DNA of 64,000 nt, from NCBI GenBank assembly GCA_964624585.1, contig CAZUXE010000009.1, positions 744-64,743 of the forward strand, read 5' to 3'. A program made the position numbers and the translations under genes. Shown piece by piece: positions 1-64,000 of the stretch (its first letter is position 1; each line of letters begins with the position of its first letter). A model generated the notes under the pieces. It made no database searches. It saw nothing but the letters and a program-made list of their open reading frames with translations, and was not told where the DNA came from. The DNA is from an uncultured bacterium (lineage in GTDB: Bacteria > Hydrothermota > Tepidihabitantia > B3-TA06).

Positions 1-640
1 ACGTTCCTTTGATCGCTTTTACAAGCGCGGCGTAGTCTGTGGAATGGAAAAGAGCCGAGCCAACTATCAGGATGTCAGCGCCTGCATCGCGCACCGCTGG
101 AGCCGTATTAGGGTTCAAACCGCCATCAACCGCTATTGGCAGGTTAAGCTTCTGACGCTGAATTTCACGTTTCAAGGTATCTATGCGAAACAGGGTTTCA
201 GGAATAAACTTCTGTCCGCCAAACCCCGGATAAACACTCATCAAAAGCACCTGCGAAAGTTGGGGCAATATGGGGTAGACACTTTCAAGCATGGTATCAG
301 GATTTAAGGTTACGCCTATGGGTTTACCTATTTTGAGAAGATTAGGCAAGGTGTCTTTATCTGCAACTTCAATATGGTAGAGTATTTCATCTGCACCGGT
401 TTCTGCAAATCTGGGAGCGTATTTGCAAGGGTCGATAATCATCAAATGCGCACGCAAAGGTAGAGGGGTTAAGTTTCGTATGTGTTTTGTTACCGGCGGG
501 CCAAAGCTGATATTGGGAACAAAATGACCGTCCATTACATCCAAGTGAAAAGCGTCAACACCTGCCGCCTCAGCCGCGGCTATCTCTTCTGCAAGGCGCG
601 CAAAATCGCAATTTAGAATAGAAGCAGAAAACTGAACCAT
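1..640 (-). CDS. rpe: ribulose-phosphate 3-epimerase, C-terminally truncated by the window edge; ATG at 640 on the minus strand
   Basis: Manual translation from 640 downward gives MVQFSASILNCDF...HLDVMDGHFVPNISFGP...MSVYPGFGGQKF...VDGG, a typical Rpe; AGGAAGG RBS upstream; the ORF track only shows a spurious antisense ORF at 44..307. Confidence 0.85.
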   Translation of the reverse strand, partial: MVQFSASILNCDFARLAEEIAAAEAAGVDAFHLDVMDGHFVPNISFGPPVTKHIRNLTPLPLRAHLMIIDPCKYAPRFAETGADEILYHIEVADKDTLPNLLKIGKPIGVTLNPDTMLESVYPILPQLSQVLLMSVYPGFGGQKFIPETLFRIDTLKREIQRQKLNLPIAVDGGLNPNTAPAVRDAGADILIVGSALFHSTDYAALVKAIKGT

Positions 641-692
641 TATACCTTCCTGTAGCTATTTGCTTAACTTAGATTGAACTAGGGTAAAGAAC

Positions 693-1448
693 TCAGGGTT
701 CTTTGCCAACGGTAACGTGGATGCTGTCGCCTGCTCCAAGCAGAACACCTGCGTCTGGCGATTGCAGAACAACAATACCGCCCTTACCTTCAATAGGCAT
801 ATAGCGTAGCACGGAAACAAAAAGCGAATCGGCCTCAGCCTTTTCCTTGGCTTTCTCCAAAGTGATGTCTATAAGATTGGGTGCGGGTATGGTTTTCCCA
901 ACCGCACCAGCTGATAGGTAAAGCCGAAGTTTTGTTCCAGGTTCCACTCTTATTTCAGGATCAGGTTTTTGAGCAACTATTCGACCAGCAGGAACAGTAT
1001 CGTTTTCAACAGTATCAATAGAAGCTATCTCAAAACCCTGTCTTGCTGATAAAATTTCAGCCTGATCAAGCGTTAAACGAAGCAAATAAGGCACCCGCTT
1101 TTTTTCAGGGCCGGAAGAGATAACCAAGCGTACCAGTCTGCCCTTTTTGACCATGGCTCCTGAACGCGGTTTTTGTTCAATAACCGTCCCTTCTTCGTAG
1201 AGAGTATCAGGACGGGTTTCATCACCTGCTGCATTGAAACCTTGTTCTTGAAGGATACCTACGGCATCCTCAAGGGTAAGGCCCACAACCTCAGGTACCT
1301 TAACTTCTTGTCCCTTGCCAACAATAAGAGGCATTACTATGAAGTTGCCTATAAGCAAACCTATAGTCCCAAACACTGCAAGCCCCAAAAGAATTATTCC
1401 AATAAGGGCAAGGGTTTTTAAGGGCGACCTCTTGCGTTTTTCTTTCAT
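693..1448 (-). CDS. membrane-anchored PASTA-domain protein (N-terminal TM helix, ~3 PASTA repeats, no kinase or PBP domain)
   Basis: N-terminal hydrophobic segment LALIGIILLGLAVFGTIGLLIGNF, then repeated ~65-aa units with PASTA-like pattern (VP.V.G......A...L...G...); 4-nt ATGA overlap with the upstream PASTA gene. Confidence 0.6.
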   Translation of the reverse strand: MKEKRKRSPLKTLALIGIILLGLAVFGTIGLLIGNFIVMPLIVGKGQEVKVPEVVGLTLEDAVGILQEQGFNAAGDETRPDTLYEEGTVIEQKPRSGAMVKKGRLVRLVISSGPEKKRVPYLLRLTLDQAEILSARQGFEIASIDTVENDTVPAGRIVAQKPDPEIRVEPGTKLRLYLSAGAVGKTIPAPNLIDITLEKAKEKAEADSLFVSVLRYMPIEGKGGIVVLQSPDAGVLLGAGDSIHVTVGKEP

Positions 1449-2185
1449 TTAAGCACCGATGCCACCACCAAGTCAATCGCTGAACCGGCAGGAGCCATGC
1501 TTCCTTTAGCCGGTGTTTGCTTCATGACTGTGTTCTGATAATATTCGCTTGAAACCTGATATTTCACTTTGCCAAGTTCGAACCCGTTCTCTTTGAGTAT
1601 CCTTTTTACCTGTGAGAGCCTTTTTCCTGTAAGTTTCGGCACTTCTACCAAATCTGGCCCAAGACTTACCGTAAGGGTTACTTTAGAGCCTTTTTCCACA
1701 TCTGTTCCTGCAGCAGGGTTGGTTTCAACTATCAAATCTTCAGCAAGGGTATCGTTTTTAGAAACCACGTCTTCTACAAACAAGCCAGCGGCCTGAAGCA
1801 TATCAGAGGCTTTTAGTAAGTTCACGCCTGTTAAATTGGGGACATTCACCATTGGACGCCCCCTGCTTAAGACAACCTTAACTACCTGTCCGGGCTTAAC
1901 TGGCTCACCGGTTTTAGGTTTGTGAGAAAGTATTACACCTTCTTCTTTATCGCTTGCCTTTTCATCAACCGGAAGGATTACGAATTTATACTTAGATGAA
2001 AAGGTTTCCGCTTTCTGAACGTTCATTCCGATAAGGTTTGGCATTGGTATAGTGCGCTGCGCCAGAAAAACAGGGATGTTTAATCCAATTGTTACCAACG
2101 CTGAAACTAAAAGCGCAACACCTGCCGAGGTTAGAATAATTGTCCAGATACTTGAGTTTTCTTTATTATGACTATGTTCATTCAT
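1445..2185 (-). CDS. membrane-anchored PASTA-domain protein, paralog of 693..1448
   Basis: TM segment WTIILTSAGVALLVSALVTIGLNI, then repeats such as VPNLIGMNVQKAE, VPNLTGVNLLKASDMLQAAGL, VPKLTGKRLSQVKRILKENGFELG, typical of PASTA units. Confidence 0.6.
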   Translation of the reverse strand: MNEHSHNKENSSIWTIILTSAGVALLVSALVTIGLNIPVFLAQRTIPMPNLIGMNVQKAETFSSKYKFVILPVDEKASDKEEGVILSHKPKTGEPVKPGQVVKVVLSRGRPMVNVPNLTGVNLLKASDMLQAAGLFVEDVVSKNDTLAEDLIVETNPAAGTDVEKGSKVTLTVSLGPDLVEVPKLTGKRLSQVKRILKENGFELGKVKYQVSSEYYQNTVMKQTPAKGSMAPAGSAIDLVVASVLK

Positions 2186-2200
2186 ATTTCGGCCCTCCAG

Positions 2201-2950
2201 TTAGTCTTCTTTTTCTTTCCAATCACCTGTTGTAAAAACTCTATACGCACATACGGTTCTTGCGACAGGTGCGGATGTGTCGGATACTTTAATTTCAAAT
2301 ACATAATTTTCTCTTGGAAATAGTTTTTCTTTTTTTACCCGCACAAATAAATCTTTATTAAGGTCTCTAACGGATACCTTTTTCTTGAGGATTAATTTTC
2401 CGGCGGGAACGGGAACCAATTCCTCAAGCAACATAAGTTTAGCATCACAATTAGCACTGCATTTACTTGGCTTCCAGCTAAGAACAAAGCCCTTATCTAC
2501 TGGTGATATAGTATCGGCTATATCAAAACTAATCCCCTTAAGCGCTGTAAACGCAAAACTGTCAATACCATAGAGACGACCATCTTTCATAAGCAAAGAA
2601 AGACGATATCTAAAAGTATCATTAACAGCTTTTTGCATAACTTCAGGATCTCTAAAGCTCATTTCTTTTGCGACAGGACTTATGGTATCTATTACCAAAT
2701 AACGTCCACTGAGAAATTTTTCAACTATAACTGATGCACCATCTATTTCAGGCAATCCCTTCCAGCTAAAGTTAACTGTAACATAAGCGCTATCTGAACC
2801 TTGGTTAAGAGAAACACTTTTTGTAACAACTTCTCCACCAACAAGCTTAACGCTATAATGAGGTTCATCAACCTTATCGCAGCCGGATGTTATAAGTAAC
2901 ACTCCTCCTGCCGCCAGCAGAAAAAAAGCTATAAGATATCGAGTCATCAA
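2201..2950 (-). CDS. hypothetical lipoprotein (signal peptide plus lipobox LITSGC)
   Basis: MMTRYLIAFFLLAAGGVLLITSGCDK; no recognisable catalytic motifs. Confidence 0.5.
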   Translation of the reverse strand: MMTRYLIAFFLLAAGGVLLITSGCDKVDEPHYSVKLVGGEVVTKSVSLNQGSDSAYVTVNFSWKGLPEIDGASVIVEKFLSGRYLVIDTISPVAKEMSFRDPEVMQKAVNDTFRYRLSLLMKDGRLYGIDSFAFTALKGISFDIADTISPVDKGFVLSWKPSKCSANCDAKLMLLEELVPVPAGKLILKKKVSVRDLNKDLFVRVKKEKLFPRENYVFEIKVSDTSAPVARTVCAYRVFTTGDWKEKED

Positions 2951-2992
2951 TATCCTCCTTAGTGCTAATAGATAATCTTACCTGTATTTATG

Positions 2993-3214
2993 CTATATGT
3001 CAAGTGAAAAAACTTTATTACGGGAATGTTCGCCTCTAAGGATTTTTATTCTATTTGTGGGAATATTGAGGTGTTTTGCCAATAGTTTAATTACTTCTTT
3101 GTTTGCCTTACCCTTTTCAGGTGGAGAATGAACCCATACTTTATACGAATCCTTGCTTTCTTCTGCAACCTTCTGTCGTGACGACTTTGGTATAACCTTA
3201 ACTGTTATCTCCAT
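2993..3214 (-). CDS. DUF167/YggU-family small protein
   Basis: 73 aa, pattern KVIPKSSR..V....KD..KV.V.SPPEKGKAN.E.IK.LAK.L....I.I..G..S..K resembles the UPF0235 family. Confidence 0.5.
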   Translation of the reverse strand: MEITVKVIPKSSRQKVAEESKDSYKVWVHSPPEKGKANKEVIKLLAKHLNIPTNRIKILRGEHSRNKVFSLDI

Positions 3215-3312
3215 ATTATATTATGATTTGCGCATTTTCAGACGCTTATTGAATTGGTTTACCTTAAAGGTAAGGGATAAAGGTGAAAATCTGAAAAGCT
3301 TAAGAGAGCGTT

Positions 3313-4104
3313 TCATTGAGTTAAGGTGGTTTTTTTACGAATACCGCGTGCGCTTTTGTTTATAAAACTTGTAAACTCAAGGGTTAAAGGTGAAGCCGCT
3401 TCATCAGGACTAAGGGAGGCTAAGGCATCGGCAATACAGCGGTTATCACGATAGGCTAAGCGGTAAATTTTATCAATTAAGGCCTGTTCGATTGGGGAGA
3501 ATCCTGCCCGCTTCAAACCCACTTTGTTAATTCCGGCAACAAGGAATGGATGACCTGAACCTAGGAGATAAGGCGGTAAATCTTGACTAAGATAGGAATG
3601 CGCCCCAAGCATTGCTAGTTTACCGATGCGTACAAATTGATGCACTCCGCTAAGTCCTCCTATAAACGCAGCTTCGTCAACATGCACATGACCAGCTAAC
3701 TGCGTTGCATTGGCTACTGTAACTTTATTGCCTATACGGCAGTTATGTGAAATATGCACGTATGCCATAATGTAGGCTGAGTTGCCTATAATTGTTACTT
3801 CACCTTCACCTGTTGCGCGATGGACGGTTGCAAACTCTCGTAAGGTTACGTTATTTCCAATACTTACACCGCTTTGCTCTCCTTGAAAATTACTGTCTTG
3901 CGGTTCTCCTCCTAGTACAGCATATTCCCCTATAAAACAATTCTTGCCTATGTTTACCTGCGACTTTATTATACAATGAGGCATAAGCTTCGTACCTTCA
4001 CCAATTACAACATTAGCTTCCACAACGGCATAGGAACCAATCTCTACATTGTTGGCGATCTGCGATTGGGGCGAAACTACAGCTGTAGGATGTATATTAG
4101 ACAA
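3313..4104 (-). CDS. lpxA: acyl-ACP--UDP-N-acetylglucosamine O-acyltransferase
   Basis: Left-handed beta-helix hexapeptide repeats; IHPTAVV...IG..VVIG..T.L..H; position at the end of the lpxD-lpxC-fabZ-lpxA cluster. Confidence 0.85.
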   Translation of the reverse strand: MSNIHPTAVVSPQSQIANNVEIGSYAVVEANVVIGEGTKLMPHCIIKSQVNIGKNCFIGEYAVLGGEPQDSNFQGEQSGVSIGNNVTLREFATVHRATGEGEVTIIGNSAYIMAYVHISHNCRIGNKVTVANATQLAGHVHVDEAAFIGGLSGVHQFVRIGKLAMLGAHSYLSQDLPPYLLGSGHPFLVAGINKVGLKRAGFSPIEQALIDKIYRLAYRDNRCIADALASLSPDEAASPLTLEFTSFINKSARGIRKKTTLTQ

Positions 4105-4206
4105 TGGGCACTTTCCTTGATAGATTGATGAACAATACTATTCTATCCTTAGTGTCTTGTTTCTAAAAAAAAGACGAGGGATATAACATTAAAGCGTACC
4201 TTAAAT

Positions 4207-4665
4207 TCAATTTGTTTCGTTGTTTGGAAATAATCCGACAAGAAGAGTAGCGGTAGCTACAACTTCACCTTCAACCATTGCTTCAACTTCCATTTTCGCT
4301 TGTTCGGTTGAAGTGGAGTTTCTGTGGAAAGTCATTTTAGCGTGCATTTCCAGTTTATCACCCGGACGAACCCCACGACGAAAACGAACCTTGTCTACGC
4401 CCATAAAAAACATATTTCGTTTTTCAACTTCTTCACGATTACCTACTATAATAATTCCTGAAAGTTGAGCCATTGCCTCAATAATCAATACCCCTGGCAT
4501 TACCGGGTATTGAGGGAAATGTCCCTGGAAGAATGGTTCGTTTACAGTTACATTTTTATATCCCCAAACTTCCTTTTCTTCAAGCCTGGTAACCCTGTCT
4601 ATCATCAAGAAGGGATAACGATGATGAATCTTGGAGCGAATCCAATCTATGTCGTAATTCATACT
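4207..4665 (-). CDS. fabZ: 3-hydroxyacyl-ACP dehydratase FabZ; ORF track extends to 4728 but the conserved N-terminus starts at MNYDIDWI, ATG ~4665
   Basis: HRYPFLMIDRV, FFQGHFP..PVMPGVL.IEAMAQ hot-dog motifs. Confidence 0.8.
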   Translation of the reverse strand, partial: SMNYDIDWIRSKIHHRYPFLMIDRVTRLEEKEVWGYKNVTVNEPFFQGHFPQYPVMPGVLIIEAMAQLSGIIIVGNREEVEKRNMFFMGVDKVRFRRGVRPGDKLEMHAKMTFHRNSTSTEQAKMEVEAMVEGEVVATATLLVGLFPNNETN

Positions 4666-5449
4666 CACTCTCCTTACTAATAAGTTTAATGGCTTTGTGC
4701 GTTTCGCTGTGTCCCGTTCCGAATGCAATTATACGCACTAAAGGTCGTATGCCTAGTACTGCCAAATCGCCAATTAAATCAAGCACTTTGTGGCGAAGCA
4801 TTTCATTGCGAAAACGGAAAGGATAGGGCAAATTTAATTCCCCGCTTTTTTTTATCTCAAAGGGATAACGGAAATGTGGAAAACTTCCAGAGGCAAAAGT
4901 CCTTGCCGGAGCAATCTCTTCTGCAAATATGTCCTCCAAGTTACTGAACTTCAACAGCTTAAGCCCTTTGTGCTTGAAAGCGAAAAAGATTGTAAGTTGC
5001 TGTGCCGGAGAAATATGCATCCATTTTCCATTATTCATAATAAGTAATGAGTCTTTAGGTTTCAGATGCCTTCGCTCGGCATTTTGATTAAGTAAGCCAA
5101 CCCTTTGAATTTGCGTAACATAGGGCAAGGCGCTTCCGTCAAAGAAAGGTAGTTCATTGCCATAAACGTCTACAATTGCGTTATCTACACCCATTCCCCA
5201 AAGAGCAGAAAGTAAATGTTCTACAAATTTTAACTCATAACCATTGGCAGAAATTACTACCCTGTGCAGGCTTACAGTAGCATTATTGGGTTCAAGCGGC
5301 AGCACGGTTTTTCTTCCATTTTTGACATATCGGAGTATAATTCCTGTATTCTTTTCAGCCGGATGTATCTTGACCTTTGTGGAAGTGCCTGTCCATAGGG
5401 TATTACCTTCAATACAGAAGGATTTATTAAGGGTTTTTTGACTAAACAT
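4580..5449 (-). CDS. lpxC: UDP-3-O-acyl-N-acetylglucosamine deacetylase; 3' end overlaps fabZ in a different frame
   Basis: 289 aa with the C-terminal GTGHSETHKA zinc/active-site histidine region typical of LpxC; cluster context. Confidence 0.8.
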   Translation of the reverse strand: MFSQKTLNKSFCIEGNTLWTGTSTKVKIHPAEKNTGIILRYVKNGRKTVLPLEPNNATVSLHRVVISANGYELKFVEHLLSALWGMGVDNAIVDVYGNELPFFDGSALPYVTQIQRVGLLNQNAERRHLKPKDSLLIMNNGKWMHISPAQQLTIFFAFKHKGLKLLKFSNLEDIFAEEIAPARTFASGSFPHFRYPFEIKKSGELNLPYPFRFRNEMLRHKVLDLIGDLAVLGIRPLVRIIAFGTGHSETHKAIKLISKESEYELRHRLDSLQDSSSLSLLDDRQGYQA

Positions 5450-6419
5450 CCTTAAAAAACCTGGCTTGCGCCTTTAGTGTCTGCCTATGAGGTCGAGCAG
5501 GTATACCGGAAATAACGGTTCCTTCAGATATGTCCTTAAATACCGCAGACTTAGCTAAAACCACCACTCCCTTCCCAAGCGAAATGTGATCTTTTATGCC
5601 TACTTGACCAGCAAGAACCACTCCGTCAGCAAGAATTGAGGAACCGGCTATTCCACATTGACCGGCAATAAGACAATTTTTGCCAATTTGTACATTATGG
5701 GCAATGTGTACCAAGTTATCTATTTTCGTCCCTTTACCTATTCTGGTTTCACCTAAAACGCCCCTGTCAATACAAACCCCTGCTCCTATTTCAACATTAT
5801 CTTCTATAACTACATTACCTAAGTGAGGGATATGGTGATGCTCTCCATGTTCATCAGTAACGTAACCAAAGCCTTCAGAACCAATTACGGATCCAGCGCC
5901 TATTTTTACGTTAGAGCCGATAATACATCCAGCAAGGATGCCTACATTAGGACCTATGATGCTGGAATGCCCAATGTGGACATTCGGCCCAATGTAGCTG
6001 AAAGGTAATACTTTAACCGATGAATCCAAAAAAGCGGACTTGGCGATATGTATATTTTTATAAGAATTTTCATTTGAAGATTTATCCAAACATAAGTTAT
6101 TTGAGGAACAACCACTTGCTTCTTCTGTATCAAGATTGAAAGGAAAATCCTTAAACAAACAATTCAGAATTTTTACCCAGGCCAAACGGACATTTTTTAC
6201 AACTATAATGGATTTTGCAGTAGAAGAATGAGGAGCGAGAATCGCTATAACACAGCCTGCCTTCACAAACTTAAGTTTGGTTTCATCATTACCGTCATAA
6301 AAGGTCAAGTCCGTTAACTTAGCTTCGTTTAAGGACTTAACTCCCGTTAGGATAGTATCCTTTGCACCAATAAGCTTTCCAGCAAGAAAATCTGCCAATT
6401 TTTTGGAGGTAATTTTCAT
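5442..6419 (-). CDS. lpxD: UDP-3-O-acylglucosamine N-acyltransferase
   Basis: N-terminal LpxD domain followed by hexapeptide-repeat beta-helix (IGPNVHIGHSSIIGPNVGILAGCIIGSNVKIGAGSVIG...); follows skp. Confidence 0.85.
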   Translation of the reverse strand: MKITSKKLADFLAGKLIGAKDTILTGVKSLNEAKLTDLTFYDGNDETKLKFVKAGCVIAILAPHSSTAKSIIVVKNVRLAWVKILNCLFKDFPFNLDTEEASGCSSNNLCLDKSSNENSYKNIHIAKSAFLDSSVKVLPFSYIGPNVHIGHSSIIGPNVGILAGCIIGSNVKIGAGSVIGSEGFGYVTDEHGEHHHIPHLGNVVIEDNVEIGAGVCIDRGVLGETRIGKGTKIDNLVHIAHNVQIGKNCLIAGQCGIAGSSILADGVVLAGQVGIKDHISLGKGVVVLAKSAVFKDISEGTVISGIPARPHRQTLKAQARFFKDV

Positions 6420-6475
6420 CTCAGCAGAAAGTATCTGGCTGTTCCAGGAAACTATGCATATTCATGTAGGAAGAG

Positions 6476-7447
6476 CTATTTTGCTTCCGCAATTAAATTA
6501 GCCTGAAGTTTCGCGACAGCGTCACTTACTGTTTGACTAAGGAGTGCGCGTTCCTTTTCAGGGACTCTGGTTTCCACAAGCGGATAGGTAATTCTTTTTT
6601 TGGAATTTATCAGCTGCAGCTTGATGACAATTTCTCCATTTTGTGTTTGCACCGTTCCGAAGTAAGCGTAATCGGCTCCGGCAGCTTGACTAATATTATG
6701 TGCTGTCCCCGGTGTGAGTTCTCTACTCATAGATTCGCCGTATTGATTGAGTATCTGTTTAACCTCGTCATCTTTTATAACCGTATAATTGAGATCAGTT
6801 TCAAAACTTTTTACCGTTCTTAGCACATACTCTCTAACCTTGATATCAAGGCTATCTGTTTGCGACCGTTGATCTAATGCGGCAATTCCAAAAACTGCGA
6901 CTTGTTTTTTGAAAGTCGGCGCAGTGGTTGCGTACTCACGATTTAACTCTTTCAAAACAGTGGAGGTCATGTTCAAAGTAACATCTGCATAAAGAATATT
7001 ACCGTCAGCTATATCTAACACAATATCAATACCATCTTCTGTAGCCAGTTGTTCAATTACTTTAGTCATTTTATCAATAACCGGAGCAAAAAGCTCGTTA
7101 TGTTTTTTGTCTATTTTACCGCCTTTACCCCAAATATCTTTGGCAAAGGTTTCGTATTGTTTGCGCAATGCGAATAACTCGTTTTGCCTCGCCCTGAAAG
7201 CGTCTTTGGAAAGCATAGGCTGTTGAGCCTTAAATTCCGTTTCGGCTTCGCGGTAAGTTACTTTTAATGAATCCAGTTCGTGTTTCCATTGATTTATTGA
7301 CTGCTGTAATGTAGCTCTGGCGATTTCTGCATCCTTATATTCCTTAAGGATTTTATCGGAATCAACGAAGGCTACCTTGGTTTGAGCGTGGGCGCTTGCA
7401 AACAGGACAAGGATGCCTAAGAAAATAGCTGCGTTTTTATACCCCAT
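6476..7447 (-). CDS. skp: OmpH/Skp-family periplasmic chaperone with an additional ~160-aa C-terminal domain of unknown function
   Basis: Signal peptide, then a coiled-coil-rich K/E/Q region typical of OmpH (KVAFVDSDKILKEYKDAE...); classic position upstream of lpxD; C-terminal half is not OmpH-like. Confidence 0.65.
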   Translation of the reverse strand: MGYKNAAIFLGILVLFASAHAQTKVAFVDSDKILKEYKDAEIARATLQQSINQWKHELDSLKVTYREAETEFKAQQPMLSKDAFRARQNELFALRKQYETFAKDIWGKGGKIDKKHNELFAPVIDKMTKVIEQLATEDGIDIVLDIADGNILYADVTLNMTSTVLKELNREYATTAPTFKKQVAVFGIAALDQRSQTDSLDIKVREYVLRTVKSFETDLNYTVIKDDEVKQILNQYGESMSRELTPGTAHNISQAAGADYAYFGTVQTQNGEIVIKLQLINSKKRITYPLVETRVPEKERALLSQTVSDAVAKLQANLIAEAK

Positions 7448-7630
7448 AGCCTAAACTTTAAGAAAGAGTTGCCATTTGTCAACCTCTCTTAAAGTAGTTG
7501 TTTGTCTGGAATAGGCAAATGTATTTTGTAGAGTATGACAAGTCTAATTGTTGGGATTGCAATATTAGCGAAAAACAGAAAGAAAACAGGCGGTTATAGT
7601 CGCGAAACGCTGATTTTGATATTATTAAGG

Positions 7631-8095
7631 TTATTCCTCTGTTAATTCATGAAAGATAACTAAACCGTAGTGAGCAACAGAGTATTCTTCATTGAACTTA
7701 TAAACAAGCAACTCTACCATGTAATTTCCGGTTGCTGAAGGTTCAATTATAATTGTCGGTTGGTTATCTTCCTCTTCATCACGTTTAATTTCAATCCATT
7801 CGCCATCCACATCTTTGTAGATAATTATATCCAGGTCTTTTACTCGCCAGTCGCCAAAAGCGGTAACGCCGTATGTCCATCCTTTGTAAAGAGTACGGGT
7901 GTAGGTAACGCCATCTTCGCCTATAATATCAGCGTGCAGATGCACAATTTCCTGCGAAAGAGAATCTTCAAGATAGGTGACGTAGGCCGACATATCAAGC
8001 ATTATGTCTTTCATGGTTGTGCCTTCATCAGCTTTAAGAATGCCCGGCGCAAAAATGAGAGCGGCAAACCCGATTAACGCAAGTTTTTTTGTCAT
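7631..8095 (-). CDS. hypothetical secreted protein (signal peptide); start placed at MTKKL, preceded by an AGGAGG RBS
   Basis: MTKKLALIGFAALIFAPGILKA signal peptide; strong SD caggaggaaccATG on the minus strand. Confidence 0.5.
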   Translation of the reverse strand: MTKKLALIGFAALIFAPGILKADEGTTMKDIMLDMSAYVTYLEDSLSQEIVHLHADIIGEDGVTYTRTLYKGWTYGVTAFGDWRVKDLDIIIYKDVDGEWIEIKRDEEEDNQPTIIIEPSATGNYMVELLVYKFNEEYSVAHYGLVIFHELTEE

Positions 8096-8276
8096 GGTTC
8101 CTCCTGATATTTTTAACAATTGCCCTGTAAGCAACTATACTTTACTATAAGGAAAAATTTGTTAGAATCAAGCTATTCGCTTTTAATTGTCAGGTAAATG
8201 CCCTATTGACAATTGGAGTAAGATATATATTATTTCCGCAAGGGAGGTTGGAAAGTTTTAAGTAAGGAGACGCTTA

Positions 8277-8948
8277 ATGTCGATTAAAATGGAGCCCACC
8301 GTTTTTCAATTTCCGCATTCGCGGATATATGATTTTTATACCAGGGTTTTTTTCCTCAAAGTCTATGAACAGTTTGCGAGGTGGATTCCGGTTAAAAATC
8401 CTAAAGGAAAAGTGCTTGATGTAGGCGCTGCCGCAGGGTATTTGGGTGTGGCTTTAGCTAAAATGTATCCCGAATTACAGGTTTATTCCACCGATATTTC
8501 TGCAGATATGGTATATTTAAACAAAAAAGTGATACATCAAAACAATCTTAAAGACAGGGTGTTCGCGCATCGTGAAGATGCCTACAATTTGACCTATGAA
8601 GACGATACTTTTGATCTCGTAATTAATTCATTTACATTCCACCATTGGGATAATCCAAAACGAATGTTTAATGAAATTTATAGAGTTACAAAACCTGGCG
8701 GTGAGCTGTTTATTATTGACGGGAAAAAAGGTTTTGATAAAAGTGAAGTCCAGGATTTCTGTCGTACGGTGGGTTTTGGTCCGTTAGGGAAATTTCTTGC
8801 TCGTATAATGGCTCGTCTGGTATGGGTGGATTTTGTAAGCGCCGAATATGCTAGTGCTGTGTTGGAAAAGTCGATTTTTACCAATCCTATTTGTGAAGAC
8901 ACCGGCTTGTTCATGTTTTTGAAGGGATTTAAGCCAACAACAGCATAG
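8277..8948 (+). CDS. class I SAM-dependent methyltransferase (Methyltransf_11/25-like)
   Basis: VLDVGAAAGYLGV (motif I), DLVINSFTFHHW, PGGELFI; AAGGAG RBS. Confidence 0.7.
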   Translation: MSIKMEPTVFQFPHSRIYDFYTRVFFLKVYEQFARWIPVKNPKGKVLDVGAAAGYLGVALAKMYPELQVYSTDISADMVYLNKKVIHQNNLKDRVFAHREDAYNLTYEDDTFDLVINSFTFHHWDNPKRMFNEIYRVTKPGGELFIIDGKKGFDKSEVQDFCRTVGFGPLGKFLARIMARLVWVDFVSAEYASAVLEKSIFTNPICEDTGLFMFLKGFKPTTA

Positions 8949-9057
8949 ATAGTTTTATAAAACATCTTTAGAGTACAATTTTTGAATGTGGCTAAGGCGC
9001 CTATCTAAATATTCATAAAACTAATTTTAACTGGTTATCTAAATTAGATACTAAAGA

Positions 9058-10572
9058 TTACTTTGTTTGGTAATTGTGTTGGGCGTTTCCGCCCCACATT
9101 GACCATCCTGTAGCTTTAGAGTCTTTTGCTTCAATGCAGAATACCGATCCGGCATCTGTTCCCCAATAAATATATCCGTCAACGATTACAGGCTGAAACC
9201 GAATTGATTCACCGCAATTATAACGCCAAAGTTCTTTTCCATTTGAAGCGTCAAGACAAATGATATCTCCGCTAACAGATCCCAAGTAAAGTTTGTTGTT
9301 AGCATATGCAGGCGGTGAAAGAGGTCTTCCGCCCGGGGAATCCTTTATTTTAATTGGATGTTTCCATAATACTTTACCGGTTTCGGCATCAAGCGCTTTG
9401 AGGGTATCGCCCATTGCGGTATATGATTTCTTGCCAATGATACAAGGACGTGAACCTTGATAAGACCACACTCCAGATACGGAAGCGATACCCAAATTAG
9501 TTTTGCTTTGCTCAAGTTTTGCTGCGGCAGGGGCGTCTGCAAATCCTACAGAAGCGTCTAACTCCGCTTGTTTTTTTGCATAATGGGTGCCTTGTTCTAT
9601 ATTAAGGTAGTCTGCTTCCTGCTTCGCCCATAAGATACGGTTATCTCTTTTTCCCGATTTTGTAATTCTACCTTGTCCTTCATTACGGACAATTATCTTA
9701 TTTCCGTTGACAATTTGTTCTTCATCTTCACGTAAACTGACATATATTTGGTTTTTCCATATCCATGGAGCGGAAGTGGCTTGATGTCTTTTGGAAAATA
9801 TTTTTTTACCTGTATGGAAATCAAAGCAATGAATAGAGCCTTCTAAAGTAGATGCATATACCAAAGTTTCATCAATTACAGGCGCTGAAATAAGCTCGCC
9901 GGGCAGTGTTGCTTCCCACAAGTGCTTACCTGTTTCGACTTCCATACAAACAAGGGAATGCCCGCCCTTGTCATTCGGAAAGGCCATTACGACCTTATTG
10001 TTTTTCATAGCAGGCTGACTCATTAATGGATCTCCCAGCCATTCTCCCCACAGTTTCTTGCCGGTTTCTGCATCAAGTACATAAAGAATACAGCTTTCGG
10101 TATTGAAAGCTACCTTTCCTTTATCAACAACCGCAGCGGTTGGACCATCATCTCCGCAGTGGAACAACCACTTAGGTTCGCCTGTTTTTGCGTCAAGTGC
10201 GTAGAATTCATATGAGCCGAAACCGCCCCCAATATAAAGTGTATTGTAGGCAATTGCCGGAGTAGCCAAGGGAAGTTGACGTAGCAGGCTGACTTTCCAG
10301 CCGGAACGACCGTCTTTTATTTGAAATCGCTTTTTAGAAAGTTTCGGGTTTTGCTCAAGAGACTCATTGCCCACTTCTTCTATCATTGCATCTTGTTGGG
10401 ACTGGGTTATGTTTAAGGGAAGAGCCTTGTTATCTGTGAACGTGGGTTGTTTCTGGTAATTATCACTGGAAGAATTCGTGGCGCTTCCTGTGAGAAATAT
10501 AGCCAAAAACGTAACAATTACGGCTTTAAAATATAGGAAGCAACTATTTTTTGGAAGTTGAACTTTGTGCAT
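9058..10572 (-). CDS. PQQ-like beta-propeller repeat protein (BamB-like fold), secreted
   Basis: Repeated Y.G..DG.lyAlDa.TGk.lW motifs (ALDAKTGEPKWLF, VLDAETGKKLWGE, CMEVETGKHLWEA, CLDASNGKELWRY). Confidence 0.7.
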   Translation of the reverse strand: MHKVQLPKNSCFLYFKAVIVTFLAIFLTGSATNSSSDNYQKQPTFTDNKALPLNITQSQQDAMIEEVGNESLEQNPKLSKKRFQIKDGRSGWKVSLLRQLPLATPAIAYNTLYIGGGFGSYEFYALDAKTGEPKWLFHCGDDGPTAAVVDKGKVAFNTESCILYVLDAETGKKLWGEWLGDPLMSQPAMKNNKVVMAFPNDKGGHSLVCMEVETGKHLWEATLPGELISAPVIDETLVYASTLEGSIHCFDFHTGKKIFSKRHQATSAPWIWKNQIYVSLREDEEQIVNGNKIIVRNEGQGRITKSGKRDNRILWAKQEADYLNIEQGTHYAKKQAELDASVGFADAPAAAKLEQSKTNLGIASVSGVWSYQGSRPCIIGKKSYTAMGDTLKALDAETGKVLWKHPIKIKDSPGGRPLSPPAYANNKLYLGSVSGDIICLDASNGKELWRYNCGESIRFQPVIVDGYIYWGTDAGSVFCIEAKDSKATGWSMWGGNAQHNYQTK

Positions 10573-10670
10573 TTTTTCTCCTAGGTATAGTTAATTATAG
10601 TAAGTAATACTGGTTTGGCAAAGAATTATTCCTCCTGTGTCCACTTAAAAATGCTAAAGCTAAAGTGAAG

Positions 10671-11471
10671 TTAATCTGCGATATAAGGGTCTTTACGCGG
10701 TTTATACAACTTAAAAAACCCGTCTGGTTGACGTTTGAGAAATATATATTTTTCTTGTAGTGAAGTATCGTTATCAACAATGTGTTCAATTTTCGCTAAA
10801 TAACAGAATAGATTTTCAGTAGGAAGGTCGTAAATAGGTATTTGTCTCAATAGAAGTATCTTGAAATGTTCCCCTTTACTTTTCCATTTTTTGAAGGCCG
10901 TCATGCTGGGGCGTTTATTAAACAGTATTTCTTTTTTGTAAAATTTGGGATAAGTTTCTCCATTCGGATTCAACAGCTTGTACGCGGATTTGAAATCGTT
11001 AGTATCTAAAGCGGCGTAGAATCGAAGAATAGTGCCGTGGGCCGGCGCCGAGCCTGGTTTTATGTGGAGGGGAACAACGGCTGCATTTGTTTTTCCTGCG
11101 TTATGGGCTGTTAGGGTATATGCTCTTATTTTGGCCGGTTGCGGGGCGACATCTGGAGGAATAGTTAAACCTATTTCGAAATCTACTGTATCAGGCGCTT
11201 TAGCTTTAAGCGGAAGGCCTCTTCGTTGGATTATTTCCCCGCCTTTGCTTACCAATGTAATTTCGAGATAACCTTGTTTAGTTGAAGCCTTGCCTTTGAC
11301 TAAAACCCAGGAAGCGGTGTCGTCAGTTTGAGGAGTGTAAAGTTCAATCATTTCAGTAGGATTCCCATTATCGTACTCAAAGGTTACGGTATTATCTTCG
11401 TTCTTACCCTTCCCACAAGCCAGTACAGCTAAAACAGCTATTATAATAGAGAGTTTTAATATATATTTCAT
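10671..11471 (-). CDS. hypothetical lipoprotein
   Basis: MKYILKLSIIIAVLAVLACGKGK signal/lipobox; no known motifs. Confidence 0.45.
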   Translation of the reverse strand: MKYILKLSIIIAVLAVLACGKGKNEDNTVTFEYDNGNPTEMIELYTPQTDDTASWVLVKGKASTKQGYLEITLVSKGGEIIQRRGLPLKAKAPDTVDFEIGLTIPPDVAPQPAKIRAYTLTAHNAGKTNAAVVPLHIKPGSAPAHGTILRFYAALDTNDFKSAYKLLNPNGETYPKFYKKEILFNKRPSMTAFKKWKSKGEHFKILLLRQIPIYDLPTENLFCYLAKIEHIVDNDTSLQEKYIFLKRQPDGFFKLYKPRKDPYIAD

Positions 11472-12210
11472 AATTCAGTTTACTAAGAATTATTACCGAT
11501 GTCAATACATAATTCACCTTATATATTTATCTATAGAAAAAGGAATGCAAAAAAAAACGACCTACAGATATGTTATAATGTCTAAATCATAAGTGTAGAA
11601 AATAGGGTATTTGTCTGGGAGTAACGCTAAAGAGAATTTAGTCTTCGGATACTATTCTGTTTCCATTTTCGTTTTCGGAGTAAGCTAAGAAGTTAGCAAG
11701 TTTATTTCGCTTTTGAATCTGTTGTAAAACTCCCGTTCCCTAAAAGAAAGGAGCGCCTGAATCCAAGCGCCCCATGGTGTTTGTTCTCCCACCCCTCGCT
11801 TTTGCCTTCCTCCCCCCTTCTCTTCTTCCCATCGTAAGCATCCCCTTTCCTACAATCTAATAAAAGCAATTTTTGTGCCAAGTATTTGGCGAAAGTTGTA
11901 TCTCTGTAAACATAGGCGTCTTATTGCTTTCGTGAAAAAAGGTATATATAGTCTGTAATTATTTGTTATCTAAAAGTATCATTGAATTGACTTTTTGGGG
12001 TATTCCTTTAAGTCTTATCTTATAACAAAGTTTCTGGATTTCTTAGGTTTATCCTATTCCCCCCTAACTAGGCGCTGGAATTATACGTTATCTTACTTCT
12101 ATCTTAAATTTATAGAGCTATCTCCTTCCGCAATACCCGGAATTCATTCCAAATATTTATCTTGCTTAAATTTATATAAGATTCTCTCTATATAGTATAG
12201 TGTAAGAATA

Positions 12211-12237
12211 CAAAAAAGAAGCCTCCATGGAGGCTTC
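12211..12237 (-). terminator. Rho-independent terminator downstream of the pta-like gene (perfect 20-nt palindrome gaagcctccatggaggcttc followed by a T6 run on the minus strand)
   Basis: Read directly in the sequence. Confidence 0.7.
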
Positions 12238-12288
12238 TTAATCGCAGAGTAAAATATTGTCTACAGTATTATCTCAACATCCTAAAAG

Positions 12289-13182
12289 CTAGACGCTGGC
12301 TATGGCTCCAAGAGCTATTGAATTCAACTTAGTTTCGGCGTCATCTGCTCGCGATAGCATGACAACCGGTTTAGCCGCGCCTGCAACAATGCCGCAGGCC
12401 TTTGCTGCGCCTAGATAGATAAGTCCCTTGGCAAATACATTTCCAGTTGTAATATCGGGTACAATCATGATATCGGCCGCGCCTGCAACTTGGCTTTTCA
12501 CAGCTTTCATTTTTACAGCTTCAGGTGATACAGATAAATCAAGCGCCAGAGGGCCATCAATCAATGCCCCCTTTATCTGTTTGCGGTTAGCCATTTGTGT
12601 AATTTCAGCCCATTCAAGGGTTTCGGGCATTTTAGGGTTTATGGCTTCAATTGCTGCTAGCAGGGCAACTTTAGGTGTATCTATACCCAGAGAATGGGCA
12701 ATGTCTATAGAATTATTAATAATATCAAGTTTAGTTTTTAAGTCAGGGCGAATATTCATACCGCCGTCTGAAACCATAATAAGGCGGCCTAGCTCACGTG
12801 GTTCAAGAATCGCTATATGTGAGAGAACTCGTCCAGTTCGTAAGCCCTTTTCCTTATGAAGCACAGCACTCAAAAATGCAGAGGTAGGTAGATGACCTTT
12901 CAAAAGGAAGTCGCCTTTTGTTGCTACTTCCTGTACCGCTTTCAATGCAGCTTCTGAATTTGGGCAGTCGATTACTTCAAATGCGTCAAGGGTTATTCCA
13001 GCCTGCTGAGCCGCTTTCTTAATATCATCAGCTTGTCCGCACAGTATACCTTTGGCAATTCCTTCTTTTTGGGCTTCATCTAAGGCCTTTAGCGTTACAA
13101 CATCAGCGGCAGCGGCCACCACGCATCTTTTGGGGCCTAATTGTCGAGCTTTTTCTTTAAGTTGAGATAGTGAGTTTATCAT
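12289..13182 (-). CDS. phosphate acetyl/butyryltransferase (Pta/Ptb family, short form)
   Basis: ~300-aa Pta_PtaB-fold protein: ...DGPLALD..., AGAADIMIVPDITTGN, GAAKPVVMLSRADDAETKLNSIALG. Confidence 0.75.
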   Translation of the reverse strand: MINSLSQLKEKARQLGPKRCVVAAAADVVTLKALDEAQKEGIAKGILCGQADDIKKAAQQAGITLDAFEVIDCPNSEAALKAVQEVATKGDFLLKGHLPTSAFLSAVLHKEKGLRTGRVLSHIAILEPRELGRLIMVSDGGMNIRPDLKTKLDIINNSIDIAHSLGIDTPKVALLAAIEAINPKMPETLEWAEITQMANRKQIKGALIDGPLALDLSVSPEAVKMKAVKSQVAGAADIMIVPDITTGNVFAKGLIYLGAAKACGIVAGAAKPVVMLSRADDAETKLNSIALGAIASV

Positions 13183-13191
13183 CAGTTTCTC

Positions 13192-16100
13192 CTAAAGATT
13201 ATAAGTTCGTTTAAGGCTATCGCGAAGTATACGTAAACTTGATTCCGAAGGATAAAGTTGAATGCTTTTTTCAATCACTTTCAAGGCGTTTTTGGGATCT
13301 TTGAGATAATCCATGTATAATCTAATTGTTACAAGGTTGCCTGGGTATTTCGTATCCCATGTTTTGAGTAAATTAAGTGCCTTTGATGTATCGTTGACTT
13401 CCCGTAAATAGAACATGAATATCTTAATGAAGTTTTCCGGATTATCTTCAGTGGCATTAGAAGCTAGTTCATTGAATTGACGATACGCTTCTGCAGTATC
13501 ACCAATTCTTAAAGAATTCACAGCTTGTTCGATTAAGAAATTAGCATCAAGCCAACCGTTTGCTTTTAAGGTATCAAAGTAGATTTGAGCGTCGTCAGCT
13601 ACTCCTGCAAACTTAGCTAAAGTATATAGTCTGTTATAATAATATTTGCGTAAAGCGTCTTCTGCATCAAATGTAGCCACCGGTTTAACAAAATTATAGG
13701 TTTCCTTGGTGTCATAGCCGTATTTAATCATGTGTTCAGCTACGTTTAGCATGATTATACCGTAATGACTGTAAAGGAGGTCAGTTTGCTCACTATGGCG
13801 TACCCTGCTATCCATTATTGACGTAAACTGGAATTCCTGTGTAAACATTTTGTATGACTTTTCAATATCTACGGGAGGAATTGAATATACAGAAACTGGC
13901 ATATCCTGGGGAGGTTTCCTGAAGCGGTAGGCAAGGCCTTCCTGAATAAGATAGCGATGATAGTTTTGTATTTTACTTGGTAGAACCGTTGTAGAAAAGT
14001 ATATGGGCATAGTGCCTTCTTTATAACGCTCAAGAACTTTAAGGCAGAAACTATCTACAGGGATTAAATAATCAAGAGGTATTTTAGTAAAGTGTCCTGC
14101 AAATCCGCGTAGTCTTACCTCTACTTTTTCAGAGTCTGCATATACAATACCTGCGTTGGTTGCGAGCATATCCCTAATCATAATATCGGCTAGCATGTAT
14201 CTATTATGGCCGTCTGATGAGATGGCTATGGGTGGTAGATTGTCAATTTCGCCAGACTTGTAACTTACAGTTAAGTAGTTCACATCCAAAGGGTTATAGA
14301 TAATTATTTCACCTCTGGAGTAATCAACTTCTCCAATAGTTTCACGTCCAATCTTTAATTTACCTTCTTTATTATCCTGAACCTGTTTAGTAGCATAGGA
14401 GAATTCAAGTGTTCCTTTCTTAATGGAAGGGTGAGCGACTTTTCCAACCCATAATGTATCCAGACCACCATTTTTAGCAGGAACTACTCCCTTGGAAAAG
14501 CGAAGCTTTTCATTGTTAGATTCATAAACGAAAGATATGGGCGCTCCCTTTCGTTTCAAGGTTTCAATATACCAAGGAGTGTTCAGAAGCGAAAGGTTGG
14601 CATTGATTACTCCATGTTTGTATGGTTTTTCCCCGTTTTCGTATCGAACGGAGGGAACTTCTTGGACAAACCATAAAGGGAAGGTGTCGTTATCACCGTT
14701 TGTGAAAATAACTGAAGGGTCGGAACATGATGCAAGAAGGTTATAACCGTATTCTAAAGGGATCCAGTCATGCTGTCTGGTTACTATAGGCCAATTTATA
14801 AGAGCTATGGGAATTATTAGTAGTGCGATACCCCCTGAGAGAATTCCTCCTGCGGCCTTATAACTCTTGTTAAGCTTTCTTTTCAAAGTCCGCAAAATCT
14901 CGTACATCCCAAAACCGATGAATAGTCCATAGAATACGTAACTAAAGGTAAAGAAATAGTCTCGTTCACGGACCTCCCGTGGTAAGCTGGTGTACCCATC
15001 CGGTACAGGGCCAGTGTGTCCGAATCTCATATTAAGGTAGATTACAAGGCCGGCGGATGAAACAATGAAGGCTGTGAAAAGCAACCAGAAGAGTTTCCTG
15101 TCTCTTTTAGCTAAGGAGTAAAGTCCAATTACTCCCAGGAATATTGGAACAAACGCTAATAGAAGTCTTCCTGCGCGAGCTAAAAGGGGTAGGTTGGTGA
15201 AAGTATTGTTAATGCCCCATTGCCACAGGAAATATTTACCGTAGAGTGCAAACTGCCATAGTAGGCCACTAAAAGCCGAAAGGCCTGTAGGTAAGCCGGT
15301 ATCGGGATGTATAACCGTTTTGCGCGGCCACAATTGGCTGTCAATAGTAGGGGCTCCGTACTGTTCACGGTGTAGAACGGACATAAATCTTGCCCAGGTG
15401 GTTGGGTCCTGCATATTAATTGATGGGTGATGCTGCGCTCGCACTATAAGATAGAGTTGAACTGAGAGAGCGATTAGCAGAATAAGGAATCCAAGCCCGA
15501 AGAATTTCATATCTAACTTGTATTCCTTTGCCGCGTACAGGAAGCTAATGGCTATAAGTGCCAATCCAATAAACAAAGTCCAGTAGGGTAGGGTTGTTTT
15601 ATTTAGGACATTAAATGTAAGGACAGCTAGAACTATCCATGATGCAAGGAAAAATAGGGCAGGAGTAAAGGATTTTTTCTTAGAATTACTTACTTGGGTT
15701 AAAAGATAGATTCCAAAGAATAAGAGAATAAATATTTGTACTGCCCCAAATCTGAAAAGTATAAATGAAAGACCAAGTATTCCCAACAAGAATGTAGGCA
15801 GTAAGCGGTGATTTATAAGCAATATGAATGGTATCAAGGCAAAAAGCATCATTACTGGAGTAAGGTGAATTCCCGCCGATAAAAAGATTATGTAGAGAAC
15901 AGCAAGCATAAGTCGGTTGGAAAATTCATCCTTAGCAGGTTTATCCCTAAAATCGGCTTTGATATCGCTTAACTCTCCGCTATTTTCTAGCTTTTTAGTT
16001 CGAGTTCTTGAGCTTTGTTTTTCTTTCCAAAGAATTGCCAGATATACAATTATAAGTCCAATTAAAGAAGATGGGGCGTAAACTTCAGCTTCAAGGGAGT

Positions 16101-16503
16101 TTTCCCACACAGAATAGGCAAATATTGTAAATAAGGCGCCTATAATTCCTGCAGTTACTGGTACCCAATTTTCCCTAACTTTGGAGGCAAAACTTTTGTA
16201 TGAACGTGTAACACGGCTTATGATAAGCACTACAAAACCTGCGGAAAGGGCTGCCGATATAACGCTAATGATATTGATTCTGAATGCGGGTTCTTTTAAG
16301 AATGGAATCAATGCAAATAATCGACCAATTAACACATACAAAGGTGTGCCAGGAGGGTGTGGTACACCTAAGTTGTAGGAACAGGAAATAAATTCCCCTA
16401 CATCCCAAAAAGCTACCGTAGGTGAGACGGTTATAACATAAACTATAAAGGCTATTATGAATACAAATCCTGCCCCAATCCAATCAATTCCGCGTTGTTT
16501 CAT
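13192..16503 (-). CDS. large polytopic membrane protein, DUF2723/GT-C-like putative glycosyltransferase, with C-terminal TPR repeats
   Basis: N-terminus FWDVGEFIS (PMT/DUF2723-like acidic motif) followed by >12 predicted TM helices; C-terminal ~300 aa TPR-like. Confidence 0.5.
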   Translation of the reverse strand: MKQRGIDWIGAGFVFIIAFIVYVITVSPTVAFWDVGEFISCSYNLGVPHPPGTPLYVLIGRLFALIPFLKEPAFRINIISVISAALSAGFVVLIISRVTRSYKSFASKVRENWVPVTAGIIGALFTIFAYSVWENSLEAEVYAPSSLIGLIIVYLAILWKEKQSSRTRTKKLENSGELSDIKADFRDKPAKDEFSNRLMLAVLYIIFLSAGIHLTPVMMLFALIPFILLINHRLLPTFLLGILGLSFILFRFGAVQIFILLFFGIYLLTQVSNSKKKSFTPALFFLASWIVLAVLTFNVLNKTTLPYWTLFIGLALIAISFLYAAKEYKLDMKFFGLGFLILLIALSVQLYLIVRAQHHPSINMQDPTTWARFMSVLHREQYGAPTIDSQLWPRKTVIHPDTGLPTGLSAFSGLLWQFALYGKYFLWQWGINNTFTNLPLLARAGRLLLAFVPIFLGVIGLYSLAKRDRKLFWLLFTAFIVSSAGLVIYLNMRFGHTGPVPDGYTSLPREVRERDYFFTFSYVFYGLFIGFGMYEILRTLKRKLNKSYKAAGGILSGGIALLIIPIALINWPIVTRQHDWIPLEYGYNLLASCSDPSVIFTNGDNDTFPLWFVQEVPSVRYENGEKPYKHGVINANLSLLNTPWYIETLKRKGAPISFVYESNNEKLRFSKGVVPAKNGGLDTLWVGKVAHPSIKKGTLEFSYATKQVQDNKEGKLKIGRETIGEVDYSRGEIIIYNPLDVNYLTVSYKSGEIDNLPPIAISSDGHNRYMLADIMIRDMLATNAGIVYADSEKVEVRLRGFAGHFTKIPLDYLIPVDSFCLKVLERYKEGTMPIYFSTTVLPSKIQNYHRYLIQEGLAYRFRKPPQDMPVSVYSIPPVDIEKSYKMFTQEFQFTSIMDSRVRHSEQTDLLYSHYGIIMLNVAEHMIKYGYDTKETYNFVKPVATFDAEDALRKYYYNRLYTLAKFAGVADDAQIYFDTLKANGWLDANFLIEQAVNSLRIGDTAEAYRQFNELASNATEDNPENFIKIFMFYLREVNDTSKALNLLKTWDTKYPGNLVTIRLYMDYLKDPKNALKVIEKSIQLYPSESSLRILRDSLKRTYNL

Positions 16504-17262
16504 TTATTTTTCCTCCTTGGCATATACCTTTTCAAGGTAAGCGGTCAAATCTTTTATTTCCAAATTCGTGTACAATTTTCCGTCCAAGCCCACACTTATT
16601 CCTCCGGTCTCTTCACTTACAACTATAGTTATAGCATCGGTAGCGGTACATATTCCCAGAGCTGCGCGATGCCTCATTCCGTAATAATCCTCTACCCATG
16701 GTTCATCACTTACAGGTAGAATGCAGGCAGCCGCCATCAACTTATCGCCTCGTATAATGCAGGCTCCGTCATGTAGGGGAGAGGGCGGGGTGAATACCGA
16801 TACTATAAGGGCAGCTGAAACCTTTGCGTCCAATTTTGTACCGGTTTGCACATACTCTCCCAAATCAATATCCCGTTCAAATACAATTAATGCTCCCATT
16901 TTTCGTTTGCGCATCTGTTCTACCGCTTTTATAATTTCTGAAATAGCCATGTGTTCTGCTGCCGGTACTAGGAATCTAAGCAGGCGGTAACGTCCCATTC
17001 TAGCAAGGGCGTTACGAATTTCAGGCTGGAAGAGAATTACAAAGGCAATAATCCATACAGCTACAAGAGAATCCAGAATAAGCGATAAGGCGCTTAGGTT
17101 GAAAGTTTTAGCTAATAGGGATAGAATAAAAATGAAGATAAGTCCTATTAGAATCTGAAGCGCTCGGGTACCTTTTATAAAACGTAGGAAGAGATAAATG
17201 ATTACACCAACAACACCGATATCAATAAAATCTATAAGAGTAGGTTTCAGTATATCAATCAT
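16504..17262 (-). CDS. cdaA: diadenylate cyclase CdaA (c-di-AMP synthase); start taken at MIDILKPT, 8-nt overlap with folP
   Basis: 3 N-terminal TM helices, then DAC domain with PLHDGACII (DGA) and GMRHRAALG (RHR) motifs. Confidence 0.85.
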   Translation of the reverse strand: MIDILKPTLIDFIDIGVVGVIIYLFLRFIKGTRALQILIGLIFIFILSLLAKTFNLSALSLILDSLVAVWIIAFVILFQPEIRNALARMGRYRLLRFLVPAAEHMAISEIIKAVEQMRKRKMGALIVFERDIDLGEYVQTGTKLDAKVSAALIVSVFTPPSPLHDGACIIRGDKLMAAACILPVSDEPWVEDYYGMRHRAALGICTATDAITIVVSEETGGISVGLDGKLYTNLEIKDLTAYLEKVYAKEEK

Positions 17263-18466
17263 GCTTAATCCTTTGGAAGGGTTCTTTTGAATAAATAGCG
17301 GCTGCAGCGTCAAGCGCTTTTCGGGTTTCTGCAATGTCGTGGACCCTTAGGATATTAGCACCGTTGGTGTAGGCTATAAGGGCAGCCGCAAGGGAGGCTT
17401 CTATACGATTTTCTATTGTAAGCCCTAATAATTTCCCTAAAAAGGATTTTCTTGAAGCTCCGACTAATATAGGTCGGTGAAAAGAGCGCAATTCAGCAAG
17501 TCGGCGTATTGCTGCGGTGTTGTCTTCTACCCTTTTCCCAAAGCCAATACCCGGGTCTATTATGATAGAAGATACGCCGGAATTCTTAATCTGACTCAAT
17601 TTTTCTGCAAAAAAGGAATACAATTCGGCAGAAAAGTCCTCATAATGTGGATTTTCTTGCATATCAGCCGGACTGCCTTTAATGTGCATTAGAATATAGG
17701 CTGCACGGTAGTTGCTCACTAAGCTTAAAAGCTCAGTTGAGGCTTTAGCGGATATATCATTTACTATAGAAGCGTTATGCTCAAGTGCAAGGGCGGCTAC
17801 CTCAGGATGAGTAGTATCCACAGACCAAATTTGTGTCTTGTTGGCAAGATGGGTAAATATAGGTTTAAGCCGACGGATCTGTTCCTCTGCTGGCACCGGT
17901 TGAGCGCCCGGGCGAGTAGATTCTGCCCCAACATCAACAATATCAGCGCCTTGGCTTAAGATTTCGTTAACCCTTTTACAGGCTGTTTCAGGATTAAAAT
18001 ATTTTCCGCCGTCAGAGAAGGAATCGGGAGTAACATTAAGGATACCCATTACTAATGGTTTGTTGAACTTAAGGACGCCTGCCGGTAAATTCATATCCGG
18101 TAATGGAGTTTCAAATTCAGAAAGAAATTCTGTAATCATTTTCTTCAACTGGGCTAGACCAAAAGGTTGAGTGTCAAGGGCCTCCATAATTCTACGCAGT
18201 TGACGTTTGGTACCTATAAAAATGGCATCAGAACGTTCCACCTTGCCCGTAATAACCTCACGGTGAACGGCCAAATCGGCGCCAAAGCTGAGAGCCGTTT
18301 GCTTTAATATGTTAGCCGCCGGTGTAGACAGATTAGTGATTTTTAGCAAAAACCCATCGCTTTTCTCTATAAAAATATTAATGCAGTAATCGTCTACACC
18401 AATACGTAAAATTTCTTCACGAAACTCTTCAATCGACCCAGGTACAAGCGCTCTTAAAGCTAGCAC
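17255..18466 (-). CDS. folP: dihydropteroate synthase with a ~135-aa N-terminal extension of unknown function
   Basis: MGILNVTPDSFSDGG...VDVGAESTRPGA...DPGIGFGK pterin-binding motifs begin at residue ~140. Confidence 0.85.
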   Translation of the reverse strand: MLALRALVPGSIEEFREEILRIGVDDYCINIFIEKSDGFLLKITNLSTPAANILKQTALSFGADLAVHREVITGKVERSDAIFIGTKRQLRRIMEALDTQPFGLAQLKKMITEFLSEFETPLPDMNLPAGVLKFNKPLVMGILNVTPDSFSDGGKYFNPETACKRVNEILSQGADIVDVGAESTRPGAQPVPAEEQIRRLKPIFTHLANKTQIWSVDTTHPEVAALALEHNASIVNDISAKASTELLSLVSNYRAAYILMHIKGSPADMQENPHYEDFSAELYSFFAEKLSQIKNSGVSSIIIDPGIGFGKRVEDNTAAIRRLAELRSFHRPILVGASRKSFLGKLLGLTIENRIEASLAAALIAYTNGANILRVHDIAETRKALDAAAAIYSKEPFQRIKHD

Positions 18467-18524
18467 GAATGTTGCTCCTTCTTCCTAGCGAGGAGTTCAC
18501 ACGGAATTAATAGTCCCGAAGCTA

Positions 18525-19088
18525 TCACAGACGCAGTCCCTTCATAAGCGAAAGAGCCTCAGAGCGTGTTTTTGCCGAACGGAAGGCGCCGCGCATTGCA
18601 GAGGTTAAAGTAAGAGTGCCGGGTTTTTTGACCCCACGCATAGTAACACATAGGTGTTCTGCTTCAATAACGGCCATAACCCCAAGTGGGTGAAGCTGAC
18701 TTTGGAAAATATCGGCTATTTCTGTGGTTAAGCGTTCCTGTATCTGGAGACGCTTGGTAAGGATATCCACAAAGCGGACTATATCGCCAAAACCGGTTAT
18801 GCGATTTTCACGAGGAATATAGGCAAGATGAACCTTTCCGAAAAAAGGAAGCAGATGATGTTCGCAGATAGAATAGAAAGGTATATCTTTTACCAGAATC
18901 ATTTCATCTTGATTTGGTGCGGTGTAGGCTTTGAGAACCTTTCGTGGATCTTTACCCATACCTGAGAGTATCTCAGGTAACATACGAGATACAGCGTCCG
19001 GTGTATCCCGTACTCCCTGTCTGGCGCTATCTTCTCCTATTGCTTCCAGCAATTCTTGGATAGCAGCCTTAATTCTTTTTTCGTCCAC
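18525..19088 (-). CDS. folE: GTP cyclohydrolase I
   Basis: FYSICEHHLLPFFGKVHLAYIP and the ...TGFGDIVRFVD region. Confidence 0.85.
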   Translation of the reverse strand: MDEKRIKAAIQELLEAIGEDSARQGVRDTPDAVSRMLPEILSGMGKDPRKVLKAYTAPNQDEMILVKDIPFYSICEHHLLPFFGKVHLAYIPRENRITGFGDIVRFVDILTKRLQIQERLTTEIADIFQSQLHPLGVMAVIEAEHLCVTMRGVKKPGTLTLTSAMRGAFRSAKTRSEALSLMKGLRL

Positions 19089-21015
19089 CTTTAACCATTT
19101 TCTTTTCAGTTGTCTTTTTTACAGATTTAGTGGCAATTTTGGTTGTTTTAGATGCTTTAGGAAGTCCCAATATCTCATCAATCTGCTCAGAATCCAGGGT
19201 TTCGTGCTTTATTAATTCCTCGGCCAAGCTTTTAAGTTTCTTTATATTCTTACTGACAATTTTTATTGCGCGTTCATGCTGTTCTTCAATTATAGCCCTT
19301 ATTTCATCGTCAATTGTCTGAGCCGTTTTTTCAGAATAGGTGCGGTGCATACCCATTTCCCTGCCAAGGAATATTTCAGCTTCCGCTTTTCCAAAGGTAA
19401 GAGGACCTAGTTTTTTGCTCATTCCCCATTCGCAAACCATCTTGCGGGCAAGTATGGTGGCTTTCTCCAAGTCGTTTGCAGCGCCTGTTGAAAGGTCGCC
19501 AAAAACCTGCTCTTCTGCAGAGCGTCCTCCAAGCATATAGGCTATTTGATTTTCACAAAAACCCTTTGAATAAATTTTACGTTCATCTATAGGTAAAGAC
19601 TGTGTTACCCCAAGCGCCATTCCGCGTGGTATTATGGTTACCTTATGGATAGGATCCATTCCGGGAATCATTCGCGAAACCAAGGTGTGTCCTGCCTCGT
19701 GGTATGCTGTGCGACGTTTTTCTTCAGGGGATAGAAGTAGGCTTCGGCGCTCTGCGCCCATGAGAACTTTGTCTTTGGCGTCTTCAAAATCCTGAGCCAT
19801 AACTTTGTCGCGACCTTTGCGTGCTGCAAGAAGAGCCGCTTCGTTGACCATATTCTCCAAATCGGCTCCTGTGAATCCTGGTGTGCCACGGGCTAGGACG
19901 GATAAGTCAACATCGTCATCAATAGGTATTCTACGCACTTTTATTTTAAGGATACCTTCGCGCCCACGGACATCGGGCTGGTCTAGAACTACCTTACGGT
20001 CGAATCTGCCCGGACGCAAGAGTGCAGGGTCAAGAATGTCAGGTCGGTTGGTTGCAGCCATTATAATAATGCCATCAGAGGTCTGAAAACCGTCCATTTC
20101 AACTAGCAGTTGATTTAAGGTTTGTTCCCGTTCATCATGTCCGCCGCCAAGGCCTGCGCCTCGTTGACGGCCTACTGCATCAATTTCATCTATAAATATA
20201 ATACAGGGAGCGTGTCTTTTTCCCTGTTCAAATAAATCCCTTACTCGTGATGCGCCAACGCCAACAAAAAGTTCAACAAAATCAGAACCTGAGATTGAAA
20301 GGAAGGGAACGCTGGCTTCACCGGCAACCGCGCGTCCTAAAAGGGTTTTACCTGTACCGGGAGGGCCAACCAAAAGTACCCCTTTAGGAATACGACCTCC
20401 AAGGCGGCTGAATTTACGTGGTGAACGCAGGAATTCTATAATTTCCTGTAACTCTTCCTTTGCTTCATCAATGCCAGCAACGTCATCAAATGTAACATTT
20501 GGTCTTGTTTCAGCCGTTATTCTAACCTTACTTTTACCAAATTGGAATGCACGTGATGCCCCTGACTGGGATTGTCGCATTATCATAAACCAGAATCCAA
20601 ATATCAAAAGCCAAGGGACTATCGATAATATAAGACTGAGCCATTTACTTTTGCTCTGTGCCTTAACTATAACTCCAGATTTACGTAAGTCCTCTATCAA
20701 TTGCGGGTTATCGAAAGGAATAGTGGTTTTGAAGACATTTGTAGTTACGCTTCTGCCAGCTATATTGATTACTTCCAATTTTCTGGGTTCGTTTGGTGCG
20801 TCTTTTCTTGCTCCGAAACTACAGGTTAATTGACGTTCGGTTACGGTAACTTCAGCCAATTCGCTTCGTAACTTATAGAAATTGGAGTACGATATTTCAG
20901 GAATGCGCTCGCGGGTTAAAAAATAGGCAAGGAAAATAGCAGCAATTGCAACTATAAAAATAACAATATTGCGCGTTCTACTTGACTCCGCCTGCTGGGG
21001 CGGTTTATTTACCAT
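19069..21015 (-). CDS. ftsH: ATP-dependent zinc metalloprotease FtsH
   Basis: 2 TM, AAA+ Walker A GPPGTGKT, Walker [18 protein letters not shown] zinc motif. Confidence 0.95.
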
Positions 21016-21068
21016 TTTTACCTCTCAAATTTTGTATATCCTCAAGAGTAGTAGAGATAGAATTTGCA

Positions 21069-22448
21069 TTAAAGCACGTACTCCTGAGATGTTTTAGCTT
21101 CATCAAAATTCCTAAATAATGTCAAAACAACAATCTTGCGCGTTTCATCGCTTATAGGAGCAAACGCTGAACGCATAAGTCCCACTACCCATATTACCTC
21201 ATCTCCGGCACAAACCAAGGGCCACTTCCTACGCATATGACGTGGTATCTTGGCGTTAGTGAACACCTTTTTTATTTTGCGGCTGCGCTTGTGACCATAG
21301 GGAATAATAACATCACCCTCTTTCCATGGCCTTATGCTGAAGGGAGGCCTTAGAATATCGGCATCAAAGAACACCCTATCGCATTCGTTGAACAAAACCC
21401 GTTCATTGACGTAAGTAACTTTTATACGCCATCCTAACTCAGTTATATTCACTTTTTGAACGAGCCTTCGAGGCTTCCAGAGCGTATCTTCTTCCAAAGG
21501 AAGTAGGGTAAGCTTATTGTAGCTTATAAGCAAACGCTTATCCCTAAATCGCGAAATTTCCCGCGTACCGGAAGCCTTTCTTAAAGGTATAAGTTCAAGT
21601 AAATCGTGCGCCCCTAACCACGGGGCAAATTTTCGCAAAACGCGCAGCTGCGTAGCTAGATTATATGTTGAAAGCTTATTGGTGTCAAGCTCTATGTGGG
21701 GGGAGGTAGAGTCCGAAAGCTTTGAAAAGATAGTCTCAACCTCTTTATCCAGATTTTGTTTAAGCGCGTCGCCAAGGGTTAAAAGGCGGGAAAAGGCTTC
21801 ATCTACCGATGGATTCAATTCATAAAGAAGTGGCATAATTTTATGCCTTATACGATTTCTATCAAATGAAAGCGATTCGTTGCTTGAGTCTTCCCTGTAA
21901 TCCAGATTGTTGCGTTGTATATAAGAAATAATTTCATTTCTACTGCAACGAATAAAAGGTCTTATATAAAAATCTCGTTTTGGAGGAATTCCCCATAAAT
22001 AAGGTTCGGCTCGCCCTCTTATAAGATTAAGAAGTAACCATTCAGCGTTATCAGATGCGGTATGTCCCAAAGCTACATAATCATAACTTTCCGACTTTAC
22101 AATACGCTCCAAACCTTGGTAACGTAAGGCTCTTCCTGCCATTTCCAAAGAAAGACGATGCTTTTTTGCATAGGTTTTCACATCCTGTTTGTCAAAATAG
22201 CAAGTAATGTCCCACTTTTTGCAAAGAGAGGTAACAAATGCCTGATCACTATCTGCTTCTTTGCCTCTTAGAGAATGGTTCAAATGGTAGACCCCTAATT
22301 CTGTGATATCCAGTTGCGAACGGTGGGTATAGAAAAAATGCAGCAAGGCGACAGAATCAGCACCTCCAGAACAGCTGATAAGTACCCTAGCACCTTTGAA
22401 TTGACATTCCCTTCTTAGGGTCTCAAGTGCCTTTCTAACTATAGGCAT
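21069..22448 (-). CDS. tilS: tRNA(Ile)-lysidine synthetase
   Basis: PP-loop SGGADSVALL; conserved tilS-ftsH neighbourhood. Confidence 0.85.
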   Translation of the reverse strand: MPIVRKALETLRRECQFKGARVLISCSGGADSVALLHFFYTHRSQLDITELGVYHLNHSLRGKEADSDQAFVTSLCKKWDITCYFDKQDVKTYAKKHRLSLEMAGRALRYQGLERIVKSESYDYVALGHTASDNAEWLLLNLIRGRAEPYLWGIPPKRDFYIRPFIRCSRNEIISYIQRNNLDYREDSSNESLSFDRNRIRHKIMPLLYELNPSVDEAFSRLLTLGDALKQNLDKEVETIFSKLSDSTSPHIELDTNKLSTYNLATQLRVLRKFAPWLGAHDLLELIPLRKASGTREISRFRDKRLLISYNKLTLLPLEEDTLWKPRRLVQKVNITELGWRIKVTYVNERVLFNECDRVFFDADILRPPFSIRPWKEGDVIIPYGHKRSRKIKKVFTNAKIPRHMRRKWPLVCAGDEVIWVVGLMRSAFAPISDETRKIVVLTLFRNFDEAKTSQEYVL

Positions 22449-22456
22449 AAGCGATA

Positions 22457-23239
22457 TTACTTAAAGACGAGAAGTAAAATAAGGCTCAAGGCTCCCATTG
22501 CGAAGCAGTAAAACGAAAATAGCCAGAATTTTTTATTAACAACCAGTTTTTTCAATGCCCACAAGGCAAATAATCCTACCACGAAGCTTGCAATAACTCC
22601 TACTATCAAGGCAGGCGGATTCCCAAGCGATACAATATCTTTTAATTCCAAAAGGTTTGCCGCCGCAACCGCTGGAATGGAAAGCAGAAAACTGAATTCA
22701 AAAGCGTCCTCTTCAAGTAGTCCTAGAAGCAAGGCGGTAGCAATGGTGAAACCGGAACGTGAAAATCCAGGTACGATAGCTACAGCTTGAGCAATTCCAA
22801 TTATCAGGGCATCAGAAAGGCCAATTCCATGCTGTTTATCCCGCTTCCATCTTGTTATAAGGAGAATAATACCTGTACCTATGAGAAAGAAGGGAATGTA
22901 GAGAGGCTCTGAAAACATCTCCTTGATAGGTTCGCGTGCCAGAAGTCCAACCATAGCTGCGGGAATGCTTGCCAGAACTATAAAAAGTATTAGTCTCCAG
23001 TTATTCCTGCGTGTTTCCGCTTTTTTACTGAAGGCGCCGGAGGCTATATTCCAAATCTTAGGGGCAAAGAAAACCAATAAGGCTGCGAGGGTTCCCAAAT
23101 GTAGTATCACGACTCCGGCAAGGGCGTTTTCGGTAATTCCTAAAAACTTTTGTCCTAAAACCAAATGTCCTGAGGACGATACAGGTAGAAATTCGCTTAA
23201 ACCTTGCAGGACTCCTAAAATAAGCATTTTTAATGTCAT
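22457..23239 (-). CDS. uppP: undecaprenyl-diphosphatase (BacA/UppP)
   Basis: GVLQGLSEFLPVSSSGHL...PGFSRSG motifs, 8 TM. Confidence 0.85.
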   Translation of the reverse strand: MTLKMLILGVLQGLSEFLPVSSSGHLVLGQKFLGITENALAGVVILHLGTLAALLVFFAPKIWNIASGAFSKKAETRRNNWRLILFIVLASIPAAMVGLLAREPIKEMFSEPLYIPFFLIGTGIILLITRWKRDKQHGIGLSDALIIGIAQAVAIVPGFSRSGFTIATALLLGLLEEDAFEFSFLLSIPAVAAANLLELKDIVSLGNPPALIVGVIASFVVGLFALWALKKLVVNKKFWLFSFYCFAMGALSLILLLVFK

Positions 23240-24705
23240 TAAAACTCCCAGTGTAAATCGGTTTGAATTAAAGGTCTGAACACATTGTTGTTTTCTTGGT
23301 GAGCCAGATTTTGAATTCTAACAGCTTTCGCCTTCAAAACAACGAAACTTCTGCCCCAGAACATGTATTTCAAAGATGCTTCAGATCCTAGGTGATGTTC
23401 AACCACTCCTGAAGGGAATGGGGGATGGAAACTTTCCCTATCATGGGCGCCGTCATCTGCGAAATCTCTCCAAACGTCGCCTTCACCGTGGCGTTTGTAG
23501 AATCCCTTTAGGCCAACTGTTAGGCGCGGCAAGGGTCTATACGAGAAGATAAGCCTTGTTCTGTCGGCATCAGGCCCCAAATCATCACCTAGAATGCGTT
23601 CTCTAAAAGTGTAGTTTTGTTTGTCATGACGTTGAGCGTATGTCCATTTGGTGATAAAGGTATAATCTAGGTTGGCATCTATTTCAGAATTAAAAACAGA
23701 TACCCATTTAGCGCCGATGGTGCTACCTATTTTATGCGGACCTGTTTCAGGTTCGTAAGCGAAATCATCAACCAAAAGCTCACCGTATATCTTAAATGGT
23801 GACAATATCAATGATGCGTCAAGCGACCAAAGTATATTTTCATCTTGCCCCTTATTCCACTGCATGAAGTAGTAGAAAGCGGCCGGGGCAAGGATATAGG
23901 GCAAAACTTCATTTGTATCCGACGAAACCACTGCTTCAGTTAAGCCAAGTTTCCATTTCTGAGCCACATATTCAAATCTATGAGATACCATTCGTTTGTT
24001 TTGCTCCAACCATGCATACATTGTAGTAAGACTTAATTTTTTCCACTTCAGGCTATAGGAAGCGTGATCCAGCCCCCATGGTTGGGTGGAGAGCATTAGT
24101 CCGCCTTCAGGAACAGGCCCATATTGCATTTGACAGCGTCCAAGCTGCAGTGATAGCCATTTGAAAGCGTCAATATTTATTACCGCATCGGGTATTTCTG
24201 CAAATACAGGACGTTCGTTGCCACGCCAGGAGTGAGCGTCAAATACGCTGTCAGGCCAATTTGCCGCAAAGGTCAGCCGGTGGGTTGCGTAAAAAGAAAC
24301 AGCTGAACCTATGTTGCCGTAGTACTTGATGTCTAAACCTGCGCTAAGGGTATCGCGATAACGGTAAGATGCCTGTAGTGCGCCTCCTAAATTAAAAGAA
24401 GCGCCAGTGCCTTTCAATTGAAGTAGTGGGGCGAACTTGGTTTCAGGTGTTGGAGCAAAAATGCGCTGCACGTCAAAATAGTCAACACTTCCAGGCCTTA
24501 GTTTTGCAGTATCGGTATTAGAAAAAACAATATCCTTTGCGGTGAATGGAGTTGAGGCTGGTAATCCGCAGACTATTCCCTTTATTTCTAATCTTTCTAG
24601 GGTTGTGTTTGCTTCATCATCCAAGGGGATGATTTGTGAGCAAAGCATTAGAAGTAAAATCAAAATTTGCCTCCCAGAAGCAAGTGTAACTTTGCCTGTT
24701 CCCAA
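23239..24705 (-). CDS. putative outer-membrane beta-barrel protein (possibly Wzi-like); start uncertain (TTG 24705 gives a signal peptide; ATG 24648 also possible; ORF track extends to 24855)
   Basis: C-terminal ...TDLHWEF with terminal Phe, alternating aromatic/hydrophilic strands, signal-like ILILLLMLCS. Confidence 0.4.
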   Translation of the reverse strand: MGTGKVTLASGRQILILLLMLCSQIIPLDDEANTTLERLEIKGIVCGLPASTPFTAKDIVFSNTDTAKLRPGSVDYFDVQRIFAPTPETKFAPLLQLKGTGASFNLGGALQASYRYRDTLSAGLDIKYYGNIGSAVSFYATHRLTFAANWPDSVFDAHSWRGNERPVFAEIPDAVINIDAFKWLSLQLGRCQMQYGPVPEGGLMLSTQPWGLDHASYSLKWKKLSLTTMYAWLEQNKRMVSHRFEYVAQKWKLGLTEAVVSSDTNEVLPYILAPAAFYYFMQWNKGQDENILWSLDASLILSPFKIYGELLVDDFAYEPETGPHKIGSTIGAKWVSVFNSEIDANLDYTFITKWTYAQRHDKQNYTFRERILGDDLGPDADRTRLIFSYRPLPRLTVGLKGFYKRHGEGDVWRDFADDGAHDRESFHPPFPSGVVEHHLGSEASLKYMFWGRSFVVLKAKAVRIQNLAHQENNNVFRPLIQTDLHWEF

Positions 24706-25994
24706 CCTGATTTGTAAGGAAGCGCGGCATCTAATTCCAATTCTCCAATTGAAGTAACAATAAGTATACCCGCGCCGTAGCTTAAGGCAAGGCCTGATGA
24801 AGGTATCCAAGCAATGTCGAAAAGAGGGTACAGGGAGAAATTTTCGTTTCCCCAACGTAATTCATTGCGACTCCAGAATGCGTATTGTTCATGAAACTCC
24901 GCTTCCCAATAACCGCGTAGGGTACTTGCTCCTCCTACGGGGATTAATTCCGAAGTAAAAAGCTTATCCATGGAGCCAAGTGCAGCTCCGGCGGGAGCAA
25001 AATGCAGAGAAAACCGATAAGGAAGCCTTAACTGTATTTGTGCAGAAAACTGTGCTTTGAAGAAGGCTGAGGTGGAAGAGGCTTTTCGTTCTCCAACAGC
25101 CGCTTCTAATTTAAGGAAATCGCTTTCAAACCTTGAGGTCATTAGATTCTTTGAAACATAAACGCTGTCCAGACGAATGCGTTCAAAAAGATAGCCCAGT
25201 CCCAGTTCAAAACCGGGACGGACAATGAAGGCTCCGGCTCTAGCGTATAAGTTGTAGTTTGATTGTTCCTGTGTACGTAATCCAGCGCTTATATCTAGTC
25301 CTATCGGTAAATCAAAGGGATATGGGTCTTTTGCATAAAACGATAATTCCAGTTTGTTTTTTCCGAATCCCTGCCAGAAGATTCCCATCTCTCGTCGCCT
25401 GCCGAACAAATTATATAGTTGTAGATAAACACTGCCAACCAACTCTTTTTGAGCAGCGTAGCCTATGCCTGCGAATATCCTGTTAGCTTTTGAATTTTCT
25501 TCTATAAAAAGATTGAGAACAGCTGTTGAATCATGGCCTGTTAGTTCCCAATCCTTGACCTTGATATCTGCCTGTTCCGTTAATAGAATAAAAGCGTTAA
25601 TATTCTTAGAAGAGTAGGAAAATGGCGTAAATCCTGTAAGATTGGTCAACAACTTAGGAGAAGTCTTATAGTTCCCCCAGAAATCCACTTTACTTACCGT
25701 TACCGAATAGCCTGAATCAATAATTAAATTGATAAACAATGTATCAAGCATAAAACTTACAGAGGAGACATTTATTGAAGCGAAGGCATAGCCGGAGTCA
25801 ATAACTGGGGCAAGTATCTTTCGGGAATAGTCTTCCCATGAGAAGCCTTGGGCGGTTGTAACAAGGGATGAATTTCCGGCAATTAATTTCACAAATCTTA
25901 AATTATCTACATCGGTGATGTCCTGATTTTCAAGCTTGCCGTTTTCAAATAAAAGCGCAGGCAGAATTAGGACATAAACAAAAAAGGTCGCCAT
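24660..25994 (-). CDS. Omp85-family outer-membrane protein (short BamA/TamA-like, single POTRA-like region)
   Basis: Signal peptide; beta-barrel with C-terminal ...LHLLLGGKF; G-rich beta-strand segments typical of Bac_surface_Ag. Confidence 0.5.
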   Translation of the reverse strand: MATFFVYVLILPALLFENGKLENQDITDVDNLRFVKLIAGNSSLVTTAQGFSWEDYSRKILAPVIDSGYAFASINVSSVSFMLDTLFINLIIDSGYSVTVSKVDFWGNYKTSPKLLTNLTGFTPFSYSSKNINAFILLTEQADIKVKDWELTGHDSTAVLNLFIEENSKANRIFAGIGYAAQKELVGSVYLQLYNLFGRRREMGIFWQGFGKNKLELSFYAKDPYPFDLPIGLDISAGLRTQEQSNYNLYARAGAFIVRPGFELGLGYLFERIRLDSVYVSKNLMTSRFESDFLKLEAAVGERKASSTSAFFKAQFSAQIQLRLPYRFSLHFAPAGAALGSMDKLFTSELIPVGGASTLRGYWEAEFHEQYAFWSRNELRWGNENFSLYPLFDIAWIPSSGLALSYGAGILIVTSIGELELDAALPYKSGWEQAKLHLLLGGKF

Positions 25995-26428
25995 TCTTTT
26001 GGTGGATTGCCTACAGAGTTCAAAACAAAGGTGAAATAATGTGGTTTTCGCGGTTTTCTTAATAAAGGCATTTTAGCTGCGGCAGGTGTGCGATTGCCTT
26101 TTTTACTATTGCAGTCCGCACAGGCGCAAACCAAATTTTCCCATGAATCCTTACCACCTAACATTCGCGGAAGCACATGGTCTAAGGTCATTGCTACATT
26201 TCTTTTACCACAATATTGACAGGTGTAATTATCACGACGCATTATGTTAGCTTTACTTAAAGGAACCTCGCGCCGTTTTAAGCGTATGTATTTATTTAAG
26301 CGAAGTATTGATGGCAGGGGTAAGGAATCGTTAACGCTATGGACTTTTATGCCGTTGGCTGTTGCTATGATATCGGCTTTTCCCATAAAGTAAAGGACAA
26401 CTGCCCGCCGACCATTACATATCCCCAA
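25967..26428 (-). CDS. HNH endonuclease (small widespread HNH family); conserved N-terminus continues upstream of the listed TTG start to ~26473
   Basis: CQYCGK...LDHVLPRMLGGKDSWENLVCACADCNSKKGNRTP HNH motif; upstream in-frame ...RRVLILNQSYEPL matches the family N-terminus. Confidence 0.7.
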   Translation of the reverse strand: MGICNGRRAVVLYFMGKADIIATANGIKVHSVNDSLPLPSILRLNKYIRLKRREVPLSKANIMRRDNYTCQYCGKRNVAMTLDHVLPRMLGGKDSWENLVCACADCNSKKGNRTPAAAKMPLLRKPRKPHYFTFVLNSVGNPPKEWRPFLFMS

Positions 26429-26494
26429 CGGTTCATAACTTTGGTTGAGTATCAGAACACGTCGGTCTAAAATGGTAGTGGCGTTAACAGCCTC

Positions 26495-27700
26495 CTAACA
26501 GTCTGTTATTCCCTCTAAAAATAGTTTCTTCTTTAACTGAGCCCTAACCTTAGATAGGTGTTCGCGTTGTTGCCTAACCCGTGATGAGTTTTGGGATGGT
26601 GCTATTTCCATTGCCTTACTAAAGTAATTTTCTGCAGTACGTGCGTTAGCGCATCCGGCTTTCCATGCGGTTACATTTTTAGCAGTTGTAGCGCGAGACG
26701 CTTTACGGGAATAGATAGCTCCCAAGAAGTAATAGGCGTCACCGTTACCTCCGGTCATTTCGAGAATTTCTTTGAATACTTTTTCCGATGCAGCTTCTTT
26801 ATGTTGACGCAAATACATAGCCCCTAAGTAGATTCTGGGCACAATCTTATCGGGTTTCATTTCAATAGCTTTCTTAAAATAGGATTCGGCCTTAGTATAT
26901 TTCTTTTGAATACTATAAATATTGGCTAACTTCAACATAGGGCCGATGTCGTTAGGACGAAGTGCCATTACTCCTGTAAGCAATTTCTCAGCTTTAGAGT
27001 AATTCTTAAGTTTGATGTAAATATCTGCAAGTTTTTCCTTAGCGATGAAATCATCCGTATTAGCTTCTACCAGTTTTGTTTCCCACTTGGCAGCTTCATC
27101 GTAGCGTTTTTTATCCATAAGGAAATCGACATAAGAATTTAAAAGCGCCCAATTTTCAGGATTAACTTCTACCCCCGCCTTATATACGGAATCAGCGGCA
27201 TCTACGCCACCTTTACGCTCATAGACGACTGCGATACCATGATAAAATTTACTTTCATCAGGGAATCGTTCCACTCCTTCTTCATAAACCTGCAGAGCTG
27301 AATCTAGATACTCTGCGTTCATTTGAGCTTTAATAAGGAAAATACCTGAAAGTCCTAAATATCCTGCTGTGCTATCGGCATGAGAGGTATAGGCTTTACG
27401 GTACCACTCTTCAGCGTTAGTTAAATCCCTTAATTCTTGATAAGTTCTAGCTTTTGCAACTATGGCCTGATAATAATCAGGATTAATGTCAAGAGCTTTA
27501 GCATAATTTTCCATAGCTTTATCGTAATTGCCTTGTTTATAATATTCGGCGCCAATGGAAAGGAACTGTTCAGCTTCAATTCGCGCCAGACTGTCAACAG
27601 GGGCATTATTTTTAGTTGGAGTTGTTCCGGCGATACAACCGGTGAACAGCATAATTGATGATATACCTACGATAATTACTGCTGGGAAAAATCTTTTCAT
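26495..27700 (-). CDS. tetratricopeptide-repeat lipoprotein
   Basis: MKRFFPAVIIVGISSIMLFTGC lipobox plus multiple TPR units (YY.LG..Y...G.Y..A...Y..AL.I.P). Confidence 0.7.
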   Translation of the reverse strand: MKRFFPAVIIVGISSIMLFTGCIAGTTPTKNNAPVDSLARIEAEQFLSIGAEYYKQGNYDKAMENYAKALDINPDYYQAIVAKARTYQELRDLTNAEEWYRKAYTSHADSTAGYLGLSGIFLIKAQMNAEYLDSALQVYEEGVERFPDESKFYHGIAVVYERKGGVDAADSVYKAGVEVNPENWALLNSYVDFLMDKKRYDEAAKWETKLVEANTDDFIAKEKLADIYIKLKNYSKAEKLLTGVMALRPNDIGPMLKLANIYSIQKKYTKAESYFKKAIEMKPDKIVPRIYLGAMYLRQHKEAASEKVFKEILEMTGGNGDAYYFLGAIYSRKASRATTAKNVTAWKAGCANARTAENYFSKAMEIAPSQNSSRVRQQREHLSKVRAQLKKKLFLEGITDC

Positions 27701-27739
27701 GCTTAAGTACCTCCATAATTAGACTTGCAAAATTTGAAG

Positions 27740-27812
27740 TGGAGCCAACGGGACTTGAACCCGTGACCTCTTGACTGCCAGTCAAGCGCTCTCCCAACTG
27801 AGCTATGGCCCC
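27740..27812 (-). tRNA. tRNA-Ala (anticodon GGC)
   Basis: Reverse complement GGGGCCATAGCTCAGTTGGGAGAGCGC..CTTGA-CTGGCAG-TCAAG..GGTTCAAGTCC..TGGCTCCA folds as a cloverleaf; no encoded CCA. Confidence 0.9.
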
Positions 27813-27959
27813 TACTAGTGCCTAATTCTAAGCAGACAAAGGCGCTTGTCAACCGTATCCCGGTTTCGAATTGCGGACAATTATTGAAATAGTCTTATCT
27901 TGACTTTTGATAGGCAACGGATATCCTAAGTTTATGAAGATATTTCAGGAACAGGTATT

Positions 27960-29174
27960 ATGTTAGAAACTAATAAAAAAGTTGCGGCTAAATTTGGAAT
28001 AGATACCGATCACATTGAAAAGTATGCTGATACACAAAGAAATATTGAAATTTTAGGGAATGATTTAACGTTTCTGGGATTAAGGGAACGAGAGAGAACT
28101 AAACATGTCCATCGTCTACATCCCTATTTGGGTAAATTTATCCCTCAATTAGTCGAGATTTTCTTAAAGAAATATTTTAAGAAAGCAGATACGGTTCTAG
28201 ACCCGTTTTCAGGTTCTGGGACAACATTAGTAGAAGCTAACGTATTAGGAATCAATTCTATAGGTGTAGAACTCTCATCCTTTAACGTACTGATTCAGAA
28301 AGTAAAGACACAAGAATATAATCTTCCAGAAGTTGAGAAAGAAATCAAAGATGCTCTCGGTAGAGTAAGAGCTTTTAGCAGACAGTTAATTGGTCGTAAA
28401 AAGGGGCTTTTTGATTCTACATTCAAAAGATTTGAAACAGACAGTGAATATATAAGAACATGGTTTGCTGATAGGACGATTCAAGAGATTCTTTTCTATC
28501 AAAGTATTATTGAGGATTACAAGTATTCAGATGTTCTTAAAGTTATTCTTTCACGTTCGGCTCGATCTGCTAGACTCATACCACATTATGATTTAGCGCG
28601 TCCTAAAAAACCGATTCGGGAACCGTACTGGTGTATTAAACATAAACGAGTCTGTAAACCTATAGAGGAAGTCTTGAAATTTCTGAATAGGTATAGTTAT
28701 GATACAATCCAAAGATTAAAGGAATTTGATGGCATACGAACAAACGCATCTATTCAAATTCTGCAAGGAGATTCAAGGAATATAGAATTGCATGACCAGA
28801 TAGATGGAATATTTACGTCACCACCTTATGTAGGTATTATTGACTATCATGAGCAACATAGATATGCTTATGAGTTATTTGGTTTTTCAAGATTGGATGA
28901 ATTAGAGATAGGACCAGCTAAGAAACGACAGAATATGCTAGCTAAGCGGGACTATACAGAAGGAATTATAGATGTTTTTCAGAACATGAATAGATATCTT
29001 AAATCAAAAGCGCCTGTTTTCATAGTTGCTAATGATAAGTTTGGTTTATACCCGAAGATAGGAGAGGTTTGTGGTTACAAACTAATCGACCAATTTAACA
29101 GACCGGTTTTGATGAGAACAGAAAGAGATTCAAACAAATATTTTGAGTCTATATTTCATTTCCGGAAGGAGTAA
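27960..29174 (+). CDS. DNA methyltransferase (N6-adenine/N4-cytosine type; AdoMet motif DPFSGSGTT N-terminal, SPPY catalytic motif C-terminal)
   Basis: VLDPFSGSGTTLVEA and IFTSPPYVGIIDY; AT-rich gene. Confidence 0.75.
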   Translation: MLETNKKVAAKFGIDTDHIEKYADTQRNIEILGNDLTFLGLRERERTKHVHRLHPYLGKFIPQLVEIFLKKYFKKADTVLDPFSGSGTTLVEANVLGINSIGVELSSFNVLIQKVKTQEYNLPEVEKEIKDALGRVRAFSRQLIGRKKGLFDSTFKRFETDSEYIRTWFADRTIQEILFYQSIIEDYKYSDVLKVILSRSARSARLIPHYDLARPKKPIREPYWCIKHKRVCKPIEEVLKFLNRYSYDTIQRLKEFDGIRTNASIQILQGDSRNIELHDQIDGIFTSPPYVGIIDYHEQHRYAYELFGFSRLDELEIGPAKKRQNMLAKRDYTEGIIDVFQNMNRYLKSKAPVFIVANDKFGLYPKIGEVCGYKLIDQFNRPVLMRTERDSNKYFESIFHFRKE

Positions 29175-29179
29175 TATTA

Positions 29180-29956
29180 ATGGGTTTATCAGAATTATCG
29201 GTTCAAAAAATCTCAAGTGTGTTAAAAAAAGCTATAAGGGAAAAAATTGCGAAATATAAACCAGAAACAGACTATAAACCATTTCACCATCGTCTTCTTG
29301 GGCGAGATAGGTATGCGATGTTTTCTTTTATTCATTCAATGAATACATCTTTCGGTACGTCTATTTGGGAACCTGTTGCCGTTATTTTAGCTCAAAACGC
29401 AGGTTATCAAGCGGAAAAATCGTATAAACTATTGGGTGAAATCGATAATGATACGGAAACGCGAATTACAGAAATTATTTACGGCCTTCAGAAAGCAGAA
29501 CGAAATGCAGATAAAAATGAAGAGATTAAAGAAATTCGGCGTGTAATAAAAAAAGGAAAACTTTTGAAGCATCCTAATTCTAATGTTGATTTACATGTAA
29601 AGATTGGTGACTTAGAGTGCTTTTTTGATATTAAGACAGTAAAGCCGAATGCTGAGGGATTTGAAGTGTTAAAAAAGAAACTTCTGAGATGGGTTGCATT
29701 GAAACTTAGCCAAGATAGAACTGCGAAAGTGTTTACGGGACTTGCTCTTCCGTATAATCCTTATCATCCTAAACCGTATAAGAGATGGACATTAAAGGGC
29801 TTGTATGATTTGGAAGGGCAAGAGGTGCTTGTAGGAAAAGAATTCTGGAATTACATTGGCGGAGGAGATGTTTACCAAGATTTGCTGAATGTTTTTCAAC
29901 AAACAGGCGAGGAGTTACGACCAGAGTTAAATAAGAAATTTTCCGAGTTCAAATAG
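29180..29956 (+). CDS. putative Type II restriction endonuclease partner (candidate PD-(D/E)xK: VD...IGD...ECFFDIK)
   Basis: Starts 5 nt after the MTase stop with a GGAG RBS, same strand, same low GC; no other recognisable domain. Confidence 0.4.
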   Translation: MGLSELSVQKISSVLKKAIREKIAKYKPETDYKPFHHRLLGRDRYAMFSFIHSMNTSFGTSIWEPVAVILAQNAGYQAEKSYKLLGEIDNDTETRITEIIYGLQKAERNADKNEEIKEIRRVIKKGKLLKHPNSNVDLHVKIGDLECFFDIKTVKPNAEGFEVLKKKLLRWVALKLSQDRTAKVFTGLALPYNPYHPKPYKRWTLKGLYDLEGQEVLVGKEFWNYIGGGDVYQDLLNVFQQTGEELRPELNKKFSEFK

Positions 29957-30056
29957 TATAATCGAAAAAACGTAGTAGTATATGATTTTTGTTTTATTTT
30001 TAAAAGTCGTTTGCGTACGGCACAGTAGAGGGAGGTTCAAATGTTGTTTCCAAGAG

Positions 30057-30084
30057 TTGACATACGATAGTCTTCAATTACAAT
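30057..30084 (+). promoter_or_regulatory. sigma70-type promoter for tRNA-Thr (TTGACA, 16-nt spacer, TACAAT)
   Basis: Near-consensus hexamers ~22 nt upstream of the tRNA. Confidence 0.45.
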
Positions 30085-30106
30085 CCAAGCAGCAGTATTG
30101 AAATTT

Positions 30107-30179
30107 GCCAACGTAGCTCAGCTGGTAGAGCAACGCTTTCGTAAAGCGTAGGTCGCTGGTTCGAATCCAGTCGTTGGCT
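30107..30179 (+). tRNA. tRNA-Thr (anticodon CGT)
   Basis: GCCAACGTAGCTCAGCTGGTAGAGCAACGCT-TTCGTAA-AGCGT..GGTTCGAATCC..CGTTGGCT cloverleaf. Confidence 0.9.
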
Positions 30180-30253
30180 TTTTACCTTGAACTTTACAGA
30201 GTTAAGTATTTTTAAGCTATTTGGGAATTAGGCTAAAATTGTGATGAAGGTGG

Positions 30254-31114
30254 TTATTTTAACAATTTTCGAAGTTTTTTTACGGTAGCAGAACCAATGG
30301 TTCTTAAAGTTCCTAATGGAAACGTTGAAGCGGCAACAATGCAAAAATAACAATTTGCTTCAAGCATAAAGTAAGTAAGAATCCAGCTATCATCCAATCG
30401 AAACAGGCTTTCTGTAAGACTATTGTAACCTGTTTCAAGAAGTGTGTTTTTCGTTAAAGCCATCAAAGTCGCGAATCTTCCCGAATAAGATTCTTTGCTT
30501 AAGTCTGATTCGTTGATTTCGGCAATAACTTTTCCACCCATAGTTACCAAGGCGCAGACAACGTCTTTTCCTATCGCTTCCACCGTTTCATCCATTACGC
30601 GTTTTATGGTCTGAACCGAATAATCAGAAATTGCCGCGATAGGTTCTGGAGTTTCTCTAAGTTGAGTGGAGTTGTTCTGTTGCTGAAGTTCGGATTCTGA
30701 ACTTTGATAAGTTTCGTTACCCTCATTAATAATATTTTGAACTACATCTATTAGTTTTTTGGAGGGAAATGGTTTTACCAGATAGTCAAGTGTTCCCAAT
30801 TCATCCATTCCTTGCGTATCGGTTGAGAGGCGTCTGTTCCACGGCATTACCTGTGATGGAAAAGCGGTAACAACAACAATTTTTTGAGCCGGAGCTATTT
30901 GACGAATATGACGAATAAGTTGAATACCATCCATTATAGGCATTTTTAAATCCGTAATTACTAATCTATATTTATTGGGTTCAAAGAAATTGAGCGCCTG
31001 GGTTCCTGAAAAAGCGATATCTACACTGAAGCCTTCGTTAATCAGAACTTTACCCATTGCTTCTACGAATTTTTCTTCATCGTCGACAAAAAGAATCCGT
31101 ACTCCTTCGTTCAC
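30254..31114 (-). CDS. response regulator: REC domain plus C-terminal Roadblock/LC7 (MglB-like) domain
   Basis: ILFVDDE...LVITDLKMPIMDGIQLIRHIR...VVVTAFPSQ receiver motifs; C-terminal region matches the Roadblock pattern. Confidence 0.6.
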   Translation of the reverse strand: MNEGVRILFVDDEEKFVEAMGKVLINEGFSVDIAFSGTQALNFFEPNKYRLVITDLKMPIMDGIQLIRHIRQIAPAQKIVVVTAFPSQVMPWNRRLSTDTQGMDELGTLDYLVKPFPSKKLIDVVQNIINEGNETYQSSESELQQQNNSTQLRETPEPIAAISDYSVQTIKRVMDETVEAIGKDVVCALVTMGGKVIAEINESDLSKESYSGRFATLMALTKNTLLETGYNSLTESLFRLDDSWILTYFMLEANCYFCIVAASTFPLGTLRTIGSATVKKLRKLLK

Positions 31115-31144
31115 CGTAATCCCCTTGAATTGATCAAAAAAAAC

Positions 31145-31849
31145 TTAGGAATTAAATTTCCCTGATTTATCTTCATCATGCTTCTTGGCCCACTTCAATA
31201 GTAAAGCATTGATTGGTTCATCAATGGTATGCTCAACCTTTTTTTGCGGGATATTGGTCTTAAATAAACCCGACTCCCAGGTTTGAATTTCATAGAAGGC
31301 TTCTTTACCTGAAAGAGTTGGGGTTTCGGCATGAACAACTTGACCTCGTTCAAAATAAATTCTGCCGACTTCGCCGTTTTCTCCCTTTAGTACTTCAAGG
31401 ACGATGGTTCTTCCCATAAAACTGTAGAGTTGTATAAGGTCGGTTGAATTTAGTCGCACCGCTCCAAACCAGCCTTGCTCTCTTTCACGCAAAGAATCAT
31501 TAACCAGTTCAATGAAACGTTTGGGTTTGATAGGTTTAGCGATATAGGTTATAGTTCCGAGACTGAAAGCCTGTTCCTGTGAACGTTGCGAAGGAAAAGC
31601 TGTAAGAACCATTATTTTTTGCATTGGGTGCAGTTTTCTAAGTTCTGTGATGAGTTCAATTCCATCCATTTTAGGCATACTTAAATCGGTAATAACTAAA
31701 TCAATATTTTCCGGTTCGAAAATCTGAAGAGCTTGTTGCCCTGAATAGGCCGCGAATACTTCGAAACCTTGCAGGCGCAAAACTTGAGCCATTGTATCTG
31801 CATATTTCTTTTCGTCATCAACAAAAAGAATACGTGCTTTAGCGCTCAT
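31145..31849 (-). CDS. response regulator: REC domain plus C-terminal DUF4388 (PATAN-associated) domain
   Basis: ILFVDDE...LVITDLSMPKMDGIELITELR...MVLTAFPSQ; C-terminal G.L..I.L.D..Q......TI.LEV..G...G.IYFE.GQVVHA...L.G.EAFYEI..W..G.F resembles DUF4388. Confidence 0.6.
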   Translation of the reverse strand: MSAKARILFVDDEKKYADTMAQVLRLQGFEVFAAYSGQQALQIFEPENIDLVITDLSMPKMDGIELITELRKLHPMQKIMVLTAFPSQRSQEQAFSLGTITYIAKPIKPKRFIELVNDSLREREQGWFGAVRLNSTDLIQLYSFMGRTIVLEVLKGENGEVGRIYFERGQVVHAETPTLSGKEAFYEIQTWESGLFKTNIPQKKVEHTIDEPINALLLKWAKKHDEDKSGKFNS

Positions 31850-31921
31850 CTAAACTCCTTTTTCTGACCAAGCGAAGATTAGTAACGGTATAATTCTCAA
31901 ACATATTATAGAATTTTTTAT

Positions 31922-34900
31922 TCATTGCGGTTGTCCGGGTACCTCAATCACAAAACTTGCTCCTATTGACGTATCCTCAAGGTATATACGTCCTTTGAAA
32001 CGTTCAAGTAACATAACGGCAATAGATAATCCTAATCCGGTTCCTTGTTTATCGGTTTTGCTGCTTACTAGTGGCTCAAATATTTCATCTCTCAAGGCAG
32101 GAGGTATACCAGGACCATTATCATGTATTACTATACGTATCATTTCGGGTTCTGCAAGTTCAGTTGCAATAACTATTTTACCTTGAGAACCCATATCTAT
32201 CATGGCTTCAAAGGCATTTTGGACAACATTAATAATAACCTGTTGTAAGGCGACAGGATCAACCAAGGCAAGTGGGAGATTGTTCTGAAACTTTGTTTCT
32301 ACCATAACCTTATCCCTGTTTAGGTGTTTAGATAAAAGGCTTAAGGCTTCGCTGACTATTTCATTCACGCTTGAGGGTTTTGTTTCCGAGCGTTTGGGTT
32401 TAGTAAATTTAAGCAATCCTGTTACAACCTTATTGGTTCTGTCAACTTGCTCTTCCATAGTATCTAGGTATTTTGATACTTCTTTTCTGATAGCTGTGGG
32501 AACATCAAGGTTTTCTGCAAGGATAGTTCGTAATAATGAAGAGGTTGCTAGCATTATTGCTAAAGGATTGTTCACCTGATGAGCAATGCCTGCAGCAAGT
32601 ACTCCTAAAGACGCAAGTTTGGATGCGTTTATAAGTTGTTGTTGCATGCGTTTACGTTCGGTTACGTCGCGGGCAATGCCTACAATTTTATTCGGCAACC
32701 TTCGTACCGATATTTCCAGAACATGCTTTTTCCCTTTAGTATCCTTAATTTCGGCTTCGAATAAAGAACGTTTGCCTGAAGTATCCGGAGAACTAATTTC
32801 GGATATTATCTCCGCTACATTTACCGATGGTTTTGAACTTACGCTTTCGACAACATCCTGTAGCAATTCTCCCGTAAGACTAAGTTGAGAAAGTCCCATA
32901 ATATCTTCTACCGCAGGGTTGATGTAGATAATTTTGCCCTCAAGATTGAGGCTAAAGATGATATCTTGAGCGCTTTCGGCAAGTCCTCTGAATTGAGCTT
33001 CAGATTCGCTTAATGCCGCTTCAATGTTTCGCATTTCTGTAATATCGCGGGCGACATGAACGCTTGCTACCTGATTGCCTGAAGGATCATGCAAAGATGA
33101 TGATGAAACTGAGAATGTTCTGTTTCTAAAGGTATCTGCCAGCTCGAAATATTCAGAAAGCTTTAGGGTTATGGCAGTAGAATCTTTTTCTTCTAAAACA
33201 TTAAAAATCTCATAAAAGCTTCGTCCCTGAACTTCCTTAACATCAACACCTATATATTCGGCGACAGCTCTGTTTGCCCTCAAAATACGATATTCGGGAT
33301 CAAGAATCATAACCAAATCGGAAATTGAATCAAAAGTGCTTTCCCATTCCTTCTTTGCTCGCTCAATTTGACTTCGTTGCTTGAATAATTCAGTCACGTC
33401 CACACAGTTACCCAGAAAAGCGGTTTGATTACCGTAAGAAATAGGGCGAGTTCTAACCTCAAGAATAGCCTTTTCACCATTTTTGCGAACTATATTCATG
33501 GTATATTGATCAGGCTGGTTTGGTTTTCGTTTCTTTTTACGTTCGGTAATAATTTTAACGCTTTCGACAGGTAACATATCAAAGATATCCATCCCAAGAA
33601 GTTCTTCACGACTGTAGCCGAGTATTCTTTCCATTGCCGGATTAACGAACAAGAATTTACTTCCTAAAGCAAGATATATTCCAACCATAGCCTCTTCGGT
33701 AAGAACACGATAACGCTCCTCTGAATCCCGCAGGGCATCTTCTGCTTGTATTCTTTTTACAACAGCGGCTAGCTCTCCCGCCACGGTTTCTGCAAAATTT
33801 AATGTATGTTCATCAACCCATGCAATGGCTAAGGTTAACATACCCAGTATTTCATGCCCTGAACGCATGGCTACCGATATAAGGTGCACAGACGTTGGAT
33901 AAATATCTGTTGCAAGTTCAGATTGTATAGATTTATAGTTGTTTTTTATCAATGCTCCCTGCTCGGCAAAAACGTCTTGCACTAATTCGTTTTTTAGAGA
34001 AAAATCTGCTATCTCCTGAAAATCCTCTAATTTACTCCCAAAAGTTTTCGTAAGTTCCAACGCACTGGAGTTTTTATTAATTAGATATATTGCACCTGCG
34101 AATACTCCCGGAGTATCGGCAAGTAAATCAGCTGAGTTATCAAGTAGCTCGTCCATTGACAAGGATCGGTTAATGCGTTTGGAACTATTGTAAAGTCCTT
34201 CAATTGTTCTACTATGGCGACGTAGTTCCCGTTCCGAACGTTTTCTGTCTATCGTACTTCCGATGATGGAACCAACTGTTTGTAAAAGTTGGATATCCTC
34301 ATGCTTCCAGGGCCTATCTTTTGAAGAATCTTCAAAACCTATAAAACCCCATGGATGATTTTCCAGTTTTATTGGATAAACTAATGTCGACAGTTTTTGT
34401 CTGGCTTTTATATCAACAGTTTGGATAAAAGACAGTTCAAAAACAGGGTTACCATATGGCCTTCCTTCATCCATTTTTGCAACCATTTCTTGAGGTAAAT
34501 CTGTATAAGAAATGTGTATTGAAGCGTTTTTTTCGCGCCTATATTCTTTTCCACTATCAGCTCCAGCAACTTGTCGAGCGGAAAGTCCTTTTTCAGGATC
34601 TTCAAAATTCTCGAAAATAAATACCCTGCTTACACCAGCAACAGCGATAAGTTCCGTTATAACTTTTTCAAACGCTTCTTGCAAATTAGCTGTTTCAACT
34701 AATACACGTGAACAGTAAGCTATAGTTTCTTCATAAAATAAGCGTGACTTAATAGTTTCTTCTCGTGCTTTGAGCATTTCTTCAAAACGTTTACGTTCGG
34801 TTATATCCACTCCTGTAGCAATGAGTCTTTTTACTTTGCTATCTGGTTCAGGTAAGGGGATAAAACGCATAATAAAGTGACGAGAATTGCGGTAAACTTC

Positions 34901-37900
34901 TGTACTGTATGGTTCGCCGGTTTTTATTTTATCAAAGGTATCCCATATTTCCTTACATTCTTCAGGAGAGTGCAGTTTGCTTATGGGATTCCCATTATAG
35001 AACTCTGGAAGGTGCGCTTCAACCGCTGCAAATGCCGAGTTAACCCGTTCGTAGTATAATTCACCATTTTCTTCTCTAAGTGACCACAGCAACACATCAA
35101 CACCCTCAAAAAGACTTTCTAACTCAAGACGATGCCTGTCCCTTTCCAATTCAGTTCGTTTTCGTTCAGTGATATCTTCGCCTGAACTGAGAACACCAGA
35201 GATATTTCCCAATTCATCGGTTAAAACGGTATGGTACCAAATAATAATTCTCTCTTCACCTTTAGAATTAATGACAGGATATTCCTGAGATTCAGCAGGT
35301 TCTTTTTGAGAATGCATAAGTAAATTAAATCGTTTTCTTGCAAACGACTTAAATTGCTGAGGAATGAAGCTATTGAACCAATTTTTACCCAATATATCAA
35401 TTTCATCGTATCCCAATATCTTGCAGCCTTTTTTATTAATTAATGTAACTTTTTCGTCTCTATCTACAACAATAAGCATCACGCCTGCAATATCTAAATA
35501 TTTTTGAATTCGTTCTTTCTCTTCGAATAAAGCAATTTCTGCAAGTTTACGCTCAAGTGCAGCTGCAAACATTCCCGTGATTCTTTCAAAAAGTTTTCTG
35601 TCGTGTTTTGTAATTTCTGTAGGTTCATGATTCCATAAATGCATTACACCCAATAGATTCCGACTCACTCCCATAATTGGCCAGGAAATTATAGAACGAA
35701 TATGCAGTTTTTCTAATCTATTTCTGAAAGGTATTAATTCTTTTTCATCATAGACATCAGGTGCTATTATGGCTTGACCTGTATTTGCTGTATGGACGGC
35801 TATGTATTGGGAATCATCCAGATATCTCGGTTTTGACGCTTTTTTTCGTTCATCGTCAGTGAAACCTACCGAAGCTATTAATTCCAAGGCGTTAGATTCC
35901 TCTTTATACAATCTCAATGAAGCAAAATGAAAGTTTAGGGTTGTAATTAATCCAGAGAGAACTTTTTGACAAAGATCTGGAATTCCTGTTGCTCCAAGCG
36001 CGGCATCGGCAATTATTTGAAAAGCATGATGTTCCTTTTCCAGCGCTCGACTAGTTTTCTCACGCTCCGCTTCAGCAGCTTTACGTCCCTTTTCCGTTTC
36101 TATACTGTATAGAGCAAAGGCAAGATCGTTTGCCAGTTCAATAAATAAGTCCTGTTCTTCTTTATCTGAACTGAGTTCCTGTGGTAAGAGAACAGCAATA
36201 ACTCCATATATCTTTTCTCCATAAGCCAATTTTTTAGCTATCAAACCCATTTGTTTAGATTCATGATGAATACAAGGCCTAAGGCAGTCCTCAAGTTCCA
36301 TATCTACTAATGTTACGATATCTTCATCCAGAATTTTAGTCATACACTCCGGTATGGAATTTTCTCTAAGCTTATTCAATAGACTTGGACAAACTTCATT
36401 TAATCCTGATTCTGTAACCGATGTTGTTTTCTTTGCAGAGTCAACACATACTACCCATGCGCTGAAATACCCTCTTGATTCCACAAGTTTTTCGCAAGCT
36501 TGTTTAAGTAAAATATCACGGTTACGTTCCTTGGTAATAAGTTGATTTACATTGCGAACGGCTTTAAGAACGGCGTTAAGATGTTTATTTTTCTTTTCAA
36601 CCAACGCTCTATCGGTAACGTCTATACAGTGGCCCAGCTGAACCTCTTCCCCCATATAAACGATAGGTGAAGTTTTTATTTCCATATAGGCTAGCTCACC
36701 GTTTTTCCGCCTTACTCTTATCATATAATGATCCGGAATATCAAGTCCCTTTTTTCTGGCCAACTTTCGTTCTTCAAGTACCCCTTCTAAATCATCTTTA
36801 AGAATAAGATCCAAGGGATTTATTGCTAAAAGTTCGTCGGATGAATAACCGGTTATTTTTTCCATTTCAGGATTAACATAAATAAATCTATCATCCTTGC
36901 TGAAAATATATATTCCAACTTGAGCAACTTCAGTAAACCTGCGGAATCGCGCTTCAGATGTTTTCAGGGTTTTTAAATACCGAATTTCGCGGATTTGGCG
37001 TCCTATAATATCTACGATATCTTCAAGATACAAAATAGTTTCTATATCCGGCCTTTTCATATTAAATGGGGTATCAACGGAAAGATAGCTTTCTGGCGCG
37101 CCGCTTTTTGAAAGTAAAGATACCAGTAGTTCATCACCTTTTTTCCAGCCCTGCTCTTCTGTATTTGAAGGCTCCTCTTGAATAAGATAACGTCCGGTTT
37201 GCTTTATATTAACACCTGCATCAGCTGGAATAAAGTAAGAATTACTTATTTTGAACTCTTCTCTTAGCATCTGTTTCATTATCTCTGGTGTTGCCGGTGA
37301 CGATGCAGCCATTTTAGCGACAACTTCCGGATCAAGACCTACCTGAGCCCAATGGGTCGTTTTTCCTTCATTATCCTTCAAAGTAAATACAGCCCTTTTG
37401 AATAGGCGAGCATTTTTTACAGCATCGCAACCCAACTGTAAACATTCTTCAAGGGTCTTTGCTTCCCGTAAATCGGCCAACAAATCAGCCATTACAATTC
37501 GCTTAAACTCCATGGCTTTGAGGATAGAAATATTGGTTACAATGGCGGAAGTCTCAAGATAATTCCCCTTTGCATCCCTGCGGACGGATGGAGAGATAAT
37601 GCTGTTTACCCTTGAGTTATCTTTACTTATCCATGTAAGCTCAAAATGTTTTTCCCTTCCTTCCTTTTGTTTTACAAGCTGAGCGTAGATAATAGTTCTA
37701 TTTTTATCGTCAAGAAAATTGCTAATCGGTTTAGATAAAAGTTCCTCTGGAGCATAATCAAGCATTTCGCAAAAGCGATTGTTTACGTAGGTTAAAATCC
37801 CTTGTTCATTATAAATAATAAAGCCATTGTTCATATTCGCTATTAAAGACCGATAGCGTTCTTCTGATTCTTTTAAGGCCTTGCTAAGGGTCGCCTGTTC

Positions 37901-38521
37901 AATAGATTGACCAACTACATCTGCCGCAACTTTAACAAGATTGAAATCTTCAAGACTGAATTTCTGAGGTGAAAGAACAGTAATTGAACCAATTATCTGT
38001 CCCTTGCTGTCTTTGAAGGGGATACCTAAAAGTGATTGGGATTTAACCCTTTCGGTAATAATTTTTGTCAGCTTGCGTAAAGGACTACCTTCTTGCACCA
38101 AAGCTTCAAGCATAGTCTGCATATCAGTTTGAATTACCGGTTCATCAGGAGTAAAATCCAATCCAATTACAGTTGGATGGCCGGTTTTTATAGTTTGTGC
38201 AATAACGGTGTCTTGAGTCAGGGGAATTTTCCAATTTCGGTATTTTTTGCCCATAAGTTTTTCAACAAAATGGATAAGTTTCGAGGCTATTTTATGGGCG
38301 CGGACAACTAGATAACGACCACTTTCTTCAACTAAATTAACACTAACATAGGTGGGGAAAGCCATTGAAAGATGTTTAAGAATGGCGCTGAAAGTATTTT
38401 CAATAGATTGAACAGTGCATAACTCTTTAGTTAAACCAGCAAGTGCTGCACTTTCTGTAAGACAACGTTCATCGGTAGGTGATGTATCATTAGCGGATGT
38501 TTTCTTTGATGCTGCCATCAA
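31922..38521 (-). CDS. giant (2199 aa) multi-sensor histidine kinase: N-terminal GAF-like region, many PAS/PAC and GAF modules, C-terminal HisKA + HATPase_c; no receiver domain
   Basis: Repeated PAS signatures (..G.WE.D......Y.S......GY...E..G...), H-box GIAHQVNNPL, N/G1/G2 boxes NVVQNAFEAM, DNGPGIP, GTGLGLSIA at the C-terminus. Confidence 0.8.
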   Translation of the reverse strand: MMAASKKTSANDTSPTDERCLTESAALAGLTKELCTVQSIENTFSAILKHLSMAFPTYVSVNLVEESGRYLVVRAHKIASKLIHFVEKLMGKKYRNWKIPLTQDTVIAQTIKTGHPTVIGLDFTPDEPVIQTDMQTMLEALVQEGSPLRKLTKIITERVKSQSLLGIPFKDSKGQIIGSITVLSPQKFSLEDFNLVKVAADVVGQSIEQATLSKALKESEERYRSLIANMNNGFIIYNEQGILTYVNNRFCEMLDYAPEELLSKPISNFLDDKNRTIIYAQLVKQKEGREKHFELTWISKDNSRVNSIISPSVRRDAKGNYLETSAIVTNISILKAMEFKRIVMADLLADLREAKTLEECLQLGCDAVKNARLFKRAVFTLKDNEGKTTHWAQVGLDPEVVAKMAASSPATPEIMKQMLREEFKISNSYFIPADAGVNIKQTGRYLIQEEPSNTEEQGWKKGDELLVSLLSKSGAPESYLSVDTPFNMKRPDIETILYLEDIVDIIGRQIREIRYLKTLKTSEARFRRFTEVAQVGIYIFSKDDRFIYVNPEMEKITGYSSDELLAINPLDLILKDDLEGVLEERKLARKKGLDIPDHYMIRVRRKNGELAYMEIKTSPIVYMGEEVQLGHCIDVTDRALVEKKNKHLNAVLKAVRNVNQLITKERNRDILLKQACEKLVESRGYFSAWVVCVDSAKKTTSVTESGLNEVCPSLLNKLRENSIPECMTKILDEDIVTLVDMELEDCLRPCIHHESKQMGLIAKKLAYGEKIYGVIAVLLPQELSSDKEEQDLFIELANDLAFALYSIETEKGRKAAEAEREKTSRALEKEHHAFQIIADAALGATGIPDLCQKVLSGLITTLNFHFASLRLYKEESNALELIASVGFTDDERKKASKPRYLDDSQYIAVHTANTGQAIIAPDVYDEKELIPFRNRLEKLHIRSIISWPIMGVSRNLLGVMHLWNHEPTEITKHDRKLFERITGMFAAALERKLAEIALFEEKERIQKYLDIAGVMLIVVDRDEKVTLINKKGCKILGYDEIDILGKNWFNSFIPQQFKSFARKRFNLLMHSQKEPAESQEYPVINSKGEERIIIWYHTVLTDELGNISGVLSSGEDITERKRTELERDRHRLELESLFEGVDVLLWSLREENGELYYERVNSAFAAVEAHLPEFYNGNPISKLHSPEECKEIWDTFDKIKTGEPYSTEVYRNSRHFIMRFIPLPEPDSKVKRLIATGVDITERKRFEEMLKAREETIKSRLFYEETIAYCSRVLVETANLQEAFEKVITELIAVAGVSRVFIFENFEDPEKGLSARQVAGADSGKEYRREKNASIHISYTDLPQEMVAKMDEGRPYGNPVFELSFIQTVDIKARQKLSTLVYPIKLENHPWGFIGFEDSSKDRPWKHEDIQLLQTVGSIIGSTIDRKRSERELRRHSRTIEGLYNSSKRINRSLSMDELLDNSADLLADTPGVFAGAIYLINKNSSALELTKTFGSKLEDFQEIADFSLKNELVQDVFAEQGALIKNNYKSIQSELATDIYPTSVHLISVAMRSGHEILGMLTLAIAWVDEHTLNFAETVAGELAAVVKRIQAEDALRDSEERYRVLTEEAMVGIYLALGSKFLFVNPAMERILGYSREELLGMDIFDMLPVESVKIITERKKKRKPNQPDQYTMNIVRKNGEKAILEVRTRPISYGNQTAFLGNCVDVTELFKQRSQIERAKKEWESTFDSISDLVMILDPEYRILRANRAVAEYIGVDVKEVQGRSFYEIFNVLEEKDSTAITLKLSEYFELADTFRNRTFSVSSSSLHDPSGNQVASVHVARDITEMRNIEAALSESEAQFRGLAESAQDIIFSLNLEGKIIYINPAVEDIMGLSQLSLTGELLQDVVESVSSKPSVNVAEIISEISSPDTSGKRSLFEAEIKDTKGKKHVLEISVRRLPNKIVGIARDVTERKRMQQQLINASKLASLGVLAAGIAHQVNNPLAIMLATSSLLRTILAENLDVPTAIRKEVSKYLDTMEEQVDRTNKVVTGLLKFTKPKRSETKPSSVNEIVSEALSLLSKHLNRDKVMVETKFQNNLPLALVDPVALQQVIINVVQNAFEAMIDMGSQGKIVIATELAEPEMIRIVIHDNGPGIPPALRDEIFEPLVSSKTDKQGTGLGLSIAVMLLERFKGRIYLEDTSIGASFVIEVPGQPQ

Positions 38522-38859
38522 TATCCTGCCTGTTTTTTTCTAAAAAAGGTAGTTTGGAACTTCAACAAAGAAATCATTCGTAGAAAAACCTCTTAATATA
38601 TTTATACAATTTACCGATGTCTATTCGATATGAGACGAGTATAGACTTGATTAGCGATACTGTCAAGTTACAATATTCTTTGGGAAAGTTAAAATAGCGT
38701 AACCAACATATGCCCTTAACTTAGTTAAGAAGCGACTTGCCTGTTTGTAAGGAAGATCAATATCGAACTTCGCTTACCAAACCTAAGGGTTAGCTTTAGC
38801 AGTTTATAAGATTAAGTCTCCAAGTTTGACTTAAACGGCATTTCCGATATCCTTAGCCT

Positions 38860-39414
38860 ATGATTAGCAGAGAAGAAGCGCTTAAATTAGTTGAGGAAAG
38901 GGTATCTAACGTCAATTTGCGTAAGCATATGTGGTGTACAGAGGTTTGCTTGCGCGCGTTGGCTCTACGTTTTGGCAGAGATACCGATGTATGGGGTTTG
39001 GCTGGACTTTTGCACGATGTGTCTTATGAAGATGCTGAAAAGGCGGGCGGGGATTTGCATCTTCATGCCGAAATGGGCGCTAAATTGGCTGAGGAAAATG
39101 GCTTGCCTGCCGAAGCTGTACAAGCTATACGCGCACATGCAGGTGGCGTCTCCCGTAATTCTAGGCTGGACAGTGCGCTGTACGCTGTTGACCCTTTAAC
39201 CGGTTTAATAGTAGCCGCGGCATTGATGCATCCTGATAAACTTGCTGGCCTGCAACCTAAGAGTGTCCTTAAGCGTTTCAAGGATAAACGTTTTGCCGCT
39301 GGAGCGAATCGTGAGCAAATAAAAGCATGTAGCGAACTTGCTATGGATTTAGAAGATTTCGTTTCTGTTTGTCTTGAGGCAATACGTAGTATTCGAAAGG
39401 ATTTAGGTTTGTAG
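38860..39414 (+). CDS. HD-domain phosphohydrolase (HDIG/YqeK-like)
   Basis: H..(x)..HD motif: KHMWCTEVCLRALA...AGLLHDVSYE...D. Confidence 0.6.
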   Translation: MISREEALKLVEERVSNVNLRKHMWCTEVCLRALALRFGRDTDVWGLAGLLHDVSYEDAEKAGGDLHLHAEMGAKLAEENGLPAEAVQAIRAHAGGVSRNSRLDSALYAVDPLTGLIVAAALMHPDKLAGLQPKSVLKRFKDKRFAAGANREQIKACSELAMDLEDFVSVCLEAIRSIRKDLGL

Positions 39415-39416
39415 AC

Positions 39417-40055
39417 TTGGCTACTCTCCTTCAACTTTCTTTATTCTCAGCTTCAATATTTACATGGAGCGATTCCCTCTATCTTGAAATGTCCTTACTT
39501 GGGAAAACGCAGTACTATGCTGTAGGGGGGAAAATTGCGCAGTGGATATTTACGGATATTGCTGTGTATGAAAGGAATTCCCAATTGCGTTGGGTTATAG
39601 GAGTGCATTTGCTTTCACCTGATGTAAGGCGGCAAATTGAGTTTCTTGTAGATACTGTTGAAATAGATAGCGTTGATTCAGATGAACTGTATGCAGATAC
39701 TCGTTTTTGGATAAGAGGAACATCCTATGACCCGCAGTTTTTTCAAGGCCCATGGACGAAAATTGAGGGCAGCTTTGTAAAACTAAGGCCTTCGTTTACA
39801 GTAGATGTTCGCTATAATGCTCTAGGTTCCGGCACAAAGGCAATATATGGCACTCTGCTCTGTGGTGAAAATTTTGTCTTTCAAAGCGCATCAGGAGATT
39901 ACTGTTTGAATGCTCCTCCTGTTACAGGTGAAATGATAAGTTATGCACGTAAGCGAGCGCTTAGACTTTCAACAAAACTTGAGAATTTGCAAATCAGCGG
40001 TATACTTTATATTCATGATAATCGTCCCCATTTCTTTTACGCAACGGAGGAATAA
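39417..40055 (+). CDS. hypothetical protein (TTG start 3 nt after the HD gene stop)
   Basis: ORF only; no recognisable motifs; tight coupling to the HD gene. Confidence 0.35.
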   Translation: MATLLQLSLFSASIFTWSDSLYLEMSLLGKTQYYAVGGKIAQWIFTDIAVYERNSQLRWVIGVHLLSPDVRRQIEFLVDTVEIDSVDSDELYADTRFWIRGTSYDPQFFQGPWTKIEGSFVKLRPSFTVDVRYNALGSGTKAIYGTLLCGENFVFQSASGDYCLNAPPVTGEMISYARKRALRLSTKLENLQISGILYIHDNRPHFFYATEE

Positions 40056-40058
40056 TAA

Positions 40059-40952
40059 ATGGCTGAAGTTTTGAGCTTTCAAGACATAATAAGAAAATTA
40101 CAGGACTATTGGATTAGTAAAGGTTGTGTATTAATGCAACCTTACTCATCTGAAGTTGGAGCAGGTACCTTTAATCCCTCGACTTTTCTACGGGTACTTG
40201 ACGATAAAGCATGGCGATGTGTATATGTTGAGCCTTCTAAAAGGCCGCGTGACGGTCGTTATGGTAAAAATCCCTTGCGGGTTTATCAGCATTGGCAACT
40301 TCAGGTTATTCTCAAACCGGCGCCAACCAATGCCCAGGAGCTTTATCTGGACAGCTTGCGCGAGTTAGGAATACCGCTTGAAAAACACGATTTACGTTTT
40401 ACAGAGGACGATTGGGAATCCCCTACCCTAGGAGCTTGGGGTCTAGGTTGGCAAGTTGATATGGATGGTATAGAAATAACACAATTTACCTACTTTCAAC
40501 AGGTGGGTGGGCTTGATTTACCGCTTGTTCCTGTGGAATATACTTATGGACTTGCGCGTATCGCTATGTTCCTTCAGGGAGTTGATTCAATTACCGCAAT
40601 CAGATGGGGTGATATGGACGGAAAGTCCCTAACCTGGGGCGATGTATTTTTAAGGAATGAACAAGATTATTCAGCCTATTCCCTTAAAGAAGCTGATACC
40701 GCCTATCTACGTTATTCATTTGATCATTACGAGACGGAATGCCATAGGCTTGTTGAAAAGAATCTAGTAATGCCTGCATATGATGCGGTTATTAAATGTT
40801 CACATCTTTTTAATTTGCTTGATGCACGCGGAGCTATTTCTGTAACGGAGCGTGCCGCGACTATTCTTAGAGTGCGCAAGCTTTCAATGGCGGTTGCAAA
40901 GCTGTATAGACTTGGTCCTATTGAAGCTGAGGATGGGGTGAAAGATGAGTGA
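40059..40952 (+). CDS. glyQ: glycine--tRNA ligase alpha subunit
   Basis: [12 protein letters not shown]...GCVLMQPY...EVGAGTFNP highly conserved GlyQ N-terminus. Confidence 0.95.
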
Positions 40953-42996
40953 AAAGAAGTCCCTCCTTTTGGAAATAGGAGTTGAAGAGATACCGGCTTC
41001 GTATTTGAAACCGGCTGCTGCTGCTCTTCTGGATTTGTTGAAAAAGGCATTAATAACGCAAGGCATAGGTTTTAAGACTCCGGGAAAGTTCTACTACACC
41101 CCGCGTCGGCTCTCGCTTATAATTGATGACCTTGTTTCAGTGAGTGAGGAGAAGGTGGAGGAAAAGCAAGGCCCGCCTGCCAAAATTGCCAAAGACGCTG
41201 ATGGCAATTGGAGCATTCCTGCAAAGAAATTTGCACAAAGCCATGGGCTATCGGAAGATGAACTTTTCATAAAGGAAACAGATAAGGGGAGTTACATAAC
41301 TCTCAAGGTGAGAACTGGCGGTGAACAGACTAGCAAGGTTCTTATCGAACTTTTACCTGACTTACTTACCAAAATAGGATTTCCGAAAAGTATGCGTTGG
41401 CCGCAATCTGAATCGTCAACATTTGCCCGTCCTGTTCGCTGGCTATGCTGTTTATTTGGCAATGAGCTTATTGAATTTCGTTTTGCCGGACTTAAATCGT
41501 CGAATTGTACATATGGACATCGCTTTGCACATCCTGAAGCGATTACAATCAGGAATTCCCATGAATATTTGCAAAAGCTCAATGACGCATTTGTTATTGT
41601 CAATCCTGAAGAACGTCGCAGGCAAATTCTAGAAGAGCTTTCTAACGCGGCTGAGAAACTGGATGCTTCACTTGTAGCAGATGATGAATTGATTGATGAA
41701 GTGGTAAATCTTGTAGAATACCCAAAGGTACTTACTTGTAATCTTGGCGGTTTCATGGAATTGCCGCGTGAGGTTTTGCAAACAGCTTTAGCTAAACATC
41801 AACGCGCTTTTGTAGTTGAAAAAAATGCTAAACTCCTTCCATATTTCCTAATCGTTACCAATGCGCCAAAACTGGAACCTGAACTTGCAAAACTGTGGTT
41901 TGAGCGTATGGCGATCTCCCGTCTTGAAGATGCTGACTTTTTTATCAAAGAGGATCTAAGCAAAGGCCTTGAGGCTCTTGTTGAGGAGGAAGCCCGTGTT
42001 GAATGGATTAAAGGTATTGGTTCTCTTGCCGACAAAACTCGTTGGCTTATTGCTTTAGGTCTTTATATTGGGCAAGGCATCAAAAACTTCAATGCAGAGC
42101 TTTACAAACGCGCCGCTTACTTAGCTAAAGCCGATCTTTTAACTAATCTAGTACGCGAAAAGGAATTTACAAGCCTTCAGGGTGTTGCAGGAGCTATATA
42201 TGCAGAAGCTCTTGGTGAATTCTTTGAAGTTTGTCTTCCCATTCGTGAGCAGTATACCGATACGCCTTCTAGCCTTGAATCGGCAATTCTCGGCATAGCC
42301 GATAGGATTCTCAATATCTGTGCAACTTTCGCCATAGGCAAGCTGCCGAAAGGATCGCGCGATCCTTTTGCTCTGCGCCGTCAGTCAACAGCCCTTATAA
42401 AAATAGCTATTGATAACAGTTTGTATCTGGATGTTCCAAAGATAATCTCAAAAGTCTTTGCTCTTTTCTCTAAACAAGAAGATAACGTAGAACAAATTAC
42501 GGCATTTATGCAAGATAGGCTTCAACTTTATGCTAAGGATAAAGGTTTTCCATACGATTGGGTGAACGCGGTAATTACCGTTGCCGGAGCAAATCCATAC
42601 GACGCTTATCTTAGACTTGATGCTTTTCGTGAACTTAACAAGGGAGAAGAATTTAAGCTCCTTGCCGTGGGTCAGAAACGGGTCGCTAATATAACCAAGG
42701 AAGTGTTTAATGCACCCTTAACTGATGCAAGATTGTTCAAACAAGAAGAAGAGAAAGCCCTTTGGGAAAAGCTAAATTATATTAAGCCCGAATTAAAATC
42801 ATCGTTAAAGTCTCGTAACTACAAAAAAGCTTTAGAATTATTGTTGGCTATGAGACCTGTAATTGATAACTTTTTTAACGAAGTTTTTGTAATGGTTGAC
42901 GATAATAATTTAAGAGAAAACCGTCTCCATCTTTTGAATGCTGTTAAAATGGAATTCCTTAAAGTTGCAGATTTTTCACAAATTGTAGCTGAATAG
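40945..42996 (+). CDS. glyS: glycine--tRNA ligase beta subunit
   Basis: [12 protein letters not shown]...YTPRRL start typical of GlyS; 8-nt overlap with glyQ. Confidence 0.9.
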
Positions 42997-43040
42997 GGTA
43001 GTTTGATCTCTTTCCTCAGGCGCTGGAATATTTTGAAAGA

Positions 43041-43069
43041 AAAAGGGGCTTTTTGCCCCTTTTTCTTTT
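43041..43069. terminator. bidirectional Rho-independent terminator between convergent glyS and the TolB-like gene (aaaaGGGGCtttttGCCCCtttttctttt); a second hairpin GGGACGC..GCGTCCC lies at ~43075-43105
   Basis: Hairpin flanked by A-run and T-run, so it can function on both strands. Confidence 0.7.
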
Positions 43070-43111
43070 GTGTAGGGACGCAACCCCTCCGGGCGTCCCT
43101 GTTAAAAAATC

Positions 43112-44059
43112 CTACGGTTTCCAGGCTGGATTACGATTGTAGAAGTCGTTCTTTACAAGGGTATAGGTTTTTTGGTTTGATAAATCCATAGCCTCCAGAT
43201 ACATTCTATCCCAGAACTTGTCAATACGTTTCGTACAGTAACAGAGATATTTTCCATTAGGGGATACCCTGGGATCACCAAACGTACATTTTTCATCCTG
43301 AACTATGGTTTTAACATCAGAACCGTCGGTTGCATTCATCGAATAAATCCAGTAGCGTTTAGCCTGCAATCCGTCATCGGGATTGTTTTCTCTATCTGAA
43401 GCAAAGAATATTCGTTTGCTGTCAGGAGACCAGCCAGGATTGATGTCTTCGATTCTTGAATTATTAGTGAGTTGGATAGATTCTCCTGTGCTTAAATTAT
43501 ATACAAAGATTTCGGAATATCCTTTAACGTACATGGCGTAGGCAAGACGAGTTCCATCAGGAGACCACGCAAGATAAGCTTCCGCTCCTGGTGTTTTAGT
43601 TAGTTGCTTTAATTTTCGGGATTCGATATCCATCAGATAGATATCTTTTTGCAATGGTTCAGGTTCCGATATAAAAGCGATAAGGTTTCCTTCAGGGTTG
43701 AAGGTAGGGTAACCGTCAAAGAAATCGTTTTCTGTGAGTTTGGTTTCCTGCTTACGGCCAACATCCATGAGGTATATTTCATAGTTGCCGTTACGAGTGC
43801 TGGCGTAAACCATTCTGCCGTTTTTAGCCCAATCTATCCAGGTATTCTCAACCTGTTCTCCTTGGGTTTTCGTTAGCTGGATTTCTTTAGTGTTGGGAAG
43901 ATTTAGATAGTATATGTCATAGGCTCCATCATTCTCCATGGAACTTGAGAAAGCTAGTTGTCCCGTTAAATCATCAGGAATTGAGTTGCATCCGGTAATT
44001 AAGAGAACAACCGAAGCTACAATCAATATACGATAGATATTTTTCATTAACGCCTCCAA
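43112..44059 (-). CDS. TolB-like / PD40 WD40-like beta-propeller lipoprotein (start may be the MKNIY Met at 44047)
   Basis: LLITGCNS lipobox; repeated PD40 motifs (..SPDG..laf....g...iy.......l..lt). Confidence 0.6.
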   Translation of the reverse strand: MEALMKNIYRILIVASVVLLITGCNSIPDDLTGQLAFSSSMENDGAYDIYYLNLPNTKEIQLTKTQGEQVENTWIDWAKNGRMVYASTRNGNYEIYLMDVGRKQETKLTENDFFDGYPTFNPEGNLIAFISEPEPLQKDIYLMDIESRKLKQLTKTPGAEAYLAWSPDGTRLAYAMYVKGYSEIFVYNLSTGESIQLTNNSRIEDINPGWSPDSKRIFFASDRENNPDDGLQAKRYWIYSMNATDGSDVKTIVQDEKCTFGDPRVSPNGKYLCYCTKRIDKFWDRMYLEAMDLSNQKTYTLVKNDFYNRNPAWKP

Positions 44060-44145
44060 TAAGTTTAAATGAATATATACCGTAGCGGTGTAATTGTCAA
44101 GTCTTGTTGATTCGTTTCAGGTGAATCTATATGTAAAATTGATGA

Positions 44146-45837
44146 CTAAAATTTAAGTTCTTTTTGTAAAGTTTCATGTACTATGGCTGTAACATTGTTA
44201 ACCGCTTTGCGTACCTCATCAAGGAATTTTGTCGATTCATTAAGAAGTTCTTTTGCCTTAGCCTTGTCTGTAAGACCGGGTACGTTAATCATTACGTTGT
44301 CGTGTGCTCCTTCGGCAGCCGCTCTTGCTTGAGCAGCCGCTGTAGAAACATCAGAAATAGAATTTTTATTACCTTTTTTAGCAGTTTCCTTGGCAAGTTC
44401 AAGAACCTTTAACATTTTACGTACCACAGATAACGGCACTTCAACAGCGTTTAAGGTGGCGGCCTCTAGAGCTTTAGCGCGTTCTGCTTTCTCTTCATCA
44501 GTTTTTTTCTTCATGCGTGATGCAGCCATTAGTGTATTGAATGCGTCAGTATCCCTATCAATAGTGGCGTTGAGTTCATCTTTGAGCGCTTGAGCCTCAA
44601 CAGCAACCTTTTCCATATCTTCCCATACATCTTCATATCCCTTCTTGCCGTGAGTCAAATTAGCTACCATTGAGACCAAGGCCGCTGCCTGGGCGCCAGA
44701 TACTGCTGCAACTGAACCGCCTCCTGGGGCAGGAGAGTCGGATGATAACTCGTCAAAGTAGGCGTTGAGTTTCATGCCTTCTAGCCAACTTTCTTTTGCC
44801 ATGAAGTATTCAACTATCTTTTCTTCGGGCTTGAATGGATAAAGTTCGCTAAGCCCAAGAGACAAAACTGCGTGGTGAATAAGTTCAGATTCAGGTACTC
44901 CGGTGGATTTTCCCATTTTTCTTAAATAATGACGTCCGGCTTCCAAAAGGGCTTGTTTTGGTATAAGTCCTACAAGCTCTGAGCCTGTGATACGTGCGCC
45001 ACGTTTTTCAGCTTGCTTGACACATTCGTCAAAAACCTTGTGGATTGGCGTAATTTTGTAATTAGTAAAGTTTATCGATATCTGCGCTCGGCCGTACTCT
45101 TCAATAACCCAACCTACAGCTTTGCAATGAGTAAAAAGACCGGGTTTTTTAATGGCTCTACCAGCTTCATCGCGAATTATCTTTCCGTCAGAATCCCTTT
45201 TAGCCCTTCCTTTCTCCCTTATATCTAATGCAATGTCGTGAGCAATCTTGCGGTCACGGGTATTTAGGTTGAAATTATAAGCGATAAGAAATTCACGTGC
45301 GCCAACTGCTGTAGCTCCGGTTTTAGGATTAAATTCGGCAGGGCCGAAGTCAGGTTTCCAGTAGTCGGCTTCAGTACCTGTAAAACGACTGGCAAGTCCT
45401 TCGTATTGACCTTTTCTAACATTGGCAAGGTTTTTCCAATCATCCTTGGATGCCGCTTCTTCGTATAAATAAACAGGAATAGAAAGTTCCTTACCGATTC
45501 GCTTGCCTACTTTACGAGCTATTTCAACGCAATCTTGCATACTTACGCCTGAAACCGGTACAAAGGGACAAACGTCTGTTGCTCCCATACGGGCGTGAGC
45601 GCCTTTATGATTACGCATATCAATAACTTCAGCAGCTTTTTTCACTACCTGAAACGCGGCCTCTGCCACCCCTTCGGGTGAGCCGATGAAGGTTATAACC
45701 GTGCGGTTGGTTGCCTCACCAGGATCTACGTCAAGCAGTTTAACGCCTTTAACCTTTTCAATTACGGAGGTTACAGCGTCAATCTTCGCTTTGTCCCTAC
45801 CTTCGCTTATGTTGGGTACACACTCGACAATCTTCAT
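44146..45837 (-). CDS. ftcD: bifunctional glutamate formimidoyltransferase / formimidoyltetrahydrofolate cyclodeaminase (FTCD-like)
   Basis: N-terminus MKIVECVPNISEGR... formiminotransferase domain (~325 aa) followed by a helical cyclodeaminase-like C-terminal domain (~200 aa). Confidence 0.75.
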   Translation of the reverse strand: MKIVECVPNISEGRDKAKIDAVTSVIEKVKGVKLLDVDPGEATNRTVITFIGSPEGVAEAAFQVVKKAAEVIDMRNHKGAHARMGATDVCPFVPVSGVSMQDCVEIARKVGKRIGKELSIPVYLYEEAASKDDWKNLANVRKGQYEGLASRFTGTEADYWKPDFGPAEFNPKTGATAVGAREFLIAYNFNLNTRDRKIAHDIALDIREKGRAKRDSDGKIIRDEAGRAIKKPGLFTHCKAVGWVIEEYGRAQISINFTNYKITPIHKVFDECVKQAEKRGARITGSELVGLIPKQALLEAGRHYLRKMGKSTGVPESELIHHAVLSLGLSELYPFKPEEKIVEYFMAKESWLEGMKLNAYFDELSSDSPAPGGGSVAAVSGAQAAALVSMVANLTHGKKGYEDVWEDMEKVAVEAQALKDELNATIDRDTDAFNTLMAASRMKKKTDEEKAERAKALEAATLNAVEVPLSVVRKMLKVLELAKETAKKGNKNSISDVSTAAAQARAAAEGAHDNVMINVPGLTDKAKAKELLNESTKFLDEVRKAVNNVTAIVHETLQKELKF

Positions 45838-45970
45838 CTATGCCTCCTTGGGGATTTTAGCCTGATTCTACTTAGGTGAATCGCGAAGTCAAGAACGACG
45901 TATTTTCAACTATCGTTTACTTTAACTTTCAATCAAAATATGTATGTGCGCAGTTGTTGGGAAGAGTATT

Positions 45971-47236
45971 TTAGCGTCCCATGCGGCGGTAGTAATCATC
46001 TATAAGTTCTTGGACTGTACGAAGTTCTATCTCTACTCCGTCATCCAGTTTGATGCGTGCTACTTCCTCGTGAGCGGTTTTGGCAAAGGAGAAAGCTACA
46101 ATAATGCCTTTTGTACGTTTTTCACTACGAACAGCGGAATGAAATTTCTGCACCACTGGTCTACCTACACGTTCAGATTGTTTGACTTCAACGGGATTAT
46201 GGCCGAAGTCATGCCCGTCTATACCGTGGTCGCCGGATTTTCTACGTGAGCAAGTGCCGTGAAGCAAATCAACTATGACGTAATTCTGAAATTCAAAAGG
46301 TTCCATACCTTTAAGTTCATCTATAGTAACCGGCATACCAATTATTTCAACATTCCTATCATCTTTAATAAGTTTTGCCACCCTGCGCCGCGCAAGTTTA
46401 CAAGCAACAGGTGAAACATCACATCCAATCCAACGACGGCCAAGGCGCTCGGCTACAGCAATGGTAGTACCTCCTCCCACAAAGAAATCGGCAACTACGT
46501 CGCCTTCGTTAGAAGAGGCTTTAATAATACGTTCAAGTAACTCTTTCGGTTTTTGAGTAGGGTAGCCTAAACGTTCTTTTGATTGAGATTGAATACTATT
46601 GATATCTGTCCACCAATCTTCAGGGATTTTAGGTTCGTCAAGATAATATCTATAGTATTTCCCAGTAGATTTGACTAACTTATCTTGGTATTTTCTTCCA
46701 TTTTCATCAACACCCATTTTCCCACCAAAACTTTTTTCACCCGTATCCCTTGTGAAACCTACAGTTTTTCCATCAAAAAACCATTCGTTTGACTTTGAGT
46801 AAAAAAGGAGTGAATCATGTTTCCTTGCCCAGTGTCTTTGGGATTTTCCTCCGACATTGTAACACCAAATGATTTCGTTAAGGAAGTTTTTCATTCCAAA
46901 GATATTATCCATTTCGCATTTGACGTAGTGTACCGCGTGCCAGTCGAGGTGAACGTAGATAGTTCCGGTAGGCTTAAGTAAGCGGTGCATTTCCATAAGA
47001 CGTTCCTTCATCCATTGTACGTAGACGTTGATGCCGCCTTTCCAGCGGTCGCCGAAGGCACGAAGTTCAGCTCCGTTGCCCCATATTATTTCGTGTTGTC
47101 GATTGGAAAAGAATGGGGGGTCAATATAAATCAAATCAATGGATTCGGCAGGTAGACGTTGCATGACCTCCCAATTATCCCCACAGTATATAACACCGGT
47201 ACGGAGTGTATCTTGTTTTTCAACCTGCTTGGACAT
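45971..47236 (-). CDS. DNA methyltransferase (beta-class N6/N4; DPPF then FVGGGTT) fused to a C-terminal Mrr-like PD-(D/E)xK nuclease domain
   Basis: IYIDPPFFSN (motif IV), YPTQKP, VVADFFVGGGTT (motif I); C-terminus GDHGIDGHDFGHNPVEVKQ...QKFHSA resembles Mrr_cat. Confidence 0.7.
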   Translation of the reverse strand: MSKQVEKQDTLRTGVIYCGDNWEVMQRLPAESIDLIYIDPPFFSNRQHEIIWGNGAELRAFGDRWKGGINVYVQWMKERLMEMHRLLKPTGTIYVHLDWHAVHYVKCEMDNIFGMKNFLNEIIWCYNVGGKSQRHWARKHDSLLFYSKSNEWFFDGKTVGFTRDTGEKSFGGKMGVDENGRKYQDKLVKSTGKYYRYYLDEPKIPEDWWTDINSIQSQSKERLGYPTQKPKELLERIIKASSNEGDVVADFFVGGGTTIAVAERLGRRWIGCDVSPVACKLARRRVAKLIKDDRNVEIIGMPVTIDELKGMEPFEFQNYVIVDLLHGTCSRRKSGDHGIDGHDFGHNPVEVKQSERVGRPVVQKFHSAVRSEKRTKGIIVAFSFAKTAHEEVARIKLDDGVEIELRTVQELIDDYYRRMGR

Positions 47237-47330
47237 AATCGATAATACTTAATCGCAATAGGTTTGTCAATCAAGGGTAAAGGCATCATCTTTCCCTTTA
47301 TCCTTCCATCCAAGAGGAGAGAGGATATGC

Positions 47331-49160
47331 CTACAGTATTTCCTCAGGATCGATCTCAATACGCCAGCCTGATTTAAGCAAAGTTGATGCGTTCATTATA
47401 TCTTGTGGCGATAGGTCACGACGGAGTTTTACTAGTAGAGATGTTCTATTTCTTCGACCGGTATATGGACCCAGAATCTGTAGGCCGTCTCGTTCAAGCA
47501 AGCTAATCAATTTTTCAGGAGTCCACGACTTTTCAAGCTTGCGTTCAAAAAGAATAAGGCGGTTATAGGGCGGATACCCAAGTTCCCTACGTCTGCGGAT
47601 TTCCGACTGAAAGAATCGTTCGTAATCGCCCTTAAGCGCCCATTCAAGTAAGCTGTTCTTAGGACGAAAGGTTTGTACAATCAACCGTGATTCTGACGAT
47701 GAAACAAGAATGCGACGCAGATAGGCCAGATTGCGAAATGCACGTTCGCTTGAGCGAAAATCAGGTTGGCTCAACTCGGTGTCCCACGAAAGGAAAGCGC
47801 ATACCGCAACCCGCTGAGGGAAATATTCTAAAAGAGCGCTGGTTCCAAAAATGATATCTGCGGTTTCAACTTGTTCAATGGAAGGTCTTTGTTCGGCATT
47901 TATTTGACAAAGCTTTGATGATGGAAAGCTTTTTGAGAGTTCAGTTGAAAGGGCTTTGAGTCCAAGAGATAACTGCTTCCAGTTTGCACCAGAACATTGT
48001 GGACATTTTTCAGGTGCAGACTGCTGTTTTTTACATATAGGGCATAGTAGAGCCTTACCATGGGCTATAAATTTCATAGGAACCCCGCATTTAGGGCAAG
48101 AGATGGTTTGTCCACAGTCAAGGCAGATTAATTTGGAAGCTGTACCAAGGCGGTTGAGAAGGATAACGCTTTTCATACCCCTTTGACGGCATTCGCTCAT
48201 TTGTTTGAACAATGGTCTGGATAATAAAATACTATCGGGTTGATTTTTTAAGTCAACAAGTATTGCTTTTCCTTTTTGAGGCGATTTTCTTTCTATTGAT
48301 AGATATTTACCTGCACGAGACTTATGTGAAGTAAGCATTCGTGGAGCCATAGAAAAAGAGATGATTTGTGATTTTTCCAATTCAGCCCTATATATTGCAG
48401 AATCCGCCGCATTATAGTGTAAATGATGGGAACGCACCCGATGTGAGGAGGCATCTTCGTCAAAAACCACTATCAATCCCAAATTATTGAAGGGAAGTAA
48501 AACCCCTGAACGTAATGCTGCAACTAACGGAACTATTTGCTTACGTACCCCGAACCATGTTTGTCTTCTTTCAGTCATAGATAGATTTGAGTGGTATAGT
48601 GTAACGGGAAGGAATGAGGAGAAACGCGCTGAAAATCGCGTTAATGCGGGTTCGGAAGGTAACAAAATAAGCGCCTGACGTGAATTACGGATAGTGCGTA
48701 GACATAGTTCAACAATCAGAGCAGTGTAGTCTGCTGATGAAGTTAAAATCACCGGTTTTGTTGATTTCTCAAATAATTCAAGTATTTCCTTTTCATCAGG
48801 CCTTAGCTTAAGAAAGCTTTTTGAAGGTATGGGGGAAGGAGTAGGGTACTTTTTAGGGGGACGATGGATATCCTTTGGCAGAGCCAAACCGAGGGTCTCT
48901 CCCATAAAGGCAAGATGTTCTGCAGTCAGTATATGGCACAGTTCCAAAAGCGAGGGGGGGAATGCTTGTTGGGAAATTACCTCTTTGATATCCTTCAGTT
49001 TCTTAGTGTCGCAGTATTTCTCAATACTTACGATAACCGCAGGAACCAATGAGTTGCCGAGAGGCGCTTTAACTAAATCGCCAATACCTAAATTAAGAGA
49101 ACTGCTGTAGAGGAGTCCATCCAAGGGACGCCATAGAGGTACAGCGCGAGCATAAATCAA
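47331..49160 (-). CDS. priA: primosomal protein N' (PriA) homolog with degenerate ATPase/helicase motifs
   Basis: Colinear with E. coli PriA (3'-binding domain, lobe 1, Cys-rich zinc region CPKCG...CPIC...CPQCSG, C-terminal domain); Walker A GSGKT replaced by SSADYT, DEEH by DEDA, GSATP by FSMAP, QxxGRxGR by ERAFRNLAYLRR. Confidence 0.7.
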   Translation of the reverse strand: MIYARAVPLWRPLDGLLYSSSLNLGIGDLVKAPLGNSLVPAVIVSIEKYCDTKKLKDIKEVISQQAFPPSLLELCHILTAEHLAFMGETLGLALPKDIHRPPKKYPTPSPIPSKSFLKLRPDEKEILELFEKSTKPVILTSSADYTALIVELCLRTIRNSRQALILLPSEPALTRFSARFSSFLPVTLYHSNLSMTERRQTWFGVRKQIVPLVAALRSGVLLPFNNLGLIVVFDEDASSHRVRSHHLHYNAADSAIYRAELEKSQIISFSMAPRMLTSHKSRAGKYLSIERKSPQKGKAILVDLKNQPDSILLSRPLFKQMSECRQRGMKSVILLNRLGTASKLICLDCGQTISCPKCGVPMKFIAHGKALLCPICKKQQSAPEKCPQCSGANWKQLSLGLKALSTELSKSFPSSKLCQINAEQRPSIEQVETADIIFGTSALLEYFPQRVAVCAFLSWDTELSQPDFRSSERAFRNLAYLRRILVSSSESRLIVQTFRPKNSLLEWALKGDYERFFQSEIRRRRELGYPPYNRLILFERKLEKSWTPEKLISLLERDGLQILGPYTGRRNRTSLLVKLRRDLSPQDIMNASTLLKSGWRIEIDPEEIL

Positions 49161-52100
49161 TACCGTATCCTTACTTGATAACGCAGACTATGTCGACCAA
49201 AATCGTCGCGTTCCAGAATAATATCCTGATTTTCGTTAATATTGTATTCTACCCTGAATTCATGTTGGTTAGAGGTAAGTCTTCCTTGTGAAAGCGCTAA
49301 AGTATAGGAAATAAACCACTTGTTGCCGAAATATTTGCCTACTGTAACCTTTGTTGGGATGCTATCGGTTACTCCTAAATTCTCTATTGTGAATATATCC
49401 AATTTGGTTTGTTTGCGCAGGTAATCTGAAATGGTTACCCCGATATAGCCGCCCAAAAGGTCAGATACGGGTATATCCATATTGGTTACATCCAAATTCG
49501 CTTTACGAAGGTGAAGATATGTTATAATTTCAGATTCAGACCACACCGGCGGATCGGAGTAGAATTCTATAATGGGGGCGGAGAGCGTTCCGCTCATATG
49601 TACAATTATCTTAATCAATTCTTGTTTACCGCCGCGTTCATGAATTTCGCTAGTTGGCATAACAGCCCATAAATCGAACTCAGGGTTGATATCTTGAGTG
49701 CCGGCAAAGCTTATTCGTGAGTCGTCGCGGATTCTAAAAACATGGTCAAGATAGTAGAACCTTCCCTGACGCGCTTGCAGCCATCCGGTTAAGCGAAGTC
49801 CCGTATTATCTTTTTGAACAATTTTTATGTCGGGAACAACCTCAACCTGCATCATATCATTACGTAGCCAAATATTACGTGAGCCGGTTATTGAGATATC
49901 AATATAAGTGGGAAATGGAGCCGATGACTGCTTGGCGTCTGCTTTTTTTGTCGGGCGTGGCGAAGAGTCGCCTAACTTAATTTCGTCAGTCAGGCCGTAG
50001 GTTACGAATGCTTCCTTAAGATTGATATCACCACGTATATCCAGATATTCGCCGCTGCGGTTCTCAAGACTCAATGTCCCTCCGCAAATAGCGTGTATGT
50101 GTCGGTTAGATGAAAAGAATATATCTTTGAATGAAAAGGAGAAGAAATAGGGGTAGGGGGGAGTAAATAAAAGATAGTTGCCTCTTCCGCGAATAGTTCC
50201 CTTTCCAACGGTGCCTTCCATTTTATCCAGAATCATCTCTCCATTTCTAAACAAGAGTTCAGCGCTTGTTGCCGTGCTGGTAAGGTTCACAATAGGCACA
50301 TAAACCGTACCATTTTTTATCCGTAACCATCCTTTAATGTCAGGTTGAGCGAGGTTGCCTGAAACATTAAGCTTTGCCGTTACCAATCCCTGCTTAAGGT
50401 TCAGGATATTTTTAAGAAAGAAAAACGGCCAAGTTCCAATATCATTTATATCAAGATTGATGTTGAAATGTTGGACGAGCGAAGTATCGTTAAGCTTATA
50501 GTAAACTTTGCCATCCGCCTTAGATTCGTTTTCATTATTGAGAGCTGAGAGAGTAAAATTTAATTTCTTCATATCCAGTTCACCCATAAACTCTACACTG
50601 TCGGCTTGGACCATATCTACATTAAGGTCAGCTGCAAAAGCCTGTATAAGGATAGTCTTTTGATTACCAACTCCACGGCTGGCAATTTGAGCTGAAATGC
50701 GTCCGCTGGAATTTTGCGGCAGGCCTAAAAGTTCTTGTAATACTTCAAGGTTTACTCCGTGTAGCGATAACTCCCAACGGGGAAGTTCGCCTGAACGCCA
50801 TGAAGCAAAGGTTCCAAGTTCACCGTCTCCTACGAAGAAGTATACAGGCGTAAGGTAAAGCGAATCACCTTCGTAGCCTACAGTAAACGGAAACCGGTTT
50901 TCCACCGTATCTTGTTTGGCGACAAGCAAGGTTTTATTACAGTCGTAGCGTATTTCCTGGCGTTTTGTGCTTAGGCGAAGCGCTCCATCGGTAGTCAAGC
51001 TTAGATTTTTACCTGCCGAAGCATTGGCGTGCAAATAGGCGTCGCTGATTTTAAGATTGAGATTAATTTTTTCTTCTCCCAATCCACTGATGCCCGATAA
51101 ACTAAAGTTGGCCTTGCCTGCAAGATTAACAGGGTCAAAGCTGTTCATATCAACATAAGCTTGAGAGAAGAAGGCTTCATCTGATCGAAGAAGCAATGCT
51201 CCCGATATCAATGGGCGACTATCTGAACCCTCCAACTTAAGTTGACCGTTGACATCTGCTGCAATTCCTTTACCCAAAGGATTAAGACTGCCAAGACTAG
51301 CCAGTTTGAAGTTTTGAATATCCAAAAAACCTGTAAGGGTATCTGATGAGAATGTCCCCGATGCCCTAATTTGGGTGAGATCGTCTTTGAAAATAAGGCT
51401 ATCTACATCAATTTTTCCGCCACTGAAACGCGAGTTGAATCGACATTGTCCAGAATTGATATTTTGAATTTTAATGTTCTGGATGTTACCGCTTAAACTC
51501 CCTTGATTAGTAATAAATTCATATATTGCATCTAATTGACCTTCAAAACTTATAGGCGATTTTCCTTCAGGAAAAATAACTGCTTTGTTAGCCTGGAGAC
51601 GTGCATTTGCTCTTTCTGCAACAAAATCATAGTCCAGATTAATTTTTCCCTTAAATTGCATAGGTAAGCCCGCATCTTGTTTTAGAATAAGTTCGTCTAC
51701 AGAAATATCTGCTGTAATTGAGCTATCAAAAATATTTAAGCTTCCATAGCCTGAAATGAGTCCCTTTTTGTCAGAAGCTGATAATCCAATATTAAATTTT
51801 CCGCTTTTTCCGTTTGCCTTAAGAGAAAGGTCGGCGAGAGAGAATTGTGGAGCGGAAAAGTTTTTAAGTTCAATAGAGCAATTCCCGCCGTATCCCAAGC
51901 TATCTTTGTTTATGATACCTTTAGCGTAAAGGAAGCCGTTTAAGTTTTGTGGCGCCGCTTCATTAAGGTCAATTTTTGCCTGCTTAAGTGTGGCGTTGAA
52001 ATTACCGGCATCTATATGTATGCTGCCTTTTAAGAGGGAATGTAGTGTGAAGATGGTTAAATTGTCCATATGGATGGTATCTGGAGCGGAGTATGCGAAG

Positions 52101-52738
52101 TCGCACTGAGCGGAACGAAGGGTTAGGCGGTCTGTGGCGTTGAGTTTTATTTTCAAATTGCTTCGCCTTAGACGGCCTTTCAGCATATGAGGTCTGATCT
52201 GAAGGCGGGTGTTTAAGTCAATATCCTTAAATATCAGGGTATCTGCTAACTCAATATAGCCGTTTCGGATGTTAAGTTTAGCAAGGTCAAGCGAAAAATT
52301 AGGATCAAATGGTTCTGTCTCTTTTGTGGTATCGGGTTCCGGTAGAAGCCATCGTGCATGAGGACGAATTAATCGTATAGAACGTACGTCAAGGCGTTTC
52401 TCAAGTATCATGGGGAGAAGACGATAGGTAAGATGCAGGCGTTCAACCTCAATGTAATGATTACCGTCTTGAACAATCCTTAATTGAGAAAAATTGATTC
52501 CGCCGAACATATCGCCCCAAACCGCATCGTAGGCAACGGCAATTCCTTGTCCTTCTGCTGCGTTAAGTAGATGCTTTATTATTTCATCCCGCAATGGAGC
52601 GCGAAAGACGTATGACATAAGAAAAATTCCCAGTATAGAAATAAAAGCAATTACCAAAAACCGCATCCATCTAAATCGCGGATGCAGCGCGTGGTGGCGT
52701 TCGCCCCATTTAATCTTTAACTTTTTAAGTCTTGCCAT
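49157..52738 (-). CDS. tamB: TamB-like translocation and assembly module protein (AsmA/DUF490 family)
   Basis: 1193 aa, N-terminal signal anchor, long beta-rich body, conserved C-terminal DUF490-like region; immediately downstream of an Omp85 gene. Confidence 0.7.
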   Translation of the reverse strand: MARLKKLKIKWGERHHALHPRFRWMRFLVIAFISILGIFLMSYVFRAPLRDEIIKHLLNAAEGQGIAVAYDAVWGDMFGGINFSQLRIVQDGNHYIEVERLHLTYRLLPMILEKRLDVRSIRLIRPHARWLLPEPDTTKETEPFDPNFSLDLAKLNIRNGYIELADTLIFKDIDLNTRLQIRPHMLKGRLRRSNLKIKLNATDRLTLRSAQCDFAYSAPDTIHMDNLTIFTLHSLLKGSIHIDAGNFNATLKQAKIDLNEAAPQNLNGFLYAKGIINKDSLGYGGNCSIELKNFSAPQFSLADLSLKANGKSGKFNIGLSASDKKGLISGYGSLNIFDSSITADISVDELILKQDAGLPMQFKGKINLDYDFVAERANARLQANKAVIFPEGKSPISFEGQLDAIYEFITNQGSLSGNIQNIKIQNINSGQCRFNSRFSGGKIDVDSLIFKDDLTQIRASGTFSSDTLTGFLDIQNFKLASLGSLNPLGKGIAADVNGQLKLEGSDSRPLISGALLLRSDEAFFSQAYVDMNSFDPVNLAGKANFSLSGISGLGEEKINLNLKISDAYLHANASAGKNLSLTTDGALRLSTKRQEIRYDCNKTLLVAKQDTVENRFPFTVGYEGDSLYLTPVYFFVGDGELGTFASWRSGELPRWELSLHGVNLEVLQELLGLPQNSSGRISAQIASRGVGNQKTILIQAFAADLNVDMVQADSVEFMGELDMKKLNFTLSALNNENESKADGKVYYKLNDTSLVQHFNINLDINDIGTWPFFFLKNILNLKQGLVTAKLNVSGNLAQPDIKGWLRIKNGTVYVPIVNLTSTATSAELLFRNGEMILDKMEGTVGKGTIRGRGNYLLFTPPYPYFFSFSFKDIFFSSNRHIHAICGGTLSLENRSGEYLDIRGDINLKEAFVTYGLTDEIKLGDSSPRPTKKADAKQSSAPFPTYIDISITGSRNIWLRNDMMQVEVVPDIKIVQKDNTGLRLTGWLQARQGRFYYLDHVFRIRDDSRISFAGTQDINPEFDLWAVMPTSEIHERGGKQELIKIIVHMSGTLSAPIIEFYSDPPVWSESEIITYLHLRKANLDVTNMDIPVSDLLGGYIGVTISDYLRKQTKLDIFTIENLGVTDSIPTKVTVGKYFGNKWFISYTLALSQGRLTSNQHEFRVEYNINENQDIILERDDFGRHSLRYQVRIRY

Positions 52739-52806
52739 ATTTTTGCAGAGTTGTTGGAAAGTACAGCTTAGCCGTCGTTTTATGGCAGTTAAGGTTAGCG
52801 ATTATC

Positions 52807-54645
52807 TTAAAAAGCATGCATGAAACCAAATTCCAGCCTTCCGCCGAATGTCCAGCTTTCCTTGAAGGGAAGAAAAGGCGTGGCGCCGTTTTTAGCATAA
52901 TCCAATCTAACCGGTCCAATAGGAGTGCTTACTCTTATTCCTAGGCCTGGGCCCCAGCCCCAGTCGTTTTGATTTATAAGGTTAATGTTCCTGGAGCATA
53001 CTCCTAGGTCAAGAAATAAGTCCAAACCTACAAGGTCAAAAAAATACGGAGTGCGGAGTTCAATATTGTTGACCATAAGCATAGTTCCAAAGTAACGAAC
53101 GCTTTTTCCTGAAACGGTGGAATCGGGGCCGAAACTATAAGGAGCGAAGGCTCTGATGGTTCCAGCACCTCCAAGGCTGAATTTTTCCAAATATCCAATA
53201 TCTGTTGCTTGTTGTCCAGAATGGGGAAGAAGCAGTCCAGCTTTTATTCGCCAAGCCAGTACTGCTCTGAACGGTAAAGCTAGGTAGTTACGGAAATCAC
53301 TTGAGAGTCGAATAAAATTGTTATCCCCGCCAAAGGGATTTCCTGCCCAGTCGGCAAAAGAATAAAGAAATACTCCGCTTGAGGGATTAAAAAAATCATT
53401 ACGGCTGTCGAATATTATCGAAAGACGCATGAAATTTGTTGAACTGAATTTTTTAGAATAATATGAGGTATCATTTGTCCATGAACGCTTTACCTGCATG
53501 GAAAGATTAGTAACCAGCCGATTGGAGAAATCTTTTTTGATACCAGCTTCACCTCCAATTGTGAATATCAAAGTGGCAGGGTTTTGGGAATTATTGATAA
53601 GAGAATGTTCAATATAAGGAGAGAGGGTGAAATCAAGACCCAGAGGCAGTATTTTAGGATAAGTATTTTTGATATTCAACATGGCGTCGTAATCTATTCC
53701 CTGAAATTTGAAAGGAGAGTACTGTATTTTGAATTTAGGGTTATAGGTAAATTCAGCGGAAAGGGATATACCGCGATGGAATAAATTCAGGTTTTCCCAA
53801 CCAGCGGTAAGCAACAGACGGTCAGGTTGAGGTGTAAGTGAATCGGTTTGTATACCTGCACCCAGAGTTATGGAACGGGTTTTTTGTCGAGTTAGCTTAT
53901 ATATTAAATCCAAGGAGTCTTGGTTTCCTGATTTAGGAATGCTGAAGTTGACCTCTACCCTTGAAAAAAGAGACGTGGTATACAATAGGCGGGAGGCTCT
54001 ATCCAATTTGGAAATAGAATACTGTTCACCTGGTTTGATTTTAATAGTACGAAAAAGAAAATCAGGAGATACAAATCCGTTTATTCCCTTAAAAGTAATA
54101 GAAGAAAGCCAAATTTTTCGTCCAGGAACAATGCTTAGATTAAGGTCAACCAGATAAGTTTTGGAAAGAGTATCAAGATTGACCACTACATAGGGATATC
54201 CTTTATCTTGATAATAGCGCTTCGTTGTTTTTTCAGTGCCAGCAAGGGCGCGTTTGGTTAAGGGTTTCCCTTTCTTTAATGGAATTTTGTTCTTAATTTC
54301 AGCGACGTCTTCATCAGGAACTCCAACGATGGTAACACTGTCTATTCTTAAACGCCTACCCTCCATTATTCCAAATTCAAGTTTCTTTTTAGACGGATAA
54401 TATTGGGGTGTAACCCTAACCTCGGGATAACCTTGATTACGGTAGAAGTAAACCAGTTCAAAAGAATCACGCGATACCTTTGATTCAAGATATGTGTCTT
54501 TGCGTTGGGTAATAATTACCCTTGACAGGCGTGAGTTGGAGTAGTGGTGGTTTCCCTTAAAAGTAATTCGCCGTATAGCGCTCTCGCTTGTCCCTGTCCC
54601 AAATAGGAGGAAAAGGACAAGGAGCCTAAATAACGAAACGGCCAT
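52807..54645 (-). CDS. tamA: Omp85-family outer-membrane protein TamA/BamA-like (POTRA repeats plus beta-barrel)
   Basis: Signal peptide, POTRA-like N-terminal repeats, barrel ending ...GRLEFGFMHAF. Confidence 0.7.
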   Translation of the reverse strand: MAVSLFRLLVLFLLFGTGTSESAIRRITFKGNHHYSNSRLSRVIITQRKDTYLESKVSRDSFELVYFYRNQGYPEVRVTPQYYPSKKKLEFGIMEGRRLRIDSVTIVGVPDEDVAEIKNKIPLKKGKPLTKRALAGTEKTTKRYYQDKGYPYVVVNLDTLSKTYLVDLNLSIVPGRKIWLSSITFKGINGFVSPDFLFRTIKIKPGEQYSISKLDRASRLLYTTSLFSRVEVNFSIPKSGNQDSLDLIYKLTRQKTRSITLGAGIQTDSLTPQPDRLLLTAGWENLNLFHRGISLSAEFTYNPKFKIQYSPFKFQGIDYDAMLNIKNTYPKILPLGLDFTLSPYIEHSLINNSQNPATLIFTIGGEAGIKKDFSNRLVTNLSMQVKRSWTNDTSYYSKKFSSTNFMRLSIIFDSRNDFFNPSSGVFLYSFADWAGNPFGGDNNFIRLSSDFRNYLALPFRAVLAWRIKAGLLLPHSGQQATDIGYLEKFSLGGAGTIRAFAPYSFGPDSTVSGKSVRYFGTMLMVNNIELRTPYFFDLVGLDLFLDLGVCSRNINLINQNDWGWGPGLGIRVSTPIGPVRLDYAKNGATPFLPFKESWTFGGRLEFGFMHAF

Positions 54646-55573
54646 CCTTCATTATCACCCGACCGTCAGCTTCTACAGTCGGTTTCAAAATCATTCCGTC
54701 AAGGTGAACATCAACCTTGACCCTTCCGCCAAAAGTGGAATTATCACCAAAGGCTAAATGAATGGTACCCATAACCTTTTCATCTTCAAGAACGTTGCCT
54801 GTAATTTTTGCTTTGTGGTTAGTTCCTATTCCTAATTCAGCGAGATTGCGTCCTTTAGGACCTGGCGCATCAAGCATACGACGAAGCTTTCCCCTGTCGC
54901 CTTTGATACTAACCGCTTTGCCTTTGTCTATTTCAATAATTATAGGTTGAGGTAGCATTCCTATACCTGAAAAACTGGCGTCGAATACTGCGATTCCAGA
55001 ACTTTTGGTTTCTAAAGGAGCTACATAGATTTCCCCAGCCGGAAGGTTGGAAAAAGAACCTGGAGTGGTTAATATTCCAGTATCTTGGAGAAAATCTCGT
55101 GTTTCTGTGATGATTTCCACATCAGTACCTGCTTTGGAGCTTATATGAACTTTCTTGACTCCTTTAAGTAATTTAGCCAATTTTTCGGTACGTTTTTTTA
55201 TTTCCGTATAATCGGCGCCCATTGTACGCCCGATCATGTCTTCTGTTACATCGGGCAAAGTGGCTCCGCGCGCCCCTTTGAGTACCGCTTTGCGACGCGC
55301 TTGAGTGTGGGTCATTGATTTTGAGACAGGGATAAGGAATACATCAGCGCTTTTAAGTAAATCGGCAACATAAGCAGGTGGCTCCTGGCCATGCTGTTTT
55401 GGAGAAATAATTTCGCACATAGTCGCATCAGCCCCAAGCTTTACAAGTTCATCAAATAAATCTGCGCCTATATTTCGTTTAGGTTTGTCGCAAATTACAA
55501 CAGCCCGTTCTCCTTTCTTAACTTCTAAGCATTTATGAACTATGTTTTTTATACCTTTTTGATAGTTATTCAC
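54626..55573 (-). CDS. M29-like (aminopeptidase T/AmpS-related) metallopeptidase family protein
   Basis: Motifs LAELGIGTN and IHLAFGDN resemble the thermophilic metalloprotease M29 family; shorter than canonical. Confidence 0.4.
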   Translation of the reverse strand: MNNYQKGIKNIVHKCLEVKKGERAVVICDKPKRNIGADLFDELVKLGADATMCEIISPKQHGQEPPAYVADLLKSADVFLIPVSKSMTHTQARRKAVLKGARGATLPDVTEDMIGRTMGADYTEIKKRTEKLAKLLKGVKKVHISSKAGTDVEIITETRDFLQDTGILTTPGSFSNLPAGEIYVAPLETKSSGIAVFDASFSGIGMLPQPIIIEIDKGKAVSIKGDRGKLRRMLDAPGPKGRNLAELGIGTNHKAKITGNVLEDEKVMGTIHLAFGDNSTFGGRVKVDVHLDGMILKPTVEADGRVIMKDGRFVI

Positions 55574-55645
55574 TTTCTTTCTCCTTCAAGCTTGCTCAAT
55601 CATAGGAAATCCGTTATCTAATCAATTAACCGGAATTCCGGAAAG

Positions 55646-57070
55646 TTACAAAAATTTCTCCAGCGCTTTACGAACAACGTTAGGGTCGCCTTTCCCTTTA
55701 AGTTCTTTCATACACTGTCCTAGCAAAAACCCTATAACTCCTGTTTTTCCGTTTCGGTACTTTTGGACAGGTTCAGGGTTGCTTTTAATTATTTTTTTAG
55801 CCGCCGCATCAATTGTACTTGAGTCCGATACTGTTTCCAAATCCATCTCTTCTACAAGTAGTGCAGCTGGTTTTCCACTATCAGCCATAGCAGCGAGTAC
55901 GCTTTTTGCAGCGGGTCTGGTGAGTTTCCCTTCACGGAGCATGGATATCAGGTTAGCCATTTCCTTAGCTTCCACTTTGAATTGACTTATAGTTTGTTTG
56001 CGTTCTAGCATATATCCTCGGGCTTCATTCATAAGCCATGTGGAAGCCTCTTTCACGGAGACCCCTGAATTAATCAAGGCTGAAAAGTAGGTCTCCCATG
56101 GAGGCTCTGAGCTTAGAACCTCCGCATCCTGTTTAGTAAGTCCGGCCTTAACCATTCTATCACGTTTTTCCGTTGGGAGTTCAGGTAGATTCGATGCAAT
56201 ATTCTCGATCTCCGATTTATCAAGGATTAGTGGTGGAAGGTCTGGTTCAGGGAAGTAGCGATAGTCCGCTGCTGTTTCCTTAATCCGCATAGGTTTAAGG
56301 GAGCGAGTTTTCTCATCCCATAGATATGTGGTTTGAATTATTTGTTTGCCTGCCCGTAGGCATTCAATTTGGTTCGCGACAGCTTTTTCAATTCCTTCCC
56401 TAACCGCCTTAAAAGAGTTGAGGTTTTTAATTTCCGAACGTACTCCAAGCTTTTTCTGTCCCTTAAGTCTAACACTTATGTTTGGCTCACACCTGAAATG
56501 TCCCTTTTCCATTTCTGCGTCAGATACCCCAAGGGTGCGTAAGATTAAACGAAGTTCTTTAAGGTAAGCGTCAGCTTCGGCAGCACTTGTAATATCGGGT
56601 TCTGTTACAATCTCTGCTAATGCGACCCCGCAACGGTTGAAGTCAACTAAGCTTTGGTCTGCTAAATGAGTAAGCTTTCCTGCATCCTCTTCCAAATGAA
56701 TACGCCTTATGCGTACTTTTTTGTTAAATCCGGGAAGTTTTAGCTCTCCGTGTTCAGCTAAAGGATAGTCGTACTGGGTAATTTGGTATCCTTTTGAGAG
56801 ATCGGGTGAAAAGTAATGTTTTCGCGCCCACCTTGAATGGAGATTAACCTTGCATCCCAAGGCTAAGGCCGCTTTTATACCAAGTTTTATAGCAGTGTCG
56901 TTGGTTTGAGGGAGTACGCCGGGAAGTCCAAGGCATATTGGGCATACGTTTGTGTTGGGAATTGCATTTGTATCTATCCTGCATCTACAAAACATCTTGG
57001 AGTTTGTTGCCAGTTGGGTATGAACTTCTATGCCTATAACTACTTCGTATTCTTTTTTTAAGCCAACCAT
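55646..57070 (-). CDS. gatB: aspartyl/glutamyl-tRNA(Asn/Gln) amidotransferase subunit B (start at MVGLKKEY, 1 nt after the gatA stop)
   Basis: VIGIEVHTQL...SKMFC GatB N-terminus, C-terminal YqeY-like domain. Confidence 0.9.
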   Translation of the reverse strand: MVGLKKEYEVVIGIEVHTQLATNSKMFCRCRIDTNAIPNTNVCPICLGLPGVLPQTNDTAIKLGIKAALALGCKVNLHSRWARKHYFSPDLSKGYQITQYDYPLAEHGELKLPGFNKKVRIRRIHLEEDAGKLTHLADQSLVDFNRCGVALAEIVTEPDITSAAEADAYLKELRLILRTLGVSDAEMEKGHFRCEPNISVRLKGQKKLGVRSEIKNLNSFKAVREGIEKAVANQIECLRAGKQIIQTTYLWDEKTRSLKPMRIKETAADYRYFPEPDLPPLILDKSEIENIASNLPELPTEKRDRMVKAGLTKQDAEVLSSEPPWETYFSALINSGVSVKEASTWLMNEARGYMLERKQTISQFKVEAKEMANLISMLREGKLTRPAAKSVLAAMADSGKPAALLVEEMDLETVSDSSTIDAAAKKIIKSNPEPVQKYRNGKTGVIGFLLGQCMKELKGKGDPNVVRKALEKFL

Positions 57071-57071
57071 A

Positions 57072-58493
57072 TCAGAAATGCCTTTCAAGCGCATGAGCAA
57101 AGCCCAAAAGTTTTGCATCTTGCCGGCGTGGGGCGGTTAGCTGAATGCCGACCGGCAGATTTTCTATTTTGTAGGGAGATGGAATTGAAATGGACGGTAA
57201 TGCTGCTAAGGCGTTGGAGGTTGTGTATATGTCGGAAAGATACATTGATAACGGGTTATCCTTTTTTTCGCCAATTTTGAATGCAGTGCTGGGAGCGGTT
57301 GGGGAAAGTAGAAAATCAACCTTTGCGAAGGCATCGGCGTATTGTTTACTTAGGGCTGCGCGATATTTAAGCGCGGTATTGTAGTAGGCGTCAATATAGC
57401 CTTCGGAAAGACCAAATGTGCCAATTAGTATACGGCGTTTAACCTCTTTTCCAAGTCCCTGCCCCCTTGTGGCAAAATAAGTTTCCATTAGTCCTTTTTT
57501 GGCTACCCTTAAACCGTAGCGAATGCCGTCGTAGCGGGCTAGGTTTGAAGATGCTTCTGCAAAGGTAAGAATTAAATAAGCGGCTACACTTTGTTTAACT
57601 AAAGGAAGACTAAGTTCAATTAAGTCAATACCCGTGTCTTGGAATGGCCTCATTATCGCTTGCTTCATTTCCGAATCTAAATCGTCAAAGCATTCCTTGA
57701 TGTAAGCGATCCTAGTCCCTTGAGGAAGTTTTTCGGTAAGTTCCATAATATCAGGTGTTTGAGGATAGGTAGTTGAGTCGTTTTCGTCCGGTCCTGCTAT
57801 AATTGAGTAAATAAGCGCCGCATCTTCAACGGTTTGAGTAATGGGGCATATTTGGTCGAGACTTGAGGCAAATGCCACTAAACCGTATCGTGAAACCCTG
57901 CCATAACTTGGACGAAAGCCAACAAGACCGCAGAATGCAGCCGGTTGACGTGCGGAACCGCCTGTATCTGAACCAAGGGCCGCGGCAGCGCCCCCATAAG
58001 CTATAACTGCTGCAGAACCACCTGAGGAACCTCCAGCTACTTTGGTTTTGTCCAATGGATTGCGGACAACACCAAAGGTTGAAGTTTCATTAGAAGATCC
58101 CATGGCGAACTCGTCTAAATTAGTTTTTCCTATAATTATGGCTCCGGCGTTCTTTAATCGCTTTACTACCGTAGCGTCATAAGGTGAGATGAAGTCTGCA
58201 AGAATTTTCGATGCGCAAGTGCATGATTCACCTTTAACGCATATATTATCCTTAATAGCTATAGGTAAACCGGCAAGCGGTTTCTTAGGGTTGGGGCGGA
58301 TATTCTTATTATCCAACTCAAGGGCTTGCGTTTGAGCCTGTTCAAGAAATACATTGATGAAGGCGTTGATATCTGTCTCATTGTCGTTAATATTTCGGCG
58401 AACCTGTTCGATTATATCGTAGGCGGTACATTCTTTGCGTTTTAGTGCCGGTATAAGTTCGGATAGAGGAGCGATACTACTCATTGCAACCAT
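57072..58493 (-). CDS. gatA: glutamyl-tRNA(Gln) amidotransferase subunit A
   Basis: Amidase signature GGSSGGSAAVIAYGGAAAALGSDTGGSAR. Confidence 0.9.
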   Translation of the reverse strand: MVAMSSIAPLSELIPALKRKECTAYDIIEQVRRNINDNETDINAFINVFLEQAQTQALELDNKNIRPNPKKPLAGLPIAIKDNICVKGESCTCASKILADFISPYDATVVKRLKNAGAIIIGKTNLDEFAMGSSNETSTFGVVRNPLDKTKVAGGSSGGSAAVIAYGGAAAALGSDTGGSARQPAAFCGLVGFRPSYGRVSRYGLVAFASSLDQICPITQTVEDAALIYSIIAGPDENDSTTYPQTPDIMELTEKLPQGTRIAYIKECFDDLDSEMKQAIMRPFQDTGIDLIELSLPLVKQSVAAYLILTFAEASSNLARYDGIRYGLRVAKKGLMETYFATRGQGLGKEVKRRILIGTFGLSEGYIDAYYNTALKYRAALSKQYADAFAKVDFLLSPTAPSTAFKIGEKKDNPLSMYLSDIYTTSNALAALPSISIPSPYKIENLPVGIQLTAPRRQDAKLLGFAHALERHF

Positions 58494-58747
58494 GCAGGGA
58501 CGCTAAACTGTCCATTTTTAAGATATTTACTAAGTTTTTCAATATCAATATTATGATCACGGGGCTTGTCCTTAATTCGAGGACATGGATAATCAAGAAG
58601 CATTTCTCCTTCAAGTTGAAGTTTTTGTAATTCTGAAAAGTAGGCGGTAATTTTTTCAAACTCAAAAGCGAAGCGTAAACTTTCTTCACTTGTTAAATCA
58701 ATACGAGCCAGTGCGGCTACTTTAACAATTTCCTTATCTGTAACCAT
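58481..58747 (-). CDS. gatC: glutamyl-tRNA(Gln) amidotransferase subunit C
   Basis: 88 aa; VAALARIDL..EE pattern; position directly upstream of gatA. Confidence 0.8.
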   Translation of the reverse strand: MVTDKEIVKVAALARIDLTSEESLRFAFEFEKITAYFSELQKLQLEGEMLLDYPCPRIKDKPRDHNIDIEKLSKYLKNGQFSVPAWLQ

Positions 58748-59015
58748 AATGTAAGTTTAACTTAGGCCGGACACGAAGTCAAGGGAGTAAAAAATTATTA
58801 TTGCTCAGGCATCAGCTATAGTGAAAGGATTTTTGGATTAGAAAATTATCGATGCCTTAAGGCACTGTCCGTTCTCTGTACGTCCTGCGTGTTGCTATTT
58901 TGTACGTTTGCGTGTTAAACAGACGCAGACTACCGAGGCTTTTCTGTCGGGTAAAGATATTTTACGGCTGGAGGTATAAATTCCTGAATAACCCGAGATT
59001 ATAGTATCCAGACGC

Positions 59016-59585
59016 TTACATGTCTTTCTTGTTTGCTGCTTTATTTGCTTTTATAGGAATTTGCAGTTCAGTTATATTCTCCTTTGGGGCTACAGGGTTG
59101 AATACAATATAAAGTTCCCGAATTGGCGGCATATCTGTTTTGATTTTCTTTTCGGTGATGTAGGCAAAAAACTTTTCCCATGCCGATGCAAGTGTTTCGT
59201 AATGGCCTGTATATTCGAAGGTTATAAACCTACCGCCCTTTACCAAACGGGTATTTACACCCTCAAGCTTAACGGTATCAGGTATAGGTAGGCAGATTTC
59301 TATGTCGTGTGTATCGCTTTCAGTTTGGTCATGGTATAGCGCGAATGAAGGACCGTTGATATATTGTCCAGCGGCTTCCATAAGCTTTCCAAAGTAGGTT
59401 CCCATTTCCTCATAACTTCCTTTGTAGCGAATGGATGCTACAAACAAGTCGTCTATATTTTTTTCTACGTATTCGGCTTCAGGCACCGCTACCTCCGTTG
59501 TTTTTGCTTCTACTTTATTGTCAATGGTAGCCTGTTCTGTTGTTGGGAGCAAAAAAAGTCCCATTGTAAAAACGAGTTCGAACAT
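59016..59585 (-). CDS. secreted GyrI-like small-molecule-binding domain protein
   Basis: Signal peptide, then a GyrI-like / AraC effector-binding fold pattern (two similar halves with Y/F-rich strands). Confidence 0.45.
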   Translation of the reverse strand: MFELVFTMGLFLLPTTEQATIDNKVEAKTTEVAVPEAEYVEKNIDDLFVASIRYKGSYEEMGTYFGKLMEAAGQYINGPSFALYHDQTESDTHDIEICLPIPDTVKLEGVNTRLVKGGRFITFEYTGHYETLASAWEKFFAYITEKKIKTDMPPIRELYIVFNPVAPKENITELQIPIKANKAANKKDM

Positions 59586-59675
59586 ATTTGTTCCTCCTTA
59601 AAAAGTCAACTAATCTCTATAATAAAGATTACGTAGTTTATTTACGATGTCAAGCTTCTGGAATTAAAGTTGGTC

Positions 59676-59785
59676 TGTGGATATTTCTTGAAAGAAAACG
59701 TTGGATAGACTTCTTTCTGACGATGCAGCGGGGACTTAGAGTTATCCACAAATTATCAACAGGTATTCAACAGGCCTGTGGATAG
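59676..59785. promoter_or_regulatory. cluster of DnaA-box-like 9-mers upstream of nrdJ (TGTGGATAT 59676-59684; TTATCCACA 59742-59750, perfect consensus; TTATCAACA 59753-59761; TGTGGATAG 59777-59785)
   Basis: Direct read; one perfect and three single-mismatch boxes in both orientations within 110 bp, ~160-270 bp upstream of the nrdJ start. Confidence 0.5.
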
Positions 59786-59946
59786 TTCTCCTACTAGTTC
59801 GATAGCCTTTATTTATCCTATCTCTTTCGTAAAGTTTATCGTTTAACTCTCCGTCTCTGTTGATGTTGCGGAGTTGTGGACGAATTAACGGTAAGCTGCT
59901 TGACAAGATTATTTAAACGCCTACACTAGCCTTTAGGAGGCGCAGA

Positions 59947-62106
59947 ATGAACACTGCTGGATGTAAAAAGTTGAAAAAACGAGACGGTCGGATTGTTGAT
60001 TTTAATCTTGACAAAATAACAAACGCTATCTATAAAGCAGCGCAAGCCGTTGGTGGAGAAGATAGAAATTTGGCCGAGACTCTCGCAGGGAAGGTTGCAG
60101 AGGAGCTTAATAAACGCTACGGTGAACTTGGTGTTCCTACTGTCGAAGATATTCAGGATATTGTAGAAACGGTTCTTATTCGTTCAGGATATGCAAAAAC
60201 TGCGAAGGCCTACATTCTCTACAGGCGTAAACGTGCTGAATTGCGTGAAGCTAAGCAGTTTTTTGTAGGTATTCAAGATGATTTGAAGCTCTCCTTAAAC
60301 GCACTTAAGGTTCTGGAACGCCGTTACTTATTGAAAGATGAGGAAGGCAGGGTTCGCGAAACTCCTACTCAAATGTTCAGGCGAGTGGCAAAGGCTATTG
60401 CAACTCCTGATGCTAAATATGGCGGAGATGTAACGGCAAGCGAAGACAAATTCTACAAAATTATGACAAATTTTGAGTTCTTACCCAACTCGCCGACCTT
60501 GATGAATGCCGGAACTGAACTTGGCCAACTGGCTGCCTGTTTTGTGCTGCCTGTGGAAGATGAAATGGATCTTATATTTGAATCTGTTAAGAACGCTGCT
60601 ATAATTCATAAAACAGGTGGTGGTACCGGATTCAGCTTTTCACGTTTGCGTCCTAAAAATGACATGGTTAAATCCACAGGTGGAATAGCTTCAGGCCCTC
60701 TTTCCTTTATGCGTGTTTTCGACGTAGCCACCGACGTTATCAAGCAAGGCGGTAGACGGCGTGGTGCAAATATGGGTATCCTTAGAATAGACCATCCCGA
60801 TATACTGGAATTTATAACTTGCAAGGAATCAGACGGAGTTCTTTCAAACTTCAATATCTCCGTGGGAATTACCGAGGAATTTATGCAGGCGGTGGCCAAT
60901 GATGACAATTACTATCTGCGCAATCCCCGTGACGGTAAGGCCGTAGGCAGTTTGCGTGCAAAAGATATTTTCAACCTTATGGTTACCATGGCCTGGCGTA
61001 CCGGTGACCCGGGCATAATTTTTCTTGATAGAATAAACAACGATAATCCGACACCTGAAATTGGTGAAATAGAAGCTACAAATCCATGCGGTGAGCAGCC
61101 ATTGCTTCCTTATGAGGCTTGCAACCTTGGTTCAATAAATTTGGCCAAAATGGTTAGCAATCATCAAATTGACTATGAACATCTAAAGGAAATAGTGCAT
61201 ACTGCCGTTCATTTTCTTGACAATGTAATTGATGCTGGGCGTTATCCCTTACCTGAAATTGGTGAAATGGTTCGCCGTAACCGCAAGATTGGTCTTGGAA
61301 TAATGGGATGGGCGGATATGTTGTTCTCCCTTGGCATTTCCTATAATTCAGATGAAGCAATTGAACTTGCCCGAAAAGTGATGAAATTTATTGCAGATGA
61401 AGCGGTGAAAGCCAGTGAAAACTTGGCTACTACTCGCGGTGCCTTTCCTTCTTTCCCAAAGTCGAAATTCGCTGTTGAGGGTAAACCTGCACGTCGTAAT
61501 GCCACAGTAACTACAATAGCTCCTACAGGAACTATCTCCATTATCGCAGGCTGTTCCTCAGGTATTGAACCTATTTTTGCTATCTCTTATATCCGCAACG
61601 TAATGGATAATACCGAACTTCTGGAAACCAATCCTATTTTCGAACAACTCGCTAAAGATATGGGCTTCTACAACGAAGGTCTTATGAAAGAGATAGCTAA
61701 ACACGGAACCCTAGCCCACATAGCTAAGATTCCCGATTCAGTGAAACGTATTTTTGTAACTGCTCATGATATCAACTCTTCTTGGCATGTTAAAATGCAG
61801 GCTGCATTCCAGGAATTTACAGATAATGCCGTTTCCAAAACAGTGAACTTGCCGAATCACGCGACACCTATGGATGTAGCCGATGTTTATATGCTTGCAT
61901 ATCGTTCTGGTTGCAAAGGGGTTACTGTATATCGCGACGGTTCCAAGCAAGCTCAGGTATTGAATATCGGTTCGGTAAACAAGAATCAGGAAAGTGCTAA
62001 TTCAGCTAACAGAATAGCACAGGCCTTATCAGGCCACTCCTATTCCAATAGGATGATGACTGTAAGCTCTGAATTCGCAGGTGACTGTCCAAAATGCAGT
62101 GCTTGA
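59947..62106 (+). CDS. nrdJ: class II adenosylcobalamin-dependent ribonucleotide reductase with N-terminal ATP-cone
   Basis: ATP-cone (KRDGRIVDFNLDKI); NSPTLMNAG; GGGTGFSFSRLRP; NPCGEQPL; C-terminal CPKC; strong colinearity with Thermotoga-type NrdJ; no nrdB nearby. Confidence 0.85.
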   Translation: MNTAGCKKLKKRDGRIVDFNLDKITNAIYKAAQAVGGEDRNLAETLAGKVAEELNKRYGELGVPTVEDIQDIVETVLIRSGYAKTAKAYILYRRKRAELREAKQFFVGIQDDLKLSLNALKVLERRYLLKDEEGRVRETPTQMFRRVAKAIATPDAKYGGDVTASEDKFYKIMTNFEFLPNSPTLMNAGTELGQLAACFVLPVEDEMDLIFESVKNAAIIHKTGGGTGFSFSRLRPKNDMVKSTGGIASGPLSFMRVFDVATDVIKQGGRRRGANMGILRIDHPDILEFITCKESDGVLSNFNISVGITEEFMQAVANDDNYYLRNPRDGKAVGSLRAKDIFNLMVTMAWRTGDPGIIFLDRINNDNPTPEIGEIEATNPCGEQPLLPYEACNLGSINLAKMVSNHQIDYEHLKEIVHTAVHFLDNVIDAGRYPLPEIGEMVRRNRKIGLGIMGWADMLFSLGISYNSDEAIELARKVMKFIADEAVKASENLATTRGAFPSFPKSKFAVEGKPARRNATVTTIAPTGTISIIAGCSSGIEPIFAISYIRNVMDNTELLETNPIFEQLAKDMGFYNEGLMKEIAKHGTLAHIAKIPDSVKRIFVTAHDINSSWHVKMQAAFQEFTDNAVSKTVNLPNHATPMDVADVYMLAYRSGCKGVTVYRDGSKQAQVLNIGSVNKNQESANSANRIAQALSGHSYSNRMMTVSSEFAGDCPKCSA

Positions 62107-62188
62107 GCATATCCTATTTAACTTAACTATGATGTGTTTCTTTAGTTTAAGAAGCTAACTCACTAAACCTTAACAGGTTGACACTCAA

Positions 62189-62216
62189 GGGCCGGGTTTT
62201 CCGGCCCATTTTTTAT
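62189..62216 (+). terminator. Rho-independent terminator after nrdJ (GGGCCGGgttttCCGGCCC followed by ATTTTTTAT)
   Basis: Direct read. Confidence 0.7.
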
Positions 62217-62541
62217 CTTAAAGTTGTGGCGTTTCTGCAAGATGTCTTTGGAGAAGTCAGCCGCTTTTTATCAAAAATGTTACTATGCTTTGGAATGAGT
62301 GTTTGTTGTCATTAAAATAAGGCTTGTAAAAACAGTTTGCGCTGATGCAGTAATTATTAGGTTTTGGATAGATTGTGTCATTTGTTTTTGCGTACCAAAA
62401 CTTATTTCCGAAAACCAAGTATCGTGGAGGGGGATGGCGTGCGGCGTCTTACAGGGCATTTACTGCTAATTTTGTTAAGAAACCGACTCGCAATGTATCT
62501 TATGAAAATAAAAAAGCCTTGCGCTTAGACCTAAGGTTTAA

Positions 62542-62612
62542 CTGGGGAACAGGGATTCGAACCCCGATTAACTGATCCAGAGTCAGCCGTCCTGCCGTTA
62601 GACGATTCCCCA
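62542..62612 (-). tRNA. tRNA-Gln (anticodon CTG)
   Basis: Reverse complement TGGGGAATCGTCTAACGGCAGGACG-GCTGA-CTCTGGA-TCAGT-TAAT-CGGGGTTCGAATCCCTG-TTCCCCAG folds with 7/5/5/5-bp stems. Confidence 0.85.
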
Positions 62613-62693
62613 AAAGATTGAAGCTGATTATAAAGATAAGCCTAAAGATGTCAAGAAGGCTTGACTCAGATTAATTAAAAAGTAGAATACAGT

Positions 62694-63893
62694 GTGCCGA
62701 AATATTTAAAGTTAGGCGTTTTTCTGCATGGTTTATTCTATACGGACGGCTCAAGAACCTTTTCACGTGTTCCCGGAGATGTATTTCTGGATGGTTTGGC
62801 TAGGTTCGGAATCAAATTCACAAATTTGTGTACCTCGCTAAAATTTTGTTTGCAACATACTGTTAAGGTTTTACCCACTACCGTCGAAGAACGGGCGATA
62901 AGGTTATTTCCGCTTCCTAGGTGGAATGATACAGCCGAAATCATGAGATCCTTACCATTTCAATGGAAAATGATAGGGAAAACTATTAGGAAATTTGTAC
63001 TGGCATCGGATATTCTTTGGTTGAGGGCACCCACACCTCTAATGGATATGTTCTTGCAAGAAGCACGTAGACAGAGGAAGCCGGTAGTTATTCATATGGC
63101 CGGAAATATAAGAGGCATGTGGCGTAGCTCAAAGCATAAAGGTTTTGGGAAAATACTTACTTATTTGGGGGGAATTGCATTTCACCGGTTTTACAGACAG
63201 GTTCTTAAAAATGAAACATTGCTGGCTACGGGTGCAGAACTTATGGAGTTCTTTTCCGGTTATGGACGAAAAGTGTTTCATTTTGTAGATAGTGTAGTTG
63301 ATTTTCCAAAAAAGAAGAGGATACCGGAAGTTATGCCCTCAAGGCTGTTATTTGTGGGGCGACTGGATCACGGAAAAGGTTTATTTACGGCTCTTCAAGC
63401 GATTAAAGAGGCGCAAGAAGCGAAAATTGAAGCGCATTTATCTATTGCAGGGACTGGTCCTATAAGTGATATCTTGAAAACGAGAGCACAAGACCTTAGT
63501 ATAGATAAACTTGTAACCTTCCACGGTTTTGTGCCTTACGGAAAAAAGTTAGAAAAAGTCTATAACGATAATCATATTTTACTTCTGTCCTCCGAAGCAA
63601 CGGAAGGGTTCCCCAGGGTGTTTCTTGAAGCGTGGTCTTACGGTTTAGGTATTATCGCTTCAAATGTTGGTGGTGTTAAAGATATTATAAGAACCTCTGA
63701 AAATGGTATTTTGATTCCACCAAATGACAGCAATGCTATTTGTAATTCTATTCGCGCCTTACAAAATAAACCTAGACTAATGCAGGCAATAGTTCAGGGA
63801 GGCTATGAGTCGTTGCGTTTTTACACAAGGGATGTTCAGCTTAAACTTGCAGCCGAAGTTATGTGGGATATTTACAAAGAGACTTGTTCTTAG
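62694..63893 (+). CDS. glycosyltransferase family 4 (GT-B, Glycos_transf_1); true start may be further downstream
   Basis: FVGRLDHGKG...EGFPRVFLEAWSYGLGIIASNVGGVKDII... typical GT4 C-terminal motif (E-X7-E). Confidence 0.7.
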   Translation: MPKYLKLGVFLHGLFYTDGSRTFSRVPGDVFLDGLARFGIKFTNLCTSLKFCLQHTVKVLPTTVEERAIRLFPLPRWNDTAEIMRSLPFQWKMIGKTIRKFVLASDILWLRAPTPLMDMFLQEARRQRKPVVIHMAGNIRGMWRSSKHKGFGKILTYLGGIAFHRFYRQVLKNETLLATGAELMEFFSGYGRKVFHFVDSVVDFPKKKRIPEVMPSRLLFVGRLDHGKGLFTALQAIKEAQEAKIEAHLSIAGTGPISDILKTRAQDLSIDKLVTFHGFVPYGKKLEKVYNDNHILLLSSEATEGFPRVFLEAWSYGLGIIASNVGGVKDIIRTSENGILIPPNDSNAICNSIRALQNKPRLMQAIVQGGYESLRFYTRDVQLKLAAEVMWDIYKETCS

Positions 63894-64000
63894 TGACATA
63901 ACTATAGATTATAATCGAATATTCTGCCGAGGCTTTTCTGAAACTAAATAAGAGCGCGTAATTATCGTTAATAAGGTTGACAGTGTTATTTTAACTCCTA

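Follow-up and report, generated by a model that had tools for sequence, protein, structure and literature searches.

A probable PriA pseudohelicase in the tamB operon of uncultivated WOR-3 bacteria and its methyltransferase-Mrr neighbour

The replication-restart protein PriA of Deinococcus radiodurans (DrPriA) has no ATPase or helicase activity, yet binds ssDNA, forks and DnaB (Lopper et al., 2015, PMC4504706). Escherichia coli cells carrying priA300 (K230R) are much like the wild type; the variant, though ATPase- and helicase-dead, remains able to assemble primosomes and to sustain restart by the PriA-PriB route (PMC5778457). The role of the PriA aromatic-rich loop (ARL) has also been described (PMC5175346), and canonical PriA structures are available for comparison from E. 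coli and K. pneumoniae (4nl4, 6dcr, 6dgd and 8fak). Here, a gene for a 609-aa PriA-like protein was analysed within a 64-kb stretch of DNA (the window) from an uncultivated WOR-3 ("Stahlbacteria") lineage, together with the gene for a 421-aa protein lying 94 bp away on the same strand, both open reading frames being as the sequence-only reading had placed them (Table 1). The 609-aa gene is probably the priA ortholog of this lineage turned pseudohelicase, and the downstream methyltransferase-Mrr gene a separate, functionally untied gene.

Table 1. Features of the PriA-like locus, in window coordinates.
Feature	Position	Strand	Detail or basis
Beta-class DNA methyltransferase + Mrr-type PD-(D/E)xK fusion, 421 aa	45971-47236	(-)	Independent gene; Pfam
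Promoter-like TTGACA-17-TATTAT	47242-47270	(-)	11/12 consensus match, best in region; ends 5 nt before methyltransferase-Mrr ATG
PriA-like gene, 609 aa, TTG start	47331-49160	(-)	Probable PriA ortholog and pseudohelicase; all ATPase motifs gone
C-terminal domain, residues ~501-609	47331-47660	(-)	Retained; colinear with canonical PriA
Former motif VI, Y480-L-R-R-I-L-V486 for QVAGRAGR	47703-47723	(-)	Arginine finger gone; alignments
Cys-rich region, 4 x CxxC, C346...C389	47994-48125	(-)	Two predicted zinc sites; alignments
Loop at aromatic-rich loop (motif IIa) position, residues 238-249, SSHRVRSHHLHY	48414-48449	(-)	Alignments
Former Walker B, F233-D-E-D-A237 for (V)DEEH	48450-48464	(-)	Alignments
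Former Walker A / P-loop, S141-S-A-D144-Y145-T146 for GxTGSGKT	48723-48740	(-)	2-residue deletion; alignments
3'-DNA-binding domain, residues ~1-100	48861-49160	(-)	Retained; Pfam PriA_3primeBD
TamB-like gene	49157-52738	(-)	Stop overlaps PriA-like start (TTGA); Pfam TamB 7.9e-37

PriA architecture and the lost ATP-handling motifs

The sequence-only reading had proposed a PriA homolog with colinear domains, and homology and structure searches bore this out. The protein scored 238 bits against TIGR00595, the model suggested for checking the assignment, which exceeds the equivalog cut-off of 230.35, and phmmer matched it to PriA in the PDB with E=1e-45. Its AF2 model (pLDDT 90.1, pTM 0.88) has the overall PriA fold of two RecA-like lobes and a C-terminal domain. 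Foldseek aligned this model to its top five PriA chains with TMq 0.77-0.81 (E=3e-45 to 2e-41; matched structures include 6dcr, 4nl4 and 8fak), and the next fold after PriA was Mfd at a TMq below 0.45. Within the 609-aa protein, PriA_3primeBD (PF17764) was the sole Pfam match, and neither DEAD nor Helicase_C was matched.

The winged-helix domain is absent, while the rest of the PriA architecture is kept. The 3'-DNA-binding domain was matched over residues 20-95 (4.3e-10, 39.8 bits versus 22.7) and has a pLDDT of 91-97 and a dN/dS of 0.13-0.19; the C-terminal domain aligns with that of canonical PriA, the ELGYPPY and DP motifs included, with a pLDDT above 90 and a dN/dS of 0.10-0.21. All 65 clade and canonical sequences compared share the eight cysteines of the Cys-rich region (C346, 349, 355, 358, 373, 376, 386 and 389). 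Retained non-ATPase elements comprise motif Ib RSA, motif IV LLNRxG, PDFRSxER, YNARD, the 8 Cys and ELGYPPY. The loop at the aromatic-rich loop position is His/Arg-rich and one residue longer than the canonical one. It is one of the best-conserved stretches in the clade, with R243, H246 and Y249 invariant and H245 and H248 conserved in at least 90% of members, and the tool-picked pattern [RK][VE]R[ST]HH[LI]HY is specific to the clade. Residues 239-244 within it form the only part of the AF2 model with a pLDDT below 50.

The ATP-handling motifs were compared with those of canonical PriAs in MAFFT alignments. Walker A changes from GVTGSGKT to --SSADYT, with Y145 in place of the lysine, and S141, D144, Y145 and T146 are invariant within the clade; at the old P-loop, the AF2 model places a strand (137-140), a 5-residue loop and a helix from residue 146. 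Motif III changes from GSATP to FSMAP, motif V from GTQMxAKGHDFP to GTSALLE-YFP, and motif VI from QVAGRAGR to YLR-RILV. A whole-sequence scan for the pattern [AG]xxxxGK[ST] was negative in all clade members. The earlier claim that every nucleotide motif is mutated was thus upheld by MAFFT, except that its DEEH to DEDA register is one residue off, the alignment setting VVDEEH opposite VVFDED. In either register the histidine is absent and the catalytic Glu position is unconserved in the clade; D234 is invariant, and the adjoining positions vary (DEES, DADS, DCES, DSDS). Re-alignment recovered no intact GKT, DEEH or arginine finger. The loss of the P-loop, DExH, motif III and arginine finger makes canonical ATP binding and hydrolysis impossible, and from the motifs alone we infer that ATPase activity has been lost. 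Together, the alignments and the confident AF2 fold agree with the proposal of a structurally intact PriA homolog without ATP-handling motifs, i.e., a pseudohelicase.

Operon position and alternative functions

The PriA-like gene closes a conserved operon, gatCAB-M29 peptidase-omp85-tamB-priA, which has the same order at every clade locus, at the canonical-PriA locus L040 and at two loci with further degenerate PriAs (L095 and L096), where priA likewise sits after omp85-tamB. In the WOR-3 MAG B36_G15, a canonical, motif-intact PriA of 625 aa overlaps the tamB stop in the same manner. Within WOR-3, the tamB-priA slot holds the canonical form as well as several very divergent degenerate PriAs. 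Because the slot is shared with a motif-intact WOR-3 PriA, the 609-aa gene is most likely the priA ortholog of its lineage, with the ATPase function lost in place; the identical tamB-overlapping position of the canonical gene also implies that the operon link predates the motif loss. The sequence-only reading had expected the genome to contain another PriA. That expectation was not supported, given the ATPase-dead DrPriA (PMC4504706), the near-wild-type priA300 cells (PMC5778457) and a tamB slot that argues for an ortholog and against an extra copy.

The gene could instead be a neo-functionalised paralog, with a canonical priA elsewhere and another role for the present protein, possibly tied to the outer-membrane biogenesis operon. 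The overlap of its start with the tamB stop suggests translational coupling, new conserved residues occupy the old ATP pocket, and an incomplete canonical PriA (P0319) is labelled 'Candidatus Stahlbacteria'. However, that label is applied to the whole phylum, and P0319 belongs to an unrelated assembly series and groups with the L040-type PriA at 66% identity. Furthermore, the 64-kb window and approximately 250 kb of related loci yielded no further PriA homolog, the DNA-handling domains (3'BD and CRR) are under the strongest constraint, and the same position is taken by a canonical PriA in a different WOR-3 genome. A paralog is thus considered unlikely.

It is less likely still that the protein remains an active motor through a non-canonical nucleotide site. 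Such a site might draw on T146 and D234, which are invariant and correspond to Thr of Walker A and Asp of Walker B, and E. coli PriA has been proposed to have an additional, weaker nucleotide site (PMC5778457). Against this, the P-loop is two residues shorter and has lost the Gly and Lys, clade members carry E, A, C or S where the catalytic Glu would be, neither the DExH His/Gln nor either of the GRAGR arginines survives, and motifs III and V differ from the canonical forms; in E. coli PriA, K230R alone abolishes activity. Conservation of the residues that now fill the old ATP pocket could point to a new ligand or function, beyond structural filling.

The methyltransferase-Mrr gene and its adjacency to the PriA-like gene

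The 421-aa protein was confirmed as a beta-class methyltransferase fused to an Mrr-type PD-(D/E)xK domain. PF01555 covers residues 33-283 (6.8e-49, 167 bits versus 26.7) and Mrr_cat (PF04471) residues 309-403 (2.1e-8, 34.7 bits versus 21). DPPF (residues 39-42) and FFVGGGTT (residues 251-258) are both at least 90% conserved in the family, and motif IV lies N-terminal to motif I FxGxG, as in the beta class. D340, E350 and K352 of the Mrr-type domain are intact; among 120 family members the triad is D/Q/K in 105 and D/E/K in 11. With regard to a single-chain restriction-modification (R-M) enzyme, both domains are intact and no conserved partner gene lies nearby. The protein would be a solitary beta-class methyltransferase, probably of the N6-adenine type, with an Mrr-type nuclease-fold domain.

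The combination of methylase and nuclease is already represented by a cross-phylum family of thousands of members and by a REBASE-derived PADLOC model (MTase_II, PDLC03339) that covers residues 16-383 and hence both domains. The family is very large and horizontally spread, and full-length homologs at 49% identity or above number more than 120 and come from bacterial phyla and archaea; no account of its activity or specificity was found in the literature searched. The 421-aa protein shares with the PF01555+PF04471 family the two-domain order, the length of approximately 410-430 aa, DPPF, FxGxGTT and D-(Q/E)-x-K, and differs in nothing distinctive other than an E for the commoner Q in (Q/E)xK. 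Its gene has a host-like GC of 0.43, whereas a true mobile R-M islet has 0.346. No Shine-Dalgarno sequence lies between the promoter-like site and the ATG, and the transcript is probably leaderless. As a consensus match only, TTGACA-16/17-TATTAT recurs 5 nt upstream of the ATG in four lineages (the window, L009, L018 and the unlinked L012). For this part of the locus, the only addition is a clear instance of a methylase gene that is self-contained and probably leaderless.

The two genes adjoin each other in three of approximately 10 informative lineages (the window, L009 and L018), and the pairing is patchy even among close relatives with PriA-like proteins 85-96% identical. Because the methyltransferase-Mrr divergence (67-73%) matches that of housekeeping genes (GatB 69-72%) and three diverged lineages are involved, the adjacency may be ancestral and not accidental. 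The methyltransferase-Mrr gene appears to form its own transcription unit in a variable slot that ends the tamB-priA operon in some lineages.

A functional two-gene module, for example a scaffold that targets or regulates a single-chain R-M enzyme, had been put forward for this pair. Same-strand adjacency in the three diverged lineages favours it, as would a possible fourth case, P0122 and P0511 each being reported with a contig of 4007 bp. However, adjacency proved not to be conserved when synteny was checked in relatives: the methyltransferase-Mrr gene is absent downstream in approximately seven other lineages, including L018 relatives with PriA-like proteins 85-88% identical, and GCA_030640845.1 carries the two genes on separate contigs. 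Moreover, the gene has its own conserved promoter-like site, at unlinked loci too, its family is thousands strong in phyla without this PriA variant, no PriA lies near other WOR-3 methyltransferase-Mrr loci, and the PriA-like protein has no PADLOC match. The module reading is largely refuted and must be regarded as highly improbable.

Conservation, proposed role and comparison with known PriAs

The motif loss is common to a tight, isolated clade of approximately 16 sequences from 8 GTDB species representatives, which collapses to a single 50%-identity representative (736 bits; next match 247 bits). At least 16 sequence clusters have intact, colinear reading frames of approximately 608 aa, with 130 invariant positions. 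The dN/dS of the PriA-like gene is 0.10-0.28 in every domain, similar to that of tamB (0.16-0.22), and the gene is under purifying selection throughout, the uncultivated lineage keeping a well-conserved, motif-dead PriA. These conservation data and the confident fold refute a decaying pseudogene or annotation artefact, despite the loss of all catalytic motifs and the name 'hypothetical protein' given by NCBI to some orthologs, and its probability is negligible.

By analogy with DrPriA and E. coli PriA K230R, the WOR-3 pseudohelicase would still recognise abandoned replication forks. Contact could be made by way of the 3'BD together with those surfaces of the former helicase lobes that touch DNA, the His/Arg-rich loop among them, after which the protein would nucleate reloading of the replicative helicase, itself without unwinding DNA.

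Motif loss extends beyond the clade. Of the 149 nearest PriA representatives at 50% identity, 47 lack the P-loop, DExH and GRAGR alike; the 4xCxxC zinc region is present in all 47, and a crude tree splits them into at least 10 separate groups. The many metagenomic PriAs without a P-loop suggest that the exception is commoner than thought. It is possible, if slightly short of probable, that PriA motor loss is a recurrent evolutionary outcome and not a Deinococcus oddity. If so, ATP-independent replication restart would be widespread in uncultivated bacteria, and the S-x-A-D-Y-T and HRVRSHHLHY loop of Stahlbacteria may lock the former motor in a fixed fork-binding conformation. Since a motif-dead PriA is under purifying selection in the slot of a sister lineage's intact PriA, the WOR-3 case, from another phylum and far more degenerate, strengthens the view that the essential job of PriA is fork recognition and helicase-loader recruitment and not unwinding. 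For comparative structural studies, it provides a naturally 'motor-less' PriA.

The PriA-like protein shares with canonical PriA (TIGR00595) the order of 3'BD, lobe 1, lobe 2 with inserted 4xCxxC, and CTD. Its identity is approximately 21-24% to solved PriA structures and 29% to canonical WOR-3 PriA, and its best structural match is 6dcr, an E. coli winged-helix-deletion variant. Whereas priA300 is an engineered single substitution, the WOR-3 loss is natural, fixed and spread over several motifs. E. coli has the partners PriB, DnaT, PriC and Rep.

DrPriA and the WOR-3 protein are both PriA orthologs with non-consensus Walker A and B and a retained DNA-binding architecture, and by its sequence, which lacks the Walker A lysine and a consensus Walker B, the latter would be of the DrPriA type. 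In Deinococcus-Thermus, however, the Walker A Lys is replaced by Arg and the P-loop remains recognisable, whereas in the WOR-3 protein it has been deleted and replaced by SSADYT, and motifs III, V and VI have gone as well. Unlike DrPriA, the WOR-3 protein is short (609 aa), without a winged-helix domain and from another phylum. The absence of ATPase and helicase activity has been shown biochemically for DrPriA, whereas the WOR-3 case is known from sequence and structure prediction. Because none of the matches listed beyond the clade and outside WOR-3, all canonical or degenerate PriAs, was identified as Deinococcus-Thermus, the two losses look as if they may be independent; the canonical WOR-3 PriA in the same slot also suggests independent loss. 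Because DrPriA is an experimentally shown precedent, the WOR-3 protein represents a pseudohelicase of a known kind, and is the second example after Deinococcus.

Architecture and motif loss of the PriA-like protein

The 609-aa protein had been read from the sequence alone as a PriA homolog with degenerate ATPase motifs, and profile, structure and alignment comparisons bear out both points. It scored 238 bits against TIGR00595, the PriA equivalog model, barely exceeding the curated cut-off of 230.35, and Pfam returned a significant PriA 3′-DNA-binding domain (3′BD), with no match to DEAD or Helicase_C. Solved PriA chains of K. pneumoniae and E. coli were matched at E = 1e-45 to 1e-43 (phmmer against the PDB); this alignment begins at residue 149, and Walker A was read from MAFFT alignments instead. 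From an alignment of 65 sequences, AlphaFold2 gave a model with a mean pLDDT of 90.1 and a pTM of 0.88 that fell below pLDDT 50 only at residues 239-244. The nine top Foldseek matches in the PDB were all PriA structures (TMq 0.72-0.81), the best mutual match being the E. coli winged-helix-deletion variant 6dcr; Mfd, the next fold, ranked far lower. Given this model and these matches, the protein is predicted to have a complete PriA architecture without the winged-helix domain, which is also missing from some short canonical PriAs.

MAFFT alignments, with between 5 and 49 canonical PriAs included, showed that motifs I, II, III, V and VI are all replaced. For motif II, a change from DEEH to DEDA had been proposed; the loss of His was correct, and the same stretch was placed one residue off the MAFFT register. 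The His is absent in both registers, and the catalytic Glu position is occupied by E, A, C or S among relatives.

Nucleotide-handling motifs of canonical PriAs and of the window protein
Motif	Canonical	Window	Change
I (Walker A)	GVTGSGKT	--SSADYT	two residues shorter, Gly-Lys gone
Ia	LVPEIALTP	LLPSEPALT	
II (Walker B)	VVDEEH	VVFDED	
III	GSATPS	FSMAPR	
V	GTQMLAKGHDFP	GTSALLE-YFP	
VI	QVAGRAGR	YLR-RILV	

The pattern [AG]xxxxGK[ST] does not occur in the window protein or its relatives, scanned over their full length, and the modelled secondary structure fits a truncated P-loop, in which a five-residue loop joins strand 137-140 to a helix from T146. Motif Ib (RSA), motif IV (LLNRxG), PDFRSxER, YNARD, ELGYPPY and all eight zinc cysteines are kept. 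These elements are structural or DNA-contacting in PriA, and their retention is the pattern expected of a scaffold-keeping pseudoenzyme.

Conservation, probable orthology and distribution

Among 5.8 billion proteins, a word-indexed search identified 16 full-length relatives (49-55% identity, ~608 aa), in which the 3′BD is the sole Pfam domain; beyond this tight clade, identity falls to ~30% (canonical PriAs). When 1.84 billion representatives clustered at 50% identity were scanned exhaustively with HMMER, the clade shrank to one representative at 736 bits, followed by a match at 247 bits. Eight of the GTDB species representatives carry a clade member; their labels are ‘Candidatus Stahlbacteria’ or ‘candidate division WOR-3’. 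The clade has 130 invariant positions, including S141, D144, Y145 and T146 of the former P-loop, D234, and R243, H246 and Y249 within a His/Arg-rich loop (SSHRVRSHHLHY). This loop occupies the place of the aromatic-rich loop of canonical PriA, which links DNA binding with ATP hydrolysis (PMC5175346). Values of dN/dS were 0.19-0.28 for close pairs (85-96% identical) and 0.11-0.14 for more distant pairs, comparable to those of tamB (0.16-0.22), with constraint in every domain. The PriA-like gene is therefore functional, and these ratios rule out a pseudogene or relaxed selection.

The order gatCAB-M29-omp85-tamB-priA-like is identical in every clade locus, with the stop codon of tamB overlapping the start of priA-like. 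The WOR-3 MAG B36_G15 (locus L040) encodes a 625-aa PriA with all motifs intact (GVTGSGKTEVY, DEEH, GSATPA, KGHDFP, QVAGRAGRG), and its priA start likewise overlaps the stop of a TamB C-terminus. Two other motif-less PriAs (L095, L096), which are very divergent (28% identity), lie directly after omp85-tamB. Since canonical and degenerate PriAs share the slot after tamB, priA occupied this operon position before the motifs were lost. By position, the window gene is an ortholog of canonical priA, and most likely it is the priA of this lineage itself. A scan with three canonical PriAs, covering the window and ~250 kb of related loci, found no second homolog. When the L040 PriA was used as query for intact PriAs labelled Stahlbacteria, one partial canonical match was returned (P0319, 66% identical to the L040-type PriA), from an accession series (HID...) unlike that of any degenerate PriA. 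Its label, ‘Candidatus Stahlbacteria’, is used for the whole phylum (PMC12285271).

The tamB-priA overlap was seen in the window, L003-L011, L015-L022, L040, L095 and L096, and very divergent WOR-3-type genomes keep the omp85-tamB-priA order with canonical and degenerate PriAs alike. A replication-restart gene is stably coupled here to an outer-membrane biogenesis operon.

The best 150 representatives of the exhaustive search included 149 outside the clade (P0241-P0389), in which motifs I, II and VI were all kept in 92, partly kept in 10 and all lost in 47, the last being no prevalence estimate because the sample was ranked by similarity to a degenerate query. The 4xCxxC zinc region is present in 47/47 motif-less representatives, and a scan of their full sequences found a P-loop in none. 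A neighbour-joining tree calculated with the motif columns removed, crude and prone to long-branch attraction, placed the degenerate state in 16 separate groups with at least 10 changes. These data suggest that PriAs without a motor are less exceptional than the literature's ‘except in Deinococcus’ allows, and they may be widespread in metagenomes.

The methyltransferase-Mrr gene and its neighbourhood

The window was drawn from a 122-kb metagenome-assembled contig, and the surroundings are ordinary and chromosomal: gatC-gatA-gatB, M29 aminopeptidase, omp85, tamB, the PriA-like gene, the methyltransferase-Mrr (MTase-Mrr) gene, the formiminotransferase-cyclodeaminase gene and then glyQS. Rfam and tRNA scans gave no match inside the interval of the PriA-like/MTase-Mrr pair.

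Features of the window and of related loci
Feature	Locus	Position	Strand	Remarks
TamB-like gene, 1193 aa	window	49157-52738	-	first in row on minus strand
PriA-like ORF, 609 aa, TTG start	window	47331-49160	-	start overlaps tamB stop as TTGA (49157-49160)
MTase-Mrr ORF, 421 aa	window	45971-47236	-	94 bp past PriA-like gene
Formiminotransferase-cyclodeaminase gene	window	44146-45837	-	fourth in row on minus strand
MTase-Mrr promoter (putative)	window	47242-47270	-	consensus match
MTase-Mrr promoter (putative)	L009	9839-9867		consensus match
MTase-Mrr promoter (putative)	L018	7895-7922		consensus match
MTase-Mrr promoter (putative)	L012	7968-7996		consensus match
178-aa ORF	L010	9907-10443	+	32% identical to L011 copy
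178-aa ORF	L011	10083-10619	+	32% identical to L010 copy
N6_N4 methylase, 298 aa	L012	11513-12409	+	~2 kb downstream of MTase-Mrr
2199-aa ORF	window	31922-38521	-	many PAS/GAF sensor domains in source-contig annotation
Two response-regulator genes	window	30254-31849		after the 2199-aa ORF
Type II restriction-modification cassette	window	27960-29956	+	two-gene classical type: N6_N4 methylase 404 aa, TdeIII-family endonuclease 258 aa
tRNA-Ala	window	27739-27812	-	flanks cassette
tRNA-Thr	window	30107-30179	+	flanks cassette

The 421-aa protein was correctly recognised by the sequence-only reading as a beta-class methyltransferase fused to an Mrr-type domain. Residues 33-283 form a full N6_N4_Mtase domain (6.8e-49), in which motif IV DPPF precedes motif I FxGxGTT in the beta-class order; an Mrr_cat domain follows at the C-terminus (2e-8, residues 309-403), with D340, E350 and K352 present. 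Specificity for N6-adenine is predicted from the Asp in DPPF and from the best NCBIfam and PDB matches (YhdJ-like, CcrM, M.RsrI). The family is very large (at least 8000 matches; more than 120 full-length at 49% identity or above among the matches listed) and spans WOR-3, Chloroflexi, Nitrososphaeraceae archaea, Prevotellaceae and Treponematales, with the C-terminal domain in 120/120 full-length homologs and D-(Q/E)-x-K in 116. A literature search turned up nothing relevant on an Mrr + N6_N4_Mtase architecture; it is already catalogued, since PADLOC has a Type II MTase model derived from REBASE (PDLC03339, 399 positions) that aligns over both domains. The protein is an ordinary member of this family. 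It may work as a single-chain restriction-modification enzyme or as a modification-dependent nuclease, or it may be a methylase whose second domain, derived from a nuclease, serves to bind DNA.

The MTase-Mrr and PriA-like genes had also been proposed to form a module. They are adjacent in the window, L009 and L018; ~7 other lineages have nothing, or else an unrelated 178-aa ORF, in the slot after the PriA-like gene, and the presence of MTase-Mrr varies even among relatives whose PriA-like proteins are 85-88% identical (L018 vs L005, L007 and L017). In GCA_030640845.1 the PriA-like gene is on DAOWIO010000014 and the MTase-Mrr gene (L012, 78% identical to that of L018) is on DAOWIO010000071, between a response regulator and cysS. 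No PriA was found near other WOR-3 MTase-Mrr copies at the loci examined, and PADLOC gave no defence-system match for the PriA-like protein. Furthermore, MTase-Mrr has its own putative promoter (TTGACA, a 16-17 nt spacer and TATTAT, or TATCAT in L012), which ends 5 nt before the ATG and is kept in four lineages and two genomic contexts, L012 being unlinked to the PriA-like gene. No Shine-Dalgarno sequence lies upstream of the ATG, and this arrangement implies an autonomous, probably leaderless transcript. The module is rejected on its patchy adjacency, the unlinked genes of GCA_030640845.1 and the separate putative promoter; the adjacency is incidental or, at most, what is left of an ancestral gene order in this variable slot. 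The original observation, a motif-less PriA and an MTase-Mrr fusion, thus stands, and its interpretation holds in part, without the pairing.

Between lineages MTase-Mrr is 67-78% identical, much as GatB or M29 peptidase are (69-77%), and the gene has a host-like GC content. Because of this housekeeping-like divergence and composition, it looks like a resident gene relocated within genomes and not like a recent import.

The region that behaves as a variable slot has priA-like on one side and, on the other, two conserved convergent genes (~240/250 aa) of unknown kind. The 178-aa ORF matched no Pfam family in L010 or L011; it was ruled out as a remnant of MTase-Mrr, to which it shows no similarity. 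An MTase-Mrr 79% identical to that of the window (P0122) and a 111-aa C-terminal PriA-like fragment (P0511) both report a 4007-bp contig, which may be a fourth case of adjacency. A different contig of their NCBI MEA33... series encodes a full-length PriA-like protein (P0513), a hint of strain heterogeneity within the MAG. The shorter second methylase of L012 is followed by a 219-aa unknown gene, and the two may be another restriction-modification pair. Elsewhere in the window, the TdeIII-family cassette looks horizontally acquired because it forms a low-GC islet (0.346 vs ~0.41 for the window) between two tRNA genes; it also has strong GC skew.

Proposed mechanism and precedents

By analogy with characterised PriAs, the Stahlbacteria protein would recognise abandoned forks through the 3′BD and the surfaces with which the former helicase lobes, the Cys-rich zinc region and the C-terminal domain bind DNA, and would recruit the replicative helicase without unwinding. 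More speculatively, the conserved substitutions in what was the nucleotide pocket probably hold the two lobes in a fixed arrangement.

In E. coli, only the PriA-PriC route and certain special reactions depend on the helicase activity of PriA; the ATPase-dead K230R variant (priA300) leaves cells much like wild type and supports restart in vitro (PMC5778457). The PriA of D. radiodurans has non-consensus Walker A and B motifs and is without ATPase or helicase activity, binds ssDNA and forks with near-normal affinity, and interacts with DnaB (PMC4504706). The PriA-like gene encodes a predicted PriA pseudohelicase of this known kind, more extreme than that of D. radiodurans and from a different phylum.
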